This document shows positions 1 to 64,000 of a DNA stretch of 64,000 bases, one piece after another (within the stretch, counting starts at the first letter, position 1; each line of letters starts with the position of its first letter). The stretch lies in the NCBI GenBank assembly GCA_963514005.1, contig OY740804.1, positions 19,592,001 to 19,656,000 of the forward strand. The letters run 5' to 3'. This stretch comes from Raja brachyura. Taxonomy: Eukaryota. The position numbers were made by a program, and so were the translations under genes. A model generated the notes under the pieces. That model saw nothing but the letters and a program-made list of their open reading frames with translations, made no database searches and was not told the origin of the DNA.

Positions 1-12955: not shown

Positions 12956-15830
12956 GGTTTGACAAGTTCTTTCAGAGCAACGTGTGAGTAAATGCAGTAT
13001 ATTTTGTATAACAGCATGGGATTGGGATAATATGATAGTTTGATTGTAATGGCAATATTGGTGGGCACTGGCATCTCAGTGCTCTGGAGCACAGATATTA
13101 GGTGGAGGTAAAAGAGGAGATTAGTTACGGTATTGATTTGTGAGAACAACTTGGCAGGCCTTGGAATACTCCAGGAAAATGTTCTGTGATGCTATATAGA
13201 TAGACATGATAATGTGGTGATCATTTTGATGGGATTACACTTTAGGAGGAATTAGGGAGATTACAGATAGGTGTGGGGAAAAATAGGGTTGTAATAGGAG
13301 ATGATTTGACATGCCTAATATTGACAGCGATGGCCTTAGTGCTGAGGGATTAGATAAGACATTTGTTCTGTGTGTCCAGGGAAGTTTTCTCAAGCAATAT
13401 GTAGATGACCCTGTGTGTAGGGAGGAACTGCAGATGCTGGTTTACACTGAAGATCGACACAAAATGCTGGATTATCTTCATCAGACTGATGAAGGGTCTC
13501 GACCTATTTTTCTCCAAAGATGCTGCCTGACCTGCTGAGTTAATCGTATGTGTGTGAGACGGGGGATGTCTCCCCCCCCCCCCCCCATGTTTTGAGAGGT
13601 GGGGGAGTATCTCCCCCCCCCCCCCCCCCCATGTTTTGTAATACGGTGGAAAAAAACTTAAAATCTCCGCTTTCCGCGAGACAGTGGGGGTGACGCTTTC
13701 TAAGGGTTCAATCGGCCCATTGGCGGGGCCTTTCATTGCCGCCCGGCGCAGCTTAAAATCAAACTGCTGCATCAAGACGATCGAGGCTCCAGAGGTTGAA
13801 GCCCCTGCAGGCAGATTTTAAGACATGCCGGGCGATGAACGGCCCCGCAAACGGGCCGATTCAAGCCCCACGATTTGGGGTGGACGAAGCTGTTGTTGCT
13901 GGAGTTCAGAGTCGGTCACCAACCAGGTCAGCTCCCAAGGTCAGCTGCCCACAGGGCCCACAGCCAAAGCCTCCGAAGCTGTGTGTGTGGGTGTGTGGTT
14001 TTGATAGCGATGTCCGCCCCACTAACCTTTAACTGCAACAGCCTTTCCCAATCAAACATTGCAAGTTCTATCCTAATCCCATTAGGTTGGTTCCTCTTTG
14101 AGAAGTAAAAATGATATACACACTTACGAATTAAATTACACAGGCAAAAAGAGGACATCGTATTTTTCTGGTACATAAGGGGAATCTCAAAAGCTTCAAA
14201 CTATATTAAGAGCAAATGGATAACTGGTGAGAGAGTAGGTCCGGTGAAGGATCAGTGTGGGAATTTTTATGTGCCACCGAGGGAGTTGATGAGGTCTTAA
14301 ATTAATACCTCATTTGCATTTACTGTGGAGCGTGACATGGAAACTGGTGAGTTCCGAGAAGATAACAGTGGTAACCGGCAGCACATCAACATTATAAAAG
14401 AGCGAGTGCTACTGGAGAGGATTCCAAGAGACAGGGTCTATCTGCATTTAAAAAAAAACAAGGATTATTAATCGAAAGATACAGCATGGAAACGGGCTCA
14501 TTGGCCCACTGAGTCTATGTTGGGGAAATTCCCAGGATCAAATCACCTGGATCCCAGGGTTAAAAGAGACGACTTTGGATTGTCAACATCCAATTTTCCA
14601 TAGATGATGCAACAGTTCCCACCAGTTGGAAGGATGCAAATATTACTGCACTGTTTAAGAAAGGAGAGGGGGGGAAACGGGATACTACAAGCTCAAGTTC
14701 AAGGTAGGCTCCGGGCATTACTGGAGTTGCAAGGGATCATTTCAGATTTTCACTACAGTAGTGGGGATGGTGGGAGTTCTCTCCAAGTCGCAGGGCAACA
14801 ATGAACAGTGACCATGGTTTAAGTACAACAGTGGGGAAGGTGGAGTAGATTCCAGTCCCCAGTATAGTAGGTGAGGCCAGCGAGGCGGATGTCAGTTTGC
14901 TCCCATTTTTGGTGGAGAGGACAGGGGTTCACTACCAGTTCCCAGTCCAATAGTGGGGAGGGGAGAGGGTCACACCCAGTTCCCAGTACAATAATGGGAG
15001 GGAGTGAGGGAGGGATGCACTACTACTTCCCTGTATGTAGTGGGGAGGGGAGTATTTCACAGCCAGTTCCAGTACAGCAGAGGGGGGAGCGGGTGTCACA
15101 CCCATTTCTCAGTACAGTGGTGGGGAGGGGTGGGGACAGCAGGAACTCGATAAGCTATGATCTTTTGCAAGATGTAAGCTCGAGGATCCGAATCGTATCA
15201 ATCTACTTCTGCCTCTGGAAAATATTTCTCTTTGTACCTCTCATCATCCTGTCCCATCGATTTAAATCCACCTCCCCCTTCCCCCCCCCCCCCCCCCCCC
15301 CCACCCCCTTCTCTGATGTGACCAACCCCACTCCAAACTTGTCCACATTCCTGGATCTCAAGCAACAAAGGCAGGGATCCCCTCCTCTTCACCCCCTGTC
15401 CCTCCCCCATCAGCGATCTGTGAATGTGCATTCCAAGGATCTGCCTCAAGCTCCCTCTGACCCCCCCCCCCCCCCCCACACCGGACATTCTTTCATTTAC
15501 CTCGTGTTCCCTCGCCTTGTCACTTTGTCCAATCTCTCTCCTTCATCTGCGGACTGGGTCACATTTGCCATGTCTGTTCCCTCCTGACCCGTCCGTCGAT
15601 ATCTGGCTGCAGGCTGTAACTTCCTTCCTCTGCCCCAGTGCAGAGAGTGTTCACTCTGTTCCCTCCGTGGGCTCACTGTGTGATGCAGGAACTGTGGGCC
15701 GGGCCTCTCTCAGAGCCAGGAGCCAGACGATGGGCCTCATGCCCTGCTCCTGTGCTCTGTGATTCTCCCAGCTCCGATTCCTCCTCCAGTTCCTGTGCTC
15801 TCCTGCTGACTGCCTCTCTTGTCTCCTCAG

Positions 15831-16148
15831 CTGGAACTGGGGCTGACCCTCGCCTTGTGTTCGGAATTGTGGGACAAAAGGCCTTGTTACCTTCTGGGCT
15901 TCAAGTCAAAGAGAGCAATATTGAGATTGTGTGGGAACACGTATCATCCAGAACCAGGATACTGGAATATGCGAAAGGGAAATTGAAATACTATGACACC
16001 AGGTACAAGGGACGGGTAAATCTTCATCTCAATGACTTCAGTCTGGAAATTTTAAGTTTACAGACACAGGACGCCGGAGATTACGAGGTAACTGTAACAC
16101 TGGATACGGGCGCACAGACTGTGTCCACAGTCCGACTGGAGGTATACG
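15831..16148 (+). CDS. CD2/SLAM-family receptor, exon 2 (IgV domain without the canonical disulfide)
   Basis: Polypyrimidine tract and CAG acceptor; G|GTGAGT donor; 318 nt, phase 1/1; motifs IVWE, YKGRV, FSLEI, DAGDY, VRLEVY; no Cys. Confidence 0.92.
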
Positions 16149-17381
16149 GTGAGTGAGACTGCCGCCGAGGAGCCCGGGTTTAACCATTTCATGAAACCTC
16201 CCATCCCACATAAATGGGTGAGGGCTAATACTGTACATTGTTTACTGAATCCCACTGACTGCCAGTGTCCAGAGTGGGGGGGTGACGGTTCCAGTGTAAT
16301 GGGACTGGGGCAGTGCCAAGCTGGGGGACATCCCCGGAGACTGGGCAAGGGGCCGCAAAGGCTCGAACTGTCAACGGGGAACTCTCATGGCTCCAAGGCT
16401 GGAGAAGCTGGGCACCGTCAGAACAGGCCCGACAACTGGAAATGGGGTTCATGGGGTGCTGTGGACCATCAGCAGCAGAAATATCCTCCACACAGCCTGT
16501 AATCTCATGGTCCGGCACATCCCTCACGCCACCATTACAGTCACCCAGGGGGGTCATCCCTGGTTCACTGAGGAGCGCAGAGGACATGCTGTAAGCAGCA
16601 CCAGGTGGAGCTAAACACGATGAGGTGCCAGGCTGATGAAGCTGCGACACAGGGCAACGTGCGAGCTCATCAGCAAAAACAGCCGCATGAAACAGAGCTA
16701 AGGGACCGCACTGCCCATGACTCGGGTCACAGCTCTACAGTAATCTCCTATCTGGTCATGACTAGTGGTTGAGAATTCAACAGCTCATGTGGTGAGGAGT
16801 CTAAGAACTCCCCATTCACAGTGATGCGGGGACCCAGCATGTGAGTGCTGGAGACAAGGCTGATCATCCACAAACATGTCCCTCCACAGCCGGAGGTGCT
16901 GAGTGGATGATCTCTCTCGGCTTCCTCCTGAGATCCCTCCAACACAGAACTGTCCCTGGACTATTTTCAGTTCAGTCCATGTGATCCCAGGAAATGGCTG
17001 AGAGCCCCAGAGAGAGCAATGTTTCCTGATAACATCACAGCTATAGTATGGAAGACCTGTGCTCCAGAACCAGTTGCATGTCTCGCAGTGCAACCCAAGG
17101 ATACGGGAACCACAACTGTGTGCCATGCTCTCTGTGTGGTCTGCCAACTCCCAACTCGCCCCTCACTCTCACTGCTATGCCCTGGCCATCTCTCCTCTAC
17201 TCTCTCAGTCCTGAGTCACAATCTCAACTAAAACAAAATTCATCTCCCTCCACAGATTAGTTTAATTTAGTTTGGTTTAGCGATACAGCGGGGAAACAGG
17301 CCCTTCGGCCCATCTAGTCCACGCCAACCAACGATCTTCCACGAAGGACAATTTATGGAAGCCAATTAACCTACAAACCTG

Positions 17382-18742
17382 GGGTTACACAAAAAGCTGG
17401 AGAAACTCAGCGGGTGCAGCAGCATCTAAGGAGCGAAGGAGATAGGCGACGTTTCGGGTCGAGACCCTTCTTCAGACTGGTCAGGGATCAGGGAAACGAG
17501 AGATATAAACAGTGATGTGGAGAGATAAGGAACAATGAGTGAAAGATATGCAAAAAAGTATTGGTGATAAAGGAAGCAGGCCATTGTAAGCTGTTTGTGG
17601 TGTGAAAATGAGAAGCTAGTGCGACTGGGGTGGGGGGGGGGGGGGGGGAGATGGAGAAGGAATGTCAGGGCCAGAGGGCTGAGGGAGAGGTGGGGGGGGA
17701 GGCAGTCTGGGTTAACAGAATTGAGAAAATTCAATGTTTAAGCCCAGAGGATGCAGACTCCCCAAGCGGAATATGAGGTGCTGTTCCTCCAACTTGCGGT
17801 GTTGATCACTCTGGCCGTGGAGGAGGCCCAGGACCGAGAGGTCGGATACGCAGTGGGAGGGGGAGTTGAAGTGCTGAGCCACCGGGAGGTCGGGTTGGTT
17901 ATTGCGGACCGAGCGGAGGTGTTCGGCGAAACGATCGCCCAGCCTCCGCTTGGTCTCACCGATGTAGATCAGCTGGCATCTGGAGCAACGGATGCAGTAG
18001 ATGAGGTTGGAGGAGATGCAGGTGAACCTCTGTCGGACTTGGAATGACTGCTTGGGTCCCTGAAAGGAGTGGATGGGGGAGGTGAAGGGACAAGTGTAGC
18101 ATCTCTTGCGGTTGAGACCAAGTGGAGGCTGGTATACATCGGTGAGACCAAGCGGAGGCTGGGCGATCGTTTCGCCGAACACCTCCACTCGGTCCGCAAT
18201 AACCAACCCGACCTCCCGGTGGCTCAGCACTTCAACTCCCCCTCCCACTGCGTATCCGACCTCTCGGTCCTGGGCCTCCTCCACGGCCAGAGTGATCAAC
18301 ACCGCAAGTTGGAGGAACAGCACCTCATATTCCGCTTGGGGAGTCTGCATTCTCTGGGCTTAAACATTGAATTTTCTCAATTCTGTTAACCCAGACTGCC
18401 TCCCCCCCCCACCTCTCCCTCAGCCCTCTGGCCCTGACATTCCTTCTCCATCTCCCCCCCCCCCGTCGCACTAGCTTCTCATTTTCACACCACAAACAGC
18501 TTACAATGGCCTGCTTCCTTTATCACCAATACTTTTTTGCATATCTTTCACTCATTGTTCCTTATCTCCCCACATCACTGTTTATATCTCTCGTTTCCCT
18601 GATCCCTGACCAGTCTGAAGAAGGGTCTCGACCCGAAACGTCGCCTATCTCCTTCGCTCCTTAGATGCTGCTGCACCCGCTAAGTTTCTCCAGCTTCTTG
18701 TGTAACCCTCGATTCTCCAGCATCTGCAGTTCCTTCTTCAAC
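17382..18742. mobile_element. Penelope-like element: inverted pair of GIY-YIG endonuclease 3' ends
   Basis: NLIYCIRC..LIYIGETKRRLGDRFAEH..GLN encoded on both strands; near-perfect ~580-bp inverted arms; TSD AACCTACAAACCTG at 17368-17381 and 18743-18756. Confidence 0.92.
18615..18642 (+). ncRNA. Minimal type I hammerhead ribozyme motif in the Penelope terminal repeat
   Basis: CUGAAGA-A-GGGU(CUCG)ACCC-GAAA-CG-UC; identical copies on the minus strand at 17448-17475, 19062-19089 and 36222-36249. Confidence 0.6.
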
Positions 18743-18961
18743 AACCTACAAACCTGCATGTCTGTGAAATGGGGGAGGAAACCGGAACACCCAGAGAAAA
18801 CCCATGTGGTCACAGGGAGAACATGCAAACTCCACACAGACAGCACCCATAGTCAGAATTAATCCCAGGTCCTTGCTGTTGGAACGCAGCAACTCTACCA
18901 CTGCGTACCTGTACCACGCACGGAAGATGACCCCTGAGATCCCCAGCAGCTTTGTATTTGC

Positions 18962-19113
18962 GTTAAAGAAGTAACTGCAGATGCCAGAGAATCGAAGGTT
19001 ACACGAAAAGCTGGAGAAACTCAGCGGGTGCAGCAGCATCTAAGGGGCGAAGGAGATAGGCGACGTTTCGGGTCGAGACCCTTCTTCAGACCCTTCAGGC
19101 TTTTCGTGTAACC
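18962..19113 (-). mobile_element. Short Penelope terminal insertion with a small inverted end
   Basis: Same terminal repeat; flanked by the imperfect duplication CAGCTTT(G/T)TATTTGC. Confidence 0.75.
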
Positions 19114-19449
19114 CCCAGCTTTTTATTTGCTCCTGGTTCCAGCATCTGCAGTCTTTTTTTGCTCTTTTAATCTTACTTTGATGGACAACTACTTTTCTTT
19201 CCACAACCTTGTTATTCTGTCTCTGTAGATCCCTGCTTATCCTTTGTGATTCATTCTCCATTCTGATTCTTTGTTTTCCCTCCAAAAATGTGCCCCACGC
19301 CAGATTGGAGTAACTTGGTGATTACACCCCCTGATCTGTGAGCTGCTTGAGTCTCCGTGGGGGAGAGGGTGTGTGACCCGGGATCTACACGGTGCCGGAT
19401 TCACTCTGGAACACAACACGTTTACCAGTCTGGGTCTGTGCTCATCACA

Positions 19450-20470
19450 GTCCCTCTGAACCCTCCATATCCCTCTAAACATATCCTATCCATGTACCGG
19501 TTTAAATGTTTCTTCTAGCGATAGTACCAGCCTCTTCTACCTCCTCTGGCAGCTCAATCCATACTTGCAACACCGTTTGTGTGAAACGGGTACCCCTCAG
19601 TTTCCTATTAAATCTTTTACCTCTCACCTTAAACCTATGTCCTCAGTTTCTTGATTCCCCTACTCGGGGCAAGAGGCTCTGAATTTACACAATCTATTGC
19701 ACTCATGATTTTGTACACCTCTGTCAGATCACCCCTCATTCTACTGCGCTCCAAGGAATAGAGTCAGCCTGCTCAACCTCTCCCTATAGTTCAGACCCTC
19801 AAGTCTTGGCAACATCCTCGTAAATCTTCACTGCACCCTTCCCAGCTTGGAGTGGAGTTTGGTTTGGTTAACAGACAAAAACAATGCAGGAATGTAAAGG
19901 CTATTTTCATGTTGGGAGATCGTGACCAATGAGGTGCTGCAGGGATCTGTATAACCAACCCAAGCTCTAAAAGCTCTGTGCAGTGGGAGCTATGAGGTAG
20001 ATGTAGAAAATCTTTGGAAGATAGGGTCAGGATAAATGCATGGGCAGGGACACGGCAGGATTATAACACGGAAAAGTGTGGCCATCCACACTGTAGGAAT
20101 AATACAAAGGCAGAATCATTATTAAATGCTGAGAGACTGAAAGATGTTGTTGTTCAGAAGAATCAGGGTTTCCTTGCACAGGAATCAGTGAAAGTTACCC
20201 CACAGATACAGCCGGCAATTCATAAGCAGAGTGCTGGTGACACCACACCTGAAATATTGTGGACAGGTCTTGTACCCCCTACACCCTAGGAAAGGATCTA
20301 ATGGTGTCACAGGAAGTGCAGCAAGGGTCCACCGGATCGATTCCCGAGTCCAGGGGGTTTTTCCCCATTGGAGGATGAAGCAGACTCTGGAATTGAGAGA
20401 AAGATGAGGTGATCTCACTGACATTTCATTCCAGGACTCAGCAGGGTGGGTTTGGTGAGGGGGATTTCCA
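19450..20470. mobile_element. Degraded CR1 LINE fragments
   Basis: Resemble the RT and 3' UTR of the CR1 copies at 47589-49460. Confidence 0.5.
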
Positions 20471-21468
20471 CTGCTGGGGTGCCTGGAACCATGAGCCACC
20501 GTCTGAGAGTCAGGGTTTTATAGACTTTGGAGATACAGTGCAAAAACAGGCCTTTCAGCCCATCGAGTCCACGCCAACCAGCGATCACCCCGTACACACT
20601 AGCATTATCCTAGGCATTAGGGACAATTTACAATTTTACCGAAGCCAATTAACCTACAAGCCTGTGTAAGAAGGAACTGCAGATGCTGGATTAAACTGAC
20701 GATAGACACAGAAACCTGGAGTAATTGAGCGGGTGAAGCAGCATCTCTGGAGAAAAGAAAAGGTGACGGTTCGAGTCGATACTCTTCTTCAGACCCTTCT
20801 TAATCAGAAGGGGCTTGACCCAAAACACCACCTATTCCATTTCTCCAGAGATGCTGTCTGACTGCTGTGTAATTCTAGCTTTTTGTATCAACTTCTTTTG
20901 GGTTTGGGAGGAAACCGGAGCACCCGGAGAAAACCAACGCGGCCATTCAGGACAGAGATGGAGAATATCTCATCCAGAGGGACTGAACCTTGTGGGGGCT
21001 CAGTTTCTGAGCACATTCAAGATGGATCCTTGGGATTGTGTGTGTGAAGGAAACCAAGGAATAGTGCAGAAAACTGGTGCTGAAGGAAAAGACCAGCCGT
21101 GATCTTATTGAATGTGGCAGGAAAAACAAGGGACCGAATACCCTTCTCCTGCTTTTATTTCTATTTTACATATTGACAAAATGATACGGAACTGGAGCGG
21201 ATTCCAAGGATGCAGAGGTATAAACAGGACACAGTGGAGAGTTTGTGGATGAGCGCGGACAGTGGTTGGGAAGGGGGGCGCAGCTCACGTGTGGACTTCC
21301 TCCAGCGACAACTGTCTGAACTGAAGGAGATGGGGAGAGATGGGGAAACTGGTGGATGGAAATAATTGGGATCGACTTAAAGTTCACCTGCATTTGTTGG
21401 GGGCGGGTTGTTGAGATGTCCACAACTAGGTCTTTTACTCATCTTTAATTTCTTAGTCCCAACCCCAG

Positions 21469-21753
21469 AGCCTGTGTCAGGAACACAGATCTTGGTTCAG
21501 CGCACCGGCATCTGCAACTTCACCCTGACCTGCTCCGTGACCTCTGGTGCCCCCACCAGCTTCAGGTGGTGGAAGGGAGGAGAAGCTCTGGGAAATGACA
21601 GCACCCATCACCTTCGGGGACACGGAGAGATTATAGCAGTTCATCATACAGCAAAGGACAAGGATGTTGTGTACAAGTGTGAGGCCAAGAACCCGAGCAG
21701 TACAGGCACGGCACAGGTCCGGCTCAAAAACGTCTGTAAGCAGACCACATCTG
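21469..21753 (+). CDS. CD2/SLAM-family receptor, exon 3 (IgC2 domain, four Cys)
   Basis: CAG acceptor; G|GTGAGT donor; 285 nt, phase 1/1; EPVS..CNFTLTC..FRWWK..YKCEAKNPSS..VC. Confidence 0.92.
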
Positions 21754-22224
21754 GTGAGTGTCAAAGGGGGAATTGTTTTTTAGAAAGGAGCTGAGATTCC
21801 TTCATACCTGTAGTGTATTTGGGTGCTTTTAACTGACTTAAAAGAACACTCGGATACAGGAGTAAACTAACAAGCTTCTTTATTCTAGGACTTCACCTTG
21901 AGTCTCCCCCAGCGCATGCATCCCCTCGCACAAGACATAACATATGCCAATTATATCACATACATCACACTGCTCCCCCTTTAACTTGGAGGCAGGTAAC
22001 ACCATTTACATTATATACATTACACTGCTCCCCCTTTAACTTGGAGGCGGATAACACCATTTTGTTTACATTAAATATAATTGATTAATTATATTATTAC
22101 AGTCATCTTACATTACATCCATATAACTGTAATAATCATATCTAAACTTAGCACATAATTTTTCATTCCACTCATCTTCCTTAAACCACATACTTTATGT
22201 AACACATAAACCCCTTGCTTTATG

Positions 22225-22760
22225 TGTTATCCTTTTCCGTTCCCTTCTGTGTAAATTGCGCACTCTTTCTAATCACTCTAGTTCTACCTGTATCTCTGCC
22301 TCTTCCTTTTTAAATATCCTAATCTAATTTGCAGATTTCTTCCTGTTCCTGATATTCTGCTAAAGTTAACATTTCCTTCTCTGCTTTGTTTTCCTCTGTT
22401 TCTGTTCCTTATTTGTAGGTGGGATCTGACACATGACTGCAGGTATTCGTTTTCTAGCAGCTTCCTCTGTCGCACAATTTCCTGGTGCTGCGTGTTTATC
22501 TGCTCTTGCTGTACAATAACATTCTGCAATGCATAACCATTTGTCCATTGCTCAGTGAAGGAAGCTCCATGCTGGACTATAGTGAAGTGTCCTAATCGCA
22601 ATCGGTCCTGCATACTTTTGGCTCGACCGACAAGCCTCTCTTCTTTAGACTTTTCTCGTAACAGCTTTTTGCTCATCGTCGCACATTTATTTAACCGTAC
22701 TTTGTATCATTTAAGCCTTTTCTGTTGTTCATCTATTTGTCTTCTTAAATCACCTTTCTG
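22225..22760 (-). pseudogene. TLK2: Captured intronless tousled-like kinase coiled-coil fragment (TLK2-like), frameshifted
   Basis: [82 protein letters not shown]. Stops before the kinase domain. Confidence 0.9.
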
Positions 22761-23782
22761 GTTATTCATCAAGAAGTAGGATCTGTATTGTCTTTGCAAT
22801 ACAACAGTGGCTTTGATTTGCGCTCTGTATAGTTTTCTTACTACATAAGCACGGTAGTGAGACTGCACTACAACTGTTGTATATTTCAGTTTGAGGAAGT
22901 TTTTCCTATATCGTTTAAGTCTTTTGTATTGTGCATCTATTTGTCTCCTTAGGTCTTTCCTATACCAAGTCATACAAAGTACTGACTGAACTTTTACAGT
23001 AGCCCTCTTTTGCTTAATCCAATGCCTAACCACATACCCTTGTAGGCAGCCTGAATGGTAATGGTTGCATGCCTCATTGACTGATTTTGCACAAACTGGG
23101 AATGCCCTATTTTGCATGCTTTGTACCATCTCTGGATCAAAATGACTGCTTGTCTCATTGCTCTGTAGCGTACCCTTGATCGGTAACCACGGTATGCAGC
23201 TTGCAGAGTGATTACAGCCGCCTTTTGCATCAAGAAATGTTTTCTTGTAATGCACATCATTAAGACTGACTTAATATGGTGTGTCGCCTTGATTTTCTCA
23301 ACCAATTCGCTGGCTTTAATCCCACGGTAGAAGACCTGAATACAAACCACTGCTTTTCTCAAACTATTATAATGTCTCTCTTGGACATCTCTTATCTGGC
23401 AAGCTCTATATTGCTGCTGTACTGCAATGGCAGACCTGCATAGTTTCTTGAAATACTGACGCTGTTTATGCATCTGATAATACGTCTGCATGACCTTGGC
23501 AGATTTGAGCATCACCCCAATTGCTTTCGAACAAGCATTCCTCGGTAGGCAGCCTGAATCAGCACAACACTGCTGTGTACCTTCATGTAAGTCTTGCGAT
23601 CACTTTCCATTTGAAGGTGTGCCCTATAATGGGTTTGTACTATTATAGCTGCCAATCTCATTGCCCTGTATGGACGGTATACTCTGTGCCTTCTAAATGC
23701 TGTTTGCATTACCATTGCTGCCTTCTGTTTGTTCTGGATCTCTCGCCGTACCTTCATACCCCTGAATGCAGCTTGAATGGTT
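22760..23782 (-). pseudogene. ASPM: Captured ASPM-like IQ-repeat fragment, frameshifted
   Basis: Serial IQxxYRG repeats with ASPM-type spacing in ORFs 23512-23757, 22994-23515 and 22707-23255. Confidence 0.8.
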
Positions 23783-24320
23783 AGCTGTATTTCACCCTCG
23801 TTAGACCTTATCTGGACTACGCAGTTGCAGCTTGGGACCCATACATAGATAAAAACATTTCATCCATCGAACGTGTCCAAAGACAGGCCGCTCGATTTGT
23901 TACTAACACCTACGATAGAGAAGCGACTGTCACCAAACTTCTGAATTCTCTGGGGTGGAACCCTCTCCAAGACAGACGTGAAGCTCACCGTTTGACCTGT
24001 TTTTACAAAATGTTAAATGGTCAGCTAGACATAGATCACAAGACCTACACCAACCCCAAACCAATTAGGAGCAGACGAGGGCATTCGATCCAATTTGTGG
24101 TCCCAGCCTCAAAGACAGATGTGTACAGCAATTCGTTCTTTCCACGCACTATTAAAGCATGGAATAATCTCCACCAAGCCACGGTTGCCCAGCCAGATGC
24201 AACTAAATTTAAAGTGACACTTTCTTCCCAATAACCCTCTCTGGCTAAACCCCTCCCTTCACCACCTCCAGTTTAAATTCCAGTTGGAATATTTTGGAGG
24301 ACCAAGTAACCAAGAACCAA
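23783..24320 (+). mobile_element. CR1-group (L2/Crack/Daphne-like) LINE 3' fragment nested in the LTR element
   Basis: YFTLVRPYLDYAVAAWDPY..IERVQRQAARFV and SFFPRTIKAWNNL; (AACCAAG)n tail; GGTT on both flanks. Confidence 0.85.
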
Positions 24321-24758
24321 GGTTGCCTTCTGGATGGCAATGTCCCTTTCCATTTGACTTTTGTCCCTTTGCCTTTGACCTTTGGCCTTTTCCACTTGAC
24401 CTTTGTCACTTGGCACTTGACTTTTGTCACTTTGCCCTTTACTTTTGTCCTTTGAGGAACTCCCTGCCCTCTTTAGTTTAGGCTCCTTGCCTATGGATAC
24501 CCTTGGAGGTTTTGGCAAGAAATGAGCCATTAATGCCTTCTTACACTCCTCATACATTTTGTCTGTGGGCTTTGCTGGCAGCAGTAACATACGCGAGGTC
24601 TGATAACCCTCTCTTCCTAAGCCTAATATGCTCCATGCTCTCTTCTCCTCTGCAGCGATATCATTGGAAATGAACGAAGCCTTCAAGACTTCGGTCCATT
24701 TCTCAAAATTACACCCAGAATCTAACTGGGGCACCTTTCCTACAATTTGAAAAATCAT
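24321..24758 (-). pseudogene. Gypsy gag N-terminal stub followed by a low-complexity linker
   Basis: FEKWTEVLKASFISNDI..LGREGYQ..LLLPAKPTDKMYEE..LMAHFLPKP resembles vertebrate Gypsy gag N-termini. Confidence 0.75.
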
Positions 24759-25212
24759 GCTAGCTGTTGCTATTCAGGTGCACTATATTCTGTTCTCTCA
24801 CTGTTTTCTGCACTGGACTCAATCCACTGACTATTACCAATTCTTATAATAATAGATTTACACTATTAACCAACATTTCATGTCAATAGCCATTAAGAAC
24901 ATTTTTAACCATATTCCTTCTATGCACACAGATTTACTATTAATAACGGTGATCAATGCATTACATTCAAACAGTCCTGCTTTTACTGTGCCCATGCATT
25001 ACATTCACAGAGGGCTTTTATTATGAAGTATTTCACAGCTCCAGCTTGTGGTCTGTGGACTCTGGTGCATCCTCGACCTCTCGAGCTGTCTCCACCAGTA
25101 CCTTTGCTGATGGCCTCACCGGACCTCCACTTTTTTGTTGCTTTTGCTGGCTCCCCCGGGCTTCACCATTACTTTTGCTGCCGCTGGCTCACTGCCGAGT
25201 CGACTCCCGTTG

Positions 25213-26139
25213 CTACGCTGACTTGCCTGCTGTCTCCCTTGTACGCCCTGCGGAAGGTAAGTCGCTGCTGCTGGTCCCACTGCTCGTCTCGTCGCTAGCT
25301 AACTGGCACGCCTGGCTGCTCGGCTTGTCGGGACTGTGCCCCGCTGTCGGGGGCTGGGTAAGCGCTGTGTCCTGCTTCTCTCGCGCGGACCCGCTTCTCT
25401 CTCTCTCGGCCGGCTTTCTCTCGCGACCGGGCTTTCTCCACTTCCGGCCGTCTCCCGCGACCGGGCTTTCTCCGCTTTTTCCCCCTACCGGGCTGACCCT
25501 GCTCCTGACTGGGCTGAAATGCTTGAGTGCTGTGTCCTGCTTCTCTCGCGTGGACCCACTTCTCGCTCGGGGGTCGGATTTCCTCTCGCGTCCAGGCTTT
25601 CCCCGCTCTCGGCCGTCTCTTGCGACCGTGCGCTGTGTCCCGCTTCTCTCGCGGGGCCTGGTCCACTTCTCTCTCGCAGTCGGCTTTCCCACTTGGTCGG
25701 TCCGCTTCTCTTGCGTGGCCGGACCCTCTTTTCTGCTCACGGTTGGGCTGACTCTGCTCCTGACCGGGCTTTCTCTGCTCGCGGTCGTCTCCTGCGACCG
25801 GGCTTTCTCACACGACTGGTCCGCTTCTATCCGGGCCGTTTTTTTAACTCGGCCGGTCCGCTTCTCACGCGGCCGGCTTTCTCCCTCGACCGGGCTGATT
25901 CTTCTCCCGGCCGAGCTTTCTCTCATGACCGGGCTGACTGCTCCTGGCCGGGTTGACTCCGTTTGTGTCGGTGGCTTCTCCGGACCTGCCCGTGACCTAC
26001 CCGGTACTAGGCCCTCACTGGACATTGGTGGCGGCTCCTGGGCCTGGCTGTGGGCTACACAGCCCTGGAAAACGTTCAAAGTCGGTGGCGGTCTCCGGAC
26101 CTGTCCGTGGCCTACATGGTACACGGCCCTGGAACTCAC
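25213..26139 (-). other. GC-rich degenerate repeat region with an Arg/Ser/Pro-rich open frame inside the LTR element
   Basis: 308-aa ORF with recurring SPVRSRVSP and REK units; the opposite strand is also open. Confidence 0.35.
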
Positions 26140-27299
26140 CCGAAGTCGGTGGCAGCTACTGGGCCTCTACTGCCCCTTTGCCGTGGCTGCACGGTCCTGG
26201 AAAGCGTTCCAGGTAAGTTGACACTGTCGCTGTCCTGCTGGTTAGTTTTCCAGCTTTCGGCTGCGTACTTCGGTGACACTTACTTACTGCCCCACTTGTT
26301 TTCCTCGCTTCCTGTTCCGACCTTTCCTTTCTTTGGCGCCAATTCAAAACCATATGGCGCTAAACCTTTTTGCTTAGTGCTGTTCCACTTTGTTTCCATT
26401 ATACAACCTCTTCTTTTAAACTTTTTTTTCTCTTGACAGCCCTTCTTCTTTGTTCTTTTCTGTTCTTTTATCCTCGGTGCCTTGTTATCCTTGTTGTGTG
26501 TTTTGGTGTAACAATTCACCTAAAACCTAGCTGTACAAAGATTATTCAGCTTGAGGAATTCGACAAAAAAAACTCAGGTAAAATGTATAACAATCCGAAG
26601 GACGACATTTTGACACCTAGACACAACTTAGAGATAGCCTGACAAACTCGCCGACTTGTACAGCTTTAAACTACAGTCCCGTGCTTAGAGGGATCTGTAG
26701 GCCTCTCATGTCCAGCTCGCAAACAACTGCGACACAACTCCGTATCTACTGTTTAAACTGTTAAACAATTCTGCGTGTTGCAAAACAGTCCTGCGGGTGA
26801 GTTCACAAACTCCATCCCATCCTCGTCGCCAATTGTAGTGTATTTGGGTGCTTGGAACTGACTTAAAAGAACACTCAGATACAGGAGTAATCTAACAAGC
26901 TTCTTTATTCTAGGACGCCACCTTGAGTCTCCCCCAGCACATGCATCCCCTCGCACAAGACATAACATATGCAAATTATATCACATACATCACAGTACCC
27001 AAGGAGTTTATTTTTATGATTTCATCGATTTGTTGGGACCTGGAACATCAAGCTGTGACACTTTCCATTGCCATTCCATTGATGAAAACAGGGTTGTTGA
27101 TCCTTGGCTTTTCCCTCCTGAAGTCAACAACCATCTCTTATAGAAACAAAGAACTGCAGATGCTGGTTTCCAAAAAATAGCTCAACGTGCTGAAGGATCT
27201 CAATGAATCAAGCTTCACCTCTGGAGAACATGGATAGGAAACTTTGCAGGTCAGGTTTCAGCTCCTTGGCCTTGCTGTAATTGAGAGCAAGATTGGTGC

Positions 27300-27945
27300 T
27301 CTTGCGGCATTCAATGGAAATAGAGAGAATCCAGGGAATTATTAACGGGTGAACCTCCCATCAGTGGTATGGAAGATATTGGAGATGTTTCTTCAGGTTA
27401 GAATTTACTCCCATTTGATAGAGAATAGATTAATTAGGGACAGTCAGAATAACTTTGTACATGGATTTTAGGAAGGCATTTGATCGGCTGATGGTAGGCT
27501 GATTCAGAAGATTAAGATGCACAGGATTAACAGTGACTTGTTTCTATGGATTTAGAACTGGTTCACTGATAGAAGACAATGGCTTGTGGTGGAAGGACAA
27601 CATTTGGAGTTTTGCATGCAGTTTTGGACGCCGCATTACAGGAAAGATGTGATGGCTTTGGAAAGTTTGCATAGGAGGTTTACCAGAATAATGCCTATAT
27701 TAAGGGGTGTTAACTATAAGGAGAGTTTGGGCAGATTTTGATTGTTTTCTCTGGAACACTGGAGGCTGTGAAGAGACCTGATAGAAATATTTACTGTCAG
27801 AGACTTTCGGATAGGCTTCTGGATATCCAGGGAATGGAGATATGTGGATTAAGCACATGCAAACAAGAGTTGGTCTTGGCACCACATTCAGGCCAGACAT
27901 TGTGGGCCAAAGGGCATGTTCTTGTGCTGTACTGTTCTATGTTCA
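27300..27945 (+). mobile_element. Degraded CR1 LINE fragment
   Basis: Remnants of RT and CR1 3' UTR. Confidence 0.55.
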
Positions 27946-29600
27946 ATGACGATCATCAAAATGCAGATGTCATATGCCAGTGAACTTTACAGTGGTAACT
28001 GATCTGAGAGCCCCTTGTCCAGACCTCCTGGTGAAGAAGCTGGATTGGGAATGGAGATTTCACCAAATGACTACCAAGTCAAAGCAGCCAACCAGTACCT
28101 TCAAATTCTTCACTGATGCCTGGCCACATTGAAGACTGGAATGGTTCCCCCTCCTCGAGGATGGAACTGAAATCCACCACTTCAAACAATGCATTTACCA
28201 CAGTTAATGATGCTCAAGATATATAACTGGCTCCGACTACATATTATCTCTGTACCGCCTATTCCCCTGGCATCAGTCTGAAGGGTCTTGAACCAAAACA
28301 TCACTTATTTCTTCTCTTCAGAGAGCATCATGCCTGTCTCGCTAAGTTACTCCTGCATTCTATGTCTATCTTTGATTTAAACCAGCATCTGCAGTTCTTT
28401 TCTACACCTTCTAACTTCTATATTTAATACTTGACTAATGAAGCCAGTGTGCCGAAAGCCGAAATTCTTCCATAGTGTGATTGAAGTCTGCCTGAGAGTT
28501 TGCAGCCTCTGCTTGCATATTGGAAGGTTTGCTCCTCAAGTTCTGGTTGCACTTCAGACCGTGCTCCTGATCTTTGGGCACCCAGTGTGGGCCTCGGTGG
28601 GTCTGTTAGGGAACGTACGCGTTGGTCTGCTCCTGGGTCCAGCCCAGATGGCATTTCACAGGTGCAGCTGTGCGTAGTCGAAAGTTCCGCCCTGACTACC
28701 AGATCCTCTTTGGAGGTTATGTTCATATCTGGGTGACATTGAGAGGCAATGTGCAGCATCTACTGGCTGCTTGGGGGCTGCCTGGGAGCAGAGGACACTG
28801 CAGTGGCTCAAGTGTGTCGAGATAAGGTTGTTGTAACTTGAAGTTTGTTGATCGTATACTGTATGAATACAATCCTGTATACCTGTACGTGTACAAATAT
28901 AATGTATACTGTCCTAGTGTGATGCTTGTAATCGTGGAATTTCCTTTAAAAAAGAAAACAACTGTGGTCTAACTCAGAAACTGGCGTAATATATGGAGGG
29001 GGTAAAGTGAATGGTGATTGGAGAGGATAGTGGGGTATTGGAGAGGATCGAGGGGAATTGCTCTGGATGGAGGGTGAAAGAGGATAGCGGGATTGGAGGG
29101 AAGTGATGTATGGGGATATTTGAGGCAATTGAGGAACATGGAGGGTGGAGGAGGAAAAGGAGGGGAGTGAAAATAAAAACCACTGCAGTTTCCCAAAAGC
29201 ACGAAGCATCCGTGGAAAGAGAAACAGTTCGCGTTTCACATGAAGAACTCTTCATCAGACCTGAGAGACGAAGAAATGTCAGTATAGGTGGCAGTGAAAT
29301 GTGAGGGAGGGGATGGGTTGGAGTCTAAGGTGGGATGAGGGCGTGTGGCAGATGGGAGATGGTTGAGTTACTGTGGCCGTGCGACCTATTGCTGATGTGG
29401 TTCTGGCCACTGGGACGTGCCCAACAGGGCTGGCTGTCCAGGGAGAGGAAACAGGATGGCACTGGTTTGGGGTTTAGTGGGGAGAGATGGGAGTGGCAGT
29501 GGGGACATGATACTCGGGTGGGGTGGGAGTGGATCGATCCACCCCATGTCACTGGGGGAGACGATGGGGTTGGAGTCACTGAGTCTTTTCTCCTCAACAG

Positions 29601-29780
29601 GATTGCCGTGGTGGGTGATAATGCTGATCGCCATTGGGGTTCTGATTGCGATTATTGGAGTCTTCTTCATCGCTTACGTCTGCATGCTGAGTGCAACACA
29701 TGTGACGTGGGCCGAGCTGCGTGCCGGCTGGGTCAACTGGCACCAAGAAGATCCAAAGAGTTGTGCTTCCTTCTGTACCC
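29601..29780 (+). CDS. CD2/SLAM-family receptor, exon 4 (transmembrane and juxtamembrane)
   Basis: CAG acceptor; C|GTGAGT donor; 180 nt, phase 1/1; WWVIMLIAIGVLIAIIGVFFIAY. Confidence 0.85.
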
Positions 29781-30066
29781 GTGAGTGTCTGCGCCAATCT
29801 GGGGAGTGTGGGGAGATCAGGGGAGTGCAGAACAAGGGGTAGGAAGGGTGGGGGGAGCTGATAGGGGAGGGGCAGGGAATGTGAGCAAGATGATAGAAAG
29901 GGCAGGAGAGAGGAGACTCAGAGGAGTAGGTGGGAGGTGCGGGGTTGAGACCGAGATGGGCAGAGAATGGAAGATGGGGCAGGATGTGTAATGTGGAGTT
30001 GGACTGAGGGTTCCAGAAAGCAGATTGCTGATTACAGTCTTGTAACCTGTGTTCATCCCCCTACAG

Positions 30067-30126
30067 TGTTGTGGAATCCAAAATCAGTCATCTAGCTTGG
30101 CCAGAACAATCAGATTAACAGGAACG
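30067..30126 (+). CDS. Exon 5 (cytoplasmic tail); in-frame TAG at 30093-30095 gives a ~287-aa product
   Basis: CCCCCTACAG acceptor and G|GTAAGC donor are conserved in the inverted paralog. Confidence 0.6.
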
Positions 30127-30199
30127 GTAAGCAACAGCAAGGTCCCCAGCGGGGGTCTCCTGTAGCCCATCACTGACACCCCATAGTGGAACCAGGAAC

Positions 30200-31530
30200 T
30201 GAGGTCCCCCACAGACCCAGTTACTGGGGTACACTGTCCCCCACAGACCCAGTTACTGGGGTACACTGTCCCCCACAGACCCAGTTACTGGGTTACACTG
30301 TCCCCCACGGACCCAGTTACTGGGGTACACTGTCCCCCACAGGCCCAGTTACTGGGGTACACTGTCCCCCACAGGCCCAGTTACTGGGGTACACTGTCCC
30401 TCACACACCCAGTTACTGGGGTACACTGTCCCCCACAGACCCAGTTACTGGGGTACACTGTCCCCCACAGGCCCAGTTACTGGGGTACACTGTCCCTCAC
30501 ACACCCAGTTACTGGGGTACACTATCCCCCACAGACCCAGTTACTGGGTTACACTGTCCCGCACAGATCCAGTTACTGGGGTACACTGTCCCCCACAGGC
30601 CCAGTTACTGGGGTACACTGTCCCTCACACACCCAGTTACTGGGGTACACTGTCCCCCACAGGCCCAGTTACTGGGGTACACTGTCCCCCACAGGCCCAG
30701 TTACTGGGGTACACTGTCCCCCACAGGCCCAGTTACTGGGGTACACTGTCCCCCACAGGCCCAGTTACTGGGGTACACTGTCCCCCACAGGCCCAGTTAC
30801 TGGGGTACACTCCCCCACAGGCCCAGTTACTGGGGTACACTGTCCCCCACAGGCCCAGTTACTGGGGTACACTGTCCCTCACACACCCAGTTACTGGGGT
30901 ACACTGTCCCCCACAGGCCCAGTTACTGGGGTACACTGTCCCTCACACACCCAGTTACTGGGGTACACTGTCCCCCACAGGCCCAGTTACTGGGGTACAC
31001 TGTCCCCCACAGGCCCAGTTACTGGGGTACACTGTCCCCCACAGGCCCAGTTACTGGGGTACACTGTCCCCCACAGGCCCAGTTACTGGGGTACACTCCC
31101 CCACAGGCCCAGTTACTGGGGTACACTCCCCCACAGGCCCAGTTACTGGGGTACACTGTCCCCCACAGGCCCAGTTACTGGGGTACACTGTCCCCCACAG
31201 GCCCAGTTACTGGGGTACACTGTCCCCCACAGGCCCAGTTACTGGGGTACACTGTCCCCCACAGATCCAGTTACTGGGGTACACTCCCCCACAGGCCCAG
31301 TTACTGGGGTACACTGTCCCCCACAGGCCCAGTTACTGGGGTACACTGTCCCCCACAGGCCCAGTTACTGGGGTACACTGTCCCCCACAGGCCCAGTTAC
31401 TGGGGTACACTGTCCCCCACAGGCCCAGTTACTGGGGTACACTGTCTCCCACAGACCCAGTTACTGGGGTACACTGTCCCCCACACGCCCAGTTACTGGG
31501 GTACACTGTCCACCACACCCAGTTACTGTG
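30200..31530 (+). repeat. 32-bp minisatellite (CCCAGTTACTGGGGTACACTGTCCCCCACAGG), ~41 units, in intron 5
   Basis: Direct tandem array; the 492-aa ORF is a by-product. Confidence 0.97.
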
Positions 31531-31764
31531 AAGATGGGGCATGTGTTGTCATCTTGACGTTTTCCATGGCATTTTGTGACAATTTGAGTCTCGGAATGGG
31601 CAAACACACAAGAGTAAGCCCCGGGGGTGCATGTGTCGAGTGGGACATGGACAGTTGGTATTAAGCTGCTGCTTTGTGAGGGAAGAGGGGTGGAGTGGGG
31701 ACACTGAGAAGTGTCTGTCAATGGGCACTCGCTGGTCTCCTCGCCTCTGCTCTCTGTCCTACAG

Positions 31765-32700
31765 AAATGGCGGAGATGCTGTGATTGAAGAATGGATTGG
31801 ACATGGTTCGGCAGCTGAGACAGAGAGATCCCACTCACAGACACCGCCTGAGAAGAGACACCAGCTCAGTCACCCCTTGACAGAGAGACTCCAGCTCACG
31901 GACATCTGCTACCTCCATTGGGCAGTGAGTGCCTCTGCACGTGCCCAGTTACTGGGGAACAATGCCCATCTCCAGTGCAAAGGGAGGATGGTGGGGGTGT
32001 TTCCCTCCGAATGGAACCTCGATCTTTTTCTCATTGGGCCACTTCGGAGTAACCGTGTTCAACACCAGGGGTTCTACAGTGACCAGTGGTGACCCCACCC
32101 CCAGTCTCCCTGACTCTCTGTCCAAGACTATCATATGTAACTACATCTGCTCCGTGTTCTGTGTTACTGACTGTATCGCCGCTGATGTTCCATAGCCGCT
32201 CTAGGGACATTCGACCCAGCTTTAGTTTTAATTTATTTACATCCTGGGGGGAAGTGCCAGAGTTCAGGAACGAATGAGGAGCCATGGAAAATCCAGGGAG
32301 ACCCCAAGGCAGGCACAAAATGCGGGAGAAACTCAATGAGACAGCCAGCATCTCTACAGAGAAGGAATGGGTGATGTTTCGGATCGAGTCCTCACCCAGG
32401 AAGACAGATGTACTGATTCTGGCACCCCTCTCCCCATTGCTATGGGAAGAGGCCATTGACGTCCACACCTCCCTAAAACTCCTGGGTCCCTATCTCTAGG
32501 GCTGAAGCAGGGTCACCGATTGCCAATGGCTTATTGCTGATGTTTTACGTTCTCTGCCAACACTAACCGGTGAACATTTCTTCAGTGAAGCTACTCCCAC
32601 ACAGCCTTTCACGGCCTGGTAATGTGGTGCATCAGCCACTGGGAACGCTATTCACCGGTTCACTGTCACACATTCAGAAGGTCAGACAGAATCTGTGGAG
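31765..32700 (+). other. Terminal exon 6 (EMAEML-stop at 31782-31784 in phase 1) and 3' UTR
   Basis: Strong polypyrimidine tract and CAG acceptor; conserved in the paralog. The 3' end is uncertain. Confidence 0.55.
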
Positions 32701-32715
32701 AGAATCACAGAGTAA

Positions 32716-33294
32716 AGGGCCTGTCCTACAAGCATGCAACTCTATGCGATGAACACGATCAAACTAGAAGCGGGGGCCGAGCCAAGGTCGGGTGATCCCC
32801 TGTACAGGGCCGTTCCCACCAGCATGCGCGTGTATGCGCCAAGCGCAACCAAACCGGCAGCGGGGACAGCGCGGAGGTCGGGTGAGTGGCGCAACGCGGT
32901 GCAAAGTGAGGCGAACTTGGAGCAAAGTCTAAGGTAAGTTCGCCAGGACAGAGAGGGGCACACAGAGAGGGGCACAGAGGCACACACACACAGAGGGCCA
33001 TGGAGCCACACACATAGAGGGTCACGGAGGCACCTACAGATAGGTTGACGGAGGCACAACGTCGGGGCGGTGTGTAATGCGTCGAGGCGACTGCGAGCCG
33101 ACAAGCTGTTGCCGCGCGGAATTTTTGAACATAGTCAGTTTTTCGGAGCCCCGCGCGATGTCGGGACGAACTCCGCACAATTCCGCACGGCTCCGGCGAT
33201 CGAAGTGGGACCGGCCCTGCGACGCCGGACGGCTCAAGCGACCACGTTAGGTCGCGCTAATCGCATAGAGTTGCATGCTTGTAGGACAGGCCCT
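32716..33294. mobile_element. PIF/Harbinger-type MITE
   Basis: 35-bp perfect TIRs AGGGCCTGTCCTACAAGCATGCAACTCTATGCGAT; TAA/TTA flanks; the paralog shows the empty site with a single TTA. Confidence 0.88.
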
Positions 33295-36200
33295 TTATTG
33301 TACAAGATAGCACCACCTTACTCACAATTGTCCTGTGGTGGTTTGTGTCAGGTTTCATTCAGATTGATTTTATATTTCACAAGTTATTGACATTTAAAAA
33401 ATTTCAAAACCCCATTTTGAGAACAATAACTTGACAGATGCTGCGGCAGTTGATGGGAGATTCTGGTAATTTCCAGATATGATGTCACAACGGGATCTCA
33501 TTTACGTAAGCTGCCGTAAACAGTCCTCCAGCCAATCAACAGTGTTCCACCCAGTTCAATTAGAGATTTGTTGTGAAGAGAGGGAGTAAGTGTGGGAGGG
33601 GAGGAGAAGAAATGTTCTTTAAACATTGTGTTTAATGGAGGACTGCAATAGGGGAGAGGTGAATGAGTGACTGAGGGTAGGGAAAAGGAGAGGGAGGGAG
33701 TGGAGGAGGAAAGGGGGAGGTGGATTATTGCATTGGAGGAACGGGGCCCAATGGGTCCCACTTGGTCTAGTATCTTATCTATCATATCTATATACTTTTA
33801 AAACTCTGGGTGTATGTCACTTTGCCTTTGAAACATATCTCCTCAAAACCAGATGCAAAAACACAGAGATTTTTACAACTTCGGTAAGGATAATAATAAT
33901 AATACGTTTTATTTATAGGGCGCCTTTCAAGACTCTCAAGGACACCTTACAATTAACACAAGCATAAAACAAAAACACATATACAGCAATAATACACAAT
34001 TCGAAGAGAGAGCAGCGGCAGCCAATCGCGCTAGCGTTCACTCTCGCCTCCGAAGCCATCTGCAGCACACCAATCAAGATAAAACACAACATAAAGAATT
34101 TAACATAAAACATTAAAAACATCCCCCCACAATGGTTCCCACTGTGGGGGAAGGCACAAAGTCCAGTCCCCATCCCCACCCTAAGTAGTCGGGCCTAATG
34201 AGGCCTCCACAGTCGCCGCTACGGAGGCACGATGTTCCCGGCTGTTCTCACTTGGTGATGGTACAAGAAAAAGCAAAAAAAGTGTTAAATGACATAAATG
34301 ATATAAAGAAACAGTTTAAAGTATACTGTGTGTGTCCACCCCCGGTGGGAAATTTCAGGTGTGCTTCCGTAGGTGTAAATTGCATTTAGCTCCGCCCCTT
34401 ACCAAATAATATTGTAGAAAAGAAAAAAACAGGACAGAACAGAATATAGTATGCACCAAAAAAAAACCAGAACATGTACAGTAAGTAGTTTGTCTAATAG
34501 CTTAGTCTAAGTAAATATTTACTATTTAAATACCGTATTAAAATTTTTTTTTAATTTAAATATTGATATTCATATATTAAACACCCTCTCCCCCTCGCCA
34601 GGACAGAGAGGGGCACAGAGGCACACACACACACACACACACACAGAGGGCCATGGAGCCACACACATAGAGGGTCACGGAGGCACCTACAGATAGGTTC
34701 ATGGAGGCACAACGTCGGGACGGTGTGTAATGCGTCGAGGCGACTGCGAGCCGACAAGCTGTTGCCGCGCGGAATTTTTGAACATAGTCAGTTTTTCGGA
34801 GCCCCGCGCGATGTCGGGATGAACTCCGCACAGCTCAGGCGATCGAAGTGGGACCGGCCCCGCAACGCCGGATACTCAAGTGACAACGTTAGGTCGCGCT
34901 AATCGCATAGAGTTGCATGCTTGTAGGACAGGCCCTTTATTGTACAAGATAGCACCACCTTACTCACAATTGTCCTGTGGTGGTTTGTGTCAGGTTTCAT
35001 TCAGATTGATGTTATATTTCACAAGTTATTGACATTTAAAAAATTGCAAAACCCCATTTTGAGAACAATAACTTGACAGATGCTGCGGCAGTTGATGGGA
35101 GATTCTGGTAGTTTCCAGTTATGATGTCACAACGGGATCTCATTTACGTAAGCTGCCGTAAACAGTCCTCCAGCCAATCAACAGTGTTCCACCCAGTTCA
35201 ATTAGAGATTTGTTGTGAAGAGAGGGAATAAGTGTGGGAGGGGAGGAGAAGAAATGTCCTTTAAACATTGTGTTTAATGGAGGAGTGCAATAGGGGAGAG
35301 GTGAATGAGTGACTGAGGGTAGGGAAAAGGAGAGGGAGGGAGTGGAGGAGGAAAGGGGGAGGTGGATTATTGCATTGGAGGAACGGGGCCCAATGGGTGC
35401 CACTTGGTCTAGTATCTTATCTATCATATCTATATACTTTTAAAACTGGGTGTATGTCACTTTGCCTTTGAAACATATCTCCTCAAAAACCAGACGCAAA
35501 AACACGGAGATGTTTACAACTTCGGTAAGGATAATAATAATAATAATACATTTTATTTATAGGGTGCCTTTCAAGACTCTCAAGGACACCTTACAATTAA
35601 CACAAGCATAAAACAAAAACACATATACAGCAACAATACACAATTCGAAGAGAGAGCAGCGGCAGCCAATCGCGCTAGCGTTCACTCTCGCCTCCGAAGC
35701 CATCTGCAGCACACCAATCAAGATAAAACACAACATAAAGAATTTAACATAAAACATTAAAAACATCCCCCCACAATGGTTCCCACTGTGGGGGAAGGTA
35801 CAAAGTCCAGTCCCCATCCCCACCCTAAGTAGCCGGGCCTAATGAGGCCCCCACAGTCGCCGCTACGGAGGCATGATGTTCCCAGCTGTTCTCACTGGGT
35901 GATGGTACAAGAAAAAGCAAAAAAAGTGTTAAATGACACAAAGAAACAGTTTAAAGTATACTGTGTGTGTCCACCCCCTGGTGGGAAATTTCAGGTGTGC
36001 TTCCGTAGGTGTAAATTGCATTTAGCTCCGCCCCTTACCAAATAATATTGTAGAAAAGAAAAAAACAGGCCAGAACAGAATATAGTATGCACCGAAAAAA
36101 AACAGAACATGTACAGGAAGTATTAAAGAAGGAACTGCAGATGCTGGAGAATCGAGGGTTACACAAAAAGCTGGAGAAACTCAGCGGGTGCAGCAGCATC

Positions 36201-36367
36201 TAAGGAGTGAAGGAGATAGGCGACGTTTCGGGTCGAGACCCTTCTTCAGACCAGTAAGTAGTTTGTCTAATAGCTTGGTCTAAGTAGATATTTACTATTT
36301 AAATACCGTATTAAATTTTTTTTTAAATTTAAATATTGATATTCATATATTAAACACCCTCTCCCCC
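32940..36367 (+). repeat. Tandem segmental duplication, ~1.65-kb unit (32940-34594, 34595-36367)
   Basis: Near-identical colinear copies; the second carries an extra Penelope tail at about 36122-36251. Confidence 0.95.
33743..33890 (+). mobile_element. Helitron-like 3' end (hairpin plus CTAG) abutting a Helitron-like 5' end; repeated at about 35385-35530
   Basis: GGGGCCCAATGGGTCCC-ACTTGGT-CTAG|T followed by TCTATATACTTTTAAAAC. Confidence 0.6.
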
Positions 36368-38283
36368 TCCCCCTCTCTCTCCCCCTCCCCCTCCCCCTCT
36401 CCCAGCACCGCCGCCTCCCTCGCACTTTGGCCTGGCAGTTGCTGGAAGCTCCAACCCCCCCATCGGATACATATTAAACATATTTTAAATATAAACCAAT
36501 ACATTGACCGTTGCCTAGAGGTCATAAATCTAGTAACTGTTAGGTATTAGCTTTAAAAAAGAGCGGATTAGTATTAGTTGTTAACATTAGGTGTTAGGTT
36601 AAAGTAAACGGTTTAGTATGTTTGTTAGTTTTTTATGTGTTAGTGATAGAATTACTTATATAATTTGTTACTATGTTATAACGTAACCATCGGTTTAAAT
36701 TGTTTTCAATGCTGCGTAATTCAAGAATCTTGAACCTTCTCTTGATAAACACGAGGTCCTTGAACAATCTATCCACTTACATTCCAATCTATCTCTGATA
36801 AGTTTGTCTAGACATGAATGCATGTGAGTTTGTCACCCATCTTATTTGCAGGTTTTATATATTTTTTTAATGTAAAGAAACATATTCTATCAGTTTAGCC
36901 CTTATAATTACATATAAAAGGCGTATATTAATATATGTTGATATAATATATGCCTTGGCATTCTACTGATCTTTTATGGTCTTTTCTTTTAAATCTTGCA
37001 CATATTTGAATGCATCTTCTGGGTCAATAAAGAAACTCTCTGAACTTTCATATGTGACCCTTAATTTGGCAGGATACATTATTCCATATCTCAGGCCTGG
37101 AATGTCTTTAAGAGTAAGACGTATCTTTATGAAAAGCGCTCGCTTCTTGACCACCACTGCTGGATAGTCTCTGAAGAATCTTATGTTTTCTCCTACAAAT
37201 ATCAGGGTTCTTGTGGTTGTCACTTTCTTCATGATGTCTTCAAGAGCAGCTATGTCATTTAGTTTAAGAATAATCTGTCTTGGTGGGGCTCCAACCCCTG
37301 ATTGGGCTCACTGGACTCGATGTGCTAGATCAACTGTAGGACTCTCAGGCAGATTAATACCAGTTGAAGTAAGTTGGCAGTGAAAACCCGAGGGTCTTTT
37401 CCAGTTTCCTTCCCTTCTTTCACTCCAACAATTCTTAAGTTTTGATGTCTGGACCGGGCTTCCAGATCTAGGCATTTGTCGGTCATTCTGGCCAGTTGCC
37501 CAGAAACACAGTCTCGGTCTTCCTTCAGTCTTTGCATTGTATCAGAGATGTCCGTAGTAGTGACTTCAAGTTCTCTGGTAGCTTTGTTTTGTTTTTTTGA
37601 AGTGAGAAGAATGGGCTCCATCTTTTTGCTAAGGTCTTCTTCCACCCTTTTGATTTCTTCTTTCAGAACAGTATTTACCTCTTCGATACGATCATGTAGA
37701 GTGTCAATTTTTCCACAAATTTCCTTATTCCCGACATCCATTCTTGTTTCTATCTTTCCCAGCTTATCAGTCAAAATATCACCAAAGTCCTTTACCATAG
37801 CCTGTCTTAAAGATTGTTCTGTGCTACCACTGCACTCTGTATTTATTTTTCTATATCGCTATCACTAAGAACGACGCTAAACTGCATTTCGTTGTACCTA
37901 TACTTGTATTTGTGCAATGACATTAAACTTGAATTGAATTGATGAATTTTACATTTTGTTCCATGGTAGAAATGAGTCCTTCTTCAGATTCTCCCTGAGA
38001 TTCTTCAGAGGTTACCTTCTCCAGGTCTTGAACAACCTCCAGTCGAGTTCTTTGCCTTGTCTGAATCGAGCCGGCAAAGTCCGTTTATTTATTTAAAAAT
38101 ACCGGTATTCAGTCGGTATACGGCGATATCTGATTACGTTATTTACGCGACGTCGGGTATCTGCTGGTAAGTATTTTCAAATTGGCCCATTTTCTTTTCC
38201 AGGAGTTTTAATGTGTTTTAGCGCATTTAAGGAGCGGAGCTAAAAAGGACGCCTGCTTTCTACTCCATGACGCCACCGGAAGT
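35900..38283 (-). mobile_element. L1-clade LINE 5' portion (5' UTR, broken ORF1, inter-ORF spacer; ORF2 absent)
   Basis: Coiled coil and DLEARSRHQNLRIVG (37325-37798); IRFFRDY..YPAKLRV (36963-37232); 5' end ACTTCCGGTGGCG. Confidence 0.85.
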
Positions 38284-38881
38284 TGTTATGAAATTCCATT
38301 TCAAGCATAGTGCAGGCGGCCAAATTCAAATGAAGTTTCCTGCCATTTCAAGCAGGCTCCAATGCCACCAAATTCAAATGCATTTTCCAACCATTTCAAG
38401 CAGGGATCAAGGCCGCCAAATTCAAATGCAGTTTCCTACCATTTCAAGCAGGGTGCAAGGCCACCAAATTCAAAAGCAGTTTCATACCATTTCAAGCAGG
38501 GTGCAAGGCCACCAAATTCAAAAGCAGTTTCCTACCATTTCAAGCAGGTTGCAAGGCCACCAAGGCGACCTCTCCCTCACCCATCTTGCAGAAACTGAGC
38601 CACGCCCACATTTCTGGGTTTTATAGTCCCTCCCCCCTCCCACCGAAAGGGGTGTGGCCTTCATGGCGGTGATTGACAGAAGAGAGAATCTCAACATTTT
38701 TTAAACACTAATAACTCCTTTATTTTTCATCGATGGGAAAAATCCTCCTGTCCTTCGCAACGAAGGGGGACTCTTTGAGTAAGATGCCCAAAAATCACAG
38801 CCATAAGTGGTAGCGCCTTTTCTTAAATCAATATGCAGTGCAAACAGGAAGTGGTCAAGATGAGACTTTTAATTATATAGA
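38284..38881 (-). mobile_element. Helitron-like 5' portion with an internal 48-bp tandem repeat (38290-38560)
   Basis: 5' end TCTATATAATTAAAAG on the minus strand; the repeat unit is related to 41935-42058. Confidence 0.55.
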
Positions 38882-39045
38882 TATAATTGAGAAGGAAGTC
38901 ATAATTAGTCAGTTCCAAAAGTTGCACATTAATTAATTAAACAAATTAGAAAATTAGATCGAAAAAGTAAACGCCATTTAGTGTCCAATGCCCATATTAC
39001 ACAATGTGGAGAGTAATTCCGGGCTGCGGTATATCTATCTATCTA

Positions 39046-42000
39046 TCTATATATTAAAACTCTGTGTGTGAGTGTGTCGGCTTTGTGGGTGTATGTCACA
39101 TTCCATTTTTTTTTCAGATAAGATTTTTGCCCTTTGATTCCATTGTCCGCCAAAAGCACATGCTCAAACTCTGTTATTTTGTCCATTTTGCTAGCGATTT
39201 CGCATGTACATTCACGGATTTACTCCTCATTACATTTAGACATTTTTATTAACACATTTTTTAATAAAATACTCCCCCCCCCCCCCCCCCCCCACACTCA
39301 TTTTAAAATCGAAACGGCTTCACGAGCTGCTTGTCACAATCCCATATGCCGACCAATCCCAAGCCGCTTCTCTCAATTCATTTGGCAGCCGGCTCCCCCT
39401 CCCTCCAACTACGCTTGCGCCTCCCGCAGCTGGACTCACCCACTCCAACCCCCCCCCCCCCCCAACTATGCTCGCGCCGCGCCTCCCGCAGCTGGAATCG
39501 CCCGTGCGCGCCCGCTCAAAACCCCCCTGTTCTCAAAATGCTCTGCCGATCGGGAGGAGAGATAAGGCGTCAGTTCCGCGAAACTGGCGCAGCTCACGAA
39601 GCCCCGCCCGGCTGCGTGCCCCCCCCCCCCCCCCCCCCCGTCCCTTGCGCGCTCCAGAGAGTCACAAGCAGGATCTTTGGTCAGAAGCCCACAGTTCCAT
39701 TCTCACGCCGGCATGCTCTGCAAATCGGGAGATGAGATAAGGCGACGGACGGGGTAAGGCCCGATCCTGGGGAGGTGAAGAGGGGGGGTCGGGGCATTGA
39801 GGGAGATGAGGGAATAGGGAGGGAGAGGGGGGAATGGGGGAGGTGAGGAGGGAGAGTGTGGGAATAGAGGAAGAGGAGGGGGGGTAATAGGGAGTGGGGA
39901 ATAGATGAACTGCCCCCACCCCTCTCCCCCTCCCTCCCCACTCTTCCCCCTCTCAACCTCTCTCCCCTACCCCATCTCCTCTCCCTCCCCTCTCTCTCTC
40001 TCTCCCTCCACCCTCTATCCCTCCCCCTCTCTCTCTCTCTCCCTCTCACTCTCTCCCTCCCCCCTCTCTCCCTCCCCCCTCTCTCCCTCCCCCCCTCTCC
40101 CTCCCCCTCTCTCCCTCCCCCTCCCCCCCCTCTCCCCCTCTCTCTCTCCATCCCCCCTCTCGCTCCCCTGCTCTCTCTCTCTTCTCTCTCTCATTCCCCT
40201 CTCTTCCCTCCTTCCTCTCCCCTGCCCTCCCCTAAACCCCCCTCCACCCCTCCCCTACCCCCTGCCCCCTTCACTCCAGCCCTTCCTTTCCGTTCCCCCC
40301 ACCTCTCCCCCTCCCTTCCCCCCACCTCTCCCCCTCCTTTCCCCCCACTTCTCCCACTCCCTTCCCCCCACCTCTCCCCCTCCCTCCCTTCCCCCCACCT
40401 CACCCCCTTCCTTCCCTTCTCCCCCCCCTCAGCCCCCTTCTCTATCCTCCCATCTCTCATCGGCCACATGTATGTAGCCCGCAACTGGTCCCGAAGTGGC
40501 TCCAGCTCCAGCCGTGGGCAGCTCTGGAAGGGGGGGGCAAGTAAGGGTTAGGCATTTTGCTGTCAGTGGAAGATGCCTTAGCCTTCCCCCACCCTGGCAC
40601 TGCCCCAGTCCCACTATGGCCTTGTCCCCCACTCTGCACACTGGCAGTCAGTGGGGTTCAGTAAACGGGGGAACTGCCATCACCAATTCAGGAGCCGGGC
40701 CTCTGCCGCAGTCTCATTCAAAATACCCACTCACAATTATATTCATATTATTTTTATATAAATACTAGACCAAGTTGTGGGGGGGGGGGGGGGGGGGGAG
40801 GGGGGGCGAGGAGGCAGGTGGCCAGGTGCAAAGGCATTGTGAGGTCAGCAGCTGGGCAACCGCTATCTCTCTATCTCTATTATCTCTATCTCTATCTCTA
40901 TCTCTATTATCTCTATCTCTATCTCTATCTCTATCTCTATCTATCTTTGATTCCATGGTCTGCCAAAACCAGACGCGAAAACGCCGTTATTTTTTCCATT
41001 TCGCTAGCTATTTCGCTTATTTTAAAATAAAATACACCCCCCCCCCCCCACCCCACACACATTCACTCATTCAATCGAAACGGCACCTCATGAGCTGCTT
41101 ACTTCACAATCCCACATGCCCACCAATCCCAAGCCGCTTCTCCCTCTTCATTTGCCAGCCCGGCTCGACCTCCCCCACCCCCCCCCACCCCCCCCCCACC
41201 ACCCCCCCCCCACCACCCCCCCCCCCACCCCCGCCAACTACGCTCGCGCCTCCCGCAGCTGGACTCGCCCGCGCGCTCCCCCCTCCAAATATACGCTCGC
41301 GCTTCCCGCAGCATGAGTCACGCCGGCTAACCCCCCCCCCCGTTCTCTGAATGCATTGCCGATCGGGAGGAGAGATAAGGCGTCAGTTCCACGAAGCTGG
41401 CGCAACTCGCGAAGCCCCGCCCGCCTGCGCGCCCCTCCCGTCCCCTGCGCGTTCCAGATTGTCACAAACAGGTTCATTGGTTTTAAGCCCACAGCTCCAC
41501 TCTCACGCCGGCATGCTCTGCAGAGCGGGAGGTGAGATAAGGCGACGGGCGGGCGGGGTAAGGCCCGATCCCGGGGAGGTGAATAGCAGGAGTCGGGGGA
41601 TTGAGGGAAAGGAGGGAGTAGGGAGGGAGAGGGGGGGAATGGGGGAGGTGAGGAGGGAGGGTGTGGGAATAGAGGGAGAGGAGTGTGGAATAGATGGACT
41701 GCTCCCACCCCTCTCCCCCTCTCTCCCCACTCTTCCCCCTCTCTCCCTTATCCCTCTCACCCTCTCTCCCCTACACCATCTCCTCTTCCCTCCCCCTTCC
41801 CTTCCCCCCCTCAGCCCCCCTTCTCCATCTTTCACAACTATGATTCTAAGCTGTGAATAAACTGAACTGTGAGTCTGCAATGTACTTGCAATAAATGATT
41901 TGTTAGCCCTTAATGGCAATGTAATGAGTTGTTTGGTAATTTGGTGGCCTGCACTCTGCCTGAAATGCTATGAGATTGAATTTGGTGGCGTGCACTCTGC

Positions 42001-42510
42001 CTGAAATGCTATGATATTGAATTTGGAGGCCTGCACTCTGCTTGAAATGGAATTTCAGGGAATAGCCGTGAGTGAACTGCCAGCCCACCAGCCCTGAGTA
42101 ACTGAATTGCCAGCCCACCAGCCCTGAGTGACTGAGCTTCCAGACCACCAGCCCTGAGTCACTGAGCTGCCAGCCCACCAGCCCCGAATGACTGAGCTGC
42201 CAGCCCACCGGGCCACAGTGACTGAGCTGCCAGCCCACCAGCCCTGAGTGACTGAGCTGCCAGCCTACCAGGCTGAGTGACTGAGTTGCTAGCCCACCAG
42301 GCCTGATTGACTGAGCTGCCAGCCCAAGAATCCATTCGGCCCACAAGGCCCATTCTAGTCCTCTGGAAACCAGTCCCTTCGGCCCACAACACCCATACTA
42401 GGACTCCAGAACCCCCCCCCCCCCCCCCCCCACTGGTCACCAATATTGGAATTGGAGGGGACCATCCCTCCCGTGTGAATCAGGGACCCAACAGGTCCCA
42501 CTTAGTCTAG
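39046..42510 (+). mobile_element. Composite of non-autonomous Helitron-like elements
   Basis: 5' A|TCTATATATTAAAAC; 3' hairpin GGGACC-CAACA-GGTCCC, then CTAG|T at 42507-42510; two related internal blocks (about 39130-40460 and 40925-41830); no TIR or TSD seen. Confidence 0.65.
42060..42325 (+). repeat. 30-bp minisatellite (GCCCTGAGTGACTGAGCTGCCAGCCCACCA), ~9 units
   Basis: Direct tandem array. Confidence 0.92.
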
Positions 42511-45169
42511 TTACCTTTATTCCTTGGAAACCTTGCTATTGTTTTGATGTAATTAGGAGGCAGACATGATCCCAGAGTCCCCGCTGCCTAGCGACCATAA
42601 AACTAAGTGTGGAATTGGTCAATTTGCATCCAACCTCAATGTCAAACGTGCATTGATTGGACAATTACTACTCGGAAAATTGGATGTTTTCTCATATTTT
42701 TAAAAAATGTGCAGGTTTTAGTCTTGACGAATTTCAGGTATGATTTAAATAATATTTTTACACAATATGTTAAAAATTCAGGTAGTTCCGTGAGTTGGAT
42801 CACGAACTTGAACGAGAAAGCTCCTCGGCCCACGGCTTACCATTGGTCGCTGGGGCTCGGCTTTCGCCGGCGCCAGGGGGGTTGGCCAGCAGCTGGGGCT
42901 GGCGCTTCTTCTCCGCGCTGGCTGTGGCCTGGGGCCGTTGATGTCGTCGGTCCAGGGCTGTCAGTTGGCCCGGTGGGGCAGGTGGAGTTGAGCTGGGGTC
43001 AGAGCTTATCTCTGTGCTGGCTGTGGGCCTAGGGCCACTGGTGTCGTCATTCCAGGGTTACCCCGGATATCTCCGGCCGCCCCCCCGGGCGGGGATGAGA
43101 CACTTGAGGGGGGGGGGGGGGGGTCCAGTGGTGGTTCGACAGCGCTTCTGGTGCTGGGTCCCAGAATAGATCCTGGCTGTGGATGAGGCGAGTGTCTGTG
43201 TGCGGACTCTCCCGTCTCCCGCTCGCATCTGCGCCCCCTCTATTGCTGTGACACCCCGCTTTCCCACTACCTGTTCCTTTGGGGGGGATGAGGAGTTGAC
43301 CATTCATGGGAGTTTCTCTGGAATCGAGCATTCAGTCTTGCTGAGCAGGAACCTACCCTGTGAAGAGTGTGACACATTCACACTCTTCAGCACCACCCAG
43401 TCAATATTTACGCAATGGCTGAGAAATAACTAGTAACATTCACACAGTGCCAGGCGATGATCATCCTCAACAGGTGCATCTTACCACCTGCCCCCAATGT
43501 TTATTGATATTTCCATCATCCAGTCCCGCCCATCAACAAGCTGGGGACATGATTAACCTGTAACTCCAATTGACACCATGGCTACAGGAGCATGTGAGAC
43601 ACTGGGTCTCCTCTGGGAGACAGTATGAAAGGAGGCTCTCCACTCTCCACTATTTATTGATTATAGCTCAACATTCACACCATAAACCCATCCAAACTCA
43701 TCTACAAACTCCTTGACCTAGGAGTTGCAGAGAAAAAGTCCAATGTCCGCAATGAGGCAGATTAAAATATCAGTCTCCACTAATTACAATGCTGAGAAAA
43801 TATATTCTGCACTCTGGCATTTTTCTCTTTGCTCTACCTGTTGTGCTTGATTGACTGTATTCATGTACTGTATTATCAGGTTTGATTGGATAGAACAAAA
43901 GCAAAAGCTCAAAGGCAACTAATGGTGGGTGATAAATGTTCAGCTTGACAGTCACATCAAGATTCTTGTAAAATGAAAAAAAAACTCTTCCCGACGTCTC
44001 TAAAGCCGATCAGCCCGACACCCCTCTGAGATCTCCAAGCTCCTCCAGCACCAGTACTCCCCCCCCCCCCCCCCCCATATCTCTGTAACCTCCTCCATTT
44101 CCGCAGATGCCCAGCAACAGAATGATTTGGAAGAAGCTTTTAGAGATTTTATTATAAAATATCTAGATTAATGAATTACATAAAAATCTGAAGTAACTTA
44201 ATAAAAAACCTGCTGTACACACTGGGCAGGTCTGTAGAGAAAAATTCAGATGAAACCCTTTGGACCTGGTACAATAACTCTGTGATGCTGTCTGACCCAC
44301 TCGATGTCTGACAGTGAACAGGTGAATAATGTTCCCAGTGTCTGGTGCACCACAGCACCAGGTAGTGAAAGGCTGTGTAAGAGTGGCTTCACTGATGAAA
44401 TGTTCACCGGTTAGTGTTTAACGTAAAACAGCAGCAATAAGCCATTGGCAATAGGTGACCCTGCTTCAGCCCTAGAGAGCGGGACCCAGGAGCTTTAGGG
44501 AGGTGTAGACAGTCCCTGGCCTCTTCCCATAGTCATGGGGAGAGGAGTGCCAGAACCTGGGTGGGGTCTCGACCAGAAACATCACCCATTCCTTCTCTCC
44601 AGAGATGCTGCCTGTCCCATTGAGTTACTCCAGCAGTTTGTGTCTGCCTTGGAGTCTCCCTTTAATTGTCTTTGGTTCCTCACCCGGTCCTGACCTCTGG
44701 CACTTTCCCCCGGGATGTAAATAAATGAAAACTAAAACTGGGACAAATGTCTCTGGAGCATCTGTGGAACATCAGTGGAGAAACAGTCAGTAACACAGAG
44801 CACAGAGCAGGTATGGTAACAAACCACAGTTTGGGATAGTCAGGGAGACTTGGGGTGGAATCACCACTGGTCAATGTAGAACCCCTGGTGTCGAACACGG
44901 TTCCTGCTCAGAGGGCCAATGAGAAAAAGGATCGAGGTTCCAGTCGGACGGAAACACCCCCACCATCCTCCCTTTGCACTGGAGATGGGCATTGTTCCCC
45001 AGTAACTGGGCACGTGCAGAGGCATTCACTGCCCAATGTAGGTAGCAGATGTCCGTGAGCTGGAGTCTCTCTGTCAAGAGGTGACTGAGCTGATGTCTCT
45101 TCTCAGTCGGTGTCTGCGAGTGGGATCTCTCTGTCTGAGCTGCCGAACCACGTCCAATCCATTCTTCAA

Positions 45170-45189
45170 TCACAGCATCGCTGCCATTT
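45170..45189 (-). CDS. Inverted paralog, terminal coding exon (EMAAML-stop)
   Basis: Reverse-complement homolog of 31765-31784. Confidence 0.5.
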
Positions 45190-45424
45190 CTGTAGGACAG
45201 AGAGCAGAAGTGAGGAGACCAGTGAGTGCCCATTGACTGACACTTCTCAGTGTCCCCATTCTAACCCCTCTTCCCTCACAAAGCAGCAGCTCAATACCAA
45301 CTGTCCCTGTCCCACTTGACACATGCACCCCCGGGGCTTACCCTTGTGTGTCTGCCCATTCCGAGACCCAAATCGTCACAAAATGCCATGGAAAACGTTG
45401 AGATGACAACACACGCCCCATCAT

Positions 45425-45915
45425 CACAGTAACTGGGGGTGGTGGACAGTGTACCCCAGTAACTGGGCCTGTGGGGGACAGTGTACCCCAGTAACTGGGT
45501 GTGTGGGGGACAGTGTACCCCAGCAACTGGTCGTGTGGGGATTCTTAACCCAGTAACTGGGTCTGTGGGGACAGTGTACCCCAGTGACTGGGTGTGTGGG
45601 GGAACAGTGTACCCCAGTAACAGGGTGTGTGGGGGAGTGTACCCCAGTAACTGGGTGTGGTGGACAGTGTACCCCAGTAACTGGGCCTGTGGTGGACAGT
45701 GTACCCCAGTAACTGGGTGTGTGGGGGACAGTGTACCCCAGCAACTGGTCGTGTGGGGATTCTTAACCCAGTAACTGGGTCTGTGGGGACAGTGTACCCC
45801 AGTGACTGGGTGTGTGGGGGAACAGTGTACCCCAGTAATAGGGTGTGTGGGGGAGTGTACCCCAGTAACTGGGTCTGTGAGGACAGTGTACCCCAGTAAC
45901 TGAGTGCGTGGGGGA
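45425..45915 (-). repeat. Shorter, more diverged copy of the 32-bp intronic minisatellite
   Basis: Reverse complement of the unit at 30200-31530. Confidence 0.9.
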
Positions 45916-46022
45916 CTGTTCTGTCATTTCCCACCTGTGGCCCTTTCTCAGTTCCTGGTTCCACTACGGTGTGTCAGTGATGGGCTACAGGAGACCCCCG
46001 CTGGGGCCTTGCTGTTGCTTAC

Positions 46023-46082
46023 CGTTCCTGTTCGTCCCATTGTTCTGGCCAAGCGTGGTGACTGGTTTTGGATTCCACAAGA
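46023..46082 (-). CDS. Inverted paralog, cytoplasmic exon (LWNPKPVTTLGQNNGTNRN), open
   Basis: 60 nt, AG/GT bounded; homolog of 30067-30126. Confidence 0.6.
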
Positions 46083-46368
46083 CTGTAGGGGGATGAACAC
46101 AGGTTACAAGACTGTAATCAGCGATCTGCTTAATGAGACCCTCTCTCCAACTCCACATTACAAATCCTGCCCCATCTTCCATTCTCTGCCCATCCCTCTC
46201 ACAACCCTGCACCTCCCACCTACTCCTCTGAGTCTCCTCTCTCCTGCCCTTTCTATCATCTTGTCCACATTCCCTGCCCCTCCCCTATCTGCTCCTCCCA
46301 CCCTTCCTACCCCTTGTTCTGCACTCCCCTGATGACCCTACACTCCCCAGATTGGCACAGACACTCAC

Positions 46369-46548
46369 GGGTACAGAATGAAGCACAGCTCTTTGGATCC
46401 TCTTGGCGCCAGTCGACCCAGCCGGCACGTAGCTCGGCCCACGTCACATGTCTTGCATTCAGCATGCAGCGGTAAGCGATGAAGAAGACTACAATAATCG
46501 CAATCAGAACCCCAATGGCGATCAGCATTATCACCCACCACCGCAATC
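46369..46548 (-). CDS. Inverted paralog, transmembrane exon
   Basis: 180 nt, AG/GT bounded; WWVIMLIAIGVLIAIIVVFFIAY; 7 aa differences from 29601-29780. Confidence 0.8.
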
Positions 46549-47588
46549 CTGTAGTTGGTGAGGAGAAAAGACTCAGTTACTCCAAACCCATCGTCGCTCC
46601 CAGCGACACGGCGTGGACAGATCCACTCCCACCCCACCCCAGTATCATGCCCCCACTGCCACTCCCATCTCTCCCCACTAAACTCCAAACCAGTGCTGCC
46701 ATCATGTTTCCTCTCCCTGGACAGCCAGGCCTCTTGGGCACGTCCCAGTGGCCAGAACTACATCAGCAACAGGTTGCACGGCCACAGTAGCGCAACCATC
46801 TCCCATCTGCCACAAATCCTCACCCCACCTTAGACTCCCCCTTATTTCAACACATTCCCTCCCTGTATACAGTCTGCCCAATCATTAGAATCTCATAGAT
46901 TAGATTATTTTGAATTCAGTGAATTCAGTGGTCTTACCAGCCCAATCTCCCAGAGACCACTCAGTCATACTGCATGGAAACATGCTTTTCAACCCAATTT
47001 GCCCATGCCGACCAAGAAGGCCCATCAACACTAGTTCCACCTGCCAAAATTTGAAGAAATATTATATAATACAATTGCTCAGATAATAACGTTCATGTGA
47101 GGAACTTATTTTAAGTTGCAAGAGAAGGGCTTGGAGTTGGGGTTTTCAGAAATATATGTCCCCACAAAGAAATAAAGTGCAGAGAACACACACACATGAG
47201 ACCAGATGGCTTATCATAACATGGAAATGTTGATCTGAATAGGCATAATTTTATTTGCTTTGAAACAGCTATAACGCTGTCAGAAGTTGTATTTGGTTTA
47301 GTTTGGTGTTTAGAGTATAGGTTGATAATGGGGTATCTTCTCAAGACATGGGCACCATTTGCCATTTCTTTGTGACACATCTTTGTGCTCTGGTGTGTCA
47401 TAAAGAGGTTTTATGGTTGTCTATATTGGGTCTTAGACAGCAAGGCTAGATAATAATCTGTGATCTGGTTTGTGCTGTTTAAATGTATTTATGTTGAGAT
47501 AAGAGATAAGGCATAGGTGATGGTTGTGTGACCTTTGTAAAAGGGTGATTTCTTATGTTTATAGAAAACTGAGAAAGTAACTCAGTTT

Positions 47589-49460
47589 TAGAAACATAGA
47601 AACATAGAAAATAGGTGCAGGAGGGGGCCATTCAGCCCTTCGAGCCAGCACCGCCATTCATTGTGATCATGGCTGATTGTCCCCTATAAATAACCCGTGC
47701 CTGCCTTCTCCCCATATCGCTTGACTCCACTAGCCCCTAGAGCTCTATCTAACTCTCTCTTAAATCCATCCAGTGACATGGCCTCCACTGCCTCTGTGGC
47801 AGGGAATTCCATAAATTCACAACTCTCTGGGTGAAAAAGTTTTTTCTCACCTCAGTCTTAAATGACCTTCCCTTTATTCTAAGACTGTGGCCCCTAGTTC
47901 TGGACTCCCCCAACATTGGGAACATTTTTCCTGCATCTAGTTTGTCCAGTCCTCTTATAATTTTATATGTTTCTATAAGATCCCCCTGCATCCTTCCAAA
48001 CGCCAGTGAATACAAGCCTAGTCTTTACAATCTTTCCTCACGACAGTCCTGCCATCCCAGGGATCAATCTCGTGAACCTACGCTGCACTGCCTCAATCAC
48101 AAGGATATCCTTCCTCAAATTAGGAGACCAAAACTGTACACAATACTCCAGATGTGGTCTCACCAGAGCCCTATACAACTGCAGAAGAACCTCTTTACTC
48201 CTATACTGAAATCCTCTTGTTATGAAGGCCAACATTCCATTAGCTTTCTTCACTGTCTGCTGTACCTGTAAGCCAACTTTCAGTGACCGGTGTACAAGGA
48301 TGCCCAGGTCTCGTTGAACCTCGCCCTTACCTAACCTAACCCCATTGAGATAATAATCTACCCCCTTGTTTTTGCCGCCAAAGTGGATAACCTCACATTT
48401 ATGTATATTATACTGCATCTGCCACGCATCTGCCCCTCACTCAACCTGTCCAGGTCCCCCTACAACCTCCTAACATCCTTTTCACAGTTCACACTGCCAC
48501 CCAGCTTTGTGTCATCTGCAAACTTGCTAGTGTTGCTCCTAATCCCCTCTTCCAAATCATTAATATATATGGTAAACAGTTGCGGCCCCAACACCGATCC
48601 TTGCGGCACTCCACTCGCCACTGCCTGCCATTCTGAGAAGGACCCCTTCACTCATACTCTTTGCTTCCGATCTGCCAACTAATTTTCTATCCATGTCAGC
48701 ACCCTACCCCCAATACCATGTGCTCTAATTTTAGTCACCAGTCTCCCGTGCGGGACCTTATCAAAGGCTTTCTGAAAGTTTAGATACACTACATCCACTG
48801 GCTCCTCTTCATCCATTTTACTCGTCACATCCTCAAAAAATCCCACATTAGTCAAGCATGATTTCCCTTTTATAAATCCATGTTGACTTGGACTAATCCT
48901 TTTACTGCTATCCAAATCCCCATTATTACCTCTTTAATAATTGACTCCAGCATCTTTCTCACCACCGAAGTCAAGCTAACTGGTCTGTAATTCCCCGTTT
49001 TCTCTCTCGCTCCTTTCTTGAAAAGTGGGATAACATTAGCTATCCTCCAATCCACAGGAACTGATCCTGAATATATTGAACATTGGAAAATGATCAGCAA
49101 TGCGTCCACTATTTCTAGAGCCACCTCCCTGAGGACCCTGGGATGCAGACCATCAGGCCCAGGGGATTTCTCATCCTTCAGTCCCATTAGCCTACCCAAT
49201 ACTATTTCTCGCCTAATGCAAATTTCTTTCAGTTCCTCTACCCCCTAAGATCCTCTGTCCTCCAGTACAGCTGGGATTTTGTTTGTGTCTTCCTTAGTGA
49301 AGACAGATCAGAAGTACCTATTCAACTCTTCTGTCATTTCTTTGTTCCCATAATAATTTCACCCATGTCTGCCTTCAGGGGACCCACATTTGACTTTGCT
49401 ACTCTTTTTCCCTTAACATATCTAAGGAAGATTTTACTGTAACTTCTTTATATTCCTGAT
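47589..49460 (-). mobile_element. 5'-truncated CR1 LINE
   Basis: [36 protein letters not shown]; (TAGAAACA)n tail. Confidence 0.95.
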
Positions 49461-52400
49461 AATCTTCAATTTGCTGTGTGGAATGCTATTAGTCAGGAGG
49501 CCTTACATTCCTTTCATCCAGAGACAGAAGGGGCGGTTGTAATTCAGAATGAAACTAGACCCGAGCTTGGTAAGAAGCAATTATAATTTATCAAGTGTGA
49601 CAAGTATGACCTTTGCATGATTAGAAATAGCTTGTCTTTACCACCTTGTAAGAATGGGGCAAAACTCATCTTTGTAATCCACAAGTAACTTTATTTTAAC
49701 TATGTAGTTGTGGGGACATTATTTGTGAAGTGTACTGTGTTTTAATTAGGATTGTAAGTATTACACTTTGTTTAAATCTGAAGTTTTAGAAATAACTGTC
49801 TTTTCCAAAGTGAAAATATATGTTTTGTGTGTATGTATTGTGTGATTGCTGTATGATGTGTATTTTATATTCTGAGAGATGATCTCTGAGAATTAATTTT
49901 ATATTTCAGTGGTTTTACTTCATTGAAATAAAATGATTTTGAGCGAAGAGGGTAAAGAAAACAACAGAGGGAGCAAGGGTTGTAAAGATGCTAGAAAGGG
50001 GGAAATCATGTGACTACACGTGTTGTCAATCACTGGAAAGGATTTCGTTGATTGGTTAATGCAAATAAGCTAATGTATGGTAAACCATAATGATTGGTTA
50101 ATAGTTTGCCACACCTTCTGTACCATAATTGTCTAATACCTATATAATTTGTTAAGTTTGTACCAAAGTCAGTAGCTCTTTAGACCTGTCCTGGAGCTTC
50201 CAGCTCTGTGTTGGAAGGTTTAAAGAATTATCCAGTGCTGTCAGAATAAAGAATCGATTTTAACAGCAATGGTTTGAATCAAGTTTTCTTGAATTAGACT
50301 GGGAAAAAAACTCAGTTTAACATTTGGCGACGATGATGAGGATTAAGACGGTTCAACGACAACTCGAAGAAACAAAAATAAGAGTCAAACTACGCACTGA
50401 TTGGACCAGAGGAATTGGCCAAACAAAGTGAGTAGGTAAACACCACTCTGTTTTCCTCTTCTCCATATATCTCTGCGTAGTTGACCCTTTTGTTCTTGTG
50501 TTGAACGGGATCCAGACAGAATCAGGTCAGTCTAACAAACCTTGTTGATTGGTAAGATAGACTTTTAAACAGACTTGCCCATTGGGAATGGAAACACTCG
50601 GTCATTTGAAATGGAGAGACTCGGTCATTGGGAATGACCAATGGTAACTGACGGCTGAACTGGATAAATTTATCCTGATCATTTGGAATGGCAGGAGGTA
50701 GTTAAAGATTTGGAAACAGGGTCGGCTAAACACCGACAATACTAAATTAATCTCGACCATTTGGAATGGTGGGAAGTAGTTAACAACAATTGAATTCGGA
50801 TCCAGTGAAAGGTCACGGTTGCTAAATAAGTTCATGTCGTTATTATATTGATGTAAGAATAAAGCATAAGAATATTACTGTGTATGGAATATAGTAGTAA
50901 TAAATTGATTGAATTATGGCAAAAGTGGTGTGAGGAGGAACGAGAGGAAATTATTTTGGCCAGTTGGCAAGATAATGCAGTTAAATTAGATATCAATTTA
51001 ATAAATGGAGGTATTGAGACAAGAGTGTGCACACAAAAGGGTTAAATGACAGGAGAAAGAGAAATGGAAGGAAAAAAATAAGTTCAAGGACAAGCAGGCA
51101 GGAGAATCTAGGAAAGGTATAAAAGGACTGTGCAGTTCAATGGTTGGCCTTCAGTTAGCAGAGGGAGACGAAAGGGAGGCATGGGAAAATGATTGGAATT
51201 TGGCTCCTAGCGCATCTCCACTTCCCTATCAGCCCCCGGGTCGAGCTCCACCCACATCACAGTCCGAGCCCCAGTCAATGGTGACAGGAATATACCCAAA
51301 TGTACCTAGGACAGAATCAGGAACCAATAGTGCACTCACCCCAGGAACCAGAGAAGAAAGAAAAAATGGAGAAGCCCCAGTTTACAGACTCCGTAGCATG
51401 GCGTACCAGGTCCCAGTCTAGAGACCAGGCGCAAGAACGACCAGAGGAAAGGAGGTCACACAGTTGGAACTATAGAAGGGAGCACGTGGCTGAGAAAGCC
51501 AAACCCCAGAAACAACAAGGGAAGGTGCTGAAATAGATGGAATAATAAAGCATCCTCCAGGCACCAATATCCTGTCAGAACGGTCCCTAACCCCAGAGCC
51601 CTAATACCTCCTCCATCCAACCAACAAGACTATGGTGAAACAGCCATGATAAATGTGTGGCTGCCATGGAAACCAAATGAGATTATGGCAATTTTGTTGG
51701 GAGTGCCTAATAAGAATCAGAATCCACAAGCTTTCATTGAATTCTTAAGAACAACGATATCCGTATATCACGCCGATTCCCGAGATTTATGGGTACTAGT
51801 TCAGTAACAGCGATTGAGTATACCAGATTCTTGGTTCATTTAACCTGGTTCATAACAACCGCGCAGCCCTAGAGGCGGCGCAACCAAGGGCAGGTAACGA
51901 TGAGGATCGATTACAGCTTATGTTGGCAGCTATGGGCCTCACTCTCCAGCAGCCAATCGAAATATCAAAGGTTTTGGATATGAAACCAGAGGAAGGAGAG
52001 GCTGCAGAATATTTTCTGGGAAGGTTTAAAACCATCAGGTGACACTCAGTAACAGCAAGGAAATGACTCGCCACAGTTTTGTGCTATGCTTATGAACTGT
52101 TTGCCTTCAAGCGTCGCAATGGCTATTAAAACCAATAATATGGACTGGTCAGAGTCTGTCAAGAGCTGTGAAAGCCTTTTGGAAAAACTGTCCTATTGGA
52201 CACAGGGAAGCCCAGATAAAGGTAAAAAAAAACGAATATGTGAGCAAGCCGAACTATTTGCGCTGACTAGAGCCTGCACCCTGGCCAAAGGACTATCTGC
52301 AAATATTTACATGGACTCCCAATATGCTTTTGTAGTGGTTCATGATTATGGACAATTATGGAAGAATGGGGGGTTCCTAACCACGTCAGGGACAGCAATA

Positions 52401-52877
52401 TCTCACAAAAAATGTTTTTTAATTTGCTACAGGCCATTCAGTTATCTAGTCAGCATGCTGTTATCAAAGTTAGAGCCCATACTATAGGCTAAAGCCCCAG
52501 AGACATGGGAAATTGCCTTGCCGATGTGGTAGCTAAGAAAGCTTTTAGGAGTCACCAAATTGTTGTGACTAAAAATTATACTAGGAATAAGTCTCCCTCG
52601 GAAAAAGGAATGCCAACCATTCAAGAAGTACTTCAAATACAGGAAGACGCTCCTGCACAGGTAAAACAGCTGCGGCATGACCAGGATTGTGTGTATGATC
52701 CTGTCACTAGCTTATGGGTTACGCCTGCCGGACAGACTTGCATGTCTGTCGAGCTTGCGTTGTGGGTTATTGAATGTGTACACTTTGCAACTCATTGTGG
52801 GGCCAAGGCCGTAAGTGATATGCTTTTAGAGACTTGGTGGTTTCCGAAACTTCTGAACTTGTCCCAGCGTATGAGCC

Positions 52878-53219
52878 AGTCTGAAGAAGGGTTTTGGCTC
52901 TAAACGTTGCCTATCTCCTTCGCTCCATAGATGCTGCTGCACCCGCTGAGTTTCTCCAGCATTTTGTGTACCCTCGATTTTCCAGCATCTGCAGTCCCTT
53001 CTTTAACAATTTGTCTACTCCACTGCGAAATCTCCTCAAGGTATGCCTACTTTGAAAAAGTTCTCCTCCTCCCTCCGGAGACAGTAACAGTCTGAAGAGG
53101 AATTCCGGCCCGAAACGTTGCCTATCTCCTTCGCTCCATAGATACTGCTGCACCCGCTGAGTTTCTCTAGCATTTTGTGTACCCTCAATTTTCCAGCATC
53201 TACAGTTCCTTCTTTAACT
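52878..53219 (+). mobile_element. Tandem pair of Penelope terminal repeats inserted in the ERV integrase
   Basis: Two direct copies ~211 bp apart; TSD-like TAT(G/C)AGCCAG; the integrase frame resumes afterwards. Confidence 0.8.
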
Positions 53220-54524
53220 ATCAGCCAGCGATGTCTGATTCGCGAGCAGCAGAATCCAGGTAAGGGCTTGCCCTGTGAACCAGGTAAGACCCCTTTACCA
53301 GTAGGTCCCTTTGAGACCTTGCAAATGGATGACATTGAATTGGAAAGATGTCAGTGTTATAAGTGTTCTTGCAATTATTGATGTTTTTAATAAATGAATA
53401 GTTAGCGTAAGCGCCTCTCATGTGTGTGGTAGCATTATGTTTTTGAATTAATGCTGAAGTTCATATATGTGATAAGTCTGTTGTTTGTTGTAAACCATAT
53501 GTTATAAGTGTAGGTGTGTGTGGCCCTTTAAGAAACTGTAAGCGGGGAGATGAAGTTATGTACAGCTACCCTCTGTTGTAAGGTAATGCTTTATGCTTTG
53601 TTTCCTCTCAATTTAAAAGGGGAAAGTTGGCAACTGTAGGTTGCTGGGTTTTTCTGATGTTTCTTTTATATTTCTTTTCAATAAGTTAATTTGGAAAATT
53701 GTTACTAGTATATATTTATACTGGGAATTGGAAATCGGGAATAGTGGGGAGAATGGATTGAAATAATTGGAAATAAGTTATTTGCTGAAACACGACCAGC
53801 TTTTATGGTTTGTTTAGATAAACATTCTGGTTGGAGAAGGGTAATAAATCAATGGAGCCCGGGAAAAATGGAACTGGCTGACACGGGGTTAATCATGAGT
53901 TAAAGTGGTATTTTGCTAAACCACTGGGTTTTTCTGGATTATAACATCTTTGATCACTCCTGTTTGACAGAAAAAGTGAAAGTTTGTAAGGTTTAATTTA
54001 ATCTGTTGTATTTTACCTGTTTTTAAGATGCAAATAGTATCATGTGACAATCCAGCTGAGGGGACACAGGTCTTTCGATGTGGATTGATCTGATTGTTTG
54101 CTGACATTTTCAGAAATACAATGTATAGGATACTATGGAGAACTATAGAAGGGGGGCAGAATAAGAATAAGTACTCCTTCTGGTACGGCACGAATAACGC
54201 CTGCGGAAATCATATATGGTCGACCTTTACGGATACCATGGAATGACCATGCCTCCGTGATGGTCCATTTCCACCAGATGACTGAGGAAATGACATCCTA
54301 TGTGTTAACTTTAATCAGTGCTTTGCGAACTTCTCATTCACAGGTCAGGGCTGCCTTTGGAACCTGGAATGTCACCAAGATTGACTATTGCAATGGGATA
54401 CTGCGTCAGCCCGATCGGCAGGTGGACTTAGATAACCAACACCTGTGGGAATTACCCTGTTGGTTTCAGGAGTGCAAATTTGACTTTTTCTGCAGATGGA
54501 ATCCCTTGGAAGGCAGTTCGGCAA

Positions 54525-56935
54525 ATGGACGCTTTTCGCATCCTGAACTTACGTCGCCTTTGGCATTTTACATTTTCGGCCCCTTTTGCATCCTGAATTT
54601 TCGTCACTTTTCGTGTGCTGAATTTTCATCGCTTTTCACATCATGATTTTCGTCACTTTTCGCGTCCTGAATTTACGTCGCTTTTCGCATTTTGAATTTT
54701 TGACGCTTTTCGTGTCCTGAATTTTTGACACTTTTCGTCACATTTCATGTGCTGAATTATCGTCGCTTTTCGCGTGAGGAATTTTCATCGTTTTTCACAT
54801 GCTTAATTTTGGTCGCTTTTCGCATGCTGAATTTTCGTCGGTTTGTCGCGTCCTAAAGGTTTGTCGCTTTTCTCGTGTTGAATTTTCGTTGCTTTTTGCA
54901 TGCTGAATTTTTGTCGTCCTGAATTTACATCACTTTTCACATCCTGAATTTTCATCACTTTTCGCGTCCTGAATATACGTTGCATTTGGCGTTTTGAATT
55001 TTCGTCGCCTTACTCATCCTAAATTTTCATCACTTTTCGTATGCTGAATTTTCGTCACTTTTCGTGTGTTGAATTTTTGTCGCTTTTCGCGCCCTGAAGG
55101 TTAGTCGTTTTTCAGGTGCTGAATTTTCGTCGCTTATCGCTTGCCTGAATTTACGTCGCTTTTCGCATTTTGAATTTTTGTCGTTTTTCGTGTCCTGAAT
55201 TTATGTCATTTTTCGTGTGCTGAATTTTCATTGCTTTTTGCGTGCAGAATTTTCATTGCTTTACGCATGCTGAATTTTCGTTGCTATTCCCATGCTGAAT
55301 TTTTGTTGCTGTTCATGTGCTGAACTTTGGTTGCTTTTCGCGTCCTGAAATTTCGTCGCTTTATGCGTCCTGAAATTATGTCGCTTTTGCCGTTTTGAAT
55401 TTTCGTCGCCTTTCGCGTCCTGAATTTACGTCACTTTTCATGTGCTGAATTTTCATTGCTTTTCACATCTTGAATTTTCGTCGCTTGTTACGTTTTGAAT
55501 TTTTGTCATTTTTTGTGTCGTGAATTTTCGTCACTTTTCGTGTGTTGAATTTTCGTCGCTTTTCACATGCTGAATTTTCATCACTTTAAGTACTGAATTT
55601 TTGTCGCTTTTTACGTCCTAAAGTTTTGTCGCTTTTCTCATGCTGAATTTTTGTCGCCTTTCGCGTCCTGAATTTTTGTCGCTTTACATGTCCTGAATTT
55701 TCGTCACATTTCATGTGCTGAATTATCGTGAGGAATATTCATAGTTTCATTTCACATGCTGAATTCAACACACACGTTTTAAATTTTTGTCGCCTTTCGG
55801 TTCCTGAATTTTCGTCACTTTTCGCGTACTGAATTTTTGTCGCTTTTCGCGTCTTAAAGGTTTGTCGCTTTTCACGTCCAAAAGGTTTGTCGCTTTTAAC
55901 ATGCTGAATTTTCGTCACTTTTCGCGTGCTGAATTTTCGTCGCTTTTCGTGTGCTGAAATTTTGTCGCTTGTCGTTCCCTGAAATGTCGTCGCTTTTCAC
56001 GTCCTAAATTTTCATCACGTTTGGCGTTTCGTATTTCCATCGCCTTTCGCGTCCTGAAGATTCGTTACTTTACGGGTGCTGAATTTTCATTGGTTTTCGT
56101 GTCCTGAAATTTCGGCGCTTTTCAGGTCCTGAAATTTCGGCGCTTTTCACGTCCTGAAATTTCGTCCCTTTTCACGTCCTGAAATTTCGTCCCTTTTCAC
56201 GTCCTGAAATTTCGTCCCTTTTCACGTCCTGAATTTACTTCGCGTTTGGCTTTTTGAATTTTTACGCCTTTCGCTTCCTGAATTTTCATCACTTTTCATG
56301 TGCTGAATTTTTGTTGCATTTTGCATCCTAAAGGTTTGTTGCTTTTTGCGTGCTGAATTTTCGCCATTTTTCGCGTGCTGAATTTTCATCGCTTTTCGTG
56401 TCCTGAATTTTTGTTACTTTTCGTGTGCTGTATTTTCGTCACTTTTTGCATGCGGAATTTTCATTGCATTTCGCATGCTGATTTTCATTACTTTTTGCGT
56501 CTTGAAGGTTCCTCGCTTATCGCGTGCGGAATTTTCGTTGCTTTTCGCATGCTGAAATTTGGTCGCTTTTCGCGTTCTGAAATGTTGTCGCTTTATGCGT
56601 CCTTAATTTTCGTTGCTGTTCATGTGCTGACATTTCGTTGCTTTTCGCATCCTGAATTTTCGTCGCTTTGCTCGTCCTGAATTTTCTTCTCATTTCGCAT
56701 CCTGGATATACATCGCTTTTGGCGTTTTTAATTTTCATTGCCTTTTGCGTCCTGAATTTTCGTCACTTTTCATGTGCTAAATTTCCGTCACTTTTCGCAT
56801 GCAAAAAGCGATTAAAAATTCCACACGCGAAAATGATGAAAATTCAGGACATGAAAAGCGACAACATTTCAGCACACTAAAAGCAACGGAAATTAAGCAT
56901 GCGAAATGCAATTAAAATTCCGCATGCAAAAATGT
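54525..56935 (+). repeat. 25-bp CpG-rich satellite array (TGAATTTTCGTCGCTTTTCGCGTCC), last ~130 bp inverted
   Basis: Degenerate tandem array of roughly 95 units; orientation flips near 56800. Confidence 0.93.
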
Positions 56936-57307
56936 TTGCTGTGTATGTATTGTGTGATTGCTGTATGATATGTATTTTATATTCTGAGAGGTGGTCTCTG
57001 AGAATTAATTTTATATTTCTGTGATTTTACTTCATTGAAATAAAATGATTTTGAACGAAGAGGGTAACAAAAATGACAGAGGGAGCAAGGGTTTTAAAGA
57101 GGCCAGAAAAGGGAAAATCATGTGACTACACGTGTTGTCAATCACTGGAAAGGATTTAGTTGCTTGGTTAATGCAAATAAACTAGTGTATGGTAAACCAT
57201 AATGATTGGTTAATAGTTTGCCACACCGTCTGTACCATAATTGTCTAATACCTATATAATGTGTTAGGTTTGTATCAAAGACAGTAGCTCTTTAGACCTG
57301 TCCTGGA

Positions 57308-58090
57308 AAATCGAAGGTAGACAAAAATGCTGGTGAAACTCAGCGGATGAGGCAGCATCTATGGCGCGAAGGAAATAGGCAATGTTTCGAGACCCTTCTT
57401 CAGACTGATGTGAGGGTGGGGGGGGCGGGAAGAAGAAAGGAAGAGTGGGCTGAGGGAGAGCTGGGAAGGGGAGGATAAAGCCGGAACTACCTGAAATTAG
57501 AGGTCAATGTTCATACCACTGGGGTGTAACTGCCCAAACAAAATATGAGGTGCTGCTCCTCCAATTTACGGTGGGCCTCACTCTCGCCATGGAGAAGGCC
57601 CAGAACAGAAAGGTCATATTCGGAATGGGAGGGGGAGTTGAAGTGCTGACCCACCGAGCGGAGGTGTTGGGCGAAGCGATCGCCAAGCCTACGCTTGGTT
57701 TCACCGATGTAGAGCTGACACCTAGAACAGCGGATGCAATAGATGAGGTTGGAGGAGGTGCAGGTGAACCTCTGCCACACCTGGAAGGACTGCTTGGGTC
57801 CTTGAATGGAGTCAAGAAGGGAGGTAAAGCGACAAGTGTAGCAAGGGAAAGTGCCAGGAGAGGGGGTGGTTTGGGTGGGAAGGGACGAATTGACCAGGGA
57901 GTTACGGAGGGAGCGGTCTCTGCGGAACGCAGACAGGGGAGGAAATGGGAAGATGTGGCCAGTGGTAGGATCCCATTGGAGGTGGCGAAAATGTTGGAGG
58001 ATTATTTGTTGTATGTGACGGCTGGTAGGGTGGAAGGTGAGGTAAAGAGGGACTCTGCCCTTGTTACGAGTGGAGGGGGATGGGGAGTCA
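57308..58090 (-). mobile_element. Penelope-like element 3' part (GIY-YIG)
   Basis: ORF 57511-58098 with LTFHP, NLIYCIRC and LYIGETKRRL; terminal repeat at 57308-57405. Confidence 0.9.
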
Positions 58091-58094
58091 ATAG

Positions 58095-60150
58095 TCAAGA
58101 GAGTTTATTGTCATGTGTCCCAGATAGGACAATGAAATTCTTGCTTGCTGCAGCACAACAGAATATTGTAGGATCAGTGTGTCCATATACCATAGAATAT
58201 ATATATACACACATAAATAACCAGATAAAGTGCAATAGGCTATTATAGTTCCCTATGAGAATAGGGAAGATTCAAACAAGAGGACATGACTTTAGAATTA
58301 AGGGACAGAGGTTTAGGGGTAACATGAGGGGGAACTTCTTTACTCAGAGAGTGGTAGCGGTGTGGAATGAGCTTCCAGTGGAAGTGGTGGCGGCAGGTTC
58401 GTTGGTATCATTTAAAAATAAATTGGATAGGCATATGGATGAGAAGGGTATGGAGGGTTATGGTATGAGTGCAGGCAGGTGGGACTAAGGGAAAAAAGTT
58501 GTTCGGCATGGACTTGAAGGGCCGAGATGGCCTGTTTCCGTGCTGTAATTGTTATATGGTTATATAGTTCTAGTTCAGAGTTTGTTTGAAGTTGTGTTTA
58601 ATAGTCTGATGGCTGTAGGGAAGTAGCTATTCCTGAACCTGGATGTTGCAGATTTCAGGCTCCTGTACCTTCTATCTAATGGCAGCGGAGAGATGGGTGA
58701 GTGGCCAGGATGGTGTGGATCTTTGATGATGTTGGCAGCCTTTTTGAGGCAGCGACTGCGATAGATCCCGTCGATGGCAGGGAGGTTGCATCAGTGTTCT
58801 GGGACCAGGAGAGATCTTCGGAAATATGTACGCCCAGGAATTTGAAGTTCTTGACCCTTTCCACCATTGACCAGAGCATCGTTACGGGGTACAGAAGAGA
58901 CCCTGCTGAGAGCCTCATCTATAGTGGAAGAGGGGAACCCCCGTTCCCTGAAGAATGAGGACATCTCCAATGCCCTGGTGTGGAACACCTCATCCTGGGT
59001 GCAGATCATGCCGTCCATATTCACATCTAAATCATAGCAATAAATCGTTGCTCTCATCAACCTTTTTTAGGAGGGGGAGTGAGGTGTTTGTAGACGTCAC
59101 CTAAAATTGGATAATTCATTATTCATACAGTTGGGTTGTAAGTTGCCCAAGACTAATACGAATCTTGCTAATGTTGACTGGAGTTGGTTGTTTGCAGGGA
59201 AAGGAATGTCTAATGGGATTAACAAACTCATCAGGAAGCCTGGCTCGTTCTGGGGTCAGAGTTGGATTCATGGGCGGTGGTCTTGGTCAAACTGCGGAGC
59301 ATCCTGGACAATACTGCTCACCCACTCCACGACAGACTGGTCAACCAGAGGAGTGAGTACCTTCAGCAACAAACTGGTTCCACCAAGATGCAGGACAGAA
59401 TGCCGCAGGAGATTCTTCTTCCCTATGGCTATCAAACTGTAAAACTCATCCCCCTTCTGTTGTGGGGTAGACTGAGACGGACTCCCCTCCCCAATCTTTT
59501 CCACTCGTCACTTTAATTTCATTTATTTTGTACAGTCACAGAGGCCGACGTCGGAAAATCCTTCAGAGGGGTGAACTATCGACCAGTGGCACTAACGCCT
59601 GTGGTGATGAAGTACTTTGAGAGGTTGATCATGGCGCAAAACAAGTCCTACCTCGACAAAAACCTGGACCCTCCGTAGTTCGCTTATCGCCACAACAGAT
59701 CAAAGGTGGATGCGATCTCGCTGGCCCTTCACTCCGCTCTGGACCACTTGGACAACAAAAACTCATCTGTCAGACTGTTATTCATTGATTACAGCTTGAC
59801 ATTTAATACAATCATCCCCTCCAAGCTGGTTGCCAAACTCCATCCCTCTGCAATTGGATCCTCAACTTCCTCATTCACAGACTACAGTCAGTTCATATTG
59901 GTGGAAATGTGTCAGCCTCAATAACAATCAGCACGGGAGCACCTCAAAGCTGCGTGCTCAGCCCCCTGCTGTACTCACTCTATACTCATGACTGCGTAGC
60001 CAGTCATAATGCAAACTCCATCATCAAGTTCACTGTTGTGGCACGTATCACTGATGGGGACGAGTCAGAGTGCAGAAGTGAGATCGACCCTCTGACCAAA
60101 TGGTGCCAGCACAATAACCTGGCCCTCAACACCAGCAAAACCAAGGAACA
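58095..60150. mobile_element. Mosaic of Rex1/Babar, CR1 and Penelope fragments
   Basis: VRLLFIDYS..FNTIIP and [19 protein letters not shown] (59560-60150, +); FKFLGVHIS (58570-58870, -); CR1 3' end (58255-58565, +). Confidence 0.8.
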
Positions 60151-60164
60151 AGGGGGGGTGGGGT

Positions 60165-62605
60165 GTCAAATGGGATAGTCGAGGACGGAGTTAAAGCGAA
60201 AGAGAGTAAAAGGATGGTTAATGACCCCAGAATTAACGGGAAAGGATGCTCACAAAGAGATAGGAGAGTATGGCCAAGTATAATAGGGATCGATGTGAAA
60301 GGTGAAATGCGTAAGGAATTAAAAGTATTGTATATGAATGCGCGAAGTATAAGAGGTAAAGTAGATGAGCTTGAGGCTCAATTAGAGGTTGGTAGATATG
60401 ACATTGTGGGGATTACTGAGACGTAGCTGCAGGAGGATCGGGCCTGGGAACTTAATATTCAGGGTTATACATCCTATTGAAAGGACAGGCAGGTGGGCAG
60501 AGGAGGGGGGTAGCTCTGCTGGTGGGGGATAGAGCAGTCCCTTGCAAGGGAAGACATAGGGACTGACGAGGTAGAGTCGCTGTGGATTGAGTTGAGGAAT
60601 TGTAAAGGCAAGAAGACACTAATTGGTGTTATCCACAGACCCCCAAATAGTAGCCCGGATGTAGGGTGCAAGTTGCAGCAGGAGTTAAAACTGGCATGTA
60701 ACAAAGATAATGCCACTGGTGATGGGGGGTTTCAATATGCAGGTAGACTGGGAAAATCAGGTTGGTTCAGGACCTCAAGAAAGAGAGTTTGTAGAATGCC
60801 TCCGAGATGGATTCTTAGAGCAGCTTGTAATGGAGCCGACCAGAGAAAAGGCCATTCTGGATTTAGTGTTGTCCAATGAACCAGATGTGATAAGAGAACT
60901 CGAGGTAAAGGTACCGCTTGGAGGTAGTGATCAGAATATGATTAGTTTTAATCTTCAATTTGAGAAGGAGAACGTTAAATCGGAAGTGTCAGTGATGCAG
61001 TTGAACAAATGGGACTATGACGGCATGAGAGGTTCGCTGGCCAAGGTAGATGGAAAGGGATCCCAGCAGGAATGATGGTGGAACAGCAATGGCAGGAGTT
61101 TCTGGGTATAATCCGGAAGACGCGGGATCATTTCATTCCAAAAAGGAAGAAAGATACTAAGGGGAGCAGGAGGCAACCGTGGCTGACAAGATAAGTTAGC
61201 GATAGAATAAAACTAAAAGAAAAGATGTATAACACAGCAAAGAGTAGCCGGAAGCCAGAGGATTGGGAAACTTTCATAGGACAACTGAAGGAAACAAAAT
61301 GGGCAATGCGGGCTGAAAAAATGAAGTACGACGGAAAGCTGGCCAGGAATATAAAGAAAGACAGTAAAAGCTTCTTTAGATATGTTACGGGAATAAGAGT
61401 AGCAAAGCCAAATGTGGGTCCCTTGAAGGCGGACACGGATGAAATTATTATGGGCAACAAGGAAATGGCAGAAGAGGTGAATAGGTATTTCAGATCTGTC
61501 TTCACTAGGGAATACACAAATAATCTCCCAGATGTACCAGTTAGCCTGACTTCGGAGGATCTAAGGGGGTAGAGGAACTGAAAGAAATTTTCATTAGGCG
61601 AGAAATAGTATTGGGTAGGCTAATGGGACTGAAGGATGATAACTCCCCTGGACTGATGGTCTGCATCCCAGGGTTCTCGGGGAGGTGGCTCTAGAAATAG
61701 TGGATGCATTGGTGATCATTTTCCAATGTTCAATAGATTCAGGATCAGTTCCTGTGGATTGGAAGATAGCTAATGTTATCCCACTTTTCAAGAAAGGAGC
61801 GAGAGAGAAAACGGGGAATTACAGACCAGTTAGCCTGACTTCGGTGGTGGGAAAGATACTGGAGTCAATTATTAAAGAGGTAATAATGGGGCATTTGGAG
61901 AGCGGTAAAAGGATTAGTTGAAGTCAACATGGATTTATGAAAGGGAAATCATGCTTGACTAATCTTCTGAATTATTTGAGGATGTGACAAGTAAAATGGA
62001 TGAAGGGGTGCCAGTGGATGTAGTGTATCTAGACTTTCAGAATGCCTTTGATTAAGGTCCCGCACGGGAGACTGGTGACTAAAATTAGAGCACATGGTAT
62101 TGGTGGTAGGGTGTTGACATGGATAGAAAATTGGTTAGCAAAGAGTAGGAGTGAACGGGTCCTTTTCAGAATGGCAGGCAGTGGCGAGTGGAGTGCCGCA
62201 AGGCTCGGTGTTGGGGCCGCAACTGTTTATCATGTATATTAATGATTTGGAAGAGGAAATTAGGAGCAACACTAGCAAGTTTGCGGAATTACACAAAGCT
62301 GGGCGGCAGTGTGAACTGTGAAGAGGATTTTAGGAGGTTGCAAGGTGACCTGGACAGGTTGAGTACGTGGGCAGATGCGTGGCAGATGCAGTATAATATA
62401 GATAAATGTGAGGTTATCCACTTTGGCGGCAAAAACAAGGGAGCAGATTATTATCTCAATGGGGTTAGGTTAGGTAATGGGGAGGTGCAACGAGACCTGG
62501 GCGTCCTTGTACACCGGTCACTGAAAGGTGGCTTACAGGTACAGCAGGCAGTGAAGAAAGCTAATGGAATGTTGGCCTTCATAACAAGAGAATTTCAGTA
62601 TAGGA
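60165..62605 (+). mobile_element. CR1 LINE ORF2 (endonuclease and RT), degraded; same family as 47589-49460
   Basis: YMNARS, VGITET, ILDLVL, NYRPVSLTSVVGK, KCEVIHFG. Confidence 0.93.
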
Positions 62606-63142
62606 GGAAACTTCTCCAGGTGCACAGTGGAGACCATGCTGACTGGATCCATCGTGGTTTGGTTAAGAAACTTGAACGCCCTGGAGCGCAAAAGACTACA
62701 AGAAGTGGTTAACACTGCCCAGTCCATCATCGGCTCTGACCTCCCTTCCATCGAGGAGATCTATTGCAGTCACTGCCACAAAAATGCTGGCAGCATCATC
62801 ATGGACCCACACCATCCTGATCACACACTCATCTCCCCACTACCTTCGGGTAGAAGGTACAGGAGCCTGAAGACTGCAACGACCAGGTTCAGGAACAGCT
62901 TCTTCCCCACAGCCATCAGGCTATTAAACTCGGCTCGGACAAAACTCTGAACATTAAAAGCCAATAATCTGTTTATTTGCACTTTGTTAGTTTAATTATT
63001 CATGTGTGTATATATTTATGCAATGGTATATGGACACACTGATCTGTTCAGTATTCGTGCCTACTATGTTCTAGTGTGCGAAAGCAAAGCAATAATTTCA
63101 TTGTCCTATCAGGGACACATGACAATAAAACTCTCTTGAACT
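62606..63142 (+). mobile_element. Rex1/Babar LINE 3' end
   Basis: LPSGRRYRSL..RFRNSFFPTAIRLLN, then 3' UTR with AATAAA. Confidence 0.85.
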
Positions 63143-63203
63143 CTGTCCAATACTAAAGTTGGCCTTCCCTTAATTTAGAATTTTAACTCGTGAGCCTGCA
63201 CAT

Positions 63204-63555
63204 TTGGAAAGTGGTGAAATCAGTGGACAAAGTCAGCATGGATTTATGAAAGGTAAATCATGTCTGACGAATCTTATAGAATTTTTCGAGGATGTAACTA
63301 GTAGAGTAGATAAGGGAGAACCAGTGGATGTGTTATATCTGGACTTTCAGAAGGCTTTCGACAAGGTCCCACATAAGAGATTAGTATGCAAACTTAAAGC
63401 ACACGGTATTGGGGGTTCAGTATTGATGTGGATAGAGAACTGGCTGGCAGACAGGAAGCAAAGCGTAGGAGTAAACGGATCCTTTTCAGAACGGCAGGCA
63501 GGGACTAGTGGGGTACTGCAAGGCTCAGTGCTGGGACCCCAGCTATTTACAATAT
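63204..63555 (+). mobile_element. CR1 RT fragment
   Basis: QHGFMKGKSCLTNL, YLDFQKAFDKV, QGSVLGP. Confidence 0.9.
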
Positions 63556-63559
63556 ATAT

Positions 63560-64000
63560 ATATATTTTTAAATATTTTTATTTATTAGAGGTACAGTAAA
63601 TTAGATCAGTGTACATCCCGTATATATTATTACAATCATTGTACCCCTTAGTTTTTAAGGCTATTAAAAAAAGGAATCGAAACAGAGAAAGTGAGAGAGA
63701 ATTGTGAAAGTGAAGATGCGTGACGAAGGGAAAGAAGAGAGAACCCTTAGTCGAGGAGTTAGAGAAAGGAGATTAAGAGATAGACCCTAGAAAAATAGAG
63801 AGAGAAAGAAGAAAAAAGGAAAAGACAGATACTTTATTATAAACATCATGCAAAAGGAATTTACCAACTCGGCAATTTTGCATCCCCCTTTACCAAGACC
63901 TGACGCCGGTACATTTTTGAGGTACTCTTGCACCCTATCCTTATAGATCTATAAATGCAGGCCACGTCTTATAAAAGCAATCTGATTTTCCTGCCACTTG
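63560..64000 (-). mobile_element. Probable L1 3' UTR; runs off the window end
   Basis: AATAAA and A/T-rich tail on the minus strand; pyrimidine-rich UTR like 3000-3220. Confidence 0.45.

Follow-up and report, generated by a model that had tools for sequence, protein, structure and literature searches.

Structure of the element in the window

The window analysed here, a stretch of 64,000 nucleotides from the skate Raja brachyura (contig OY740804.1), contained on its minus strand a 5.2 kb element, a dead member of a Gypsy family that is non-autonomous. All features below are on the minus strand unless stated. The element was bounded by two LTRs of 161 bp each (5’ LTR, 26834-26994; 3’ LTR, 21809-21969), which were 95.0% identical and had TG..CA ends in element sense, in agreement with a preliminary description made from the letters of the window. 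The 5-bp target site duplication (TSD) claimed there was present but imperfect: the left copy, ATACC (21804-21808), and its partner, GTACC (26995-26999), differed by one mismatch (GGTAC/GGTAT in element sense, 4/5 matching). The primer-binding site (PBS), TGGCGACGAGGATGGGAT, followed the 5’ LTR at 26831-26814, and we presume that it corresponds to tRNA-Ser. Directly inside the 3’ LTR lay the polypurine tract (PPT) that had been noted earlier, here found to be doubled (21970 and 22025, within 21970-22039) through a short internal duplication. The surrounding 3’ UTR (21970-22212) was homologous to that of L108, a pol-bearing relative, and the long 5’ leader with its GC-rich internal repeats (24759-26813) to the leader of the relatives. 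Protease (PR), RT, RNase H (RH) and integrase (IN) of the element’s own were searched for and none was found, as the preliminary description had stated for PR, RT and IN. Rfam gave 0 matches within 21700-27100.

The coding part started at the ATG at 24758 with a gag stub (24455-24758), the N-terminal part of gag with a 342-nt internal deletion relative to pol-bearing relatives. The stub alone had no match in a Pfam search, but its profile relatives were Gypsy gag and gag-pol proteins, and its DNA was 73-83% identical to gag in relatives from the same genome, which bears out its identification as gag. It was followed by a 21-nt (7-codon) tandem linker (24341-24454), varying in copy number among family members, and by the first 45 nt of ASPM cargo (24322-24366), in frame with gag. 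The main ASPM piece, carrying IQ repeats from the giant exon, occupied 22953-23785, a short TLK2 piece 22909-22955, and a last ASPM piece 22748-22910, joined in frame at a common TGTG to the TLK2 cargo (22213-22753). The order was thus ASPM, short TLK2, ASPM, TLK2, and the short piece is a remnant of a 222-nt junction duplication. The ASPM part was broken by a 536-bp LINE 3’ stub on the plus strand (23786-24321), a later insertion into this copy that we take to be CR1/L2-like. The preliminary description had correctly named ASPM and TLK2, the best matches of the cargo, but had missed both the LINE stub and the duplicated junction. The window copy is broken because of the LINE insertion, two 1-nt deletions in ASPM and stops in TLK2.

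The cargo derives from spliced ASPM and TLK2 mRNAs

IQ motifs were found in all three IQ-bearing frames (3/3) of the cargo. The parent loci, whose position the earlier reader had left to be found, could be placed: the IQ region was 87.9% identical over 984 nt to a host ASPM exon (G000:C10:10.603-10.604 Mb), and the TLK cargo matched host TLK2 on C34 with 90.0% identity over 530 nt. TLK1 (on C7) was rejected as a parent, its identity being 75-78% versus 88-92% for the TLK2 exons, and the sole PDB match of the TLK cargo was TLK2 (5O0Y). The ASPM cargo is a piece of the giant IQ exon. The TLK2 cargo joins five host exons, spread over about 10 kb in total on C34, with all 4 introns gone; it corresponds to skate TLK2 aa ~193-375, upstream of the kinase domain, which is absent from the cargo. 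Microhomology was seen at every switch (CCA.CAG for gag/ASPM, TGTG for the family ASPM/TLK2 junction, AAA.GATA for TLK2/3’ UTR). The cargo is spliced mRNA, and the template switches lead from the end of gag to ASPM mRNA, on to TLK2 mRNA and back to the element’s own 3’ UTR, with pol lost; the proposal of mRNA capture by template switching therefore holds.

A single long-form copy, L073, joined two ASPM exons and eight TLK2 exons, having lost 1 ASPM and 7 TLK2 introns. It was basal in the tree and its TLK2 was out of frame; relative to L073, the family has a 506-nt TGTG-to-TGTG deletion that puts its TLK2 in frame. An LTR element into which separate retrocopies (L1-type processed pseudogenes) had inserted was rejected as an explanation because the junctions were common to many loci and the cargo lacked poly-A and TSD. 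The cargo was accordingly neither restricted to this locus nor equipped with its own TSD and poly-A, the pattern that the preliminary description had set against its own proposal. A match of the 3’ end of L070 near the TLK2 locus turned out to be a different interspersed repeat.

A family of at least about 150 copies and its pol-bearing relatives

A 30-nt ASPM/TLK2 junction probe gave 158 genome matches and its reversed control 0, and all of the scored matches to a 301-nt junction query (40/40) spanned the junction at 94-100% identity. Element-type joints also occurred in contigs of three sequencing runs; that these runs are RNA is a guess, and the joints are therefore no evidence of expression. 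Thirty of the 71 copies examined had two LTRs, with a TSD that was perfect in 14 and had one mismatch in 6. Copies of the family thus lie at no fewer than about 150 sites; the distinct TSDs rule out segmental duplication as the general source, and the switch points common across loci indicate secondary retroposition. Integration as a unit with its cargo and membership of a mobile non-autonomous family, both surmised from the window, were thus borne out. Two near-duplicate pairs were seen (L020/L034 and L021/L022); one of each was left out of the N/S, anchor-frame, indel and junction-phase counts below, and both were retained in the TSD table and in the 67-copy set of TLK2 3’ indels. Old, intermediate and young subfamilies through which the family was copied were distinguished, and the median divergence between LTRs, 5% among young copies and 8% among old ones, makes the family look old.

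Database relatives were gag-PR-RT-RH-IN polyproteins, and one relative is named K02A2.6-like. The family resembles K02A2.6-like Gypsy elements, which are presumably Mag-like. Like these elements, it has the gag N-terminus, a 5-bp TSD and, in old copies, a double zinc knuckle, which was lost from gag in the subfamily of the window copy; its relatives likewise share the gag-PR-RT-RH order. The search for a helper covered four relatives (L106-L109) taken from the best gag matches. Pol-bearing relatives had LTR, PBS, UTRs and gag in common with the family: gag, leader and UTRs were shared by all four and the LTR by L106-L108 (~76-85% identical), with RT and RNase H in L108 and L109 and protease in L107. 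Gag and cis sequences held in common with carriers of PR, RT and RH identify the family as Gypsy-derived and non-autonomous. As for the autonomous Gypsy partner to be looked for according to the preliminary description, relatives sharing LTR and PBS exist; all four examined were broken, and neither an integrase nor an intact helper was found in them. A Gypsy element at ~8.3-13.0 kb of the window was rejected as helper; it had no DNA match to the element studied here, and its RT was ~35% identical to that of the relatives.

The reading frame is largely maintained

By the anchor measure, ASPM and TLK2 were in frame in 42/43 copies. ASPM and the short TLK2 piece were in frame in 48/51. Gag and ASPM were in frame in 22 of 39 copies (p=0.0025 versus one third), and the duplication unit was exactly 222 nt in 32 of 56. 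A phase measure from BLAST edges placed ASPM and TLK2 in frame in just 49/66; the 17 off-phase cases were attributed to gapped extension through microhomology, as seen with the anchor test and the junction sequences. The core cargo (1.3 kb) had 158 private indels, of which 125 were frameshifting, and the only indel found in at least 3 copies was a 3-nt deletion, with 0 frameshifts at that level. The 3’ UTR control had 12 shared indels of frameshift size versus 31 private (Fisher 2e-8); with these reduced to 7 events and the two UTR controls combined, the contrast gave Fisher 2e-4. Coding sequence is not alone in lacking shared indels, because in the 5’ UTR control (232 nt) 0 were shared as well, versus 21 private. 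Along the ASPM lineage, 3.6 frameshifts and 1.9 stops were expected and 0 were observed (Poisson p=0.004). Indel rates may differ between retrotransposition and genomic residence, a caveat for arguments from the frame.

The 3’ part of TLK2 was less regular. Its last third was in frame in 36/67 copies; the commonest in-frame indel sets had net changes of -30, -3, -24 and +3 (14, 6, 4 and 3 of 67 copies), and out-of-frame sets of net -25 and net -1 occurred in 5/67 and 2/67. Members of the intermediate and young subfamilies read about 45 TLK2 codons out of their original frame, and 37 young copies had a stop at TLK2 offset 498, a CpG site. It is largely shown that one frame was held along the lineage: it begins at the gag ATG, runs through ASPM and takes in the first 300 nt of TLK2.

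Amino-acid constraint was assessed part by part. For ASPM, the N/S counts were 21/7 or 32/13 at the lineage level versus 562/178 for private changes (ratio 0.95 or 0.78, not significant), and its residues drift almost neutrally. For TLK2, the subfamily-level counts were 18/10 versus 180/41 (ratio 0.41, p=0.046; non-CpG p=0.038), and a stricter old-versus-young count was not significant (10/6 versus 207/45, p=0.09), so that TLK2 may be under weak constraint of borderline significance (ratio ~0.4, p ~0.05). The gag counts were 12/6 versus 109/32 (p=0.38). A TLK2 contrast by carrier number (p=0.004) was discarded, being open to bias from host-lineage CpG changes and including some stops miscalled from the host codon. 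Dominant-negative peptides or small RNAs acting against the parent genes, as suggested earlier, are so far not supported: ASPM evolves neutrally along the lineage, and the TLK2 constraint is borderline.

Origin and role of the cargo

The family is a non-autonomous Gypsy LTR family which arose by LTR-mediated retroposition, and we consider it about an even call that its cargo is mainly a translatable stuffer that keeps the frame open. During reverse transcription, a Gypsy element switched template from the gag end onto spliced ASPM mRNA and a second time onto spliced TLK2 mRNA before returning to its 3’ UTR, shedding all of pol. The product, retaining LTRs, PBS and PPT, was then copied through the old, intermediate and young subfamilies, probably moved in trans by related pol-bearing elements, and the lineage that expanded gained its in-frame TLK2 through a later deletion. 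An open frame ending near the 3’ LTR may shield the genomic RNA from early-stop or long-3’-UTR decay, and there is a precedent in retroviral RNA, which decays when its 3’ UTR is long (PMC2925335); alternatively, it may couple translation to packaging. In-frame variants would then have out-copied others. If the cargo is a stuffer, the identity of the captured genes would therefore be mostly incidental, reflecting abundant mRNAs of dividing germline cells.

The frame data also bear on whether the fusion protein itself mattered, with a functional TLK2 coiled coil and IQ array, which we regard as rather unlikely. The coiled coil might serve as a Gag oligomerisation module that replaces the deleted capsid segment and aids cis-packaging, or might bind TLK1/TLK2 of the host while lacking a kinase itself, and the IQ array might be a spacer or calmodulin binder. 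The TLK2 ratio at the subfamily level, the family-defining deletion that brings TLK2 into frame, the loss of the gag middle and a Leucoraja erinacea protein annotation with a gag-ASPM fusion (XP_055489032.1) are consistent with this, as is the dimerisation of TLK2 coiled coils, of which CC1 is required for TLK1 binding according to the accessible text of PMC6023931. The stricter TLK2 count, the gag count, the neutrality of ASPM and the frame-shifted TLK2 codons argue against it, and no annotated ASPM-TLK2 chimera was found among 86 protein matches of 155-496 aa. A stronger form, in which a host kinase’s coiled coil was recruited into a Gag fusion and selection through many transposition rounds favoured the in-frame gag-IQ-coiled-coil protein, which aided spread or disturbed TLK signalling in skate germ cells, seems unlikely to us; if true, that protein would be a germline counterpart of a gag-onc fusion. 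Quite unlikely, in turn, is a neutral passenger cargo, with LTRs and leader driving the spread and an open frame owed to chance and few master-lineage mutations. The small number of changes along the lineage (for ASPM, 28 to 45 substitutions), the groups of copies with out-of-frame TLK2 3’ sets, the lack of shared indels in the 5’ UTR and the report that young LTR retrocopies are often in frame through youth (Tan et al., PMC5131818, in its available part) fit such a passenger; the ASPM lineage without frameshifts or stops does not, nor does the fact that several independent rearrangements, namely the 342-nt gag deletion, the 21-nt repeat, the 222-nt duplication, the junction deletion and three of the TLK2 3’ indel sets, each leave the frame intact or restore it.

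The translatable stuffer that we prefer is compatible with an RNA-level role of the captured sequence, which might act in small-RNA silencing either as a shield or as a weapon; by itself we hold this role to be very improbable. Silencing of the element might also hit ASPM and TLK2, or element piRNAs might cut the parent mRNAs. The 88-90% identity of the cargo to its parents would allow this, but frame preservation is not predicted, and to our knowledge neither ASPM nor TLK2 is a piRNA-pathway gene. In Drosophila, telomeric-element captures that are ~90% identical give rise to piRNAs that target the host gene, and families with captures reach higher copy numbers, but 8/9 of the captures were piRNA-pathway genes, as far as the available part of PMC13534243 reports.

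Comparison with known systems

Acutely transforming retroviruses carry gag-onc fusions, have lost pol and need a helper. The likeness to them that had been proposed holds for structure and for nothing beyond it: a Gag stub is in frame with transduced host coding sequence and pol is lost, but the skate family has a Gypsy backbone, no env and no kinase domain, and is germline-inherited and fixed. No sign of a selected oncogenic protein was found in it, given neutral ASPM N/S and the missing kinase domain. The Drosophila captures (TART-nxf2, piwi, aub) are likewise ~90%-identical host fragments in a multicopy element, but in the accessible part of PMC13534243 they are 140-235 bp fragments, mostly of piRNA genes, that lie in non-LTR elements and act through small RNAs, in contrast to 1.6 kb of two cell-cycle genes within a gag frame.

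The mechanism itself, LTR-mediated retroposition, is already known, including from maize Bs1. In the available text of Tan et al. 2016 (PMC5131818), metazoan LTR-mediated retrocopies are described at young or polymorphic loci with few insertion sites. As in the skate family, incomplete spliced mRNAs take the place of internal ORFs, the switch points show microsimilarity, at least two parents can be joined, and sense-oriented products can be re-copied as non-autonomous elements. Unlike them, the skate two-gene chimera has at least about 150 copies, successive subfamilies, a gag-fused frame and a long-form precursor copy. Bs1 is also an LTR element whose interior is a host chimera of several genes with switch points common to its copies; by the same partial source it has 1-5 copies, in a plant, with three parent genes and one part out of frame, so that the skate family is vertebrate and some 30-fold more abundant. 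Thus LTR-mediated capture, known from that source mostly at young or low-copy loci, is here a long-lived family in a vertebrate. Our literature search, with Repbase, Dfam and most subscription journals outside its scope, returned no paper on the family and none joining ASPM, TLK2 and a retrotransposon; an entry for the family may already exist in a repeat library. Within the literature searched, its scale, its persistence and the retention of the frame are new, and the supplements of PMC5131818 may list higher-copy cases.

The long-form copy and the ladder of subfamilies record the steps of the family and form a natural data set on whether captured host sequence is a passenger, an RNA-level aid or a protein used by the element. 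Since the frame is kept while ASPM residues are near-neutral, this question is testable by sequence analysis and gonad RNA data. Skate annotation is affected as well, since the family gives rise to spurious ‘ASPM homolog’ gene models such as XP_055489032.1, and it can interfere with the mapping of reads to ASPM and TLK2.

Two host mRNAs in a multicopy LTR family

Host ASPM was located on contig C10 through its ASH domain, and host TLK2 and TLK1 on C34 and C7 through their kinase domains. The ASPM cargo of the element aligned with the end of the giant IQ exon of host ASPM at 87.9% identity over 984 nt. The TLK cargo aligned with five consecutive TLK2 exons at 88-92%, compared with 75-78% for TLK1, and its top database matches were skate TLK2 proteins, which marks the host as skate-like. 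These identities confirmed the parentage given in the preliminary description. The TLK2 cargo corresponds to skate TLK2 residues about 193-375, ends ahead of the kinase domain, and lacks all four introns between its five exons. The giant ASPM exon itself (L053, G000:C10:10603.3-10609.2 kb, minus strand) reads through without a stop for 1999 aa and contains about four internal repeats of 657 nt (219 aa), an IQ-array expansion in this lineage.

The 2.7-Gb genome was searched for further copies. The LTR query returned 604 candidates and the junction query 228, and all 40 of the latter that were scored crossed the junction at 94-100%. A 30-nt ASPM/TLK2 junction probe (≤3 mismatches) matched 158 times and its reversed control 0 times; these are probe matches and not elements, with double matches per element possible and old copies under-counted. 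The copy sample comprised 70 loci fetched from among the top matches plus the window element, 71 in all, and every one carried the TLK2 piece. Both LTRs were detectable in 30 of the 71; 14 of these had perfect TSDs (13 different sequences), 6 had TSDs with one mismatch, and 10 had no clear TSD. The junction matches and the diversity of perfect TSDs bore out the proposal that the element is one copy of a mobile non-autonomous family.

A tree of 67 copies with host columns was ladder-like, running from old through intermediate to young subfamilies with modest support, and the LTRs had diverged by a median of 5% in young copies as against 8% in old ones (n = 2 old copies). The LTRs of one copy, L014 (G000:C2:42.07 Mb), were only 0.6% apart, yet its cargo branch was as long as those of other young copies, which may reflect gene conversion between the LTRs or a younger insertion. 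Three identical junction matches spaced 6459 bp apart (G000:C1:42702379, 42708838, and 42715297) suggest by their arrangement tandem triplication of one copy. Sixteen sequencing runs from six organisms contained 32-40% of sampled words, and contigs from four runs (three organisms) contained element-type joints, including the LINE-free form. A gag-ASPM fusion beginning with Gypsy gag is annotated in Leucoraja erinacea as 'ASPM homolog isoform X1' (XP_055489032.1); it is probably a mis-annotated element, and possibly an expressed one.

Structure and state of the window element

The element (21809-26994 of the window G000:C24:19592001-19656000) lies on the minus strand, with two 161-bp LTRs of 95.0% identity, a PBS and a PPT at their proper positions, and the PPT present twice. 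The 5-bp TSD reported earlier was found at its site, but only 4 of the 5 bases agreed. In element order, a 2-kb leader and a gag stub starting at the ATG at 24758 lead through a 21-nt repeat linker into the ASPM cargo. ASPM lies in three pieces of 45, 833, and 163 nt: a 536-bp antisense LINE stub separates the first from the second, and a short TLK2 piece the second from the third. The third is followed by 540 nt of TLK2 and then the 3' UTR. The preliminary description had the LTRs, PBS, PPT, gag stub, ASPM, and TLK right, but overlooked the LINE and the doubled junction. The window copy is dead: the LINE interrupts it, ASPM has lost 1 nt at two places, and TLK2 contains stops. The LINE stub (23786-24321, plus strand) ends in AACCAAG repeats, is abundant in contigs built from sequencing runs, and recurs at 95% identity in flanking sequence of a second locus (L080:408-947, element orientation).

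Origin by template switching

Microhomology was found at each switch: CCA.CAG at gag/ASPM, TGTG at ASPM/TLK2, and AAA.GATA at TLK2/3' UTR. Together with the missing TLK2 introns, this upheld the suggested mRNA capture by template switching. Two spliced mRNAs were captured and then inserted anew repeatedly. When ASPM beyond the junction was used as query, L073 alone among the 40 scored matches ran past it. In this long-form copy ASPM reaches the exon end and is spliced onto the next ASPM exon; the switch to TLK2 (CA/ACAA overlap) lands three TLK2 exons earlier, leaving eight TLK2 exons, and the 3' switch is identical to that of the family. TLK2 is out of frame in L073 owing to its ASPM/TLK2 switch. 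Compared with L073, the family has lost 506 nt at its junction, between two TGTG words, and this deletion places TLK2 in the ASPM frame. From this one copy and the tree, the order of events would be long form, deletion, 222-nt duplication, and partial loss of the latter.

Gypsy backbone

A profile search with the gag of an old copy matched Gypsy gag and gag-pol proteins, and one of these used as query found close relatives in the host genome, four of which were fetched (L106-L109). All four have gag and leader sequence in common with the family; the LTR is shared by L106-L108 as well, and the 3' UTR by L107-L108. Protease was present in L107, and RT and RNase H in L108 and L109; all four were broken, and no integrase was seen in them. 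L108 shares both LTR and PBS with the family, as expected of the autonomous Gypsy partner sought in the preliminary description, but none of the four relatives was an intact helper. As compared with these relatives, a deletion has removed 342 nt from the gag of the family. The zinc knuckle persists in old copies, which switch to ASPM immediately behind it, and is lost in younger ones. A separate Gypsy element in the window (about 8329-12967, plus strand; 185-bp LTRs, 96.8% identity) has ORFs for RT, RNase H, and integrase; its PBS is a different one, and it was rejected as helper of the family, having no DNA match to the element and about 35% RT identity to the relatives.

Probable selection on the reading frame

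ASPM and TLK2 were in frame in 42 of 43 copies by an anchor measure (49/66 by a cruder alignment-edge measure), ASPM and the short TLK2 piece in 48 of 51, and gag and ASPM, across the repeat-rich linker, in 22 of 39. In the core cargo (990 nt of ASPM plus 288 nt of TLK2), 125 of 158 private indels were frameshifting, as were 7 of the 8 found in two copies; the only indel in at least three copies was a 3-nt deletion. The 3' UTR had 12 shared versus 38 private indels, and the 5' UTR control 0 versus 21. Shared frameshifts were present in the last third of TLK2, where common indel sets had net lengths of -30, -3, -24, and +3, with -25 common to 5 copies and -1 to 2; this third was in frame in 36 of 67 copies overall, and 37 young copies had in common a stop late in the TLK2 part, while one copy, L070, has a natural stretch of TLK2 cargo free of stops. 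Amino-acid changes along lineages were compared with private changes as the neutral yardstick. The lineage/private ratio was 0.95 and 0.78 for ASPM by two counts (not significant) and 0.36-0.41 for TLK2 (p = 0.09 and 0.046), and gag gave 12/6 versus 109/32 (p = 0.38). Selection for an open frame across most of the cargo is well supported.

We favour, at about even chances, an RNA-level reason for the open frame, namely that translation would need to reach close to the 3' LTR; retroviral RNAs are subject to decay when their 3' UTRs are long, unless they are protected (PMC2925335). The TLK2 coiled coil mediates TLK dimerisation (PMC6023931), and through it the fusion protein might have had a role, which we consider unlikely. 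That the cargo was carried neutrally seems quite unlikely. A small-RNA effect of the cargo, by analogy with that in PMC13534243, is very unlikely.

Relation to known retrocopies

Every tested structural feature of LTR-mediated retrocopies, in the definition of Tan et al. 2016 (PMC5131818), was present in the family, including multi-gene chimeras and secondary retroposition. The closest case named there is maize Bs1, which has 1-5 copies. No description of the family was found in the literature searched, repeat libraries and most subscription journals lying outside the search. The family is real, unusually successful, and of an already known kind, the LTR-mediated retrocopy.

Other features of the window

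The element lies antisense about 50 bp downstream of a plus-strand Ig-domain exon (21381-21791; Pfam Ig_3, I-set) whose end is a GT donor near 21755, and is probably within an intron; no second similar exon was found within the 64-kb window. A large inverted duplication (29320-32693 and 44284-46838), with 86-94% similarity between arms that lie about 12-17 kb from each other, includes a 32-bp minisatellite; a second large inverted pair joins 48194-49164 with 61645-63568. The window also contains a 1.64-kb direct duplication (32952-35833, 93-98%), a 2.3-kb array of a 25-bp repeat (54530-56798), and a near-perfect palindrome (17382-18708, 96-99%).

Follow-up and report, generated by a model that had tools for sequence, protein, structure and literature searches.

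In gag-onc transducing retroviruses, host cargo is fused to gag in defective, helper-dependent genomes. LTR-mediated retrocopies have been described in metazoans, including chimeras of several parents and cases of further retroposition (Tan et al., 2016, PMC5131818). The telomeric retrotransposons of Drosophila capture fragments of host silencing genes, reported to serve anti-silencing (PMC13534243). A literature search, outside which most subscription papers lay, found ASPM, TLK2 and a retrotransposon nowhere together and no case from a skate. The locus analyzed here lies in a 64,000-nt stretch of Raja brachyura DNA (the window) and contains fragments of ASPM and TLK2 inside a non-autonomous LTR element of 5.2 kb, which lies on the minus strand (21809–26994; Table 1). 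With a probability of about 80%, it is a dead non-autonomous element of Ty3/gypsy type that arose in the skate lineage through LTR-mediated retroposition and was later altered by an insert templated on the element itself. LTR-mediated retroposition of several parents is already a known kind of event, of which the skate element is a fish example.

Table 1. Features of the cargo-bearing element, from its 5′ to its 3′ end (positions in the window).
Feature	Position	Strand	Description
5′ LTR	26834..26994	-	161 bp, TG...CA; 153/161 identical to 3′ LTR, no indels
Primer-binding site	26814..26831	-	begins TGG, two bases past 5′ LTR; sequence-based prediction
Long 5′ leader	24770..26810	-	GC-rich degenerate tandem repeats at about 25200-26000
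Truncated gag N-terminus	24490..24758	-	ATG at 24758
7/21-bp tandem-repeat spacer	24341..24455	-	open, in frame from gag to ASPM
First ASPM codons	24321..24341	-	IAIQKAT (host ITIQRAT or IMIQRAT); upstream of secondary insertion
Secondary insertion	23785..24320	+	splits ASPM near its start; short-repeat tail; ASPM resumes at next host codon beyond
ASPM IQ-repeat cargo	22755..23784	-	collinear with Amblyraja ASPM 2378-2703; Pfam IQ
12-nt ASPM word, first copy	22953..22964	-	11/12 identical to 22899-22910
Short TLK2-derived piece	22911..22952	-	42 nt; matches main copy 22748-22707 at 35/42
12-nt ASPM word, second copy	22899..22910	-	duplicate of 22953..22964
ASPM-to-TLK2 switch codon (Gly)	22752..22754	-	both parents: Cys, then G-starting codon (Ala or Asp)
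TLK2 cargo	22228..22751	-	residues 195-373, intronless, coiled-coil region, no kinase
TLK2 exon junctions in cargo	about 22650/22649, 22513/22512, 22371/22370	-	crossed without insertion
Element 3′ region	21970..22227	-	AT-rich; polypurine tract tandemly duplicated; second tract adjoins 3′ LTR
3′ LTR	21809..21969	-	161 bp, TG...CA

The LTR pair is about 95% identical and free of indels, and the element is flanked by ATACC and GTACC, a 5-bp target duplication with one mismatch (4/5). The primer-binding site presumably matches the 3′ end of tRNA-Ser. An Rfam search of the long leader and Pfam searches of its ORFs returned no RNA or protein family. For the gag N-terminus there was no Pfam match and no PDB match below E 0.6; its look-alikes in the Atlas are DUF7041, DUF4939 and Retrotrans_gag, with a top score of 0.95 that serves as a lead only. 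The gag look-alike, and the form of the primer-binding site and polypurine tract, indicate that the element may be a Ty3/gypsy-type LTR retrotransposon. Pol is absent from the whole element, the ORFs of which lack reverse transcriptase (RT), RNase H and integrase. With gag truncated and pol gone, gag-pol has, as read from this element itself, been replaced by the cargo rather than interrupted. The secondary insertion, which we take to be a LINE 3′ end from its looks, carries a 149-codon open frame; no clear target duplication and no Pfam match were found for it. At 21970–22080 (minus strand) a tandem duplication takes in the polypurine tract together with the first LTR-like bases, apparently another slip of RT.

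The element lies antisense in a host gene of immune type, about 55 nt into the intron that follows an Ig-domain exon (21477–21755, plus strand). A transmembrane-like exon is located at about 29597–29780 (plus strand), and no second Ig exon was found within the 64-kb window. The region of the transmembrane-like exon is spanned by an inverted paralogous block (29320–32693 versus 44284–46838, 80–94% identical). A complete-looking Ty3/gypsy element at 8329–12967 (plus strand), with 185-bp LTRs that are 97% identical, encodes gag, protease, RT and RNase H in one 966-codon frame and integrase in the next frame; its gag is unrelated to that of the cargo element, and it was rejected as a helper for this reason. 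Other repeats in the window are nested long inverted repeats at 17382–18708 (268 nt at 96% and 282 nt at 99%), a 32-bp minisatellite at 30200–31520, a 1.64-kb tandem duplication at 32952–35833 (93–98% identity) and a 25-bp satellite array at 54500–56600.

Both cargoes have their best protein matches in skates. The ASPM part is identical to Amblyraja ASPM at 257 of 326 positions, with two 1-nt deletions and no stops, and nests within the skates with support of 100/99, on a branch of 0.19 as against 0.046 for Amblyraja; its placement among the skates is weak, with two informative sites versus two. On the end coordinate that we assume for the giant IQ exon 18 of ASPM relative to the captured part, the latter probably lies within this one exon, and therefore provides no evidence of intron loss or splicing. 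Exon 18 holds 67 IQ motifs (PMC10502471). Some skate and shark ASPM models (P0276, P0278, and P0277) are 3700–4160 aa long and contain repeated IQ blocks that align to one and the same part of the query.

The TLK2 part, read by frameshift-aware alignment, is collinear with little-skate TLK2 (P0003) from D195 (22751) to I373 (22228). Identity extends over 137 of 176 aligned positions without any insertion, and the lesions comprise one 9-nt deletion, four 1-nt deletions and two stops. Host TLK2 hardly varies over this region (175–179 of 179 residues in five elasmobranchs), so the divergence of the cargo belongs to the element. A TLK1 parent was rejected, since TLK2 scored 613 (137/176) against 518 and 425 for two proteins that are presumably of TLK1 type, and the TLK1-type insert is missing. 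Assembly error as the source of the frameshifts was also rejected, given that a 966-codon frame remains open in the same window.

A preliminary description of this DNA had proposed that the TLK2 segment is intronless, lacks the kinase and came from spliced mRNA. In human TLK2 the splice sites c.832-1, c.968+1, c.1121+1, and c.1122-1 define exon junctions at c.831/832, c.968/969, and c.1121/1122 (PMC5992133, Table 1), which correspond to skate residues 228, 274, and 325 (offset 49; 9 of 10 anchors identical). Gene-model breaks occur at the same residues in 234 aligned proteins (242 tried), 35 of which end at 274, 12 of which start at 228 and 20 of which have insertions at 325; a bamboo-shark model missing 326–380 also breaks there. 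A fourth junction at residue 347 was rejected, as only two alignment ends and one insertion fall there; it is disfavoured because the bamboo-shark TLK2 model skips residues 326–380 as one block. The cargo crosses the three junctions without extra sequence and does not lie within a single host exon, so its source would be spliced TLK2 RNA; capture from spliced mRNA is thus supported, with the intron positions of the skate gene drawn from human TLK2 and the gene models. The absence of the kinase was also confirmed: the kinase motif of little-skate TLK2 begins at residue 391, and the cargo stops 17 codons earlier, in mid-exon at I373, where the 3′ sequence of the element and the polypurine tract come next. 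No 3′ UTR or poly(A) was seen at this end.

At the main junction ASPM reads N-Q-R-C-A, TLK2 reads A-N-C-D and the element reads N-Q-K-G-D; the switch Gly is also present in a sister fusion, P0126. Since each parent has a Cys codon and then a G here, the two would share about 4 nt of microhomology, a length that 2.3% of random junctions reach. Microhomology, for which the switch points were to be searched, is therefore probable at this junction from the amino acids and is seen at both ends of the short insert described below (4/5 and 4/6). Fusion by splicing at an exon boundary was rejected, the upstream TLK exon edge being near 191–192 and the switch at 194.

P0126, the top match among 1.84 billion representatives, is a 150-aa ASPM-TLK2 fusion with the same junction and 105/127 identity to the element; its span does not include the short insert. 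Derived residues are shared by the two at 17 positions, confined to the window copy at 4 and to the sister at 15, and differ in both at 3. The sister suggests further retroposition of the fusion, although this one record could be an orthologous copy in another skate. The TLK2 cargo differs from host TLK2 by about 10.6% of nucleotides in a simulation estimate, against 2.5% per LTR (upper bound 4.8%; 95% interval for the pair 2.2–9.6%), so most of the change was already there before this insertion, as repeated retroposition would predict.

The second, short TLK piece noticed earlier inside the IQ repeats is real. The insert is 54 nt long and in frame, consisting of 42 TLK-like nucleotides and the 12-nt ASPM duplication, and appears as an 18-codon insertion between WYRKD/E and FLKL of Amblyraja and Rhinoraja ASPM. 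A native ASPM origin was rejected, since the piece is an insertion relative to skate ASPMs and no TLK-like motif occurs in the 120 ASPM homologues listed (of 1086 matches); its local score is 56, versus a maximum of 32 in 500 triplet shuffles. The same structure would result from duplicating 204 nt in tandem and then deleting 150 nt, and brief overlaps (GA.TT and G.TA.A) mark its two ends. The short piece, the main TLK2 copy and P0126 all read K-R-L-K, with the substitutions M206R and E208K; neither R206 nor K208 occurs in the 120 host TLK2 homologues listed (of 1124 matches). The presence of these element-specific substitutions in the short piece indicates that its donor was the already diverged cargo, and it is best read as a copy of the element's own chimera, 150–200 nt away, not as the product of a second switch to host mRNA.

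All four joins preserve the reading frame (post hoc P about 0.015): gag to ASPM, ASPM to TLK2, and the two ends of the insert. The other two frames of the short insert contain stops. Codon-phase bias as the cause was rejected, because shared words are in phase in only 34–36% of cases. The four in-frame junctions hint at a once-translated Gag-IQ-coiled-coil fusion. This copy itself, with two stops, six frameshifts, a 0.5-kb insertion and no intact ORF, is dead. Its lesions would be post-insertion decay if selection had maintained a translated Gag-ASPM(IQ)-TLK2(coiled-coil) fusion in the replicating lineage, a reading that we consider possible but doubtful. In its favour, besides the reading frames, the 47 polarised ASPM changes include no stops, where 3.2 would be expected (P 0.03), and are mildly conservative (P 0.04); among the TLK changes, those in common with P0126 are more conservative than the private ones (BLOSUM +0.33 versus -1.11, P 0.02). 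However, the tests are post hoc, the ASPM signal is confounded by host-lineage change, and the shared/private contrast reaches only P 0.06–0.07 with ASPM added. All 35 TLK changes together fit neutrality in spectrum (BLOSUM -0.24 versus -0.21) and in stops (2 versus 2.9), the total of 2 stops versus 5–6 expected gives P 0.06–0.12, and the six frameshifts of this copy also speak against selection. The earlier statement that only the oligomerisation region was retained serves as a description of the cargo, which is not an intact frame, but its retention as a selected, functional feature is unproven, as the TLK2 substitutions overall fit the neutral null.

CC1 is needed for TLK2 dimerisation (PMC6023931), and human cells depleted of TLK have more HERV and satellite transcripts (PMC7408502); a decoy role is therefore conceivable, with the CC1 of the cargo possibly incomplete. 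It is a speculative and rather improbable extension that a skate LTR family long replicated with the in-frame Gag-ASPM(IQ)-TLK2(coiled-coil) product as a kinase-less decoy, able to dimerise with TLK1/2 and loosening repeat silencing. If true, this would mean that a vertebrate retrotransposon encoded an anti-silencing protein of host origin in the manner of gag-onc. Should the family have kept the fusion frame open, one could test directly whether LTR elements of vertebrates make use of the fragments of chromatin regulators that they capture; otherwise, the locus is a tidy fossil.

The 54-nt insert could also have been made in genomic DNA after the insertion of the element, by templated insertion in break repair, a mechanism of the polymerase theta type, from a donor 150–200 nt away. 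The short local donor, the flanking duplication and the microhomology all fit such repair, and at least four changes of its own in the short piece are compatible with error-prone synthesis. This origin is nevertheless unlikely: the divergence of 7/42 between the short and main pieces is greater than the 5% of the LTR clock (P 0.0045, rising to 0.10 when the upper confidence limit is used), which favours an origin before this insertion, and at the site of the main copy's private stop the short piece still encodes Arg.

The preliminary description had instead envisaged repeated switching of RT between host TLK2 and ASPM mRNAs in the original capture, yielding both TLK pieces at once. Captures from multiple parents with several switches are documented (PMC5131818), and both pieces start at D195 and are flanked by microhomology. 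This view has nevertheless become very unlikely, since M206R and E208K, common to P0126 and found in 0 of the 120 listed hosts, would have to have arisen independently in both pieces, and the same start codon is better explained by copying of an existing junction. Also very unlikely is an L1-type processed TLK2 or chimeric ASPM-TLK2 pseudogene that landed inside an existing LTR element: the element did take a separate secondary insertion, but the cargo is 3′-truncated in mid-exon before the kinase, has no visible 3′ UTR or poly(A), and replaces gag-pol.

For LTR-mediated retroposition with a later self-templated insert, we infer the mechanism (template switching by RT), the order of events and the spread of the family from products that are directly observed. 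During reverse transcription in the particle, RT would have left the 3′ region of the element for a co-packaged spliced TLK2 mRNA, moved on to ASPM RNA at a short microhomology and come back to gag, with the result that most of gag and all of pol were replaced. The chimera would then have diverged and probably been re-retroposed in trans. After some divergence, an out-and-back jump within the element may have placed 42 nt of its own TLK2 start into ASPM, which is equivalent to the tandem duplication and deletion given above, each at few-base homology. This copy would finally have inserted antisense into the intron of the Ig-domain gene and decayed.

As in the retrocopies of Tan et al. (2016, PMC5131818), partial mRNA stands in place of the internal ORFs, both LTRs and a target duplication are kept, two parents contribute to one locus, and the cargo is in sense to the element. 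Intron loss (in the TLK2 part) and a partial mRNA without poly(A) or L1-type hallmarks are also common to both; microsimilarity at switch points (here about 4 nt at ASPM/TLK2, from amino acids) and further retroposition (here suggested by one sister, P0126) may be shared as well. The skate element has in addition an insert templated later on itself, and the ATG of its gag is in frame with ASPM and TLK2 alike. The locus extends two-gene LTR-mediated exon shuffling to cartilaginous fish, and its history can be followed step by step, from capture through divergence and self-templated rearrangement to probable re-retroposition and, lastly, decay; further fish cases may be listed in the supplements of PMC5131818. 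Maize Bs1, as described in PMC5131818, is likewise a multi-parent chimera between LTRs, with copies sharing switch points and a hybrid ORF. From Bs1 a hybrid protein is reported, one of its parents being out of frame, whereas in the skate copy all parents are in frame and there are two stops, six frameshifts and an insertion. The HERV-K capture of FAM8A1 (per PMC5131818) and the gag-onc retroviruses resemble the skate element in being defective, helper-dependent carriers of host cDNA, with gag fused to cargo; in contrast to them, the skate element has no env or infectivity and shows no sign of activity, and its cargo has no catalytic domain. The telomeric elements of Drosophila (PMC13534243) are non-LTR elements with repeated capture, unlike this LTR element, but they share with it the presence, in a transposable element, of fragments of a gene tied to repeat silencing.

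Follow-up and report, generated by a model that had tools for sequence, protein, structure and literature searches.

Gag-onc retroviruses carry host mRNA between their LTRs, often at the expense of their own genes. In a 64,000-nt stretch of the Raja brachyura genome (GCA_963514005.1, contig OY740804.1, positions 19,592,001 to 19,656,000; hereafter the window), a first-pass annotation pointed out a gag frame and an array of IQ motifs with a LINE between them, and proposed that the ancestral element had encoded a gag-ASPM fusion protein analogous to a gag-onc fusion. The locus raises the question of whether a retrotransposon joined host coding sequence to its gag in one reading frame and, if so, what kept that frame open as the element multiplied.

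Structure of the element

A non-autonomous Ty3/gypsy LTR retrotransposon, present here as a decayed copy, makes up the locus. It has the hallmarks of that group: paired TG...CA LTRs, a primer-binding site (PBS), a polypurine tract (PPT), a 5-bp target duplication, and a gag with a capsid fold (Table 1). The K2P distance between its two LTRs is 0.052, and a 5-bp target-site duplication matching at 4 or more of the 5 positions is present in 17 of 24 copies with two LTRs. The primer-binding site is presumably that of tRNA-Ser. The interior holds pieces of two host genes, ASPM and TLK2, both on the sense strand and flanked by discontinuous LTR-element sequence. The linker behind gag contains a tandem repeat (24341-24450), and the commonest linker lengths step by 21 nt among copies. 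The window copy has two private single-base deletions in its ASPM fragment (near 23510 and near 23030); in its TLK2 part, codon 13 is a stop of the private type, and beyond codon 96 there are clade-shared frameshifts. A reading of the ASPM/TLK2 border as a 204-nt duplication (repeat D14) was discarded in favor of a 72-nt net insertion.

Table 1. Coordinates of the chimeric element and of the LINE inserted in it (window positions)
Feature	Position	Strand	Remarks
Target-site duplication, 5 bp, upstream copy	26995..26999	-	4/5 match with 21804-21808
5' LTR	26834..26994	-	161 nt, TG...CA; 95% identical to 21809-21969
Primer-binding site	26814..26831	-	TGG-starting motif directly after LTR, kept in siblings
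Long 5' leader	24759..26813	-	GC-rich internal repeats; shared in part with pol-bearing relatives
First capsid lobe of Ty3/gypsy Gag	24508..24758	-	Starts at ATG 24758
Gag linker remnant and 21-nt tandem repeats	24367..24509	-	Remains after internal gag deletion
ASPM-derived start	24321..24366	-	Upstream of LINE; blastn to host ASPM exon 82% over 45 nt, per-base match
LINE	23785-24320	+	536 nt, 5'-truncated, AACCAAG-type tail, private to window copy, without target-site duplication
ASPM IQ-exon fragment	22953..23784	-	87% to host exon over 835 nt
Extra TLK2-start copy within ASPM part	22911..22952	-	In-frame insertion, 72 nt net; seen in middle-aged and young copies
Last ASPM piece	22748..22910	-	89.6% to host over 163 nt
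TLK2 coiled-coil fragment	22225..22747	-	About residues 194-373, contiguous; PDB 5o0y E 4e-35; 79% to skate TLK2
Parent element's 3' untranslated part	21970..22224	-	Duplicated polypurine tract (55-nt repeat D11); 67-88% to parent 3' regions
3' LTR	21809..21969	-	AATAAA at 21884
Target-site duplication, 5 bp, downstream copy	21804..21808	-	Pairs with 26995..26999

The gag piece gave 155 HMMER matches. Among 15 scanned gag relatives (besides P0001), 14 had profile matches to Gag, protease, RT, or integrase, and one only to DUF7083/DUF7041. A Pfam search of the window's gag and TLK2 ORFs gave no match, a Foldseek search returned nothing at E 0.001, and the best match in a PDB sequence profile search was dArc1 (E 0.046). 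The predicted structure of the gag piece has a pLDDT of 84.8, and capsid domains make up 33 of its top 35 structural matches, the best with an rmsd of 4.3, 82 aligned positions, and a Z of 8.2, which is middling when taken alone. According to the model, the gag piece folds as one capsid lobe. Its position in the parent gag makes it the first lobe, as the fold alone cannot separate an N-lobe from a C-lobe.

The element lies antisense in an intron of a CD2/SLAM-like gene, about 45 nt past the apparent donor site of the second Ig exon. This gene is on the + strand; its Ig exons (V-set and C-type) and what is probably a transmembrane exon lie at 15854-16153, 21483-21791, and about 29400-29700. The best match is Receptor_2B4, and an inverted paralogous block is found at about 44300-46800. 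Elsewhere in the window, nested inverted repeats (17382-18708; 268-282 nt, 96-99%) surround pieces that we take to be Penelope-like, and minisatellites of 32 nt and 25 nt occupy 30204-31528, 45427-45916, and 54530-56798.

The nested LINE

The first-pass annotation had derived the fusion by collapsing the LINE between two GGTT motifs, which it took for a target-site duplication. GGTT does occur at both places (23779-23782 and 24321-24324), and we confirmed the ORF from the ATG at 24758 on the minus strand as well as the IQ motifs past the LINE (PF00612, E 7e-17). The GGTT pair is, however, not a target-site duplication. In 25 of 29 siblings the empty site consists of 10 bases, where the collapse leaves 4; the remaining four comprise two with a deletion there and two that our script mis-anchored. 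The six bases at 23779-23784 are ASPM-derived sequence of the element itself, and a contig from another run joins 23784 to 24321. Four runs were compared in all, each as contigs, of which two are marked as probably DNA and one is guessed to be RNA. The semblance of a duplication comes from an internal near-repeat of the native site together with one private substitution in the window copy. Other LINE copies run on at the 5' side with different letters in 11 of 11 cases, with only 2 nt in common with the target, and their 3' side ends in an AACCAAG-type tail. Since the error of the collapse is 6 nt, the frame is intact, and the claim that removing the LINE restores a continuous frame holds, although the junction peptide proposed for it is two codons short.

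Nor does the LINE sit at the junction of gag and the IQ repeats; it lies about 45 nt inside ASPM-derived sequence. ASPM homology begins upstream of it, at about 24366, which rules out the LINE as a marker of the gag/ASPM border and leaves the gag-to-ASPM junction untouched by the insertion. The window's own ORF (24758-24273) already passes from gag into ASPM in frame. The LINE was absent from all 29 siblings selected by their gag. It belongs to a young family, presumably CR1/L2-like, with 109 candidates in the same genome, the 40 scored ones (L061-L072 among them) being 94-100% identical; its sister copies are 94-99% identical. The nested LINE is an ordinary one.

Copies and subfamilies

Searches of the skate genome gave 254 candidates with the gag part, of which 40 were scored, and 232 with the IQ part. 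The 29 siblings fetched by the gag part have their gag, 21-nt repeats, and IQ part next to one another. We mapped 60 full-length stretches and the window pairwise on natural references; 57 had enough cover, and four of the 61 (L094, L096, L103, and L135), with fewer than 900 mapped bases, were left out. The copy set is not a random one, because it was picked from the top matches of the searches. The tree of copies is ladder-like with long tips, and we sorted the copies into old (10), middle (23), and young (24) groups. In the old group the ASPM part reaches about 2.4 kb and the gag linker is longer; later copies have about 1 kb of ASPM, the 21-nt linker repeats, and the 72-nt in-frame insertion of the TLK2 start. 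LTR-pair distances, with mis-anchored rows excluded and uncalibrated to years, are about 0.01-0.08 in young and about 0.08-0.15 in older copies.

The family also occurs in Leucoraja erinacea, as indicated by XP_055489032.1, a 290-aa gag-linker-IQ protein whose gag part is 85% identical and which is named an ASPM homolog by NCBI. As weak negatives, a search for further annotated gag-IQ fusions yielded only P0001 among 37 candidates, and none of four candidates was an annotated protein across the ASPM-TLK2 border. Element copies contaminate annotation: the gag-IQ protein is filed as an ASPM homolog, and searches for TLK2 are swamped by them. In a cichlid, a protein named synaptotagmin-14 isoform X3 (P0201) has at its start a complete Ty3/gypsy Gag, zinc-knuckle-like motif included; it is possibly a gene-model artefact or an exonised gag.

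Parent elements and host donors

With the closest full gag as the query, we found relatives in the same genome that share the LTR, the leader, and the 3' region and that have a full gag followed by pol in the order RT-RNase H-integrase. All parent copies examined are broken; a full-length relative bears the name K02A2.6-like. Where both ends of a parent can be seen, integrase is followed within a few hundred nucleotides by the 3' region and the LTR, and no env was noticed in the parents. From gag motifs, we take the parent clade to be Mag/CsRN1-like. The gag piece is 58-61% identical in amino acids to the four best-aligned gags of these relatives. The window contains a different, nearly intact Ty3/gypsy gag-pol on the + strand at 8363-12504, with a 966-aa frame and an overlapping integrase frame. 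We rejected this element as the parent, as its gag fails to align (E 0.25).

Compared with the parents, gag of the chimeric family is about 300-350 nt shorter through an internal deletion, and the stretch from the zinc knuckle through integrase is missing as well. A 64-nt second block in the gag linker matches parent elements about 340 nt further on. Measured against the five parents that are open across it, the gag deletion has a length divisible by 3 in four cases; against all 17 parents, it does so in 7. At the gag-to-ASPM switch point, about 7 nt are common to the parent and ASPM (four parents compared with L085; a raw overlap). Microhomology between coding sequences may favor in-frame joins. 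A separate recombinant, L112 (G000:C3:120684904-120688677), runs from a full gag and protease into the last 10 ASPM codons and TLK2; its junction is in frame and lies within an open frame of 335 codons.

The host ASPM gene was found via its ASH domain. Its large exon (L077, G000:C10, about 10,603,200-10,609,200) is an open frame of 1,999 codons, and the ASPM cargo comes from within this single exon. The cargo is rich in basic residues, with about 20% K+R and 2-3% D+E. The host exon contains internal repeats of 657 nt that are 77-100% alike over about 500 nt each; the repeats suggest a recent expansion or conversion of the IQ array. The alignment to TLK2 is unbroken in many copies over residues of about 192-375, and the kinase domain was not taken. 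We assume this span to be multi-exonic, as in vertebrate TLK2, in which case the captured piece would have lost its introns. A TLK2 search of the same genome gave 854 candidates; the host gene was not found among the 64 that were scored, all of which cover only the captured span, because element copies filled the search result.

Conservation of the reading frame

The proposal of an ancestral gag-ASPM fusion in one frame lost its supporting 4-bp duplication, an outcome that the first-pass annotation had named as refuting it, and is borne out by other evidence, namely the junction frames, the open siblings, and the annotated Leucoraja protein. The gag-to-ASPM junction is in frame in 30 of 51 copies (P = 1.7e-4 against an expectation of 1/3), the remainder having been scattered by private linker indels, and the ASPM-to-TLK2 junction is in frame in 50 of 53 copies; these counts are not independent, because the copies have common ancestry. 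In 7 of 29 siblings the gag ATG starts a frame that stays open into the IQ part. Of the 52 copies whose gag start could be mapped, none stays open past 285 codons.

The first-pass annotation had also suggested a search for one open frame from gag through the IQ repeats into TLK, and such a frame is present: in old source elements it runs through the whole TLK2 piece and in young ones to codon 96. Taking the commonest spacing of each segment, all 14 segments up to TLK2 codon 85 are in frame in all three age groups, and the last three are in frame in old copies only. No clade-shared stop or frameshift was found over 1,578 nt in 57 copies, and in gag, ASPM, and the first 96 TLK2 codons no frameshift is common to five or more copies. 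Stops that recur before TLK2 codon 97 reach at most 10 of 52 copies for any one codon and are scattered over the tree. Private mutations include 82 breaks per 680 substitutions, a rate at which 6.5 shared breaks would be expected for the 54 substitutions diagnostic of old versus young copies, provided that mutations in the source line had the same spectrum as private ones; none was seen (P about 0.0015).

The picture changes in the last 250 nt. From TLK2 codon 97 onward there are seven shared indels, six of which shift the frame. Past the first shift, the frame counted from codon 85 ran for 60-77 codons in three of five young or middle copies and for 8 and 33 in the other two. Shared indels in this tail are far above the predicted rate, so the tail may be a slippage hotspot.

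Selection on the protein sequence

The first-pass annotation had further suggested computing dN/dS on the cargo. For each part we determined a net dN/dS between old and young copies and took the value within young copies as the baseline. Along the source line the ASPM part is neutral, with a net dN/dS of 0.72 (0.40-1.50) against a baseline of 0.69 and with nonsynonymous-to-synonymous counts of 24:6 among diagnostic and 313:121 among private changes. The first 96 codons of TLK2 have the lowest value of the parts, 0.32, with a wide interval (0.10-1.24; baseline, 0.66). For gag, the net value is 0.51 (0.22-1.39) against 0.78. The pooled value is 0.55 (0.35-0.86) against 0.69, a ratio of 0.79 (CI, 0.51-1.22). 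Differences from the host that are found in at least 90% of copies have an N/S of 1.27, in comparison with 3.2 for singletons (P = 0.007); the former class includes the host's own constrained changes and is not attributable to the element. No selection for positive charge was apparent: the source line gained charge three times and lost it four times, while private changes raised it 40 times and lowered it 73 times (P = 0.70). The frame signal is strong, and the residue signal is not clear. Moderate constraint on gag or TLK2 is possible, with point estimates below the baseline and wide intervals. Successive source elements kept the frame open while their amino acids drifted.

Origin and maintenance of the fusion

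The source element lost the second capsid lobe by an internal deletion. The stretch from the zinc knuckle to integrase was replaced by part of the ASPM IQ exon and, behind it, the TLK2 coiled coil, in one frame with the first lobe. Capture probably occurred by template switching while a co-packaged host mRNA was reverse transcribed, and spread probably took place in trans, by Gag/Pol of pol-bearing relatives. The LINE is a later accident of one copy.

As to the open frame, we favor selection in cis for translation, with a probability of about 0.5, because breaks have been tolerated only near the end. A copy would have become a source only if ribosomes read nearly to the 3' end of its RNA. With about 400 nt between the stop and the poly(A) signal, in place of about 1,950 nt, the 3' UTR would stay near the parent length, and such a short 3' UTR could shield the RNA from surveillance of long 3' UTRs. 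The cargo would then be translatable filler. Among the points against this model, the element RNA has no introns, so only decay that is independent of exon junctions could apply, and many non-autonomous LTR elements spread without any ORF.

The main rival, compatible with reading in cis, is that the fusion protein itself acts in cis like that of mouse IAP 1-delta-1: the capsid lobe would co-assemble with helper Gag, and the basic IQ/coiled-coil tail would replace the nucleocapsid and hold its own RNA. We consider it possible but doubtful. It fits a deletion that spares exactly one folded capsid lobe, the very basic ASPM cargo, and the lower net dN/dS of gag than its baseline, and for IAP the portion of the review PMC6466679 used here describes a gag-pol fusion working in cis. 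Yet the diagnostic changes in gag (11 N:3 S) resemble the private ones (81:20), while parent gags show a dN/dS of 0.37; charge changes along the source line were no different from private ones, and the tail put up with changes of frame. In its boldest form, a Ty3/gypsy element would have rebuilt a cis-acting Gag from a capsid lobe, an ASPM IQ surrogate nucleocapsid, and a TLK2 oligomeriser and carried it through skate subfamilies, with one copy (e.g., the Leucoraja gag-IQ gene) perhaps nearing domestication; we regard this as rather unlikely.

Could the frame have stayed open by luck, a few source copies having been in frame by chance? The ladder-like tree makes the source line essentially one lineage, and the lack of a copy open past 285 codons among the 52 agrees with an absence of selection; in the sections of PMC5131818 considered here, young LTR-mediated retrocopies are often in frame through youth alone. 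Luck must nevertheless span at least 54 substitutions, the linker reduction, the shortening of ASPM, and the 72-nt insertion without a break, at a P of about 0.0015 on the substitutions alone, and shared breaks are confined to the last 250 nt. We think this explanation improbable.

Hardly likely at all is a gag-onc-like host effect aiding germ-line spread (e.g., a calmodulin sponge or a dominant-negative TLK2 dimerisation domain), which would suit two donors that are both cell-division genes, the lowest net dN/dS being that of TLK2 codons 1-96, and a gag-IQ protein annotated in Leucoraja, but which is at odds with a neutral ASPM part whose length, about 2.4 kb in old copies, fell to about 1 kb and with a TLK2 kinase domain left behind. 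Chance co-packaging, too, would most readily pick up mRNAs abundant in the germ line. The analogy first drawn with gag-onc fusions is thus apt for the architecture, an in-frame gag-host fusion replacing element genes, and is not supported for the function, with ASPM neutral and the kinase domain absent. We do not class the family as gag-onc, because constraint on the cargo was looked for and ASPM did not show it.

The parent, old, middle, and young elements and the independent recombinant form a natural series that separates selection on the frame from selection on the protein, with the last 250 nt as an internal control. Why some non-autonomous LTR elements keep ORFs can thereby be tested from genomes alone.

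Comparison with known systems

We found no description of the chimeric family in our literature searches, and Repbase/Dfam or the supplementary lists of PMC5131818 may hold it. The closest parallel is the LTR-mediated retrocopies of Tan et al. 2016 (PMC5131818), where, in the sections used here, partial sense mRNAs of several parental genes lie in an LTR element, the switch points share short sequences, and later rounds proceed as non-autonomous elements. Those retrocopies are described as mostly young and low in copy number, with 14 of 21 older ones broken, in contrast to a skate family with more than 200 candidates, successive subfamilies, and a source line with an open frame. Maize Bs1, as presented in the same part of PMC5131818, is likewise an LTR element; it holds exonic pieces from several host genes, with switch points common to all copies. 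It is a plant element of 1-5 copies with three donors, one of them out of frame; the skate family is a vertebrate Ty3/gypsy one in which gag and both donors share one frame.

Mouse IAP 1-delta-1, according to the portion of PMC6466679 considered, is also non-autonomous, with an internal deletion that yields a single in-frame gag fusion ORF; it is moved in trans while its translation counts in cis, as would be the case in the skate. IAP is a betaretrovirus-like ERV that fuses gag to its own pol, whereas the skate element is a Ty3/gypsy one that fuses gag to host mRNA. In crocodilian ERVs that captured KIT-ligand and nectin3 (PMC4299795), host mRNA also lies between LTRs, often at the cost of element genes. 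These ERVs have env ancestry and 6-9 copies, and their captured ORFs are reported there to be under purifying selection, unlike the neutral ASPM cargo of the skate. The skate family is thus a variant of known LTR-mediated gene capture that is unusual in its copy number, in having two donors in frame, and in its apparent selection on the frame only, and it represents LTR-mediated exon shuffling of two host genes amplified to more than 200 candidate copies in a vertebrate.
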